From Eledone cirrhosa (Eukaryota), in contig OZ024745.1 of NCBI GenBank assembly GCA_964016885.1, positions 84,754,001 through 84,818,000 on the forward strand: 64,000 nt of DNA. The letters are read 5' to 3'. Position numbers and translations under genes: made by a program. The notes beneath the pieces were generated by a model. That model saw only the letters and a program-made list of their open reading frames with translations. It did no database searches and was not told the DNA's origin. Positions 1 to 64,000 of the stretch are shown piece after piece (the stretch's first letter is position 1; every line of letters starts with the position of its first letter).

Positions 1-3000
1 TCTATTGACTGATGAATAGCGTATGTTAATTTTAACCCTTCTGTTGAGAACTCTATTCGATTTGTGATGTTTTTGCATTCTTACAAAAATATACACGACT
101 GAATTCATACGCCTGATAGAGGGGTTGCCTCCCTAGCTGATCCCCACGTGGGTCAGCAATAGTCAGTCCCTGTATTAACATTGAACTACAACCTGTTGAG
201 AAAGTGGCTTCCTTGTTCAATCATCTTACCAGCTGGCTGACATTATTTATGTAAGCGGACGGTACTTGATTTAGGTGCCACAGAAACCCATATACTGGAT
301 TTTACCAACCTTCCAGGGATCCGGGTAAATTTTCAATACCCGAATTACTTGATCGTTTTTTTGGATATGCGAATGATTGTTTAACCATCGTCTCAGTGTT
401 TTAACGTTTGTTATAACTCTGGTTCATCTGAATCATTGAGCACTTGCCGCACATCTCGGAGGTTGGTTTTCGTTATTTCGTGGGCCGAAATGCGAATCTC
501 GATAATTTATTTTTGTATTATTCTCCAGACTCTAGCAATTGACCAGTTAATTTTCTTCATTTTTTAGTTGATTCTATTGACTGATGAATAGCGTATTTTA
601 ATTTTAACCCTTCTGTTGAGAACTCTATTCGATTTGTGATGTTTTTGCATTCTTACAAAAATATACACGACTGAATTCATACGCCTGATATAGGGGTTGC
701 CTCCCTAGCTGATCCCCACGTGGGTCAGCAATAGTCAGTCCTTGTATTAACATTGAACTACAACCTGTTGAGAAAGTGGCTTCCTTGATCAATCATCTTA
801 CCAACTGGCTGACATTATTTATGTAAGCGGACGGTACTTGATTTAGGTGCGGCAGAAACCCATATACTGGATTTTACCAACCTTCCAGGGGTCCGGGTAA
901 ATTTTCAATACCCGAATTACTTGATCGTTTTTTTGGATATGCGAATGATTGTTTAACCATCGTCTCAGTGTGTTTGGCCTTTAACGTTTGTTATAACTCT
1001 GGTTCATCTGAATCATTGAGCAATTGCCGCACATCTCGGAGGTTGTTTTTCGTTATTTCGTGGGCCGAAATGCGAATCTCGATAATTTATGTTTGTATTA
1101 TTCTCTAGACTCTAGCTATTGGCTAGTTAATTTTCTTGACGTTTTTAGTTGATTCTATTGACTGATGAATAGCTTATGTTAATTTTAACCCTCTGTTGAG
1201 AACTCTATTCGATTTGTGATGTTTTTGCATTCTTGCAAAAATATACACGACTGAATTCATACGCCTGATATAGGGGCTTCTTCCCTCGCCGATCCCCACC
1301 TGGGGTCAGCAATAGTCATTCCTTGTATTAACATTGAACTAAAACCTGTTGAGAAAGAGGCTTCCTTGTTCAATCATCTTACCAGCTGGCTGACAATATT
1401 TATGTAAGCGGACGGTACTTGATTTAGGTGCCGCAGAAACCCATATACTGGATTTTACCAACCTTCCAGGGGCCCGGGTAAATTTTCAATACCCGAATTA
1501 CTTGATCGTTTTTTTGGATATGCGAATGATTGTTTAACCATCGTCTCAGTGTGTTTGGCCTTTAACGTTTGTTATAACTCTGGTTCATCTGAATCATTGA
1601 GAACTTGCCGCACATCTCGGAGGTTGTTTTTCGTTATTTCGTGGGCCGAAATGCGAATCTCGATAATTTATGTTTGTATTATTCTCCTGACTCTAGCTAT
1701 TGGCCAGTTAATTTTCTTGATGTTTTTAGTTGATTCTATTGACTGATGAATAGCTTATGTTAATTTTAACCCTTCTGTTGAGAACTCTATTCGATTTGTG
1801 ATGTTTTTGCATTCTTACAAAAGTATACACGACTGAATTCAGACGCCTGATATAGGGGTTTCCCCCCTTGCCGATCCCCACGTGGGGTCAGCAATAGTCA
1901 GTCCTTGTATTAACATTGAACTAAAAGCTGTTGAGAAAGTGGATTCCTTGTTCAATCATCTTACCAGAAGGCTGACATTATTTATGTAAGCGGACGGTAC
2001 TTGATTTAGGAGCCGCAGAAACCCATATACTGGATTTTACCAACCTTCCAGGGGTCCGGGTAAATTTTCAATACCCGAATTAGTCGATGGATTTTTTTGG
2101 ATATGCGAATTATTGTTTAACCATCGTCTGAGTGTGTTTGGCCTTTACCGTTTGTTATAGCTCTGGTTCATCTGAATCCTCGAGCACTTGCCGCACATCT
2201 CGAAGGTTGTTTTTCGTTATTTCGTGGGCCCAAATGCGAATCTCGATAATTTATGTTTGTATTATTCTCCAGACTCTAGCAATTGACCAGTTAATTTTCT
2301 TGATTTTTTTAGTTGATTCTATTGACTGATGAATAGCGTATGTTAATTTTAACCCCTCTGTTGAGAACTCTATTCGATTTGTGATGTTTTTGCATTCTTG
2401 CAAAAATATACACGACTGAATTCATACGCCTGATATAGGGGTTGCCTCCCTAGCTGATCCCCACGTGGGGTCAGCAATAGTCAGTCCTTGTATTAACATT
2501 GAACTAAAACCTGTTGAGAAAGTAGCTTCCTTGTTCAATCATCTTACCAGAAGCCTGACATTATTTATGTAAGCGGACGGTACTTGATTTAGGTGCCGCA
2601 GAAACCCATATACTGGATTTTACCAACCTTCCTGGGGTCCGGGTAAATTTTCAATACCCGAATTATTTGATCGTTTTTTTGGATATGCGAATGATTGTTT
2701 AACCATCGTCTCAGTGTGTTTGGCCTTTGACGTTTGTTATAACACTGGTTCATCTGAATCATTGAGCACTTGCCGCACATCTCGGAGGTTGTTTTTCGTT
2801 ATTTTGTGGGCCGAAATGCGAATCTCGATAATTTATGTTTGTATTATTCTCCAGGCTCTAGCTATTGGCCAGTTAATTTTCTTGATGTTTTCAGTTGATT
2901 CTATTGACTGATGAATAGCTTATGTTAATTTTAACCCTTCTGTTGAGAACTCTATTCGATTTGTGATGTTTTTGCATTCTTGCAAAAATATACACGATTG

Positions 3001-6000
3001 AATTTATACGCCTGATTTAGGGGTTTCCTCCCTTGCCGATCCCCACGTGGGGTCAGCAATAGTCAGTCCTTGTATTAACATTGAACTAAAACCTGTTGAG
3101 AAAGTGGCTTCCTTGTTCAATCATCTTACCAGCTGGCTGACGTTATTTATGTAAGCGGACGGTACTTGATTTAGGTGCTGCAGAAACCCATATACTGGAT
3201 TTTACCAACCTTCCTGGGGTCCGGGTAAATTTTCAGTACCCGAATTATTTGATCGTTTTTTTGGATATGCGAATGATTGTTTAACAATCGTCTCAGTGTG
3301 TTTGGCCTTTAACGTTTGTTATAACTCTGGTTCATCTGAATCATTGAGCACTTGCCGCACATCTCGGAGGTTGTTTTTCGTTATTTTGTGGGCCGAAATG
3401 CGAATCTCGATAATTTATGTTTGTATTATTCTCCAGGCTCTAGCTATTGGCCAGTTAATTTTCTTGATGTTTTTAGTTGATTCTATTGACTGATGAATAG
3501 CTTATGTTAATTTTAACCCTTCTGTTGAGAACTCTATTCGATTTGTGATGTTTTTGCATTCTTGCAAATATATACACGACTGAATTCATACGCCTGATAT
3601 AGGGGTTGCCTCCCTAGCTGATCCCCACGTGGGTCAGCAATAGTCAGTCCTTGTATTAACATTGAACTACAACCTGTTGAGAAAGTGGCTTCCTTGTTCA
3701 ATCATCTTACCAGCTGGCTGACATTATTTATGTAAGCGGACGGTACTTGATTTAGGTGCGGCAGAAACCCATATACTGGATTTTACCAACCTTCCAGGGG
3801 TCCGGGTAAATTTTCAATACCCGAATTACTTGATCGTTTTTTTGGATATGCGAATGATTGTTTAACCATCGTCTCAGTGTGTTTGGCCTTTAACGTTTGT
3901 TATAACTCTGGTTCATCTGAATCATTGAGCAATTGCCGCACATCTCGGAGGTTGTTTTTCGTTATTTCGTGGGCCGAAATGCGAATCTCGATAATTTATG
4001 TTTGTATTATTCTCTAGACTCTAGCTATTGGCCAGTTAATTTTCTTGATGTTTTTAGTTGATTCTATTGACTGATGAATAGCTTATGTTAATTTTAACCC
4101 TCTGTTGAGAACTCTATTCGATTTGTGATGTTTTTGCATTCTTGCAAAAATATACACGACTGAATTCATACGCCTGATATAGGGGCTTCTTCCCTCGCCG
4201 ATCCCCACGTGGGGTCAGCAATAGTCATTCCTTGTATTAACATTGAACTAAAACCTGTTGAGAAAGAGGCTTCCTTGTTCAATCATCTTACCAGCTGGCT
4301 GACAATATTTATGTAAGCGGACGGTACTTGATTTAGGTGCCGCAGAAACCCATATACTGGATTTTACCAACCTTCCAGGGGCCCGGGTAAATTTTCAATA
4401 CCCGAATTACTTGATCGTTTTTTTGGATATGCGAATGATTGTTTAACCATCGTCTCAGTGTGTTTGGCCTTTAACGTTTGTTATAACTCTGGTTCATCTG
4501 AATCATTGAGAACTTGCCGCACATCTCGGAGGTTGTTTTTCGTTATTTCGTGGGCCGAAATGCGAATCTCGATAATTTATGTTTGTATTATTCTCCTGAC
4601 TCTAGCTATTGGCCAGTTAATTTTCTTGATGTTTTTAGTTGATTCTATTGACTGATGAATAGCTTATGTTAATTTTAACCCTTCTGTTGAGAACTCTATT
4701 CGATTTGTGATGTTTTTGCATTCTTACAAAAGTATACACGACTGAATTCAGACGCCTGATATAGGGGTTTCCCCCCTTGCCGATCCCCACGTGGGGTCAG
4801 CAATAGTCAGTCCTTGTATTAACATTGAACTAAAAGCTGTTGAGAAAGTGGATTCCTTGTTCAATCATCTTACCAGAAGGCTGACATTATTTATGTAAGC
4901 GGACGGTACTTGATTTAGGAGCCGCAGAAACCCATATACTGGATTTTACCAACCTTCCAGGGGTCCGGGTAAATTTTCAATACCCGAATTAGTTGATGGA
5001 TTTTTTTGGATATGCGAATAATTGTTTAACCATCGTCTGAGTGTGTTTGGCCTTTACCGTTTGTTATAGCTCTGGTTCATCTGAATACTCGAGCACTTGC
5101 CGCACATCTCGAAGGTTGTTTTTCGTTATTTCGTGGGCCCAAATGCGAATCTCGATAATTTATGTTTGTATTATTCTCCAGACTCTAGCAATTGACCAGT
5201 TAATTTTCTTGATTTTTTTAGTTGATTCTATTGACTGATGAATAGCGTATGTTAATTTTAACCCCTCTGTTGAGAACTCTATTCGACTTGTGATGTTTTT
5301 GCATTCTTGCAAAAATATACACGACTGAATTCATACGCCTGATATAGGGGTTGCCTCCCTAGCTGATCCCCACGTGGGGTCAGCAATAGTCAGTCCTTGT
5401 ATTAACATTGAACTAAAACCTGTTGAGAAAGTAGCTTCCTTGTTCAATCATCTTACCAGAAGCCTGACATTATTTATGTAAGCGGACGGTACTTGATTTA
5501 GGTGCCGCAGAAACCCATATACTGGATTTTACCAACCTTCCTGGGGTCCGGGTAAATTTTCAATACCCGAATTATTTGATCGTTTTTTTGGATATGCGAA
5601 TGATTGTTTAACCATCGTCTCAGTGTGTTTGGCCTTTGACGTTTGTTATAACACTGGTTCATCTGAATCATTGAGCACTTGCCGCACATCTCGGAGGTTG
5701 TTTTTCGTTATTTTGTGGGCCGAAATGCGAATCTCGATAATTTATGTTTGTATTATTCTCCAGGCTCTAGCTATTGGCCAGTTAATTTTCTTGATGTTTT
5801 CAGTTGATTCTATTGACTGATGAATAGCTTATGTTAATTTTAACCCTTCTGTTGAGAACTCTATTCGATTTGTGATGTTTTTGCATTCTTGCAAAAATAT
5901 ACACGATTGAATTTATACGCCTGATTTAGGGGTTTCCTCCCTTGCCGATCCCCACGTGGGGTCAGCAATAGTCAGTCCTTGTATTAACATTGAACTAAAA

Positions 6001-9000
6001 CCTGTTGAGAAAGTGGCTTCCTTGTTCAATCATCTTACCAGCTGGCTGACGTTATTTATGTAAGCGGACGGTACTTGATTTAGGTGCTGCAGAAACCCAT
6101 ATACTGGATTTTACCAACCTTCCTGGGGTCCGGGTAAATTTTCAGTACCCGAATTATTTGATCGTTTTTTTGGATATGCGAATGATTGTTTAACAATCGT
6201 CTCAGTGTGTTTGGCCTTTAACGTTTGTTATAACTCTGGTTCATCTGAATCATTGAGCACTTGCCGCACATCTCGGAGGTTGTTTTTCGTTATTTTGTGG
6301 GCCGAAATGCGAATCTCGATAATTTATGTTTGTATTATTCTCCAGGCTCTAGCTATTGGCCAGTTAATTTTCTTGATGTTTTTAGTTGATTCTATTGACT
6401 GATGAATAGCTTATGTTAATTTTAACCCTTCTGTTGAGAACTCTATTCGATTTGTGATGTTTTTGCATTCTTGCAAAAATATACACGACTGAATTCATAC
6501 GCCTGATATAGGGGTTGCCTCCCTAGCTGATCCCCACGTGGGTCAGCAATAGTCAGTCCTTGTATTAACATTGAACTACAACCTGTTGAGAAAGTGGCTT
6601 CCTTGTTCAATCATCTTACAAGAAGCCTGACATTATTTATGTAAGCGGACGGTACTTGATTTAGGTGCCGCAGAAACCCATATACTGGATTTTACCAACC
6701 TTCCTGGGGTCCGGGTAAATTTTCAATACCCGAATTATTTGATCGTTTTTTTGGATATGCGAATGATTGTTTAACCATCGTCTCAGTGTGTTTGGCCTTT
6801 AACGTTTGTTATAACTCTGGTTCATCTGAATCATTGAGCACTTGCCGCACATCTCGGAGGTTGTTTTTCGTTATTTTGTGGGCCGAAATGCGAATCTCGA
6901 TAATTTATGTTTGTATTATTCTCCAGAGTCTAGCTATTGGCCAGTTAATTTTCTTGATGTTTTTAGTTGATTCTATTGACTGATGAATAGCTTATATTAA
7001 TTTTAACCCTATGTTGAGAACTCTATTCGATTTGTGATGTTTTTGTATTCTTGCCAAAATATACACGACTGAATTCATACGGCTGATATAGGGGTTTCCT
7101 CCCTTGCCGATCCCCACGTGGGGTCAGCAATAGTCAGTCCTTGTATTAACATTGAACTAAATCCTGTTGAGAAAGTGGCTTCCTTGTTCAATCATCTTAC
7201 CAGCTGGCTGACATTATTTATGTAAGCGGACGGTACTTGATTTAGGTGCCGCAGAAACCCATATACTGGATTTTACCAACCTTCCAGGGGTCCGGGTAAA
7301 TTTTCAATACCCGAATTACTTGATCGTTTTTTTGGATATGCGAATGATTGTTTAACTATCGTCTCAGTGTGTTTGGCCTTTAACGTTTGTTATAACTCTG
7401 GTTCATCTGAATCATTGAGCACTTGCCGCACATCTCGGAGGTTGGTTTTCGTTATTTCGTGGGCCGAAATGAGAATCTCGATAATTTATGTTTGTATTAT
7501 TCTCCAGACTCTAGCTATTGGCCAGTTAATTTTCTTGATGTTTTTAGTTGATGCTATTGACTGATGAATAGCTTATGTTAATTTTAATCCTTCTGTTGAG
7601 AACTCTATTCGATTTGTGATGTTTTTGCATTCTTGCAAAAGTATACACGACTGAATTCATACGCCTGATATAGGGGTTTCCCGCCTTGCCGATCCCCACG
7701 TGGGGTCAGCAATAGTCAGTCCTTGTATTAACATTGAACTAAAAGCTGTTGAGAAAGTGGCTTCCTTGTTCAATCATCTTACCAGAAGCCTGACATTATT
7801 TATCTAAGCGGACGGTACTTGATTTAGGAGCCGCAGAAACCCATATACTGGATTTTACCAACCTTCCAGGGGTCCGGGTAAATTTTCAATACCCGAATTA
7901 GTTGATCGTTTTTTTTTTGGATATGAGAATGATTGTTTAACCATCGTCTCAGAGTGTTTGGCCTTTACCGTTTGTCATAGCTCTGGTTCATCTGAATCCT
8001 CGAGCACTTGCCGCACATCTCGAAGGTTGTTTTTCGTTATTTCGTGGGCCCAAATGCGAATCTCGATAATTTATGTTTGTATTATTCTCCTGACTCTAGC
8101 TATTGGCTAGTTAATTTTCTTGATGTTTTTAGTTGATTCTATTGACTGATGAATAGCTTATGTTAATTTTAACCCTTCTGTTGAGAACTCTATTCGATTT
8201 GTGATGTTTTTGCATTCTTACAAAAGTATACACGACTGAATTCAGACGCCTGATATAGGGGTTTCCCCCCTTGCCGATCCCCACGTGGGGTCAGCAATAG
8301 TCAGTCCTTGTATTAACATTGAACTAAAAGCTGTTGAGAAAGTGGCTTCCTTGTTCAATCATCTTACCAGAAGGCTGACATTATTTATGTAAGCGGACGG
8401 TACTTGATTTAGGAGCCGCAGAAACCCATATACTGGATTTTACCAACCTTCCAGGGGTCCGGGTAAATTTTCAATACCCAATTAGTTGATCGTTTTTTTT
8501 TTGGATATGAGAATGATTGTTTAACCATCGTCTCAGAATGTTTGGCCTTTACCGTTTGTCATAGCTCTGGTTCATCTGAATCCTCGAGCACTTGCCGCAC
8601 ATCTCGAAGGTTGTTTTTCGTTATTTCGTGGGCCCAAATGCGAATCTCGATAATTTATGTTTGTATTATTCTCCAGACTCTAGCAATTGACCAGTTAATT
8701 TTCTTGATTTTTTTAGTTGATTCTATTGACTGATGAATAGCGTATGTTAATTTTAACCCTTCTGTTGAGAACTCTATTCGATTTGTGATGTTTTTGCATT
8801 CTTACAAAAATATACACGACTGAATTCATACGCCTGATATAGGGGTTGCCTCCTTAGCTGATCCCCACGTGGGTCAGCAATAGTCAGTCCCTGTATTAAC
8901 ATTGAACTACAACCTTTTGAGAAAGTGGCTTCCTTGTTCAATCATCTTACCAGCTGGCTGACATTATTTATGTAAGCTGACGGTACTTGATTTAGGTGCC

Positions 9001-12000
9001 GCAGAAACCCATATACTGGATTTTACCAACCTTCCAGGGGTCCGGGTAAATTTTCAATACCCGAATTACTTGATCGTTTTTTGTATATGCGAATGATTGT
9101 TTAACCATCGTCTCAGTGTGTTTGGCCTTTAACGTTTGTTATAACTCTGGTTCATCTGAATCATTGAGAACTTGCCGCACATCTCGGAGGTTGTTTTTCG
9201 TTATTTCGTTGGCCGAAATGCGAATCTCGATAATTTATGTTTGTATTATTCTCCTGACTCTAGCTATTGGCCAGTTAATTTTCTTGATGTTTTTAGTTGA
9301 TTCTATTGACTGATGAATAGCTTATGTTAATTTTAACCCTTCTGTTGAGAACTCTATTCGATTTGTGATGTTTTTGCATTCTTACAAAAGTATACACGAC
9401 TGAATTCAGACGCCTGATATAGGGGTTTCCCCCCTTGCCGATCCCCACGTGGGGTCAGCAATAGTCAGTCCTTGTATTAACATTGAACTAAAACCTGTTG
9501 AGAAAGTAGCTTCCTTGTTCAATCATCTTACCAGCTGACTGACGTTATTTATGTAAGCGGACGGTACTTGATTTAGGTGCAGCAGAAACCCATATACTGG
9601 ATTTTACCAACCTTCCTGGGGTCCGGGTAAATTTTCAATACCCGAATTATTTGATCGTTTTTTTGGATATGCGAATGATTGTTTAACCATCGTCTCAGTG
9701 TGTTTGGCCTTTGACGTTTGATATAACACTGGTTCATCTGAATCATTGAGCACTTGCCGCACATCTCGGAGGTTGTTTTTCGTTATTTTGTGGGCCGAAA
9801 TGCGAATCTCGATAATTTATGTTTGTATTATTCTCCAGGCTCTAGCTATTGGCCAGTTAATTTTCTTGATGTTTTCAGTTGATTCTATTGACTGATGAAT
9901 AGCTTATGTTAATTTTAACCCTTCTGTTGAGAACTCTATTCGATTTGTGATGTTTTTGCATTCTTGCAAAAATATACACGATTGAATTTATACGCCTGAT
10001 TTAGGGGTTTCTTCCCTTGCCGATCCCCACGTGGGGTCAGCAATAGTCAGTCCTTGTATTAACATTGAACTACAACCTGTTGAGAAAGTAGCTTCCTTGT
10101 TCAATCATCTTACAAGAAGCCTGACATTATTTATGTAAGCGGACGGTACTTGATTTAGGTGCCGCAGAAACCCATATACTGGATTTTACCAACCTTCCTG
10201 GGGTCCGGGTAAATTTTCAATACCCGAATTATTTGATCGTTTTTTTGGATATGCGAATGATTGTTTAACCATCGTCTCAGTGTGTTTGGCCTTTAACGTT
10301 TGTTATAACTCTGGTTCATCTGAATTATTGAGCACTTGCCGCACATCTCGGAGGTTGTTTTTCGTTATTTTGTGGGCCGAAATGCGAATCTCGATAATTT
10401 ATGTTTGTATTATTCTCCAGAGTCTAGCTATTGGCCAGTTAATTTTCTTGATGTTTTTAGTTGATTCTATTGACTGATGAATAGCTTATATTAATTTTAA
10501 CCCTATGTTGAGAACTCTATTCGATTTGTGATGTTTTTGTATTCTTGCAAAAATATACACGACTGAATTCATACGCCTGATATAGGGGTTTCCTCCCTTG
10601 CCGATCCCCACGTGGGGTCAGCAATAGTCAGTCCTTGTATTAACATTGAACTAAAACCTGTTGAGAAAGTGGCTTCCTTGTTCAATCATCTTACCAGCTG
10701 ACTGACGTTATTTATGTAAGCGGACGGTACTTGATTTAGGTGCAGCAGAAACCCATATACTGGATTTTACCAACCTTCCTGGGGTCCGGGTAAATTTTCA
10801 ATACCCGAATTATTTGATCGTTTTTTTGGATATGCGAATGATTGTTTAACCATCGTCTCAGTGTGTTTGGCCTTTGACGTTTGATATAACACTGGTTCAT
10901 CTGAATCATTGAGCACTTGCCGCACATCTCGGAGGTTGTTTTTCGTTATTTTGTGGGCCGAAATGCGAATCTCGATAATTTATGTTTGTATTATTCTCCA
11001 GGCTCTAGCTATTGGCCAGTTAATTTTCTTGATGTTTTTAGTTGATTCTATTGACTGATGAATAGCTTATGTTAATTTTAATCCTTCTGTTGAGAACTCT
11101 ATTGGATTTGTGATGTTTTTGCATTCTTGCAAAAGTATACACGACTGAATTCATACGCCTGATATAGGGGTTGCCTCCCTAGCTGATCCCAACGTGGGTC
11201 AGCAATAGTCAGTCCTTGTATTAACATTGAACTAAAACCTGTTGAGAAAGTAGCTTCCTTGTTCAATCATCTTACCAGAAGCCTGACATTATTTATGTAA
11301 GCGGACGGTACTTGATTTAGGTGCCGCAGAAACCCATATACTGGATTTTACCAACCTTCCTGTGGTCCGGGTAAATTTTCAATACCCGAATTATTTGATC
11401 GTTTTTTTGGATATGCGAATGATTGTTTAACCATCGTCTCAGTGTGTTTGGCCTTTACCGTTTGTTATAGCTCTGGTTCATCTGAATCCTCGAGCACTTG
11501 CCGCACATCTCGAAGGTTGTTTTTCGTTATTTCTTGGGCCCAAATGCGAATCTCGATAATATATGTTTGTATTATTCTCCAGACTCTAGCAATTGACCAG
11601 TTAATTTTCTTGATGTTTTTAGTTGATTCTATTGACTGATGAATAGCGTATGTTAATTTTAACCCTTCTGTTGAGAACTCTATTCGATTTGTGATGTTTT
11701 TGTATTCTTGCAAAAATACACACGACTGAATTCATACGCCTGATATAGGGGTTGCCTCCCTAGCTGATCCCCTCGTGGGTCAGCAATAGTCAGACCTTGT
11801 ATTAACATTGAACTAAAACCTGTTGAAAAAGTGGCTTCCTTGTTCAATCATCTTACCAGAAGCGTGACATTATTTATGTAAGCGGACGGTACTTGATTTA
11901 GGTGCCGCAGAAACCCATATACTGGATTTTACCAACCTTCCTGGGGTCCGGGTAAATTTTCAATACCCGAATTATTTGATCGTTTTTTTGGATATGCGAA

Positions 12001-15000
12001 TGATTGTTTAACCATCGTCTCAGTGTGTTTGGCCTTTAACGTTTGTTATAACTCTGGTTCATCTGAATCATTGAGCACTTGCCGCACATCTCGGAGGTTG
12101 TTTTTCATTATTTTGAGCGCCGAAATGCGAATCTCGATAATTTATGTTTGTATTATTCTCCAGACTCTAGCTATTGGCCAGTTAATTTTCTTGATGTTTT
12201 TAGTTGATTCTATTGACTGATGAATAGCTTATGTTAATTTTAATCCTTCTGTTGAGAACTCTATTCGATTTGTGATGTTTTTGCATTCTTGCAAAAGTAT
12301 ACACGACTGAATTCATACGCCTGATATAGGGGTTTCCCCCCTTGCCGATCCCCACGTGGGGTCAGCAATAGTCAGTCCTTGTATTAACATTGAACTAAAA
12401 CCTGTTGAGAAAGTGGCTTCCTTGTTCAATCATCTTACCAGCTGACTGACGTTATTTATGTAAGCGGACGGTACTTGATTTAGGTGCAGCAGAAACCCAT
12501 ATACTGGATTTTACCAACCTTCCTGGGGTCCGGGTAAATTTTCAATACCCGAATTATTTGATCGTTTTTTTGGATATGCGAATGATTGTTTAACCATCGT
12601 CTCAGTGTGTTTGGCCTTTGACGTTTGATATAACACTGGTTCATCTGAATCATTGAGCACTTGCCGCACATCTCGGAGGTTGTTTTTCGTTATTTTGTGG
12701 GCCGAAATGCGAATCTCGATAATTTATGTTTGTATTATTCTCCAGGCTCTAGCTATTGGCCAGTTAATTTTCTTGATGTTTTTAGTTGATTCTATTGACT
12801 GATGAATAGCTTATGTTAATTTTAATCCTTCTGTTGAGAACTCTATTGGATTTGTGATGTTTTTGCATTCTTGCAAAAGTATACACGACTGAATTCATAC
12901 GCCTGATATAGGGGTTGCCTCCCTAGCTGATCCCAACGTGGGTCAGCAATAGTCAGTCCTTGTATTAACATTGAACTAAAACCTGTTGAGAAAGTAGCTT
13001 CCTTGTTCAATCATCTTACCAGAAGCCTGACATTATTTATGTAAGCGGACGGTACTTGATTTAGGTGCCGCAGAAACCCATATACTGGATTTTACCAACC
13101 TTCCTGTGGTCCGGGTAAATTTTCAATACCCGAATTATTTGATCGTTTTTTTGGATATGCGAATGATTGTTTAACCATCGTCTCAGTGTGTTTGGCCTTT
13201 ACCGTTTGTTATAGCTCTGGTTCATCTGAATCCTCGAGCACTTGCCGCACATCTCGAAGGTTGTTTTTCGTTATTTCTTGGGCCCAAATGCGAATCTCGA
13301 TAATATATGTTTGTATTATTCTCCAGACTCTAGCAATTGACCAGTTAATTTTCTTGATGTTTTTAGTTGATTCTATTGACTGATGAATAGCGTATGTTAA
13401 TTTTAACCCTTCTGTTGAGAACTCTATTCGATTTGTGATGTTTTTGTATTCTTGCAAAAATACACACGACTGAATTCATACGCCTGATATAGGGGTTGCC
13501 TCCCTAGCTGATCCCCTCGTGGGTCAGCAATAGTCAGTCCTTGTATTAACATTGAACTAAAACCTGTTGAAAAAGTGGCTTCCTTGTTCAATCATCTTAC
13601 CAGAAGCGTGACATTATTTATGTAAGCGGACGGTACTTGATTTAGGTGCCGCAGAAACCCATATACTGGATTTTACCAACCTTCCTGGGGTCCGGGTAAA
13701 TTTTCAATACCCGAATTATTTGATCGTTTTTTTGGATATGCGAATGATTGTTTAACCATCGTCTCAGTGTGTTTGGCCTTTAACGTTTGTTATAACTCTG
13801 GTTCATCTGAATCATTGAGCACTTGCCGCACATCTCGGAGGTTGTTTTTCATTATTTTGAGCGCCGAAATGCGAATCTCGATAATTTATGTTTGTATTAT
13901 TCTCCAGACTCTAGCTATTGGCCAGTTAATTTTCTTGATGTTTTTAGTTGATTCTATTGACTGATGAATAGCTTATGTTAATTTTAATCCTTCTGTTGAG
14001 AACTCTATTCGATTTGTGATGTTTTTGCATTCTTGCAAAAGTATACACGACTGAATTCATACGCCTGATATAGGGGTTTCCCCCCTTGCCGATCCCCACG
14101 TGGGGTCAGCAATAGTCAGTCCTTGTATTAACATTGAACTAAAACCTGTTGAGAAAGTGGCTTCCTTGTTCAATCATCTTACCAGCTGGCTGACATTATT
14201 TATGTAAGCGGACGGTACTTGATTTAGGTGCCGCAGAAACCCATATACTGGATTTTACCAACCTTCCAGGGGTCCGGGTAAATTCTCAATACCCGAATTA
14301 CCTGATCGTTTTTTTGGATATGCGAATGATTGTTTAACCATCGTCTCAGTGTGTTTGGCCTTTACCGTTTGTTATAGCTCTGGTTCATCTGAATCCTCGA
14401 GCACTTGCCGCACATCTCGAAGGTTGTTTTTCGTTATTTCGTGGGCCCAAATGCGAATCTCGATAATTTATGTTTGTATTATTCTCCAGACTCTAGCAAT
14501 TGACCAGTTAATTTTCTTGATTTTTTTAGTTGATTCTATTGACTGATGAATAGCGTATGTTAATTTTAACCCTTCTGTTGAGAACTCTATTCGATTTGTG
14601 ATGTTTTGCATTCTTGCAAAAATACACACGACTGAATTCATACGCCTGATATAGGGGTTGCCTCCCTAGCTGATCCCCTCGTGGGTCAGCAATAGTCAGT
14701 CCTTGTATTAACATTGAACTAAAACCTGTTGAGAAAGTGGCTTCCTTGTTCAATCATCTTACCAGAAGCGTGACATTATTTATGTAAGCGGACGGTACTT
14801 GATTTAGGTGCCGCAGAAACCCATATACTGGATTTTACCAACCTTCCTGGGGTCCGGGTAAATTTTCAATACCCGAATTATTTGATCGTTTTTTTGGATA
14901 TGCGAATGATTGTTTAACCATCGTCTCAGTGTGTTTGGCCTTTAACGTTTGTTATAACTCTGGTTAATCTGAATCATTGAGCACTTGCCGCACATCTCGG

Positions 15001-18000
15001 AGGTTGTATTTCGTTATTTTGTGGGCCGAAATGCGAATCTCGATAATTTATGTTTGTATTATTCTCCAGACTCTAGATATTGGCCAGTTAATTTTCTTGA
15101 TGTTTTTTTTTGATTCTATTGACTGATGAATAGCTTATGTTAATTTTAATCCTTCTGTTGAGAACTCTATTCGATTTGTGATGTTTTTGCATTCTTGCAA
15201 AAGTATACACGACTGAATTCATACGCCTGATATAGGGGTTTCCCCCCTTGCCTATCCCCACGCGGGGTCAGCAATAGTCAGTCCTTGTATTAACATTGAA
15301 CTAAAAGCTGTTGAGAAAGTGGCTTACGTGTTCAATAACCTTACCAGAAGCCTGACATTATTTATGTAAGTGGACGGTACTTGATTTAGGAGCCGCAGAA
15401 ACCCATATACTGGATTTTACCAACCTTCCAGGGGTCCGGGTAAATTTTCAATACCCGAATTAGTTGATCGTTTTTTGGGGGGATATGCGAATGATTGTTT
15501 AATCATCGTCTCAGTGTGTTTGGCCTTAACCGTTTGTTATAGCTCTGGTTCATCTGAATCCTCGAGCACTTGCCGCACATCTCGAAGGTTGTTTTTCGTT
15601 GTTTCGTGGGTCCAAATGCGAATCTCGATAATTTATGTTTGTATTATTCTCCAGACTCTAGCAATTGACCAGTTAATTTTCTTGATTTTTTGAGTTGATT
15701 CTATTGACTGATGAATAGCGTATGTTAATTTTAACCCTTCTGTTGAGAACTCTATTCGATTTGTGATGTTTTTGCATTCTTGCCAAAAATATACACGACT
15801 GAATTCATACGCCTGATATAGGGGTTGCCTCCCCAGCTGATCCCCTCGTGGGTCAGCAATAGTCAGTCCTTGTATTAACATTGAACTAAAACCTGTTGAG
15901 AAAGTGGCTTCCTTGTTCAATCATCTTACCAGAAGCGTGACATTATTTATGTAAGCGGACGGTACTTGATTTAGGTGCCGCAGAAACCCATATACTGGAT
16001 TTTACCAACCTTCCTGGGGTCCGGGTAAATTTTCAATACCCGAATTATTTGATCGTTATTTTGGATATGCGAATGATTGTTTAACCATCGTCTCAGTGTG
16101 TTTGGCCTTTAACGTTTGTTATAACTCTGGTTCATCTGAATCATTGAGCACTTTCCGCACATCTCGAAGGTTGTTTTTCGTTATTTCGTGGGCCGAAATG
16201 CGAATCTCGATAATTTATGTTTGTATTATTCTCCAGACTCTAGCTATTGGCCAGTTAATTTTCATGATTTTTTTAGTTGATTCTATTGACTGATGAATAG
16301 CTTATGTTAATTTTAACCCTTCTGTTGAGAACTCTATTCGATTTGGGATGTTTTTTCATTCTTTCAAAAATATACACGACTGAATTCATACGCCTGATAT
16401 AGGGGTTGCCTCTCTTCCCGATCACCATGTGGTGTCAGCAATAGTCAGTCCTTGTATTAACATTGAACTAAAACCTGTTGAGAAAGTGGCTTCCTTGTTC
16501 AATCATCTTACCAGAAGCCTGACATTATTTATGTAAGCGGACGGTACTTGATTGTCGTGCCGCAGAAACACATATACTGGATTTTACCAACCTTCCAGGG
16601 GTCCGGGTAAATTATCAATACCCGAATTACTTGATCGTTTTTTTTGGATATGCGAATGATATTTTAACCATCGTCTCAGTGTGTTTGGCCTTTAACGTTT
16701 GTTATAGCTCTGGTTCATCTGAACCATTGTGCACTTGCCGCACATCTCGGAGGTTGTTTTTCGTTATTTCGTGGGCCGAAATGCGAATCTCGATAATTTA
16801 TGTTTGTATTATTCTCCAGACTCTAGCTATTGACCAGTTAATTTTCTTGATTTTTTTAGTTGATTCTATTGACTGATGAATAGCTTATGTTAATTTTAAC
16901 CCTTCTGTTGAGAACTCTATTCGATTTGTGATGTTTTTGCATTCTTGCAAAAATATACACGATTGAATTTATACGCCTGATATAGGGGTTTCCTCCCTTG
17001 CCGATCCCCACGTGGGGTCAGCAATAGTCAGTCCTTGTATTAACATTGAACTAAAAGCTGTTGAGAAAGTGGCTTCCTTGTTCAATCATCTTACCAGCTG
17101 GCTGACGTTATTTATGTAAGCGGACGGTACTTGATTTAGGTGCCGCAGAAACCCATATACTGGATTTTACAAACCTTCCATGGGTCCGGGTAAATTTTCA
17201 ATACCCGAATTACTTGATCTTTATTTTGGATATGCGAATGATTTTTTAACCATCGTCTCAGTGTGATTGACCATTAACGTTTGTTATAGATCTGGTTCAT
17301 CTGAATCCTCGAGCACTTGCCGCACATCTCGAAGGTTGTTTCTCGTTATTTCGTGGGCCGAAATGCGAATTTCGATAATATATATTTTTGTATTATTCTT
17401 CAGACTCTAGCAATTGACCAGTTAATTTTCTTGATTTTTTTAGTTGATTCTAAAGACTGAGTAATAGATTATGTTAATGTTAACCCTTCTGTTGAAAACT
17501 CTATAGGATTTGGGATCTTTTTGCATTCTTGCAAAAATATACACGACTGAATTCATACGCCTGATATAGGGGTTTCCTCCCTTGCCGATCCCCACGTGGG
17601 GTCAGCAATAGTCAGTCCTTGTATTAACATTGAACTAAAACCTGTTGAGAAAGTGGCTTCCTTGTTCAATCATCTTACCAGCTGGCTGACATTATTTATG
17701 TAAGCGGACGGTACTTGATTTAGGTGCCGCAGAAACCCATATATTGGATTTTACCAACATTCCAGGGGTCCCGGTAAATTTTCAGTATCCGAATTACTTG
17801 ATCGTTTTTTTGGATATGCGAATGATTGTTTAACCATCGTCTCAGTGTGTTTGGCCTTTAACGTTTGTTATAGCTCTGGTTCATCTGAATCATTGTGCAC
17901 TTGCCGCACATCTCGGAGGTTGTTTTTCGTTATTTCGTGGGCCGAAATGCGAATCTCGATAATTTATGTTTGTATTATTCTCCAGACTCTAGCTATTGAT

Positions 18001-21000
18001 CAGCTAATTTTCTTGATTTTTTTAGTTGATTCTATTGACTGATGAATAGCTTATGTTAATTTTAACCCTTCTGTTGAGAACTCTATTCGATTTGGGATGT
18101 TTTTGCATTCTTGCAAAAATATACACAACTGAATTCATTCGCCTGATATAGGTGTTGCCTCCCTTGCCGAACCCACGTGGGGTCAGCAATAGTCAGTCCT
18201 TGTATTAACATTGAACTAAAACCTGTTGAGAAAGTGGCTTCCTTGTTCAATCATCTTACCAGAAGCCTGACATTATTTATGTAAGCGGACGGTATTTAAT
18301 TTAGGTGCCGCAGAAACCCATATACTGGATTTTACCAACCTTCCAGGGGTCCGGGTAAATTTTCAATACCCGAATTACTTGATCGTTTTTTTGAATATGC
18401 GAATGATTGTTTAACCATCGTCTCAGTTTGTTTGGCCTTTACCGTTTGTTATAGCTCTGGTTAATCTGAATCCTCGAGCACTTGCCGCACATGTCGAAGG
18501 TTGTTTTTCGTTATTTCGTGGGCCGAAATGCGAATCTCGATAATTTATGTTTGTATTATTCTCCAGACTCTAGCAATTGACCAGTTAATTTTTTTGATTT
18601 TTTTAGTTGATTCTATTGACTGATGAATAGCTTATGTTAATTTTAACCCTTCTGTTGAGAACTCTATTCGATTTGTGATGTTTTTGCATTCTTCCAAAAT
18701 TATACACGACTGAATTCATACGCCTGATATAGGGGTTTCCTCCCTTGCCGATCCCCACGTGGGGTCAGCAATAGTCAGTCCTTGTATTAACATTGAACTA
18801 AAACCTGTTGAGAAAGTGGCTTCCGTTTTCAATCATCTTACCAGAAGCCTGACATTATTTATGTAAGCGGACGGTACTTGATTTAGGAGCCGCAGAAACC
18901 CATATACTGGATTTCACCAACCTTCCAGGGGTCCGGGTAAATTTTCAATACCCGAATTACTTGATCGCTTTTTTTTGGATATGCGAATGATTGTTTAACC
19001 ATCGTCTCAGTGTGTTTGGCATTTACCGTTTGTCATAGCTCTGGTTCATCTGAATCCTCGGGCACTTGCCGCACATCTCGAAGGTTGTTTTTCGTTATTT
19101 CGTGGGCCGAAATGCGAATCTCGATAATTTATGTTTGTATTATTCTCCAGACTCTTGCAATTGACCAGTTAATTTTCTTGATTTTTTTAGTTGATTCTAT
19201 TGACTGATGAATAGCTTATGTTAATTTTAACCCTTCTGTTGAAAACTCTATTCGATTTGTGATGTTTTTGCATTCTTGCAAAAATATACACGACTGAATT
19301 CATACGCCTGATATAGGTGTTTCCTCCCTTGCCGATCCCCACGTGGGGTCAGCAATAGTCAGTCCTTGTATTAACATTGAACTAAAACCTGTTGAGAAAG
19401 TGGCTTCCTTGTTCAATCATCTTACCAGCTGGCTGACGTTATTTATGTAAGCGGACGGTACTTGATTTAGGTGCCGCAGAAACCCATATACTGGATTTTA
19501 CCAACCTTCCAGGGATCCGGGTAAATTTTCAATACCCGAATTACTTGATCTTTATTTTGGATATGCGAATGATTTTATAACCATCGTCTCAGTGTGATTG
19601 ACCTTTAACGTTTGTTATAGCTCTGGTTCATCTGAATCCTCGAGCACTTGCCGCACATCTCGAAGGTTGTTTTTCGTTATTTCGTGGGCCGAAATGCGAA
19701 TCTCGATAATTTATGTTTGTATTATTCTCCATACTCTAGCTATTGATCAGTTAATTTTCTTAATTTTTTTAGTTGATTCTATTGACTGATGAATAGCTTA
19801 TGTTAATTTTAACCCTTCTGTTGAGAACTCTATTCGATTTGTGATGTTTTTGCATTATTACAAAAATATACACGATTGAATTTATACGCCTGATATAGGG
19901 GTTTCCTCCCTTGCCGATCCCCACGTGGGGTCAGCAATAGTCAGTCCTTGTATTAACATTGAACTAAAACCTGTTGAGAAAGTGGCTTCCTTGTTCAATC
20001 ATCTTACCAGCTGGCTGACATTATTTATGTAAGCGGACGGTACTTGATTTAGGAGCCGCAGAACCCATATACTGGATTTTACCAACCTTCCAGGGGTCCG
20101 GGTAAATTTTCAATACCCGAATTACTTCATCGCTTTTTTTTGGATATGCGAATGATTGTTTAACCATCGTCTCAGTGTGTTTGGCATTTACCGTTTGGCA
20201 TAGCTCTGGTTCATCTGAATCCTCGGGCACTTGCCGCACATCTCGAAGGTTGTTTTCCGTTATTTCGTGGGCCGAAATGCGAATCTCGATAATTTATGTT
20301 TGTATTATTCTCCAGACTCTAGCTATTGATCAGTTAATTTTCTTGATTTTTTTAGTTGATTCTATTGACTGATGAATAGCTTATGTTAATTTTAACCCTT
20401 CTGTTGAGAACTCTATTCGATTTGGGATGTTTCTGCATTCTTGCAAAAATATACACAACTGAATTCATTCGCCTGATATAGGTGTTGCCTCCCTTGCCGA
20501 ACCCACGTGGGGTCAGCAATAGTCAGTCCTTGTATTAACATTGAACTAAAACCTGTTGAGAAAGTGGCTTCCTTGTTCAATCATCTTACCAGAAGCCTGA
20601 CATTATTTATATAATCGGACGGTACTTGATTTAGGTGCCGCAGAAACCCATATACTGGATTTTACCAACCTTTCAGGGGTCCGGGTAAATTTTCAATACC
20701 CGAATTACTTGATCGTTTTTTTGGATATGCGAATGATTGTTTAACCATCGTCTCAGTGTGTTTGGCCTTTACCGTTTGTTATAGCTCTGGTTCATGTGAA
20801 TCCTCGAGCACTTGCCGCACATGTCGAAGGTTGTTTTTCGTTATTTCGTGGGCCGAAATGCGAATCTCGATAATTTATGTTTGTATTATTCTCGAGACTC
20901 TAGCAATTGACCAGTTAATTTTTTTGATTTTTTTAGTTGATTCTATTGACTGATGAATAGCTTATGTTAATTTTAACCCTTCTGTTGAGAACTCTATTCG

Positions 21001-24000
21001 ATTTGTGATGTTTTTGCATTATTACAAAAATATACACGATTGAATTTATACGCCTGATATAGGGGTTTCCTCCCTTGCCGATCCCCACGTGGGGTCAGCA
21101 ATAGTCAGTCCTTGTATTAACATTGAACTAAAACCTGTTGAGAAACTGGCTTCCTTGTTCAATCATCTTACCAGCTGGCTGACGTTATTTATGTAAGCGG
21201 ACGGTACTTGATTTAGGTGCCGCAGAAACCCATATACTGGATTTTACCAACCTTCCAGGGATCCGGGTAAATTTTCAATACCCGAATTACTTGATCTTTA
21301 TTTTGGATATCCGAATGATTTTTTAACCATCGTCTCAGTGTGATTGACCTTTAACGTTTGTTATAGCTCTGGTTCATCTGAATCCTCGAGCACTTGCCGC
21401 ACATCTCGAAGGTTGTTTTTCGTTATTTCGTGGGCCGAAATGCGAATTTCGATAATATATGTTTGTATTATTCTTCAGACTCTAGCAATTGACCAGTTAA
21501 TTTTCTTGATTTTTTTTAGTTGATTCTATTGACTGAGTAATAGCTTATGTTAATTTTAACCCTTCTGTTGAAAACTCTATTCGATTTGTGATGTTTTTGC
21601 ATTCTTGCAAAAATATACACGACTGAATTCATACGCCTGATATAGGGGTTTCCTCCCTTGCCGATCCCCACGTGGGGTCAGCAATAGTCAGTCCTTGTAT
21701 TAACATTGAACTAAAACCTGTTGAGAAAGTGGTTTCCTTGTTCAATCATCTTACCAGGTGGCTGACGTTATTTATGTAAGCGGACGGTACTTGATTTAGG
21801 TGCCGCAGAAACACATATACTGGATTTTACCAACCTTCCAGGGGTCCGGGTAAATTTTCAATACCCGAATTACTTGATCTTTATTTTGGATATGCGAATG
21901 ATTTTTTAACCATCGTCTCAGTGTGATTGACCTTTAACGTTTGTTATAGCTCTGGTTCATCTGAATCCTCGAGCACTTGCCGCACATCTCGAAAGTTGTT
22001 TTTCGTTATTTCGTGGGCCGAAATGCGAATTTCGATAATATATGTTTGTATTATTCTTCAGACTCTAGCAATTGACCAGTTAATTTTCTTGATTTTTTTA
22101 GTTGATTCTATTGACTGAGTAATAGCTTATGTTTATTTTAACCCTTCTGTTGAAAACTCTATTCGATTTGTGATGTTTTTGCATTCTTGCAAAAATATAC
22201 ACGACTGAATTCATACGCCTGATATAGGGGTTTCCTCCCTTGCCGATCCCCACGTGGGGTCAGCAATAGTCAGTCCTTGTATTAACATTGAACTAAAACC
22301 TGTTGAGAAAGTGGCTTCCTTGTTCAATCATCTTACCAGAATCCTGACATTATTTATGTAAGCGGACGGTACTTGATTTAGGAGCCGCAGAAACCCATAT
22401 ACTGGATTTTACTAACCTTCCAGGGATCCGGGTAAATTTTCAATACCCGAATTACTTGATCGTTTTTTTTGGACTTGCGAATGATTGTTTAACCATCGTC
22501 TCAGTGTGTTTGGCCTTTACCGTTTGTTATAGCTCTGGTTCATCTGAATCCTCGAGCACTTGCCGCACATCTGGAAGGTTGTTTTTCGTTATTTCGTGGG
22601 CCGAAATGCGAATCTCGATAATTTATGTTTGTATTATTCTCCAGACTCTAGCTATTGATCAGTTAATTTTCTTGATTTTTTTAGTTAATTCTATTGACTG
22701 ATGAATAGCTTATGTTAATTTTAACCCTTCTGTTGAGAACTCTATTCGATTTGTGATGTTTTTGCATTATTACAAAAATATACACGATTGAATTTATACG
22801 CCTGATATAGGGGTTTCCTCCCTTGCCGATCCCCACGTGGGGTCAGCAATAGTCAGTCCTTGTATTAACATTGAACTAAAACCTGTTGAGAAAGTGGCTT
22901 CCTTGTTCAATCATCTTACCAGCTGGCTGACGTTATTTATGTAAGCGGACGGTACTTGATTTAGGTGCCGCAGAAACCCATATACTGGATTTTACCAACC
23001 TTCCAGGGATCTGGTAAATTTTCAATACCCGAATTACTTGATCTTTATTTTGGATATGCGAATGATTTTTTAACCATCGTCTCAGTGTGATTGACCTTTA
23101 ACGTTTGTTATAGCTCTGGTTCATCTGAATCCACGAGCACTTGCCGCACATCTCGAAGGTTGTTTTTCGTTATTTCGTGGGCCGAAATGCGAATTTCGAT
23201 AATATATGTTTGTATTATTCTTCAGACTCTAGCAATTGACCAGTTAATTTTCTTGATTTTTTTAGTTGATTCTATTGACTGATGAATAGCTTATGTTAAT
23301 TTTAACCCTTCTGTTGAGAACTCTATTCGATTTGTGATGTTTTTGCATTGTTACAAAAATATACACGATTGAATTTATACGCCTGATATAGGGGTTTCCT
23401 CCCTTGCCGATCCCCACGTGGGGTCAGCAATAGTCAGTCCTTGTATTAACATTGAACTAAAACCTGTTGAGAAAGTGGCTTCCTTGTTCAATCATCTTAC
23501 CAGAAGCCTGACATTATTTATGTAAGCGGACGGTACTTGATTTAGGTGCCGCAGAAACCCATATATTGGATTTTACCAACATTCCAGGGGTCCTGGTAAA
23601 TTTTCAATACCCGAATTACTTGATCGTTTTTTCGGATATGCGAATGATTGTTTAACCATCGTCTCTGTGTGTTTGGCCTTTACCGTTTGTTATAGCTCTG
23701 GTTCATGTGAATCCTCGAGCACTTGCCGCACATGTCGAAGGTTGTTTTTCGTTATTTCGTGGGCCGAAATGCGAATCTCGATAATTTATGTTTGTATTAT
23801 TCTCCAGACTCTAGCAATTGACCAGTTAATTTTTTGATTTTTTTAGTTGATTCTATTGACTGATGAATAGCTTATGTTAATTTTAACCCTTCTGTTGAGA
23901 ACTCTATTCGATTTGTGATGTTTTTGCATTATTACAAAAATATACACGATTGAATTTATACGCCTGATATAGGGGTTTCCTCCCTTGCCGATCCCCACGT

Positions 24001-27000
24001 GGGGTCAGCAATAGTCAGTCCTTGTATTAACATTGAACTAAAACCTGTTGAGAAAGTGGCTTCCTTGTTCAATCATCTTACCAGCTGGCTGACGTTATTT
24101 ATGTAAGCGGACGGTACTTGATTTAGGTGCCGCAGAAACCCATATACTGGATTTTACCAACCTTCCAGGGATCTGGTAAATTTTCAATACCCGAATTACT
24201 TGATCTTTATTTTGGATATGCGAATGATTTTTTAACCATCGTCTCAGTGTGATTGACCTTTAACGTTTGTTATAGCTCTGGTTCATCTGAATCCACGAGC
24301 ACTTGCCGCACATCTCGAAGGTTGTTTTTCGTTATTTCGTGGGCCGAAATGCGAATTTCGATAATATATGTTTGTATTATTCTTCAGACTCTAGCAATTG
24401 ACCAGTTAATTTTCTTGATTTTTTTAGTTGATTCTATTGACTGATGAATAGCTTATGTTAATTTTAACCCTTCTGTTGAGAACTCTATTCGATTTGTGAT
24501 GTTTTTGCATTATTACAAAAATATACACGATTGAATTTATACGCCTGATATAGGGGTTTCCTCCCTTGCCGATCCCCACGTGGGGTCAGCAATAGTCAGT
24601 CCTTGTATTAACATTGAACTAAAACCTGTTGAGAAAGTGGCTTCCTTGTTCAATCATCTTACCAGAAGCCTGACATTATTTATGTAAGCGGACGGTACTT
24701 GATTTAGGTGCCGCAGAAACCCATATATTGGATTTTACCAACATTCCAGGGGTCCTGGTAAATTTTCAATACCCGAATTACTTGATCGTTTTTTCGGATA
24801 TGCGAATGATTGTTTAACCATCGTCTCTGTGTGTTTGGCCTTTACCGTTTGTTATAGCTCTGGTTCATGTGAATCCTCGAGCACTTGCCGCACATGTCGA
24901 AGGTTGTTTTTCGTTATTTCGTGGGCCGAAATGCGAATCTCGATAATTTATGTTTGTATTATTCTCCAGACTCTAGCAATTGACCAGTTAATTTTTTGAT
25001 TTTTTTAGTTGATTCTATTGACTGATGAATAGCTTATGTTAATTTTAACCCTTCTGTTGAGAACTCTATTCGATTTGTGATGTTTTTGCATTATTACAAA
25101 AATATACACGATTGAATTTATACGCCTGATATAGGGGTTTCCTCCCTTGCCGATCCCCACGTGGGGTCAGCAATAGTCAGTCCTTGTATTAACATTGAAC
25201 TAAAACCTGTTGAGAAAGTGGCTTTCTTGTTCAATCATCTTACCAGCTGGCTGACGTTATTTATGTAAGCGGACGGTACTTGATTTAGGTGCCGCAGAAA
25301 CCCATATACTGGATTTTACCAACCTTCCAGGGATCCGGGTAAAATTTCAATACCCGAATTACTTGATCTTTATTTTCGATATGCGAATGATTTTTGAACC
25401 ATCGTCTCAGTGTGATTGACCTTTAACGTTTGTTATAGCTCTGGTTCATCTGAATCCTCGAGCACTTGCCGCACACCTCGAAGGTTGTTTTTCGTTATTT
25501 CGTGGGCCGAAATGCGAATTTCGATAATATATGTTTGTATTATTCTTAAGACTCTAGCAACTGACCAGTTAATTTTCTTGATTTTTTTAGTTGATTCTAT
25601 TGACTGAGTAATAGCTTATGTTAATTTTAACCCTTCTGTTGAAAACTCTATTCGATTTGTGATGTTTTTGCATTCTTGCAAAAATATACACGACTGAATT
25701 CATACGCCTGATATAGGGGTTTCCTCCCTTGCCGATCCCCACGTGGGGTCAGCAATAGTCAGTCCTTGTATTAACATTGAACTAAAACCTGTTGAGAAAG
25801 TGGCTTCCGTTTTCAATCATCTTACCAGAAGCCTGACATTATTTATGTAAGCGGACGGTACTTGATTTAGGAGCCGCAGAAACCCATATACTGGATTTTA
25901 CCAACCTTCCAGGGGTCCGGGTAAATTTTCAATACCCGAATTACTTGATCTTTATTTTGGATATGCGAATGATTGTTTAACCATCGTCTCAGTGTGTTTG
26001 GCATTTACCGTTTGTAATAGCTCTGGTTCATCTGAATCCTCGTGCACTTGCCGCACATCTCGAAGGTTGTTTTTCGTTATTTCGTGGGCCGAAATGCGAA
26101 TCTCGATAATTTATGTTTGTATTATTCTCCAGACTCTAGCTATTGATCAGTTAATTTTCTTAATTTTTTTAGTTGATTCTATTGACTGATGAATAACTTA
26201 TGTTAATTTTAACCCTTCTGTTGAGAACTCTATTCGATTTGTGATGTTTTTGGATTATTGCAAAAATATACACAACTGAATTCATTCGCCTGATATAGGT
26301 GTTGCCTCCCTTGCCGAACCCACGTGGGGTCAGCAATAGTCAGTCCTTGTATTAACATTGAACTAAAACCTGTTGAGAAAGTGGCTTCCTTCTTCAATCA
26401 TCTTACCAGAAGCCTGACATTATTTATGTAAGCGGACGGTACTTGATTTAGGTGCCGCAGAAACCCATATATTGGATTTTACCAGCATTCCAGGGCTCCC
26501 GGTAAATTTTCAGTACCCGAATTACTTGATCGTTTTTTTGGATATGCGAATGATTGTTTAACCATCGTCTCAGTGTGTTTGGCCTTTAACGTTTGTTATA
26601 GCTCTGGTTCATCTGAATCATTGTGCACTTGCCGCACATCTCGGAGGTTGTTTTTCGTTATTTCGTGGGCCGAAATGCGAATCTCGATAATTTATGTTTG
26701 TATTATTCTCCAGACTCTAGCTATTGATCAGTTAATTTTCTTGATTTTTTAAGTTGATTCTATTGACTGATGAATAGCTTATGTTAATTTTAACCCTTCT
26801 GTTGAGAACTCTATTCGATTTGGGATGTTTTGGCATTCTTGCAAAAATATACACAACTGAATTCATTCGCCTGATATAGGTGTTGCCTCCCTTGCCGAAC
26901 CCACGTGGGGTCAGCAATAGTCAGTCCTTGTATTAACATTGAACTAAAACCTGTTGAGAAAGTGGCTTCCTTGTTCTTACCAGAAGCCTGACATTATTTA

Positions 27001-30000
27001 TGTAAGCGGACGGTACTTGATTTAGGTGCCGCAGAAACCCATATACTGGATTTTACCAACCTTCCAGGGGTCCGGGTAAATTTTCAATACCCGAATTACT
27101 TGATCGTTTTTTTGGATATGCGAATGATTGTTTAACCATCGTCTCAGTGTGTTTGGCCTTTACCGTTTGTTATAGCTCTGGTTCATGTGAATCCTCGAGC
27201 ACTTGCCGCACATGTCGAAGGTTGTTTTTCGTTATTTCGTGGGCCGAAATGCGAATCTCGATAAATTATGTTTGTATTATTCTCCAGACTCTAGCAATTG
27301 ACCAGTTAATTTTTTTGATTTTTTTAGTTGATTCTATTGACTGATGAATAGCTTATGTCAATTTTAACCCTTCTGTTGACAACTCTATTCGATTTGTGAT
27401 GTTTTTGCATTCTTGCAAAAATATACACGACTGAATTCATACGCCTGATATAGGGGTTTCCTCCCTTGCCGATCCCCACGTGGGGTCAGCAATAGTCAGT
27501 CCTTGTATTAACATTGAACTAAAACCTGTTGAGAAAGTGGCTTCCTTGTTCAATCATCTTACCAGAAGCCTGACATTATTTATGTAAGCGGACGGTACTT
27601 GATTTAGGAGCCGCAGAAACCCATATACTGGATTTTACCAACCTTCCAGGGGTCCGGGTAAATTTTCAATACCCGAATTACTTGATCGTTTTTTTTGGGA
27701 CTTGCGAATGATTGTTTAACCATCGTCTCAGTGTGTTTGGCCTTTACCGTTTGTTATAGCTCTGGTTCATCTGAATCCTCGAGCACTTTCCGCACATCTG
27801 GAAGGTTGTTTTTCGTTATTTCGTGGGCCGAAATGCGAATCTCGATAATTTATGTTTGTATTATTCTCCAGACTCTAGCTATTGATCAGTTAATTTTCTT
27901 GATTTTTTTAGTTAATTCTATTAACTGATGAATAGCTTATGTTAATTTTAACCCTTCTGTTAATTTTAACTCTATTCGATTTGGGATGTTTTTGCATTCT
28001 TGCAAAAATATACACAACTGAATTCATTCGCCTGATATAGGTGTTGCCTCCCTTGCCGAACCCACGTGGGGTCAGCAATAGTCAGTCCTTGTATTAACAT
28101 TGAACTAAAACCTGTTGAGAAAGTGGCTTCCTTGTTCAATCATCTTACCAGAAGCCTGACATTATTTATGTGAGCGGACGCTACTTGATTTAGGACCCGC
28201 AGAAACCCATATACTGGATTTTACCAATTTTCCAGGGGTTCGGGTAAATTTTCAATACCCGAATTACTTGATCTTTATTTTGGATATGCGAATGATTTTT
28301 TAACCATCGTCTCAGTGTGTTTGACCTTTAACGTTTGTTATAGCTCTGGTTCATCTGAATCGTCGAGCACTGCCGCACATCTCGAAGGTTGCTTTTCGTT
28401 ATTTCGTGGGCCGAAATGCGAATTTCGATAATATATGTTTGTATTATTCTTAAGACTTTAGCAATTGACCAGTTAATTTTCTTGATTTTTTTAGTTGATT
28501 CTATTGACTGAGTAATAGCTTATGTTAATTTTAACCCTTCTGTTGAAAACTCTATTCGATTTGTGATGTTTTTGCATTCTTGCAAAAATATACACGACTG
28601 AATTCATACGCCTGATATAGGGGTTTCCTCCCTTGCCGATCCCCACGTGGGGTCAGCAATAGTCAGTCCTTGTATTAACATTGAACTAAAACCTGTTGAG
28701 AAAGTGGCTTCCGTTTTCAATCATCTTACCAGAAGCCTGACATTATTTATGTAAGCGGACGGTACTTGATTTAGGAGCCGCAGAAACACATATACTGGAT
28801 TTTACCAACCTTCCAGGGGTCCGGGTAAATTTTCAATACCCGAATTACTTGATCGCTTTTTTTGGATATGCGAATGATTGTTTAACCATCGTCTCAGTGT
28901 ATTTGGCATTTACCGTTTGTCATAGCTCTGGTTCATCTGAATCCTCGGGCACTTGCCGCACATCTCGAAGGTTGTTTTTCGTTATTTCGTGGGCCGAAAT
29001 GCGAATCTCGATAATTTATGTTTGTATTATTCTCCAGACCCTAGCTATTGATCAGTTAATTTTCTTAATTTTTTTAGTTGATTCTATTGACTGATGAATA
29101 GCTTATGTTAATTTTAACCCTTCTGTTGAGAACTCTATTCGATTTGGGATGTTTTTGGATTCTTGCAAAAATATACACAACTGAATTCATTCGCCTGATA
29201 TAGGTGTTGCCTCCCTTGCCGAACCCACGTGGGGTCAGCAATAGTCAGTCCTTGTATTAACATTGAACTAAAACCTGTTGAGAAAGTGGCTTCCTTGTTC
29301 AATCATCTTACCAGAAGCCTGACATTATTTATGTAAGCGGACGGTACTTGATTTAGGTGCCGCAGAAACCCATATATTGGATTTTACCAACATTCCAGGG
29401 GTCCGGGTAAATTTTCAATACCCGAATTACTTGATCGTTTTTTTGGATATGCGAATGATTGTTTAACCATCGTCTCAGTGTGTTTGGCCTTTACCGTTTG
29501 TTATAGCTCTGGTTCATGTGAATCCTCGAGCACTTGCCGCACATGTCGAAGGTTGTTTTTCGTTATTTCGTGGGCCGAAATGCGAATCTCGATAATTTAT
29601 GTTTGTATTATTCTCCAGACTCTAGCAATTGACCAGTTAATCTTTTTGATTTTTTTAGTTGATTCTATTGACTGATGAATAGCTTATGTTAATTTTAACC
29701 CTTCTGTTGAGAACTCTATTCGATTTGTGATGTTTTTGCATACTTACAAAAATATACACGATTGAATTTATACGCCTGATATAGGGGTTTCCTCCCTTGC
29801 CGATCCCCACGTGGGTCAGCAATAGTCAGTCCTTGTATTAACATTGAACTAAAACCTGTTGAGAAAGTGGCTTCCTTGTTCAATCATCTTACCAGCTGGC
29901 TGACGTTATTTATGTAAGCGGACGGTACTTGATTTAGGTGCCGCAGAAACCCATATACTGGATTTTACCAATTTTCCAGGGGTTCGGGTAAATTTTCAAC

Positions 30001-33000
30001 ACCCGAATTACTTGATCGTTTTTTTGGATATGCGAATGATTGTTTAACCATCGTCTCAGTGTGTTTGGCCTTTAAAGTTTGTTATAGCTCTGGTTCATCT
30101 GAATCATTGTGCACTTGCCGCACATCTCGGAGGTTGTTTTTCGTTATTTCGTGGGTCGAAATGCGAATCTCGATAATTTATGTTTGTATTATTCTCCAAG
30201 CTCTAGCTATTGACCAGTTAATTTTCTTGATTTTTTTAGTTGATTCTATTGACTGATGAATAGCTTATGTTAATTTTAACCCTTTTGTTGAGAACTCTAT
30301 TCGATTTGGGATGTTTTTGCATTCTTGCAAAAATATACACGACTGAATTCATACGCCTGATATAGGGGTTTCCTAACTTGCCGATCCCCACGTGGGGTCA
30401 GCAATAGTCAGTCCTTGTATTAACATTGAACTAAAACCTCTTGAGAAAGTGGCTTCCTTGTTCAATCATCTTACCAGCTGGCTGACGTTATTTATGTAAG
30501 CGGACGGTACTTGATTTAGGTGCCGCAGAAACCCATATACTGGATTTTACCTACCTTGTAGGGCTCCGGGTAAATTTTCAATACCCGAATTAGTTGATGG
30601 TTTTTTTTTTGGATATTCGAATGATTGTTTAACCATCGTCTCAGTGTGTTTGGCCTTTACCGTTTGTTATAGTTCTGGTTCATCTGAATCCTCGAGCACT
30701 TGCCGCACATCTCGAAGGTTGTTTTTCGTTATTTCGTGGGCCCAAATGCGAATCTCGATAATTTATGTTTGTATTATTCTCCAGACTCTAGCAATTGACC
30801 AGTTAATTTTATTGATTTTTTTAGTTGATTCTATTGACTGATGAATAGCGTATGTTAATTTTAACCCTTCTGTTGAGAACTCCATTCGATTTGTGATGTT
30901 TTTGCATTCTTGCAAAAATATACACGACTGAATTCATACGCCTGATATAGGGGTTGCCTCCCTAGCTGATCCCCACGTGGGTCAGCAATAGTCAGTCCTT
31001 GTATTAACATTGAACTACAACCTGTTGAGAAAGAGGCTTCCTTGTTCAATCATCTTACCAGCTGGCTGACATTATTTATGTAAGCGGACGGTACTTGATT
31101 TAGGTGCCGCAGAAACCCATATACTGGATTTTACCAATTTTCCAGGGGTCCGGGTAAATTTTCAATACCCGAATTACTTGATCGTTTTTTTGGATATGCG
31201 AATGATTGTTTAACCATCGTCTCAGTGTGTTTGGCCTTTAACGTTTGTTATAGCTCTGGTTCATCTGAATCATTGTGCACTTGCCGCACATCTCGGAGGT
31301 AGTTTTTCGTTATTTCGTGGGTCGAAATGCGAATCTCGATAATTTATGTTTGTATTATTCTCCATGCTCTAGCTATTGACCAGTTAATTTCCTTGATTTT
31401 TTTCGTTGATTCTATTGACTTATGAATAGCTTATGTTAATTTTAAACCTTCTGTTGAGAACTCTATTCGATTTGTGATGTTTTTGCATTCTTGCAAAAAT
31501 ATATACGACTGAATTCATACGCCTGATATAGGGGTTGCCTCCCTAGCTGATCCCCACGTGGGTCAGCAATAGTCAGTCCTTGTATTAACATTGAACTACA
31601 ACATGTTGAGAAAGTGGCTTCCTTGTTCAATTATCTTACCAGCTGGCTGACATTATTTATGTAAGCGGACGGTACTTGATTTAGGTGCCGCAGAAACCCA
31701 TATACTGGATTTGACCGATTTTCCAGGGGTCCGGGTAAATTTTCAATACCCGAATTAGTTGATCGTTTTTTTTTGGGGATATGCGAATGATTGTTTAACC
31801 ATCGTCTCAGTGTGTTTGGCCTTTACCGTTTGTTATAGCTCTGGTTCATCTGAATCCTCGAGCACTTGCCGCACATCTCGAAGGTTGATTTTCGTTATTT
31901 TGTGGGCCGAAATGCGAATCTCGATAATTTATGTTTGTATTATTCTCCAGACTCTAGCTATTGACCAGTTAATTTTCTTGATTTTTTAGTTGATTCTATT
32001 GACTGATGAATAGCTTATGTTAATTTTAAACCTTCTGTTGAGAACTCTATTCGATCTGTGATGTTTTTGCATTCTTGCAAAAATATACACGACTGAATTC
32101 ACACGCCTGATATAGGGGTTGCCTCCCTTGCCGAACTCCACGTGGGGTCAGCAATAGACAGTCCTTGTATTAACATTGAACTAAAAGCTGCAGAGAAAGT
32201 GGCTTCCTTGTTCAATCATCTTACCAGCTGGCTGACGTTATTTATGTAAGCGGACGGTACTTGATTTAGGAGCCGCAGAAACCCATATGTTGGATTTTAC
32301 CAACCTTCTAGGGCTCCGGGTAAATTTTCAATACCCGAATTATTTGATCGTTTTTTAGGATATGCGAATGATTGTTTAACCATCGTCTCAGTGTGTTTGG
32401 TTTAAACGTTTGTTATAACTCTGGTTCATCTGAATCATTGAGCAGTTGCCGCACATCTCGGAGGTTGTTTTTCGTTATTTTGTGGGCCGAAATGCGAATC
32501 TCGATAATTTATGTTTGCATTATTCTCCAGACTCTAGCTATTGGCCAGTTAATTTTCTTGATGTTTTTAGTTGATTCTATTGACTGATGAATAGCTTATG
32601 TTAATTTTAACCCTCTGTTGAGAACTCTATTCGATCTGGGATGTTTTTGCATTCTTGCAAAAATATACACGACTGAATTCATACGCCTGATATAGGGGTT
32701 TTCTCCCTTGCCGATCCCCACGTGGGGTCAGCAATAGTTAGTCCTTGTATTAATATTGAACTAAAACCTGTTGAGAAAGTGGCTTCCTTGTTCAATCATC
32801 TTACCAGCTGGCTGACATTATTTATGTAAGCGGACGGTACTTGATTTAGGTGCCGCAGAAACCCATATACTGGATTTTTCCAACCTTCCAGGGGTCCGGG
32901 TAAATTTTCAATACCCGAATTACTTGATCGTTTTTTTGGATATGCGAATGATTTTTTAACCATCGTCTTAGTGTGTTTGGCCTTTAACGTTTGTTATAGC

Positions 33001-36000
33001 TCTGGTTCATCTGAATCTTTGTGCACTTGCCGCACATCTCGGAGGTTGTATTTCGTTATTTCGTGGGCCCAAATGCGAATCTCGATAATTTATGATTGTA
33101 TTATTTTCCAGACTCTAGCTATTGACCAGTTAATTTTCTTGATTTTTTTAGTTGATTCTATTGACTGATGAATAGCTATGTTAATTTTAACCCTTCTGTT
33201 GAAAACTCTATTCGATTTGGGATGTTTTTGCATTCTCGCAAAAATATACACGACTGAATTCATACGCCTGATATAGGGGGTTCTTTCCTTGCCGATCCCC
33301 ACATGGGGCCAGCAATAGTCAGTCCTTGTATTAATATTGAAATAAAACCTGTTGAGAAAGTGGCTTCCTTGTTCAATCATCTTACCAGCTGGCTGACATT
33401 ATTTATGTAAGCGGACGGTACTTGATTTAGGTGCCGCAGAAACCCATATACTGGATTTTTCCAACCTTCCAGGGGTCCGGGTAAATTTTCAATACCCGAA
33501 TTACTTGATCGTTTTTTTGGATATGCGAATGATTGTTTAACCATCGTCTCAGTGTGTTTGGCCTTTAACGTTTGTTATAGCTCTGGTTCATCTGAATCTT
33601 TGTGCACTTGCCGCACATCTCGGAGGTTGTTTTTCGTTATTTCGTAGGCCGAAATGCGAATTTCGATAATATATGTTTGTATTATTCTCCAGACTCTAGC
33701 AATTGACCAGTTAATTTTCTTGATTTTTTTAATTGATTCTATTGACTGAGTAATAGCTTATGTTAATTTTAACCCTTCTGTTGAAAACTCTATTCGATTT
33801 GTGATGTTTTTGCATTCTTGCAAAATCATACACGACTGAATTCATACGGCTGATATAGGGGTTGCCTCCCTTGCCGATCCCCACATGGGGCCAGCAATAG
33901 TCAGTCCTTGTATTAACATTGAACTAAAACCTCTTGAGAAAGTGGCTTCCTTGTTCAATCATCTTACCAGAAGCCTGACATTATTTATGTAAACGGACGG
34001 TACTTGATTTAGGTGCCGCAGAAACCCATATACTGGATTTGACCAAGCTTCCAGGGGTCCGGGTAATTTTCAATACCCGAATTACTTGATCGTTTTTTTT
34101 TTGGATATGCGAACGATTGTTTAACCATCGTCTCAGTGTGTTTGGCCTTTACCGTCTGTTATAGCTCTGGTTCATCTGAATCCTCGAGCACTTGCCGCAA
34201 ATCTCGAAGGTTGTTTTTCGTTATTTCGTGGGTCGAAATGCGAATCTCGATAATTTATGTTTGTATTATTCTCCAGACTCTAGCAATTGACCAGTTAATT
34301 TTCTTGAATTTTTTTGTTGATTCTATTGACTGATGAATAGCGTATGTTAATTTTAACCCTTCTGTTGAGAACTATATACGATTTGTGATGTTTTTGCATT
34401 CTTGCAAATATATACACGACTGAATTCATACGCCTGATATAGGGGTTGCCTCCCTTGCTGATCCCCACGTGGGTCAGCAATAGTCAGTCCTTGTATTAAC
34501 ATTGAACTACAACCTGTTGAGAAAGTGGCTTCTTTGTTCAATCATCTTACCAGAAGCCTGACATTATTTATGTGAGCGGACGCTACTTGATTTAGGAACC
34601 GCAGAAACCCATATACTGGATTTTACCAATTTTCCAGGGGTTCGGATAAATTTTCAATACCCGAATTACTTGAACTTTATTTTGGATATGCGAATGATTT
34701 TTTAACCATCGTCTCAGTGTGTTTGACCTTTAACGTTTGTTATAGCCCTGGTTCATCTGAATCGTCGAGCACTGCCGCACATCTCGAAGGTTGTTTTTCG
34801 TTATTTCGTGGGCCGAAATGCGAATTTCGATAATATATGTTTGTATTATTCTTAAGACTCTAGCAATTGACCAGTTAATTTTCTTGATTTTTTTTGTTGA
34901 TTCTATTGACTGAGTAATAGCTTATATTATGTTGAGAACTCTATTCGGTTTGTGATGTTTTTGCATTCTTGTAAAAATATACACGACTGAATTCATACGG
35001 CTGATATAGGGGTTTCCTCCCTTGCCGATCCCCACGTGGGGTCAGCAATAGTCAGTCCTTGTATTAACATTGAACTAAAAGCTGTTGAGAAAGTGGCTTT
35101 CGTGTTCAATCATCTTACCAGCTGGCTGACGTTATTTATGTAAGCGGATGGTACTTGATTTAGGTTCCGCAGAAACCCATATACTGGATTTTACCAACCT
35201 TCCAGGGGTCCGTGTAAATTTTCAATACCCGAATTACTTGATCGTTTTTTTGGATATGCGAATGATTGTTTAACCATCGTCTCAGTGTGTTTGGCCTTTA
35301 ACGTTTGTTATAGCTCTGGTTCATCTGAATCATTGTGCACTTGCCGCACATCTCGGAGGTTGGTTTTCGTTATTTCGTGGGTCGATATGCGAATCTCGAT
35401 ATGCGAATCTCGATCGTTATTTCGTGGCCGAAATGCGAATTTCGATAATATATGTTTGTATTATTCTCCAAGCTCTAGCTATTGACCAGTTAATTTTCTT
35501 GATTTTTTTAGTTGATTCTATTGACTGATGAATAGCTTATGTTAATTTTAACCCTTCTGTTGAGAACTCTATTCGATTTGGGATGTTTTTGCATTCTTGC
35601 AAAAATATACACGACTGAATTCATATGCCTGATATAGGGGTTTCCTAACTTGCCGATCCCCACGTGGGGTCAGCAATAGTCAGTCCTTGTATTAACATTG
35701 AACTAAAACCTCTTGAGAAAGTGGCTTCCTTGTTCAATCATCTTACCAGAAGCCTGACATTATTTATGTAAGCGGACGGTACTTGATTTAGGTGCCGCAG
35801 AAACCCATATATTGGATTTTACCAACATTCCAGGGGTCCCGGTAAATTTTCAGTACCCGAATTACTTGATCGTTTTTTTGGATATGCGAATGATTGTTTA
35901 ACCGTCGTCTCAGTGTGTTTGGCCTTTACCGTTTGTTATAGCCCTGGTTCATCTGAATCGTCGAGCACTGCCGCATATCTCGAAGGTTATTTTTCGTTAT

Positions 36001-39000
36001 TTCGTGGGCCGAAATGCGAATTTCGATAATATATGTTTGTATTATTCTTAAGACTCTAGCAATTGACCAGTTAATTTTCTTGATTTTTTTAGTTGATTCT
36101 ATTGACAGAGTAATAGCTTATGTTAATTTTAACCCTTCTGTTGAGAACTCTATTCGATTTGTGATGTTTTTGCATTCTTGCAAAAATATAGAGGACTGAA
36201 TTCATACGGCTGATATAGGGGTTTCCTCCCTTGCCGATCCCCACGTGGGGTCAGCAATAGTCAGTCCTTGTATTAACATTGAACTAAAAGCTGTTGAGAA
36301 AGTGGCTTTCGTGTTCAATCATCTTACCAGCTGGCTGACGTTATTTATGTAAGCGGACGGTACTTGATTTAGGTTCCGCAGAAACCCATATACTGGATTT
36401 TACCAACCTTCCAGGGGTCCGTGTAAATTTTCAATACCCGAATTACTTGATCGTTTTTTTGGATATGCGAATGATTGTTTAACCATCGTCTCAGTGTGTT
36501 TGGCCTTTAACGTTTGTTATAGCTCTGGTTCATCTGAATCATTGTGCACTTGCCGCACATCTCGGAGGTTGTTTTTCGTTATTTCGTGGGTCGAAATGCG
36601 AATCTCGATAATTTATGTTTGTATTATTCTCCAAGCTCTAGCTATTGACCAGTTAATTTTCTTGATTTTTTTAGTTGATTCTATTGACTGATGAATAGCT
36701 TATGTTAATTTTAATCCTTCTGTTGAGAACTCTATTCGATTTGGGATGTTTTTGCATTCTTGCAAAAATATACACGACTGAATTCATACGGCTGATATAG
36801 GGGTTTCCTAACTTGCCGATCCCCACGTGGGGTCAGCAATAGTCATTCCTTGTATTAATATTGTACTAAAACCTCTTGAGAAAGTGGCTTCCTTGTTCAA
36901 TCATCTTACCAGAAGCCTGACATTATTTATGTAAGCGGACGGTACTTGATTTAGGTGCCGCAGAATCCCATATATTGGATTTTACCAACATTCCAGGGGT
37001 CCCGGTAAATTTTCAGTACCCGAATTACTTGATCGTTTTTTTGGATATGCGAATGATTGTTTAACCATCGTCTCAGTGTGTTTGGCCTTTACCGTTTGTT
37101 ATAGACCTGGTTCATCTGAATCGTCGAGCACTGCCGCATATCTCGAAGGTTGTTTTTCGTTATTTCGTGGGCCGAAATGCGAATTTCGATAATATATGTT
37201 TGTATTATTCTTAAGACTCTAGCAATTGACCAGTTAATTTTCTTGATTTTTTTAGTTGATTCTATTGACAGAGTAATAGCTTATGTTAATTTTAACCCTT
37301 CTGTTGAGAACTCTATTCGATTTGTGATGTTTTTGCATTCTTGCAAAAATATACACGACTGAAATCATACGGCTGATATAGGGGTTTCCTCCCTTGCCGA
37401 TCCCCACGTGGGGTCAGCAATAGACAGTCCTTGTATTAACATTGAACTAAAAGCTGCTGAGAAAGTGGCTTCCTTGTTCAATCATCTTACCAGCTGGCTG
37501 ACGTTATTTATGTAAGCGGACGGTACTTGATTTAGGTGCCGCAGAAACCCATATACTGGATTTTCCAACCTTCTAGGGCTCCGGGTAAATTTTCAATACC
37601 CGAATTAGTTGATCGTTTTTTTTTTGGATATGCGAATGATTGTTTAACCATCGTCTCAGTGTGTTAGGCCTTTACCGTTTGTTATAGCTATGGTTCATCT
37701 GAATCCTCGAGGACTTGCCGCACATCTCGAAGGTTGTTTTTCGTTATTTCGTGGACCAAAATGGCTTTCGTGTTCAATCATCTTACCAGCTGGCTGACGT
37801 TTGGATTTTACCAACCTTCCAGGGGTCCGGGTAAATTTTCAATACCCGAATTATTTGATCGTTTTTTTGGATATGCGAATGATTGTTTAACCATCGTCTC
37901 AGTGTGTTTGGTTTTTAACGTTTGTTATAACTCTGGTTCATCTGAATCATTGAGCACTTGCCGCACATCTCGGAGGTTGTTTTTCGTTATTTTGTGGGCC
38001 GAAATGCGAATCTCGATAATTTATGTTTGTATTATTCTCCAGACTCTAGCTATTGGCCAGTTAATTTTCTTGATGTTTTTATTTGATTCTATTGACTGAT
38101 GAATAGCTTATGTTAATTTTAACCCTCTGTTGAGAACTCTATTCGATTTGGGATGTTTTTGCATTCTTGCAAAAATATACACGACTGAATTCATACGCCT
38201 GATATAGGGGTTTCCTCCCGTGCCGATCCCCACGTGGGGTCAGCAATAGTCAGTCCTTGTATTAATATTGAACTAAAAGCTGTTGAGAAAGTGGCTTCCT
38301 TGTTCAATCATGTTACCAGCTGGCTGACATTATTTATGTAAGCGGACGGTACTTGATTTAGGTGCCGCAGAAACCCATATACTGGATTTGACCAAGCTTC
38401 CAGGGGTCCGGGTAATTTTCAATACCCGAATTACTTGATCGTTTTTTTTTTGGATATGCGAATGATTGTTTAACCATCGTCTCAGTGTGTTTGGCCTTTA
38501 CCGTCTGTTATAGCTCTGGTTCATCTGAATCCTCGAGCACTTGCCGCAAATCTCGAAGGTTGTTTTTCGTTATTTCGTGGGTCGAAATGCGAATCTCGAT
38601 AATTTATGTTTGTATTATTCTCCAGACTCTAGCAATTGACCAGTTAATTTTCTTGAATTTTTTTGTTGATTCTATTGACTGATGAATAGCGTATGTTAAT
38701 TTTAACCCTTCTGTTGAGAACTATATACGATTTGTGATGTTTTTGCATTCTTGCAAATATATACACGACTGAATTCATACGCCTGATATAGGGGTTGCCT
38801 CCCTTGCTGATCCCCACGTGGGTCAGCAATAGTCAGTCCTTGTATTAACATTGAACTACAACCTGTTGAGAAAGTGGCTTCTTTGTTCAATCATCTTACC
38901 AGAAGCCTGACATTATTTATGTGAGCGGACGCTACTTGATTTAGGAACCGCAGAAACCCATATACTGGATTTTACCAATTTTCCAGGGGTTCGGATAAAT

Positions 39001-42000
39001 TTTCAATACCCGAATTACTTGAACTTTATTTTGGATATGCGAATGATTTTTTAACCATCGTCTCAGTGTGTTTGACCTTTAACGTTTGTTATAGCCCTGG
39101 TTCATCTGAATCGTCGAGCACTGCCGCACATCTCGAAGGTTGTTTTTCGTTATTTCGTGGGCCGAAATGCGAATTTCGATAATATATGTTTGTATTATTC
39201 TTAAGACTCTAGCAATTGACCAGTTAATTTTCTTGATTTTTTTTGTTGATTCTATTGACTGAGTAATAGCTTATGTTATGTTGAGAACTCTATTCGATTT
39301 GTGATGTTTTTGCATTCTTGCAAAAATATACACGACTGAATTCATACGGCTGATATAGGGGTTTCCTCCCTTGCCGATCCCCACGTGGGGTCAGCAATAG
39401 TCAGTCCTTGTATTAACATTGAACTAAAAGCTGTTGAGAAAGTGGCTTTCGTGTTCAATCATCTTACCAGCTGGCTGACGTTATTTATGTAAGCGGATGG
39501 TACTTGATTTAGGTTCCGCAGAAACCCATATACTGGATTTTACCAACCTTCCAGGGGTCCGTGTAAATTTTCAATACCCGAATTACTTGATCGTTTTTTT
39601 GGATATGCGAATGATTGTTTAACCATCGTCTCAGTGTGTTTGGCCTTTAACGTTTGTTATAGCTCTGGTTCATCTGAATCATTGTGCACTTGCCGCACAT
39701 CTCGGAGGTTGGTTTTCGTTATTTCGTGGGTCGATATGCGAATCTCGATATGCGAATCTCGATCGTTATTTCGTGGCCGAAATGCGAATTTCGATAATAT
39801 ATGTTTGTATTATTCTCCAAGCTCTAGCTATTGACCAGTTAATTTTCTTGATTTTTTTAGTTGATTCTATTGACTGATGAATAGCTTATGTTAATTTTAA
39901 CCCTTCTGTTGAGAACTCTATTCGATTTGGGATGTTTTTGCATTCTTGCAAAAATATACACGACTGAATTCATATGCCTGATATAGGGGTTTCCTAACTT
40001 GCCGATCCCCACGTGGGGTCAGCAATAGTCAGTCCTTGTATTAACATTGAACTAAAACCTCTTGAGAAAGTGGCTTCCTTGTTCAATCATCTTACCAGAA
40101 GCCTGACATTATTTATGTAAGCGGACGGTACTTGATTTAGGTGCCGCAGAAACCCATATATTGGATTTTACCAACATTCCAGGGGTCCCGGTAAATTTTC
40201 AGTACCCGAATTACTTGATCGTTTTTTTGGATATGCGAATGATTGTTTAACCATCGTCTCAGTGTGTTTGGCCTTTACCGTTTGTTATAGACCTGGTTCA
40301 TCTGAATCGTCGAGCACTGCCGCATATCTCGAAGGTTGTTTTTCGTTATTTCGTGGGCCGAAATGCGAATTTCGATAATATATGTTTGTATTATTCTTAA
40401 GACTCTAGCAATTGACCAGTTAATTTTCTTGATTTTTTTAGTTGATTCTATTGACAGAGTAATAGCTTATGTTAATTTTAACCCTTCTGTTGAGAACTCT
40501 ATTCGATTTGTGATGTTTTTGCATTCTTGCAAAAATATACACGACTGAATTCATACGGCTGATATAGGGGTTTCCTCCCTTGCCGATCCCCACGTGGGGT
40601 CAGCAATAGACAGTCCTTGTATTAACATTGAACTAAAAGCTGCTGAGAAAGTGGCTTCCTTGTTCAATCATCTTACCAGCTGGCTGACGTTATTTATGTA
40701 AGCGGACGGTACTTGATTTAGGTGCCGCAGAAACCCATATACTGGATTTTACCAACCTTCCAGGGGTCCGGGTAAATTTTCAATACCCGAATTATTTGAT
40801 CGTTTTTTTGGATATGCGAATGATTGTTTAACCATCGTCTCAGTGTGTTTGGTTTTTAACGTTTGTTATAACTCTGGTTCATCTGAATCATTGAGCACTT
40901 GCCGCACATCTCGGAGGTTGTTTTTCGTTATTTTGTGGGCCGAAATGCGAATCTCGATAATTTATGTTTGTATTATTCTCCAGACTCTAGCTATTGGCCA
41001 GTTAATTTTCTTGATGTTTTTATTTGATTCTATTGACTGATGAATAGCTTATGTTAATTTTAACCCTCTGTTGAGAACTCTATTCGATTTGGGATGTTTT
41101 TGCATTCTTGCAAAAATATACACGACTGAATTCATACGCCTGATATAGGGGTTTCCTCCCGTGCCGATCCCCACGTGGGGTCAGCAATAGTCAGTCCTTG
41201 TATTAATATTGTACTAAAACCTCTTGAGAAAGTGGCTTCCTTGTTCAATCATCTTACCAGAAGCCTGACATTATTTATGTAAGCGGACGGTACTTGATTT
41301 AGGTGCCGCAGAATCCCATATATTGGATTTTACCAACATTCCAGGGGTCCCGGTAAATTTTCAGTACCCGAATTACTTGATCGTTTTTTTGGATATGCGA
41401 ATGATTGTTTAACCATCGTCTCAGTGTGTTTGGCCTTTACCGTTTGTTATAGACCTGGTTCATCTGAATCGTCGAGCACTGCCGCATATCTCGAAGGTTG
41501 TTTTTCGTTATTTCGTGGGCCGAAATGCGAATTTCGATAATATATGTTTGTATTATTCTTAAGACTCTAGCAATTGACCAGTTAATTTTTTTGATTTTTT
41601 TAGTTGATTCTATTGACTGATGAATAGCTTATGTTAATTTTAACCCTTCTGTTGAGAACTCTATTCGATTTGTGATGTTTTTGCATTCTTGCAAAAATAT
41701 ACACGACTGAATTCATACGGCTGATATAGGGGTTTCCTCCCTTGCCGATCCCCACGTGGGGTCAGCAATAGACAGTCCTTGTATTAACATTGAACTAAAA
41801 GCTGCTGAGAAAGTGGCTTCCTTGTTCAATCATCTTACCAGCTGGCTGACGTTATTTATGTAAGCGGACGGTACTTGATTTAGGTGCCGCAGAAACCCAT
41901 ATACTGGATTTTCCAACCTTCTAGGGCTCCGGGTAAATTTTCAATACCCGAATTAGTTGATCGTTTTTTTTTTGGATATGCGAATGATTGTTTAACCATC

Positions 42001-45000
42001 GTCTCAGTGTGTTAGGCCTTTACCGTTTGTTATAGCTATGGTTCATCTGAATCCTCGAGGACTTGCCGCACATCTCGAAGGTTGTTTTTCGTTATTTCGT
42101 GGACCAAAATGGCTTTCGTGTTCAATCATCTTACCAGCTGGCTGACGTTTGGATTTTACCAACCTTCCAGGGGTCCGGGTAAATTTTCAATACCCGAATT
42201 ATTTGATCGTTTTTTTGGATATGCGAATGATTGTTTAACCATCGTCTCAGTGTGTTTGGTTTTTAACGTTTGTTATAACTCTGGTTCATCTGAATCATTG
42301 AGCACTTGCCGCACATCTCGGAGGTTGTTTTTCGTTATTTTGTGGGCCGAAATGCGAATCTCGATAATTTATGTTTGTATTATTCTCCAGACTCTAGCTA
42401 TTGGCCAGTTAATTTTCTTGATGTTTTTATTTGATTCTATTGACTGATGAATAGCTTATGTTAATTTTAACCCTCTGTTGAGAACTCTATTCGATTTGGG
42501 ATGTTTTTGCATTCTTGCAAAAATATACACGACTTAATTCATACGCCTGATATAGGGGTTTCCTCCCGTGCCGATCCCCACGTGGGGTCAGCAATAGTCA
42601 GTCCTTGTATTAATATTGAACTAAAAGCTGTTGAGAAAGTGGCTTCCTTGTTCAATCATGTTACCAGCTGGCTGACATTATTTATGTAAGCGGACGGTAC
42701 TTGATTTAGGTGCCGCAGAAACCCATATACTGGATTTTACCAACCTTCCAGGGGTCCGGGTAAATTTTCAATACCCGAATTATTTGATCGTTTTTTTGGA
42801 TATGCGAATGATTGTTTAACCATCGTCTCAGTGTGTTTGGTTTTTAACGTTTGTTATAACTCTGGTTCATCTGAATCATTGAGAACTTGCCGCACATCTC
42901 GGAGGTTGTTTTTCGTTATTTTGTGGGCCGAAATGCGAATCTCGATAATTTATGTTTGTATTATTCTCCAGACTCTAGCTATTGGCCAGTTAATTTTCTT
43001 GATGTTTTTAGTTGATTCTATTGACTGATGAATAGCTTATGTTAATTTTAACCCTCTGTTGAGAACTCTATTCGATTTGGGATGTTTTTGCATTCTTGCA
43101 AAAATATACACGACTGAATTCATACGCCTGATATAGGGGTTTCCTCCCGTGCCGATCCCCACGTGGGGTCAGCAATAGTCAGTCCTTGTATTAATATTGA
43201 ACTAAAACCTGTTGAGAAAGTGGCTTCCTTGTTCAATCATCTTACCAGCTGGCTGACATTATTTATGTAAGCGGACGGTACTTGATTTATATCCCGCAGA
43301 AACCCATATACTGGATTTTACCAACCTTCCAGGGGTCCGGGTAAATTTTCAATACCCGAATTAGTTGATCGTTTTTTTTTTGGATATGCGAATGATTGTT
43401 TAACCATCGTCTCAGTGTGTTTGGCCTTTAACGTTTGTTATAGCTCTGGTTCATCTGAATCTTTGTGCACTTGCCGCACATCTCGGAGGTTGTATTTCGT
43501 TATTTCGCGGGCCGAAATGCGAATCTCGATAATTTATGTTTGTATTATTCTCCAGACTCTAGCTATTGACCAGTCAATTTTCTTGATTTTTTTAGTTGAT
43601 TCTATTGACTGATGAATAGCTATGTTAATTTTAACCCTTCTGTTGAAAACTCTATTCGATTTGTGATGTTTTTGCATTCTTGCAAAAATATACACGACTG
43701 AATTCATACGCCTGATATAGGGGTTGCCTCCCTTGCCGATCCCCACGTGGGGTCAGCAATAGTCAGTCCTTGTATTAACATTGAACTAAAACCTGTTGAG
43801 AAAGTGGCTTCCTTGTTCAATCATCTTACCAGCTGACTGACATTATTTATGTAAGCGGACGGTACTTGATTTAGGTGCCGCAGAAACCCATATACTGGAT
43901 TTTTCCAACCTTCCAGGGGTCCGGGTAAATTTTCTATACCCGAATTACTTGATCGTTTTTTTGGATATGCGAATGATTGTTTAACCATCGTCTCAGTGTG
44001 TTTGGCCTTTAACGTTTGTTATAGCTCTGGTTCATCTGAATCTTTGTGCACTTGCCGCACATCTCGGAGGTTGTATTTCGTTATTTCGCGGGCCGAAATG
44101 CGAATCTCGATAATTTATGTTTGTATTATTCTCCAGACTCTAGCTATTGACCAGTCAATTTTCTTGATTTTTTTAGTTGATTCTATTGACTGATGAATAG
44201 CTATGTTAATTTTAACCCTTCTGTTGAAAACTCTATTCGATTTGTGATGTTTTTGCATTCTTGCAAAAATATACACGACTGAATTCATACGCCTGATATA
44301 GGGGTTGCCTCCCTTGCCGATCCCCACGTGGGGTCAGCAATAGTCAGTCCTTGTATTAACATTGAACTAAAACCTGTTGAGAAAGTGGCTTCCTTGTTCA
44401 ATCATCTTACCAGAAGCCTGACATTATTTATGTAAGCGGACGGTACTTGATTTAGGTGCCGCAGAAACCCATATATTGGATTTTACCAACCTTCCAGGGG
44501 TCCGGGTAAATTTTCAGTACCCGAATTACTTGATCGTTTTTTTTTTGGATATGCGAATGATTGTTTAACCATCGTCTCAGTGTGTTTGGCCTTTACCGTT
44601 TGTTATAGCTCTGGTTCATCTGAATCCTCGAGCACTTGCCGCACATCTCGAAAGTTGTTTTTCGTTAGTTCGTGGCCCGAAATGCGAATCTCGATAATTT
44701 ATGTTTGTATTATTCTCCAGACTCTAGCTATTGATCAGTTAATTTTCTTGATTTGTTTAGTTGATTCTATTGACTGATGAATAGCTTATGTTAATTTTAA
44801 CCCTTCTGTTGAGAACTCTATTCGATTTGGGATGTTTTTGCATTCTTGCAAAAATATACACAACTGAATTCATTTGCCTGATATAGGTGTTGCCTCCCTT
44901 GCCGAACTCACGTGGGGTCAGCAATAGTCAGTCCTTGTATCAACATTGAACTAAAACCTGTTGAGAAAGTGGCTTCCTTGTTCAATCATCTTACCAGAAG

Positions 45001-47025
45001 CCTGACATTATTTATGTAAGCGGACGGTACTTGATTTAGGTGCCGCAGAAACCCATATACTGGATTTTACCAACCTTCCAGGGGTCCGGGTAAATTTTCA
45101 ATACCCGAATTACTTGATCGTTTTTTTGGATATGCGAATGATTGTTTAACCATCGTCTTAGTGTGTTTGGCCTTTACCGCTTGTTATAGCTCTGGTTCAT
45201 TTGAATCCTCGAGCACTTGCCGCACATGTCGAAGGTTGTTTTTCGTTATTTCGTGGGCCGAAATGCGAATCTCGATAATTTATGTTTGTATTATTCTCCA
45301 GACTCTAGCAATTGAACAGTTAATTTTTTTGATTTTTTTACTTGATTCTATTGACTGATGAATAGCTTATGTTAATTTTAACCCTTCTGTTGAGAACTCT
45401 ATTCGATTTGTGATGTTCTTGCATTCTTACAAAATATACACGATTGAATTTATACGCCTGATATAGGGGTTTCCTCCCTTGCCGACCCCCACGTGGAGTC
45501 AGCAATAGTCAGTCCTTGTATTAACATTGAACTAAAACCTGTTGAGAAAGTGGCTTCCTTGTTCAATCATCTTACCAGCTGGCTGACGTTATTTATGTAA
45601 GCGGACGGTACTTGAATTAGGTGCCGCAGAAACCCATATACTGGATTTTACCAACCTTCCAGGTGTCCGGGTAAATTTTCAATACGCGAATTACTTGATC
45701 TTTATTTTGGATATGCGAATGATTTTTTAACCATCGTCTCAGTGTGATTGACCTTTAACGGTTGTTACAGCTCTGGTTCATCTGAATCCTCGAGCACTTG
45801 CCGCACATCTCGAAGGTTGTTTTTCGTTATTTCGTGTACCGAAATGCGAATTTCGATAATATATGTTTGTATTATTCTTCAGACTCTAGCAATTGACCAG
45901 TTAATTTTCTTGATTTTTTTAGTTGATTCTATTGACTGAGTAATAGCTTATGTTAATTTTAACCCTTCTGTTGAAAACTCTATTCGATTTGTGATTTTTT
46001 GCATTCTTGCAAAAATATACACGACTGAATTCATACGCCTGATATAGGGGTTTCCTCCCTTGCCGATCCCCACGTGGGGTCAGCAATACTCAGTCCTTGT
46101 ATTAACATTGAACTAAAAGCTGTTGAGAAAGTGGCTTCCTTGTTCAATCATCTTACCAGAAGCCTGACATTATTTATGTAAGCGGACGGTACTTGATTTA
46201 GGTTCTTGTTGAAACCCATATACTGGATTTTACCAACCTTCCAGGGGTCCGGGTAAATTTTCAATACGCGAATTACTTGATCGTTTTTTTGGATATGCGA
46301 ATGATTGTTTAACCATCGTCTCAGTGTGTTTGGCGTTTAACGTTTGTTATAGCTCTGGTTCATCTGAATCATTGAGCACTTGCCGCACATCTCGGTCGTT
46401 GTTTTTCGTTATTTCGTGGGCCGAAATGCGAATCTCGATAATTTATGTTTGTATTATTCTCCAGACTCTAGCTATTGATCAATTAATTTTCGTGATTTTT
46501 TAGTTGATTCTATTGACTGATGAATAGCTTATGTTAATTTTAACCCTTCTGTTGAGAACTCTATTCGATTTGTGATGTTTTTGCATTCTTGCAAAGATAT
46601 ACACAACTGAATTCATTAGTCTTATATAGGGGTTGCCTCCCTTGCCGATCCCCACGTGGGGTCAGCAATAGTCAGTCCTTGTATTAACATTGAACTAAAA
46701 CCTGTTGAGAAAGTGGCTTCCTTGTTCAATCATCTTACCAGAAGCCTGACATTATTTATGTAAGCGGACGTACTTTATTTAGGAGCTACAGAAACCCATA
46801 TACTGGATTTTACCAACCTTCCAGGCGTCCGGGTAAATTTTCAATACCCGAATTACTTGTTCGTTTTTTTGGGGGAATATGAGAATGATTGTTTAATCAT
46901 CGGCTCACATGTGTGTGGCTTTTAACGTTTGTTATAGCTCTGGTTCATCTGAATCATTGAGCACTTGCCGCACGACTCGGATTATTTCGTGGGCGGAAAT
47001 ACGAATCTCGATAATTTATGTTTGT
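1..47025. repeat. Satellite DNA array, ~582-bp monomer, ~80 copies, runs off the left edge of the window
   Basis: The same monomer (tctattgactgatgaatagc...ccccacgtgggg...ttagttgat) recurs every 581-585 bp; ORF-track starts at 1549, 2132, 2714, 3296 etc. show the period. It ends abruptly at (TA)n near 47027. Confidence 0.99.
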
Positions 47026-47026
47026 T

Positions 47027-47052
47027 TATATATATATATATATATATATATA
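47027..47052. repeat. (TA)n microsatellite at the satellite edge
   Basis: Pure TA run read directly. Confidence 0.95.
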
Positions 47053-47344
47053 AAAACAAATAACGAAACGAAATTAAACTTCGTTTCGTTTGTAACTCAC
47101 TTTTGTATGACTGACGCTTAAACAATTAAGTTAAAAATGTACATCCACATATGTATACTGAAATACTAGTATGCATATGAATACAGACACGTGTACATAT
47201 GTAGATGTACCGAGTTTTTCACTGGTCACTTTACTGTGAGTGTCCAGCTATTCTGTATGTAAACACACAGACAAACCGGTTTTTAGAGTCATACTGGTTT
47301 TTGAGGAAACACCTTTCCTCTATTCTCCAGAAAGCCAGACAAGG

Positions 47345-47389
47345 AATATTGGACTAGTTTCGATGTTGTTACATCTCATCAGCAATATT
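47345..47389 (-). ncRNA. Type I hammerhead ribozyme (family A, inverted copy)
   Basis: Exact reverse complement of the hammerhead at 47763-47807. Confidence 0.93.
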
Positions 47390-47762
47390 TACCTATCTTC
47401 CGGCCTTTCTAGAGAATCGTAAAAGCACATATCGTTATATGCTTTTTCTATGAAAATTAGTAGTGGGCAGACCAATTTGCATAGAGCGTGAGTACGTACC
47501 GGTTCAACGGAGACGATAAAAACAAATAACGAAACGAAATTAAATTTCATTTTAACTTAATTGTTTAAGCGTCAGTCATACAAAAGTGAGTTACAAACGA
47601 AACGAAATTTAATTTCGTTTCGTTATTTGTTTTTATCGTCTCCGTTGAACCGGTACGTACTCACGCTCTATACAAATTGGTCTGCCCACTACTAATTTTC
47701 ATAGAAAAAGCATATAACGATATGTGCTTTTACGATTCTCTAGAAAGGCCGGAAGATAGGTA

Positions 47763-47807
47763 AATATTGCTGATGAGATGTAACAACATCGAAACTAGTC
47801 CAATATT
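47763..47807 (+). ncRNA. Type I hammerhead ribozyme (family A)
   Basis: AATATTG-CTGATGA-GATGT(AACA)ACATC-GAAA-CTAG-TC-CAATATT: 7-bp stem I, complete core, 5-bp stem II, palindromic stem III; predicted GUC cleavage after 47800. Stem I extends further (agaaaggccgg/ctggctttct). Confidence 0.95.
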
Positions 47808-48228
47808 CCTTGTCTGGCTTTCTGGAGAATAGAGGAAAGGTGTTTCCTCAAAAACCAGTATGACTCTAAAAACCGGTTTGTCTGTGTGTTTACATACAGA
47901 ATAGCTGGACACTCACAGTAAAGTGACCAGTGAAAAACTCGGTACATCTACATATGTACACGTGTGTGTATTCATATGCATACTAGTATTTCAGTATACA
48001 TATGTGGATGTACATTTTTAACTTAATTGTTTAAGCGTCAGTCATACAAAAGTGAGTTACAAACGAAACGAAATTTAATTTCGTTTCGTTATTTGTTTTT
48101 ATCGTCTCCGTTGAACCGGTACGTACTCACGCTCTATGCAAATTGGTCTGCCCACTACTAATTTTCATAGAAAAAGCATATAACGATATGTGCTTTTACG
48201 ATTCTCTAGAAAGGCCGGAAGATAGGTA

Positions 48229-48273
48229 AATATTGCTGATGAGATGTAACAACATCGAAACTAGTCCAATATT
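48229..48273 (+). ncRNA. Type I hammerhead ribozyme (family A, second tandem copy)
   Basis: Identical to 47763-47807, 466 bp downstream; predicted cleavage after 48266. Confidence 0.95.
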
Positions 48274-48495
48274 CCTTGTCTGGCTTTCTGGAGAATAGAG
48301 GAAAGGTGTTTCCTCAAAAACCAGTATGACTCTAAAAACCGGTTTGTCTGTGTGTTTACATACAGAATAGCTGGACACTCACAGTAAAGTGACCAGTGAA
48401 AAACTCGGTACATCTACATATGTACACGTGTGTGTATTCATATGCATACTAGTATTTCAGTATACATATGTGGATGTACATTTTAAACTTAATTG

Positions 48496-48526
48496 TATAT
48501 ATATATATATATATATATATAAATAT
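48496..48526. repeat. (TA)n microsatellite
   Basis: TA run separating family A from family B. Confidence 0.95.
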
Positions 48527-48677
48527 AAGAGTGGGAAATGAAATTTCGTTTCATTTTTTCCGTTTATCTATTTCGGTGCACCCGGCCGATTAACCCACTC
48601 GATATGCAAATTGGGCTTCTCAGCTGTTAATATGCATAAGGTAAGTATATACGTTCAGCAATCTGGCAGGAAGGTAT

Positions 48678-48720
48678 ACGTTGCTGACGATAGCTAATAA
48701 GCTTGAAACTAGTATAGCGT
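48678..48720 (+). ncRNA. Type I hammerhead ribozyme (family B)
   Basis: ACGTTG-CTGACGA-TAGCT(AATA)AGCTT-GAAA-CTAG-TA-TAGCGT; predicted GUA cleavage after 48714; U.U pair at the base of stem II. Stem I extends via gttcagca..ctggcagga..agg / cctttgtcagtgttgaac. Confidence 0.88.
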
Positions 48721-49097
48721 TCCTTTGTCAGTGTTGAACAAACGAGCAACGATGGTTGCTGGACACTACGGCTTAATACGGGATGTTTGTTTACAAACAC
48801 ACTGATCATTATAATAAATGTTCGGTGACTCCATACGTACATATATATATGTGTGCATGTATGTATATATATATACATACTACTGTACGTCTGTATACAT
48901 ATATGTATGTACGTGTACATACTTATATTTAAGTAACAGCCGTACCAAGAGTGGGAAATGAAATTTCGTTTCATTTTTTCCGTTTATCGTTTTCGGTGCA
49001 CCCGGCCGATTATCCCACTCCATATGCAAATTGGGCTTCTCAGCTGTTAATATACATAAGGTAAGTATATACGTTCAACAATCTGGCAGGAAGGTAT

Positions 49098-49140
49098 ACG
49101 TTGCTGACTATAGCTAATAAGCTTGAAACTAGTACAGTGT
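49098..49140 (+). ncRNA. Hammerhead ribozyme (family B, second copy) with a core mutation
   Basis: Core reads CTGACTA (G8 to U). The stem I 3' strand CAGTGT still pairs with ACGTTG. Confidence 0.75.
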
Positions 49141-49344
49141 TCCTTTGTCAGTGTTTAACAAACGAGCAACGATGGTTGCTGGACACTACGGCTTAATACG
49201 GGATGTTTTTTACTAACACACTGAGCATTATAATAAATTTTCGGTGAAACCATACGTACATATATATATATGTGTGCATGTATGTATATATATATATACA
49301 TACTACTGTACGTTTGTATACATATATGTATGTACGTGTACATA

Positions 49345-49516
<172 letters not shown>

Positions 49517-50595
49517 TAAGGATACTATTTATGGTTATGTATGTAATAAAACCTTTTATGGTAATATATTTTTCATACAAACCTTAAATAGTGAACGATA
49601 GTCATTAATTACTATCTTATTACCAGTAAGATAAATAGCTCAATGTAATAACATCGGTTGTTTTACAGAGCAGTTATATAGAGATTACAATAATCAAAGT
49701 TCAGTTTAAATTCTCTTACAATTGTTTCCTCCAAACCGAGGCTTGGATTTTCCGGAGCAACTATTTAGTGATCTATAACATACTTGACCTCCTTTTCAAC
49801 ACAAGAGACATATAAAACATATGCACATATTGATCCACAGTGGGATGACATCTAACAAAATGATATAGCATGGCAATTTACATATAAAGGTTACAAAATA
49901 AAAATAAAAATAAAAATAAAAGCGTTGGCAGTCTATAAAGCAAGAGGAAAGTTTAGAGTAGTCAGTGTATGAAACAATCTCACGTGTAGCATGCACGCGT
50001 GTCTTATTTATACAGGATTAGAGTGCAGGGTCAGGCAGTTGAAGCAGGCAATCGATATTATTATGTGGGCTGAATTATTAAGTCATTTATTCGCATATAC
50101 CTGTATGATATGCAGTCCCGAATGTAGAGAAACACCAAAATATCAAAAATTTCAAACATATTATAAACCATATTGTATCGTAGGCAAAACAGTACCACTG
50201 TCTTCGCTCACACCACCACTCACATAATCCATGAGACGCAATATATAGAACACGGGTCTATCATATAATTCACGATGGTTCGGCATATAACCAAGTTATA
50301 AACCGTATCTTGTCGATTCTTAATTAATAGATCACGTTATTTAGTTTTGTGTGATGATATTATATTCCGGAAGTGTCTGCATGACCAAGGGGAATTAATG
50401 CGTAAGGGGAGGTAACTAGCTGGTTTTCTTAGTTAAATTTATTATCCTAAATTACATTAATGGTGTTTCAAATAAGTGCCTATCATATGATGTTATAACT
50501 AATTTCTAGAATATGTTACTTATTTATAGGTTACTGTGTTGTCCATTAAGAAGTACTAGGGTGTATATATTAGGATGATTACCTTCCATTAAGGG

Positions 50596-51310
50596 GTGCC
50601 ATATCTGAACATTCTATAAGAGGAGTCAGACTCTCAAATCAATGTTCCATGTACATGTAATTCCTCCCGCAGGACCTGGTCCTATTATTATATATGACTC
50701 CCGGTAGGCTCTGGGTCATTGTATGTCCGAATCCTTGGTAAATCTGAATATCCTCAGGATGGTCCGGAGATCAAATTTCTCATATAAAGACACCAGTCTG
50801 GCCATCAAGCAATAGATTATCCCCATCTCATATATAAATTAATTTAGGTATCTTATCTACAAATTAGAGTAGAGTCTATTAATAGGTACTAAAGGAGTTC
50901 GTATCATGATGATTACAATCTGGAGATCAAATCTCTCATATAAGGACACCAGTCTGGCCATCAAGCAATACATAAACTCCCATCTTACATATAAATAAAT
51001 TAGGTATCTTATCTACAAATTAGAGTGGAGTCTATTAATAAGTACTAAAGGAGTTCATATCATGATGATTACAATCCAATATGGAGTGCCACACCTGGAC
51101 AATCTATAAGAAGAGTCAGACTACAAAATTAATTATATGGGTCTCACTACTAATAATGGACTTATTATCATACAAGACTCCCGGCAAGATTCAGGTCATA
51201 GTATGACTGCATCCCCGGTAAATTCACCAGGGTGGTCCGGTGACCAGTTCTCTCATCAAAAGATACCAATCAGGTCATCAAGCAACACAGAAACTCCTAA
51301 CTCATGTATC
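50596..51310. repeat. Diverged direct repeat (~334-bp unit) containing a younger 156-bp tandem duplication (50766-51076)
   Basis: gtgcca...ctataag.gagtcagact at 50596 and 51086; ggagatcaaat.tctcatataa at 50766 and 50922. Confidence 0.75.
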
Positions 51311-51976
51311 ACCTGTGCATAATTCACTGAACTGATCGTATATAGTATATATTCACATAACAATAAGATTACCTATCTAATCATCAATCTATCTCTTGGT
51401 GGCATTCCATGCACAGGATTATGTTATCACAACCAATACCGTGTCTACAGTTTATATTAATCATATATTTGTGCAATGCAGTTTAAGTAGTCCACGGCCG
51501 AGATATCAGAATTAGAAGTACATGGGGGTATTCCCAGGGTAGATGGTACTAAAATGCTGCCAGTATTACCCTTAGAGTATATAAATGGGTGTGGAGATGA
51601 GGTGTAAGGTGTGCTACTGATGCTAATTGCTGGGGGTGGTGACGGTTCCAGTCTGACATTGTTATATATAGGGTTTAAAGTTTTGGAACGAGTGTCGGAA
51701 GCGGTGTTGGCAAGATGCGAACACTTCTGATTTTTTATTAAGGAGATTACGGTTAGAGAAGATGATAGTATGGGTCTCTAGTAGACAGAGGTTACAAAAT
51801 TTATTAGGTGGTTTGTATGATGTTGCACTACCTACCACTTCCCATTTAAGTGTATATATTTTATTTTTAGTTTTTAGATAGTGTATGTAGCTAGATAGTG
51901 AAGTGGAGTTGGCTAGACTGTGTTTTTTGAAAGAGTGGAGGTGCGAATTGTATCTAGTTTTGAATTATTGTAATAT

Positions 51977-52427
<451 letters not shown>

Positions 52428-52508
52428 AAAAAAATCAATAATAATGAGTTCAAATCTCAGGCGATCATTTACAATGAAATAGCTCGAAGAAAGAGTATTT
52501 CTGAGCCG

Positions 52509-52980
52509 TGTAATATAGGTTAATATAAATCAATATATTTGATAAACACAAATATCCTCATATTTCTTTTTGTATTGTAAATGACCAAGTTAGCTAGATA
52601 GAAATATACTAATAATAATATTACAGTTTGCCTATCATAAATCAACAAAAACAAATTGTATTGGCAATGGCCGTAGTGCTTGGACAAATTTAAATTTCAA
52701 AATCAAACCTGTTCCGTAGACATATTTGGATTTTCAGGTTTAAACCTGTCTACGGAACAGGTTTGATTTTGAAATTTAAATTTGTCCAAGCACTACGGCC
52801 ATTGCCAATACAAATTGTTTTTGTTGATTTATGATGTATTATCTTAAGTCATGATAGGCAAACTGTAATATTATTATTAGTATATTTCTATCTAGCTAAC
52901 TTGGTCATTTACAATACAAACATAAATATGAGGATATTTGTGTTTATCAAATATATTGATTTATATTAACCTATATTACA
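52509..52980. repeat. Long inverted repeat (foldback): arms 52509-52722 and 52747-52980, 24-bp spacer
   Basis: tgtaatataggttaat...gttccgtagaca is mirrored by tgtctacggaac...cctatattaca; the right arm has ~20 bp extra near 52835-52853. Confidence 0.92.
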
Positions 52981-53096
52981 TATATATATATAGATAGATA
53001 GATAGATATAAATATATAACCAAGGAAATGTGGTAAGGAACCAGGTGGACCATAACGCACCAAAGTACTCAATACTTAGGCTAGTAGAGTGGGTAA

Positions 53097-53224
53097 TAGG
53101 AACGAGTAGGACGCCGACGGCTGAGCTCAAGCCGTTTGGACGGCTAATTCTGGACTAAAAAATTAGTCCAGAATTAGCCGTCGAAACGGCTTGGGCTCAG
53201 CCGTAAGCATCCTACTCGTTCCTG
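53097..53224. repeat. GC-rich 128-bp imperfect hairpin, ~62-bp stem, AAAA loop at 53159-53162
   Basis: taggaacgagtaggacgccgacggctgagctcaagccgtttggacggctaattctggactaa pairs with ttagtccagaattagccgtcgaaacggcttgggctcagccgtaagcatcctactcgttcctg. Confidence 0.92.
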
Positions 53225-53225
53225 T

Positions 53226-53298
<73 letters not shown>
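53225..53298. repeat. (TA)n microsatellite
   Basis: Read directly. Confidence 0.95.
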
Positions 53299-53305
<7 letters not shown>

Positions 53306-53795
53306 AAACATGTCTATAGAATCACAAGATAAAATATATACTATTTCCTCTCCCAATTAGGATAATTAACTATATAAAAATCGAATAGACCAGGCTATAA
53401 GAATGAGGCTTCTATGAAGGAATCTCCGACAAATAACCGAAACTAGCGCTTCGCATCGGCCGTAGCGGAATATTTATCGAATATTTCAACAGCGTAATCG
53501 TCCAGATATAGTCAACTAAACAGAATTAGGTGTAAAATAAACTAGGAGAAAATAGAATACATTTAAATACCTCTACCATGGTTTCGTCCGTGTTTTGAGT
53601 TTTCCAATAATTATGTAATAATTATATAAACTCGAGCGCTGTATTGTGCTGTGCTTTCTAGCAAAAATGCCACCAGTTGTAAGCAACTACCACGCCCCTT
53701 CCAACCTGACCGCGACTACGTCACGATTTTTAGCCATTTTGAAATGAATTCTTGGCGCGATCGCTTTGGAAAATTTAGTGTCTAGATAAGAGCGA

Positions 53796-53883
53796 GCTTC
53801 CTGATGAATCCGGCGCTCGAGTTTATATAATTATTACATAATTATTGGAAAACTCAAAACACGGACGAAACCATGGTAGAGGT
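53796..53883 (+). ncRNA. Type I hammerhead ribozyme (family C) with a long stem II
   Basis: GCTTC-CTGATGA-ATCCG...GAGTTT..ATAATTAT/ATAATTAT..AAACTC...CGGAC-GAAA-CCATGG-TA-GAGGT; palindromic stem III CCATGG; predicted GUA cleavage after 53878; A.C mismatch at the base of stem II. Confidence 0.8.
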
Positions 53884-54411
53884 ATTTAAATGTATTCTAT
53901 TTTCTCCTAGTTTATTTTACACCTAATTCTGTTTAGTTGACTATATCTGGGCGATTACGCTGTTGAAATATTCGATAAATATTCCGCTACGGCCGATGCG
54001 AAGCGCTAGCCTGGTCTATTCGATTTTTTATATAGTTAATTATGCTAATTCGGAGAGGAAATAGTATATATTTTATCTTGTGATTCTATAGACATGTTTT
54101 ATGATATATAGCTCTGATTGTTTAATTTATTAATTTTTCATTGAGCCACAAAGTGACCAGTTGCAAAACATGTATATGTATATGTATGTATATATATATA
54201 TATGTAAACTTTTATATATAATAATCTCTCCCATTAGGTTGAGATACAAATGTGGCTGTATTGTGCTGTGCTTTCTAGCAAAAATGCCACCAGTCGTAAG
54301 CAACTACCACACCCTTCCAACCTGACCGCGACTACGTCACGATTTTTAGCCATTTTGAAATGAATTCTTGGCATGATCGCTTTGAACAATTTAGTGTCTA
54401 GATAAGAGCGA

Positions 54412-54499
54412 GCTTCCTGATGAATCCGGCGCTCGAGTTTATATAATTATTACATAATTATTGGAAAACTCAAAACACGGACAAAACCATGGTAGAGGT
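54412..54499 (+). ncRNA. Hammerhead ribozyme (family C, second copy) with a core mutation
   Basis: Same as 53796-53883 except GAAA reads AAAA at 54483-54486 (G12 to A). Confidence 0.7.
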
Positions 54500-54879
54500 A
54501 TTTAAATGTATTCTATTTTCTCCTAGTTTATTTTACACCTAATTCTGTTTAGTTGACTATATCTGGGCGATTATGCTGTTGAAATATTCGATAAATATTC
54601 CGCTACGGCCGATGCGAAGTGCTAGTTTCGGTTATTTGTCGGATATTCCTTCATAGAAGCCTCATTCTTATAGCCTGGTCTATTCGATTTTTTATATAGT
54701 TAATTATGCTGATTGGGAGAGGAAATAGTATATATTTTATCTTGTGATGCTGTAGACATGTTTTATGATATATAGCTCTGATTGTTTAATTGTTTAATTT
54801 ATTAATTTTTCATTGAGCCACAAAGTGACCAGTTACAAAACACGTATATGTATATGTATGTATATATATATGTAAACTT

Positions 54880-54898
54880 TTATATATAAATATACATA

Positions 54899-54982
<84 letters not shown>

Positions 54983-54984
54983 CG

Positions 54985-55054
<70 letters not shown>

Positions 55055-55169
55055 AATGTATATATATATATATATGTATATATATGTATATATATGTATA
55101 TATATGTATATATATATATATATGTATATATATGTATATATATATATATGTAATGTATATATATATATG

Positions 55170-55264
<95 letters not shown>

Positions 55265-55277
55265 GTATATGTATATG

Positions 55278-55342
<65 letters not shown>

Positions 55343-55368
55343 GTATATATATATACATATGTATATAC

Positions 55369-55421
<53 letters not shown>

Positions 55422-55434
55422 CATATGTATATAC

Positions 55435-55479
<45 letters not shown>

Positions 55480-55494
55480 TACATATGTATATAC

Positions 55495-55541
<47 letters not shown>

Positions 55542-55546
55542 TATAT
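54880..55546. repeat. Interrupted (TA)n microsatellite
   Basis: Read directly. Confidence 0.97.
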
Positions 55547-55632
55547 AACTTTGAATAACTTTGAAATGTTTTGGCCAGTATTGGCCCAGGCCATGTCTAA
55601 CTTAATAGCACCACCTGGCGAAGTCTTTCAAT

Positions 55633-58600
55633 TCAGGATTTGGGCACCATGGCCCATTCGAGAAGAGAATTACTGTTTGCGGAGACATATCCGGGTGTGG
55701 GTGGTTTGTCCGGGATTACTTGGAGGAATTTGTCCAAAGACTTCTTGAATTTTGAGTGGTCAGTTTCTGTTTTGACGTGTCCTGGTGTGATGTTGAAGAG
55801 AGCAGGGCCGATTGAGGTGAAATAATTGTGCCGTATTGTTGTTATGAGTTGCGATTTAGATTTTTGAATGGGACGGATAGCACGGGGCCCAAGCCTTGGG
55901 TGTATCTTGAAGGCGATGCCAACATCATTTGGGCAGTGATGATGGAACATTTTCCACATCATGCAGATAATATAACGCTCACGGCGACGTTGGAGTGAGT
56001 AAAGTTTCAGGTTTTCCAATCGACCCCAGTAGTCAAGGTCTGACATGCCATCTATCTTTTTCGTGATTGCCCTTTGAGGAGCTTCAAGTTTCATGATACT
56101 TTGTTTCGTGTGGGGAGACCACAGTGGACAACAGTATTCAAGGTGTGGTCGGGCGAAAGTAGAGAAGAGAAGGATAATGGTGCGGGAATCTCTCGACTGG
56201 AAGGTTCTGAGGATCCAGGAACACATTCTGCGGGCCATGTCAACTTTGCTGCTTATATGCGTGGTCCAGCTTATGTTGCTGTCCACGGTTACTCCCAAGT
56301 CTCTGATGTTGTTAGATGCCACGAGAGTTTCCCCAGAGGGAAGGGAGTACGGGAGTTTCAGAGCATCCTCTTTTCCAAAGTGGATCAGTTCGAATTTGTC
56401 CTCGTTCAGTAACATGTTGTTCTTTTCTGCCCATTGGGTAACAGCCAGTAGGTCTGACTGAAGGCTTATCCGGTCATCCACGCCATTGATGACCTTTTGG
56501 AGCTTGGAATCATCAGCGAAAATTTTAATGTTGCTGTGTTTGATGATGTCAGTGATGTCATTAATATAGATGATGAAGAGAAGTGGGCCCAACACAGTGC
56601 CTTGTGGGACTCCACTACTGACTTTGGCTGCGCTTGATTTGACTCCCTCAACTACAACATGTTGGGTCCTGTTTGACAGGAAGCTCTTGATCCACTGCAG
56701 CAGCTTTCCAGTGACACCAATATTGGACAGCTTTCTCAGTAGAATGTTATGATCAACCCTGTCAAAGGCCTTGCTGAAATCAAGGTAGATAACATCAGTG
56801 TTGGAACCCTCTCCCAAGGCTCTCAAAATGTCATCAAAGTGATGCAGTAGTTGCGTCAGGCAATCCCTTCCATTACGGAATCCATGCTGGTTGGAGTTCA
56901 GCATATTGTTACTCTCAAGGAAGTGGGTCATTCGCGATCTCACCACTCGCTCAAATACCTTAATGATATGAGAGGTGAGTGAGATTGGACGGTAATTCAC
57001 GGCAAGGGATTTGTTTCCCTTTTTGAAAACTGGGACAACAGACTGGGATAGAAGGTTTTCTGGCACATATCCAGCATCCAGTGAGTTCTGCCACAGATTG
57101 GCAAGAGGAGAAGCAAGTTGGTGTTGACACGCCTTCAGGACACAAGCAGGGAACCTATCGGGACCTACTGCTGAATTATGCTTGATTTCCTTTATTGCCG
57201 CCAAGACATCAGGGGCGCCAAACGTTATGTCCGATAAGGTGTAATGGGGAGTAACATCGCCGATACAGCCCAGATCGGCCATATCAGGATTGCTGAAAAC
57301 AGAGCAGTATTGTTTCTGCAGTATCTCACCCATGGTTTTAGCATTGTCTTGAAGAGTGCCATTTTCATCAATTAGAGGGCCAACAGTAGAGCCAGTGATT
57401 TTGTGTTTTTTTGCAAATGAAAAGAACACTTTGGGATTGAGTTTGATCTTCTCAATGGCCCAGGCCTCTGCAGCTCTTCTCTGATTGTTGATGAGGGACA
57501 TTATGTTGTTTTGGAGGTTATGTTTTTTAATCTCTAGTGATGAAATGGCAGTCAAGTTGATGTGTTGCTGCTGACAGTATTTCAGCTTGTTGATTCTTTT
57601 GTTCGTTCTCTTAATTTTTCTGATGAGCGTTTTTCTATTTCTAGGGATTCTGCTCTTAGATTTGTTTATAGTTCTTAATGGGGTGTGTTTAGCACATATG
57701 TTTGTAACAGTGTCCACAAATGTCTGCCAGGACTTTTTGATGTTAGTGGGTGTATGAGTGTGCGTGAAGGACCAGTCGACATGTGCAAGATCATGACTGA
57801 TCGCTTCCCAGTTTGCATTGTGGAAATCCATAGCGTCAAACGGATGGACAGGAGAGATGACATTGGGTTTGTATATTGGACGGTGGAATCTCAGATCACA
57901 GAGAACCATGTCATGATCAGAGAGTAGAGTTTTCTCCACTGCAATATTGTGGATATTGTCAGTGTGATTGCTGAAAATTAAGTCTAGGACGTTTTTGTGG
58001 CACCTCGTTGGTTCGAGCACTAGTTGGGATAGGAAGAAATCATCCATGAACTCAAGAAGTGATTCCACAGCTTCCCTGTCAGAGGTTGAGGCAGAAGAAC
58101 CTGGTGGCAGGGTGTTTGTGGACCAGTCAACTCCGGGGAGGTTGAAGTCCCCCATCATTAAGATGTTGTCAGGGTGACACTCTTGGATGAAACACTTTAT
58201 GCTGTTGAGGCATTCCTTGAAGCATGGTACAGGCGTTTGGGGTGGCCTATAGAGCCCAACTACTAATAGGTTGTTGGTTTGACTGAATACAGTGACTGCC
58301 TCACAGTATCCATTAGTGAATATGTTCATAGCCTCTGTTGAGAAAGAATTATGGACATAAATGGCAGTTCCGCCCTTTCTTCTGCCAGCGCGATCAGCAC
58401 GGATGGCTTTGAAACTTTTCACTTTCACCTCGGCTTCCAAGTGGAGGTTACTGAGATGGGTTTCAGTGAGGACGAAGAAAGGGATGTGGTTTGGATGGAC
58501 ATCAATCCAGTCCTCCAGGAATTTGATCTTCCATTTTTGAGTATTGGTGGAAGGGCTGATGCCTTGGGCGTTAAGCAAAAATGTAGAGGCGAGAGTGGAT

Positions 58601-58653
58601 GGTTTTAATTGTTTTGGTGTGTTGTTAATTTGTTTGTTTGTTAATGGCAGCAA
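55633..58653 (-). CDS. LINE ORF2: apurinic-like endonuclease plus reverse transcriptase; the frame is open upstream to 58770
   Basis: EN motifs LLNAQGI, LTETHL, GLYRPP, MGDFNLP, LDLIFSN, SDH; RT motifs [48 protein letters not shown]; C-terminal [11 protein letters not shown]. 1006 codons without a stop. Confidence 0.97.
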
Positions 58654-59480
58654 TGGGAGTTTGTGCAGTGGGGTGATAGTGGAGGGTGGTGCTGGGTGAT
58701 AGCTCGAATGTTTTTTTCCAGTTCTTTTGCCAGATTCATTATGGCTAAAAAAGAGGAAGAAGTTTCCTGTTTAGAAGACTGTTGGTGACTGTGGTAGTGG
58801 TTATTTTTATGTAGGTTATGGTTTTTGTTTTTGCTTTTATTTTTAATTTTATTTTCATTTGTCCGACGGGTCCCCGGGAGATGGGTAAAGGGACAATCCC
58901 GGTCTAAACACAATCTGTCTCGCAGGGAAAAACGGCAGATTTGTGGATTCCTTGTTTGAGTTATTGGTGGTTGTGTTGGTGTTAAATTAGAGTATGTATT
59001 ATGGTGGTGGCTGTTTGTGGGGATAGATCGTTTTGTCCTAGGTAAATGGGTGAATTTGCAGCCACTATCCGTACATATTCTATAGCGTAGAGAGTAGCGG
59101 CAAATGATGGGGTTTCGAGTGGGTGGGTATGTGGGTGTGGGTGTTGTGAGAGGTGTAGATGATTGTTTGGGTAGGATTTGACGACCTTTGTGGACTGTGG
59201 GAGGGAGAGTTCTTGTTCTGGTATTAGAAGGTAAATTCCTTGACATAGCAGTAGACAAAAATGTTGTAGTAGTAGTAGTAGTAGTAGGCAGAGATGTTGG
59301 CAGTGGTGACCATTGTTGATGAATCAAGGAGTGGTTCACACTGTTGTTGTCGTTGTTGTTGTTGTTGCTGTTGTTGATGTTGTTGTTGTAGCTGTTGTTG
59401 TTGTAGCTGTTGTTGTTGTTGCTGTTGTAGCTGCTGTTGTTGTTGTTGCTGCTGCTGGACAGCATTCGAAGAGAAAACAC
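58641..59480 (-). CDS. LINE ORF1 (C-terminal part) with two C-x8-C-x4-C-x3-H zinc fingers; true start uncertain
   Basis: CRYSLRYRICTDSGCKFTH and CRFSLRDRLCLDRDCPFTH; lies immediately upstream of and overlaps ORF2. Confidence 0.8.
   Translation of the reverse strand: MFSLRMLSSSSNNNNSSYNSNNNNSYNNNSYNNNINNSNNNNNDNNSVNHSLIHQQWSPLPTSLPTTTTTTTTFLSTAMSRNLPSNTRTRTLPPTVHKGRQILPKQSSTPLTTPTPTYPPTRNPIICRYSLRYRICTDSGCKFTHLPRTKRSIPTNSHHHNTYSNLTPTQPPITQTRNPQICRFSLRDRLCLDRDCPFTHLPGTRRTNENKIKNKSKNKNHNLHKNNHYHSHQQSSKQETSSSFLAIMNLAKELEKNIRAITQHHPPLSPHCTNSHCCH
59266..59457. repeat. Trinucleotide tracts within ORF1: (GTA)n and (GTT/GCT)n
   Basis: Read directly; encode poly-T and poly-N/S or poly-Q depending on frame. 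Confidence 0.9.
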
Positions 59481-59702
59481 ACCGTAGTTTATCCAAATGT
59501 TTATTGATTAATTTAAAAGCAATTTCGATTTGCTTTAATTTATTTTGAATCTGTTGTTCAGATCGAGTTTTCAAAAATTGAACTGTACGTTTAGCAATGA
59601 AGCATCTATATTTTCTGTTTGGGAAAGGCAATGCCATGTGTTTATTAGAATGTCGATTTCATTATCAGACCAGTTCTGTTTGGATTTTTGCTGGTTAGCC
59701 AT
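59480..59702 (-). pseudogene. Probable N-terminus of ORF1: Myb/SANT-like domain split by a frameshift
   Basis: ATG at 59702 gives MANQQKSKQNWSDNEIDILINTW; the adjacent frame continues IAKRTVQFLKTRSEQQIQNKLKQI. Confidence 0.5.
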
Positions 59703-59713
59703 TCTAGTTTTGA

Positions 59714-60303
59714 GTGTGTGTGTGTTTTAGTTAAGTATTTCAATATATATATATTTTTTTTTTAAATTTATTTTTGATTTATTTTTGTTTTTTGTTTTTC
59801 TTGTGTGTGAGTGAGAAGCGTATATATATAAATATGAGTATATATATATATATATATGTATATTCTGGTTATTTGAAATTAATTAAGTTAATGAAAAGAC
59901 GAAAGTATATAATAATAATTTGTAGTTAAAGGAAAATGTACTCACAAGTTCGTGTGTGTGTGTTTTAGTTAAGTATTTCAATATATATATATTTTTTTTT
60001 AAATTTATTTTTGATTTATTTTTGTTTTTTGTTTTTCTTGTGTGTGAGTGAGAAGCGTATATATATAAATATGAGTATATATATATATATATATGTATAT
60101 TCTGGTTATTTGAAATTAATTAAGTTAATGAAAAGACGAAAGTATATAATAATAATTTGTAGTTAAAGGAAAATGTACTCACAAGTTCGAAAACACGTGG
60201 TTTCAAATATATAATAATATAGATGTATGAAAAATGTATTAACCGGTCAATTTTCAAATATATAATAATATAGATGTATGAAAATGTATTAACCGGTCAA
60301 TTT
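59714..60303. repeat. Tandem duplications in the LINE 5' region: ~237 bp x2 (59714-60188) and ~51 bp x2 (60201-60303)
   Basis: gtgtgtgtgtgttttagttaag...gtactcacaagttcg occurs twice; tttcaaatatataataat...aaccggtcaatttt occurs twice. Confidence 0.92.
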
Positions 60304-60448
60304 TTGTTTGTTTGGTTTTGTCTTGTGGTTTTGTTTTGTGGCTGAGTTTTGTGGCTGTGTGACTTGCTGCTTACTCGGGGAGAGAAGTAAAAACACGTCC
60401 TTATACTTCAACTGCTCAACTGCTATATCAGTAAAACACATCCTTATA

Positions 60449-60466
60449 TATGTATATATATATATG

Positions 60467-60526
<60 letters not shown>

Positions 60527-60552
60527 AGTATATATATATATATATATGTATA

Positions 60553-60596
<44 letters not shown>

Positions 60597-60623
60597 TATA
60601 TGTATATACATATGTATATATAT
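60449..60623. repeat. Interrupted (TA)n microsatellite
   Basis: Read directly. Confidence 0.95.
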
Positions 60624-60958
60624 TCCCATTCAAAAATCTAAATCGCAACTCATAACAACAATACGGCACAATTATTTCACCTCAATCGGCCCTGCTCTCT
60701 TCAACATCACACCAGGACACGTCAAAACAGAAACTGACCACACAAAATTCAAGAAGTCTTTGGACAAATTCCTCCAAGTAATCCCGGACAAACCACCCAC
60801 ACCCGGATATGTCTCCGCAAACAGTAATTCTCTTCTCGAATGGGCCATGGTGCCCAAATCCTGAATTGAAAGACTTCGCCAGGTGGTGCTATTAAGTTAG
60901 AAATGGCCTGGGCCAATACTGGCCAAAACATTTCAAAGTTATTCAAAGTTATTCAAAG

Positions 60959-60961
<3 letters not shown>
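60624..60961 (+). mobile_element. 5'-truncated copy of the same LINE (end of ORF2, 3' UTR, (TTCAAAGTTA)3 tail)
   Basis: [12 protein letters not shown]...WAMVPKS*; reverse complement of 55546-55873 with two substitutions seen and one extra tail unit. Confidence 0.96.
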
Positions 60962-62050
<1,089 letters not shown>

Positions 62051-62649
62051 GCTCTTTTTCTCTTTTTACCTGTTTCAGCCATCCGGCTGAGGCAATGCTG
62101 GGGTACCGCCCTTGTTGCTACACATTTTATCTCCAGCCTGTATAGGTTGGCCACTGGTGTAAGAGGGAGTTTGTTGCTGCTGCACTTAGGTTTCCCTCGT
62201 GCCTTGCAGTGGGCTCATCCGGATCCTGGATAACAAGATGTCGAGATGTTTCTTGAAGACATCCACCTCCACGTCATGCAAATCTCTCAGTTCCCTCGGC
62301 AGCCTGTTGAAGAGTTGAGGGCCCTTGAACCCCAGGCTATTGAAATACCTGCTCCTTATTCTAGATGTAGAAGACGGGAACTTTGGCACCACACAGTGAC
62401 GTCCTGCTCGACGGTTGGTCCAGCTCCCAATGCCAAAGTTTGGCGCTAGTCCCTCCAGGATTTTCCACATGTAGATCACTGAGTATCTCTTCCGTCTTCG
62501 TTCCAAGGAGTAGAGGTTCATTTCCTTTAGCTTCTCCCAATAGCTTGTCTCCTTCATCGTGGCAATCCTCTTGGTGTAGCTCCGTGGTTAGTTTGACACT
62601 ATGGGGTGACCACAACTGGGAGCAGTAGCCCAGGCGGCTTAGGACAAAT
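62051..62649 (-). mobile_element. Degenerate 3' fragment of a second CR1-like LINE family
   Basis: [15 protein letters not shown] / [20 protein letters not shown]...GPQLFNRLP / PDEP...NSLLHQ* (stop at 62127-62129); homologous to the ORF2 C-terminus at 55633-56150 but diverged, with two frameshifts. Confidence 0.9.
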
Positions 62650-62658
62650 ATATATATG

Positions 62659-62734
<76 letters not shown>

Positions 62735-62810
62735 TATACATACATACATATATATACAAATATATATATATATACATACATATATATACATATATATATA
62801 TATATACATA

Positions 62811-62872
<62 letters not shown>

Positions 62873-62895
62873 CAAATATATATATATATACATAC

Positions 62896-62928
<33 letters not shown>

Positions 62929-62945
62929 CATACCTATATATATAT

Positions 62946-62976
<31 letters not shown>

Positions 62977-62993
62977 CATACATATATATATAA

Positions 62994-63038
<45 letters not shown>

Positions 63039-63071
63039 CATACATATATATATATATACATATATACATAC

Positions 63072-63102
<31 letters not shown>

Positions 63103-63119
63103 CACATATATATATATAC

Positions 63120-63186
<67 letters not shown>

Positions 63187-63187
63187 C

Positions 63188-63256
<69 letters not shown>
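62648..63256. repeat. Interrupted (TA)n microsatellite
   Basis: Read directly. Confidence 0.97.
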
Positions 63257-63259
<3 letters not shown>

Positions 63260-63683
63260 TATTAAAAAAATAATGAATGAACAAAGAAACAGTTCCTTAT
63301 ATTAAAAAAAAAATTCATTATTTTACGATCGTTTCTAGGATATATATGTGTGTTAGAGTTGGTATGCATATTCTATAGATCTATGTACAATATTTATACA
63401 AACTATCAGAGGGAATATACATACCTACACATATATATGCTGTCTTCAGAAATAATTGTTTCTACTTTAGGCACAAGGCCAGCAATTACCAAGTACATTA
63501 GAAATAATGATACTTGTTTATTGATAAGAACAAAGATTCAATACAATAGGTCTGTTTGGGAACAGGTTTTGAATTGACCAATCAGGAGATAGTGAGGGTC
63601 AAGATAGTGATTAGGAGAACCTTAAATTATGGGTAGAGGAAGGTAGATTTCAGTTTTGGATGGAAAAGAGTATTATGAATGAA

Positions 63684-63866
63684 GGATTACTTTAGGGAAG
63701 AAGTAGGTCATATGTTGACCTCAGAAATAATTTTATTTATTCATTGAATAAAACCAAACTAAGATCCAACATAATAATGGATTACTTTAGGGAAGAAGTA
63801 GGTCATATGTTGACCTCAGAAATAATTTTATTTGTTCATTGAATACAACCAACAGAGATCAAATAT
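63684..63866. repeat. 95-bp tandem duplication
   Basis: ggattactttagggaagaagtaggtcatatgttgacctcagaaataattttattt occurs at 63684 and 63779. Confidence 0.9.
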
Positions 63867-64000
63867 ATTCTGTCTGTTTGGTAAGAGGTTTAGAATTAAC
63901 CAATAGAAAGTTAATGATTGGCCAAATGGTAAAATAGTAGTAATTGAAACTTATTTTAGGGGTGAAACTAGGTCAGGTGGTCAGTAGAAGGTATACCAGC

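Follow-up and report, generated by a model that had tools for sequence, protein, structure and literature searches.

The family A insertion and its neighbourhood

The window analysed here, 64,000 nucleotides of Eledone cirrhosa contig OZ024745.1, opens with a satellite array of ~581-bp units (positions 1-47029) that are ~94% alike and give 81 matches to the last unit; the array has a break and a longer-range duplication near 37763-42150, and its terminal unit has diverged further (89% to the other units). This satellite was considered as a hammerhead array and rejected, the unit tested having no match to the hammerhead descriptor and no similarity to the family A element described below. Beyond the satellite lies microsatellite-rich DNA with several short tandems, and further two-unit tandems are found at 50763-51076 (156 bp), 59714-60189 (237 bp) and 60201-60304 (51 bp), of which the 156- and 237-bp ones have no hammerhead by descriptor. 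A LINE frame on the minus strand (55633-58770) is stop-free over 1045 codons and encodes an endonuclease and an RT domain; among named proteins the closest to it is one from Argonauta hians (60% identity), and its C-terminal end recurs in the opposite orientation at 60391-60864 (+), near 60860. Long palindromes beside (TA)n at 52509-52980 and 53098-53223 are possibly head-to-head PLE-type insertions.

At the edge of the array an insertion of ~1.45 kb, bounded by (TA)13 on the left and (TA)16 on the right, contains three copies of a 466-bp unit, family A (Table 1). The unit is 36% GC and non-coding, with longest stop-free frames of 57 codons (+) and 60 codons (-). Tandem-repeat search finds the direct arm at 47550-48496 with a period of 466, 2.0 copies and 99% matches, and by alignment it comprises 2.03 units. 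A first-pass annotation of this DNA had placed the element at 47549..48496; the tandem is real, but the element extends further, to an inverted copy of 1.08 units with an identical hammerhead that had been overlooked. The inverted copy covers unit position 51 (55 after a junction mismatch) through 466 and then 1 to 87, and its 3' end meets (TA)n in such a way that up to 3 bases fit either side. The unit-to-unit joints are direct, without an ORF piece or an internal region between LTRs, as in non-LTR retrozymes. A partial tandem, an inverted 5'-truncated head-to-head copy and a (TA)n target are together the anatomy described for PLE insertions (Craig et al. 2021, PMC8557442; Arkhipova et al. 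2013, PMC3846280).

The two full tandem units differ at one of 466 positions (47672 A / 48138 G), the 15-bp tail of the tandem has one further substitution at 48485, and the inverted copy differs from unit 1 at four places in 503, one of them at the junction; private differences are present in each of the three copies. Judged by these counts the insertion is young, as the first-pass annotation had concluded. Its observation that the ends lie off the cleavage site in an element of slightly more than two units also stands: the cut site is unit position 251, it is crossed by all three copies, and the insertion ends fall elsewhere.

Two other families lie nearby. Family B is related to A, with 292 identical bases among 410 aligned and a score of 320 (at most 129 in 100 shuffles). 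Its copy 1 (48684) has an intact hammerhead core and the triplet GUA, with U.U as the basal pair of helix II, and in copy 2 (49104) the core is broken by G8>U; monomer release from this older locus is improbable. Family C shares the anatomy of A, and no hammerhead was found in it by descriptor or Rfam.

Table 1. Coordinates of the family A insertion and of neighbouring features in the window
Feature	Position	Strand	Basis
(TA)13 tract separating the 581-bp satellite from the inverted copy (3' end); left-hand remnant of the target	47027..47052	.	repeat search, alignment
Inverted family A copy, 503 bp	47050..47552	-	self-alignment
Hammerhead 3, same sequence as hammerheads 1 and 2, C17 at 47352	47345..47389	-	alignment, Rfam, descriptor
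Point where the inverted and direct copies meet head-to-head, overlapping by 3 bases	47550..47552	.	alignment
Family A tandem unit 1, 466 bp	47550..48015	+	repeat search, alignment
Near-perfect 29-bp palindrome, long hairpin; position-87 end in U-rich single strand just 3'	47596..47624	+	alignment, folding
Type I hammerhead 1	47763..47807	+	Rfam, descriptor, folding
Predicted 466-nt monomer	47801..48266	+	circular folding
Family A tandem unit 2	48016..48481	+	repeat search, alignment
5-bp small hairpin; loop contains position 13-15 end	48022..48035	+	folding, alignment
Type I hammerhead 2, identical to hammerhead 1, C17 at 48266	48229..48273	+	Rfam, descriptor
Start of third unit, 15 bp; direct arm 3' end at unit position 15	48482..48496	+	alignment
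(TA)16 tract, right target remnant	48496..48527	.	repeat search
Family B, ~2 units of 420 bp related to A, flanked by (TA)n	48528..49351	+	alignment, score vs shuffles
PLE GIY-YIG endonuclease, C-terminal 100 codons, Hydra-clade type, 5'-truncated at (TA)n	51662..51964	-	phmmer, motifs
Family C: (TA)n, inverted partial copy, two ~617-bp tandem units, (TA)-rich end	53295-54889		self-alignment

The hammerhead and its predicted folding

Two consecutive tandem units each contain a complete type I hammerhead, as is typical of non-LTR retrozymes. The first-pass annotation had called them intact and identical, with perfect cores and cleavage sites exactly one unit apart, and this is confirmed: they are letter-identical and complete, with GUC cut triplets and C17 at 47800 and 48266, 466 nt apart. 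Read in order, a helix I of 7 Watson-Crick pairs precedes the core CUGAUGA, then comes helix II, whose 5 pairs are capped by the loop AACA, and after it GAAA, CUAG, U and C17; in hammerhead 1 helix I is 47763-69/47801-07, the core 47770-76 and helix II 47777-90, followed by GAAA and by the palindromic ACUAGU (47794-99) that adjoins C17. A strict hammerhead descriptor finds three sites in 47029-64000 and none in any of 300 block shuffles. Rfam Hammerhead_HH9 (RF02275) matches at 47752-47823, 48218-48289 and 47329-47400(-) with E 9.3e-08 and 38.9 bits, which is below its gathering score of 52; five model positions of loop III are missing in family A, which shares with HH9 and with the newt/axolotl satellite-2 type hammerheads the core, the helix sizes, a palindromic helix III favouring dimers and a helix I internal loop facing loop II. 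At the gathering level Rfam has 0 matches in the whole window, and the miRNA-family matches seen at looser thresholds are all below cut-offs and located on hairpins and TA repeats. Both Rfam and the descriptor confine the hammerhead to one strand of the family A unit, and the window holds integrated genomic copies, neither of which is the pattern of a viroid-like infectious circular RNA.

When family A is compared with family B copy 1 over the 12 pairs of helices I and II, four pairs are changed on both sides yet still paired, two become G-U, four are unchanged and two become U.U; within family A, a helix II pair flips from A-U to U-A in sequencing runs X1 and X14. Because these compensatory changes occur both between A and B and within A, the ribozyme fold has been preserved in a non-coding element. 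Among the variants listed, 17 family A variants (leaving out row 47186, which is private to the inverted copy) break a predicted pair in 3 cases vs 6.0 expected, which is not significant (P = 0.053). At the cut site (47352) 81% of the depth in run X1 is GUU, not GUC, and by depth in that run the window's family A copies are assignable to a minority subfamily. A GUU triplet cleaves more slowly than GUC.

Folded as a circle, the predicted 466-nt monomer has a minimum free energy of -154.2 kcal/mol (z -9.3), and none of 60 dinucleotide shuffles is equally stable; the opposite strand gives -127.2 kcal/mol (z -6.2). Both hammerhead helices are formed in the circular fold (pair probabilities 0.66-0.98 for helix I and 0.9-1.0 for helix II), and the model thus predicts what is expected of a non-LTR retrozyme, a highly self-paired circle with accessible hammerhead helices. 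Within one molecule helix III would enclose a loop of only 2 nt, and the palindrome ACUAGU allows a 6-bp duplex. This fits the dimer rule given for motifs of this kind (Cervera and de la Pena 2014, PMC4209133) and upholds the argument of the first-pass annotation that a CTAG stem III implies cleavage through a dimeric double hammerhead. In the tandem, the double hammerhead lies 6.9 kcal/mol above the free fold of -324.0, tertiary contacts being outside the model; it is not the free minimum, and the helix III dimer pairs have a probability near zero (0.0) in the unconstrained ensemble. One of nine Xenopus retrozyme dimers is reported to be cleaved in vitro and eight are not (bioRxiv 10.64898/2026.07.22.740005). 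We think it somewhat more likely than not that family A cuts as a dimer. In a transcript that includes the inverted arm, 496 of 500 bases are predicted to pair with the inverted copy, so that hammerhead 1 is buried in a 500-bp hairpin and the modelled penalty for the double hammerhead is 144 kcal/mol; because read-through transcripts pair in this way, release of the 466-nt RNA would require a transcription start inside the tandem.

Insertion ends, spread and a nearby PLE remnant

The (TA)n-joined 3' ends in the window lie at unit position 15 in the direct arm and 87 in the inverted arm. Loose contig ends were compared on 46460-47552 in sequencing runs X1, X4, X14 and X23, and we describe here the best 11 of 116; six of these are from X1, and three of the six are in family A, the third being a single diverged contig. 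Positions 13 (47124, 2 contigs) and 87 (47516, 10 contigs, agreement 0.72) are the only (TA)n-joined X1 ends among these 11, and none of the 11 is at the cut site. The 3' ends of family A therefore look fixed at two places, as far as these contigs go; the two recurring ends among the 11 of 116 are ~72 nt apart, where a PLE tail is expected to be 30-40 bp. The position 13-15 end is in the loop of a small hairpin that follows the long hairpin, and family B ends in a matching hairpin. The X1 satellite carries the window-array letter at 9 of 17 variant places, and X1 may be from the same species or sample as the window, in which case it is not independent. A reading of the satellite differences as marking X1 as another species was dropped, since at those 9 places the X1 letter also occurs in the window's own array.

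A PLE enzyme has been found to start reverse transcription at two fixed internal sites on uncut RNA and to extend both DNA strands, with no need of hammerhead cleavage (Frangieh et al. 2024, PMC11167929); the Anolis PLE inserts from uncut RNA, and no reads start or stop at its cut site. Fixed ends suit a circle and an uncut multimer alike, because the PLE enzyme starts internally. The first-pass annotation had read the permuted ends as a mark of rolling reverse transcription of a circular template, and had taken fixed ends across genomic copies as evidence for a linear one. The first of these readings is not sustained, since the 3' ends look fixed, PLE reverse transcription starts internally on uncut RNA, and family C has the same anatomy without a detectable hammerhead. 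As to the second, the comparison of end phases did find ends that look fixed, recurring in X1, but fixed ends do not refute a circle and so do not discriminate between the templates. Since each of the three copies runs across the cut site, and no listed loose end lies there, a linear monomer produced by cleavage can be rejected as the (sole) template; a circle, having no 3' end to prime on, would need an internally starting enzyme. The chances that a circle, and not an uncut multimer, is the main template appear to us evenly balanced. We suggest tentatively, and with somewhat less than even confidence, that the fixed 3' ends may be the first genomic footprint of a PLE enzyme copying an end-less retrozyme circle by internal initiation. 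Searches of a largely open-access literature, main texts only, brought up no account of fixed retrozyme ends.

Family A is dispersed and multicopy, as non-LTR retrozymes are, with 1746 contigs in X1, in which alleles of several subfamilies occur and loose ends run into (TA)n. Summed depth in X1, which is not a copy number, is 139,000-587,000 on family A vs 1,150-69,000 on the satellite. Words of the unit occur in 20 of the 24 listed runs, from 16 studies and under 17 organism labels, and seven runs have at least half of the words; the word shares of 0.00 in X21 and X22 are no proof of absence. None of the listed holders is an RNA run, a fact that carries no information about expression. Contigs were examined in three of the 20 holder runs (X1, X4 and X14), only two of which are outside organism A. 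Run X4 (organism B) has one self-looping contig of 495 nt (465+30) at depth 9.7, which is ~99% alike (5 substitutions and 1 gap) and has no flank and no satellite. The 12 contigs of X14 (organism K; depth 2-27) are alleles of the X1 main subfamily and are accompanied by a depth-2 piece of host satellite. Among the Hi-C raw reads of X23 (organism D; ~1/100 of the run, from a sample that differs from that of holder X6) 0 reads matched, which speaks neither for nor against presence there.

A separate insertion 3 kb from family A contains the endonuclease remnant of a PLE, that is, the host carries PLEs. Phmmer gives the remnant 2825 protein relatives at E<=0.001 and the motifs CxxC, E, N and CxH are present; word-based search gave nothing and Pfam only a sub-threshold match. 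One of four relatives scanned, P0153, has Pfam GIY-YIG above the cut-off, and the relative P0149 (696 aa) has DKT, YIG, CxxC and CxH and fits the Hydra description, with no exact match to the patterns for RWK and CxCX5C. No canonical hammerhead is found in the 2 kb downstream of the remnant. We note that two of four Hydra-type PLE loci related to P0149 (metagenome contigs) have a hammerhead-like motif outside the ORF, at L003:118 and L004:1203. Neither A nor B has nucleotide similarity to the DNA downstream of the remnant at E<=0.5 or to the four Hydra-type loci at E<=0.1, and the pairing of family A with a PLE is one of target and anatomy, because no DNA similarity links them. Almost all Hydra-clade families are described as inserting into (TA)n and as having canonical hammerheads (PMC8557442), and a Hydra-clade PLE is plausibly the kind of enzyme that mobilises family A. 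Family A is not itself an autonomous EN+ PLE; its unit has no ORF, and PLE pieces match only the separate remnant.

Proposed mode of copying and relation to known elements

We consider it very likely that family A is a retrozyme-type element moved by a PLE. The fuller reading, that this is a young insertion of a high-copy non-autonomous non-LTR retrozyme, and that the PLE enzyme copying it targets (TA)n and plausibly belongs to the Hydra clade, is one that we favour with a little better than even confidence. Tandem loci would be transcribed from a start inside the array, and neighbouring hammerheads, whose anatomy is present in the tandem, would pair through ACUAGU into a double hammerhead, cut after position 251 and free the 466-nt RNA. 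A host RtcB-type ligase would close the highly paired circle, in which a lone hammerhead without helix III would be quiet (by analogy with PMC7229834). A PLE protein would nick (TA)n and start reverse transcription from one of two fixed U-rich sites (positions 13-15 and 87), not from an RNA end, and continue past the cut site over a length exceeding one unit; the ends and the read-through are both visible in the copies. Priming on both strands, or fold-back of the first cDNA, could then give the two head-to-head arms that are observed.

The closest alternative is that family A derives from a PLE, is non-autonomous and is copied from linear multimeric transcripts that stay uncut, its hammerhead being inherited from a pLTR or acting only as a transcript trimmer, any circles being by-products, and its tandems the result of tandem-locus read-through or template jumps. 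Internal initiation on uncut RNA in vitro (PMC11167929), the fixed 3' ends, the hammerhead-less anatomy of family C and the broken core in family B copy 2 are all in its favour, as are the non-autonomous Chlamys elements, which make multicopy head-to-tail insertions though Chlamys is described as mostly lacking hammerheads (PMC8557442). The compensatory changes by which the ribozyme fold is preserved, between A and B as well as inside A, imply, however, that cutting is useful to this ORF-less element, the unit as a whole folds into a highly paired circle, and related coral, mussel and axolotl elements accumulate as circles (PMC7229834); we regard this alternative as possible but less than probable. 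It is improbable, in our view, that the copies are not an independent family but stranded pseudo-LTRs of an autonomous PLE that lost its ORF by 5' truncation. Among 57 Xenopus families 24 matched 22 TEs, 21 of them PLEs, indicating retrozyme-pLTR homology (bioRxiv 10.64898/2026.07.22.740005), truncated PLEs with short-range opposite-strand hammerhead pairs have been described (PMC4209133), and a PLE remnant is nearby. Against this, the unit joints lack any ORF piece and the longest frames are 57-60 codons, 150 PLE protein pieces match only the remnant in the window, the share of X1 contigs continuing unlike the stretch is 0 and no listed loose end (11 of 116) enters an ORF, and the hammerhead is of canonical size (helix I 7 bp, helix II 5 bp) vs the minimal PLE form (PMC4209133).

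The occurrence of near-identical unit words under 17 organism labels, with seven runs having at least half of them, and the flankless unit-length loop in X4 would also be seen if the unit moved between animal species as an infectious or horizontally transferred circle, viroid-like and outside its genome. This is very improbable: the X14 alleles of the X1 main subfamily, with their satellite trace, are as expected of trace DNA from an element-rich organism, the flankless low-depth loop of X4 is equally expected from trace DNA, and the hammerhead pattern has 0, 0 and 0 matches in viral, metagenome and prokaryote collections. Because the summed depth in X1 is very high, trace DNA from a highly element-rich host is the simplest reading of the spread across runs; searches of a largely open-access literature brought up no account of an animal retrozyme spreading horizontally. 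Duplication and inversion at the DNA level (unequal exchange or fold-back repair), or an assembly artefact built from one copy, might be proposed on the grounds that the copies are near-identical and the region is rich in satellites and microsatellites. Such an origin is extremely improbable, since both outer ends match (TA)n-joined ends in other contigs, contigs of X4 and X14 also contain the unit-to-unit joint, private differences occur in each copy, and family C repeats the same anatomy.

To return to the reading of family A as a retrozyme copied by a PLE enzyme, at the level of sequence family A has every feature of the non-LTR retrozymes (Cervera and de la Pena 2020) and of the working definition of Li et al. 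Like the metazoan elements (PMC7229834; bioRxiv 10.64898/2026.07.22.740005) it is a non-coding tandem with one type I hammerhead per unit, a weak palindromic helix III, a GC content below 50%, a strongly paired predicted circle with free hammerhead helices, and co-occurring PLEs. Its 466-bp unit is just above the 150-450 bp given in 2020 (PMC7229834) and falls within the range of 51-972 bp given by the 2026 preprint. For the retrozymes of coral, mussel and axolotl, expression, cleavage and circular RNA have been demonstrated (PMC7229834); family A is described here at the level of sequence. The inverted head-to-head 5' copy, the (TA)n targeting and the fixed 3' ends of family A are unreported for retrozymes in the available main text of PMC7229834 and the 2026 preprint.

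With the EN+ PLEs of the Hydra clade, as they are described, family A shares a partial tandem, an inverted 5'-truncated copy at the 5' end, a palindrome near the junction, a (TA)n target, a hammerhead and alternative 3' ends. Unlike them it has no RT or endonuclease ORF and its 3' ends are spaced more widely than the expected tail; neither the DNA downstream of the remnant nor the four foreign loci showed a sequence link between family A and a pLTR. The Poseidon PLE of Anolis carolinensis (PMC11167929) likewise has two fixed internal RT starts downstream of its hammerhead, in or near a stem-loop, and an AT-rich target at which it extends both DNA strands. Poseidon is autonomous, its AC-rich start sites are inside the ORF and its hammerhead is dispensable in vitro, whereas the start sites of family A would be U-rich and lie 230 and 302 nt past the cut site.

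In their available text, PMC7229834, PMC7761336 and the 2026 preprint leave open both the mobilising enzyme of retrozymes and the question of whether the circle is the template. The retrozyme class is already known, and the value of this locus is as a well-marked test case: it combines the canonical unit of a retrozyme with three signatures of PLEs, namely the inverted arm, the (TA)n target and the fixed internal 3' ends, and it names a candidate PLE clade.
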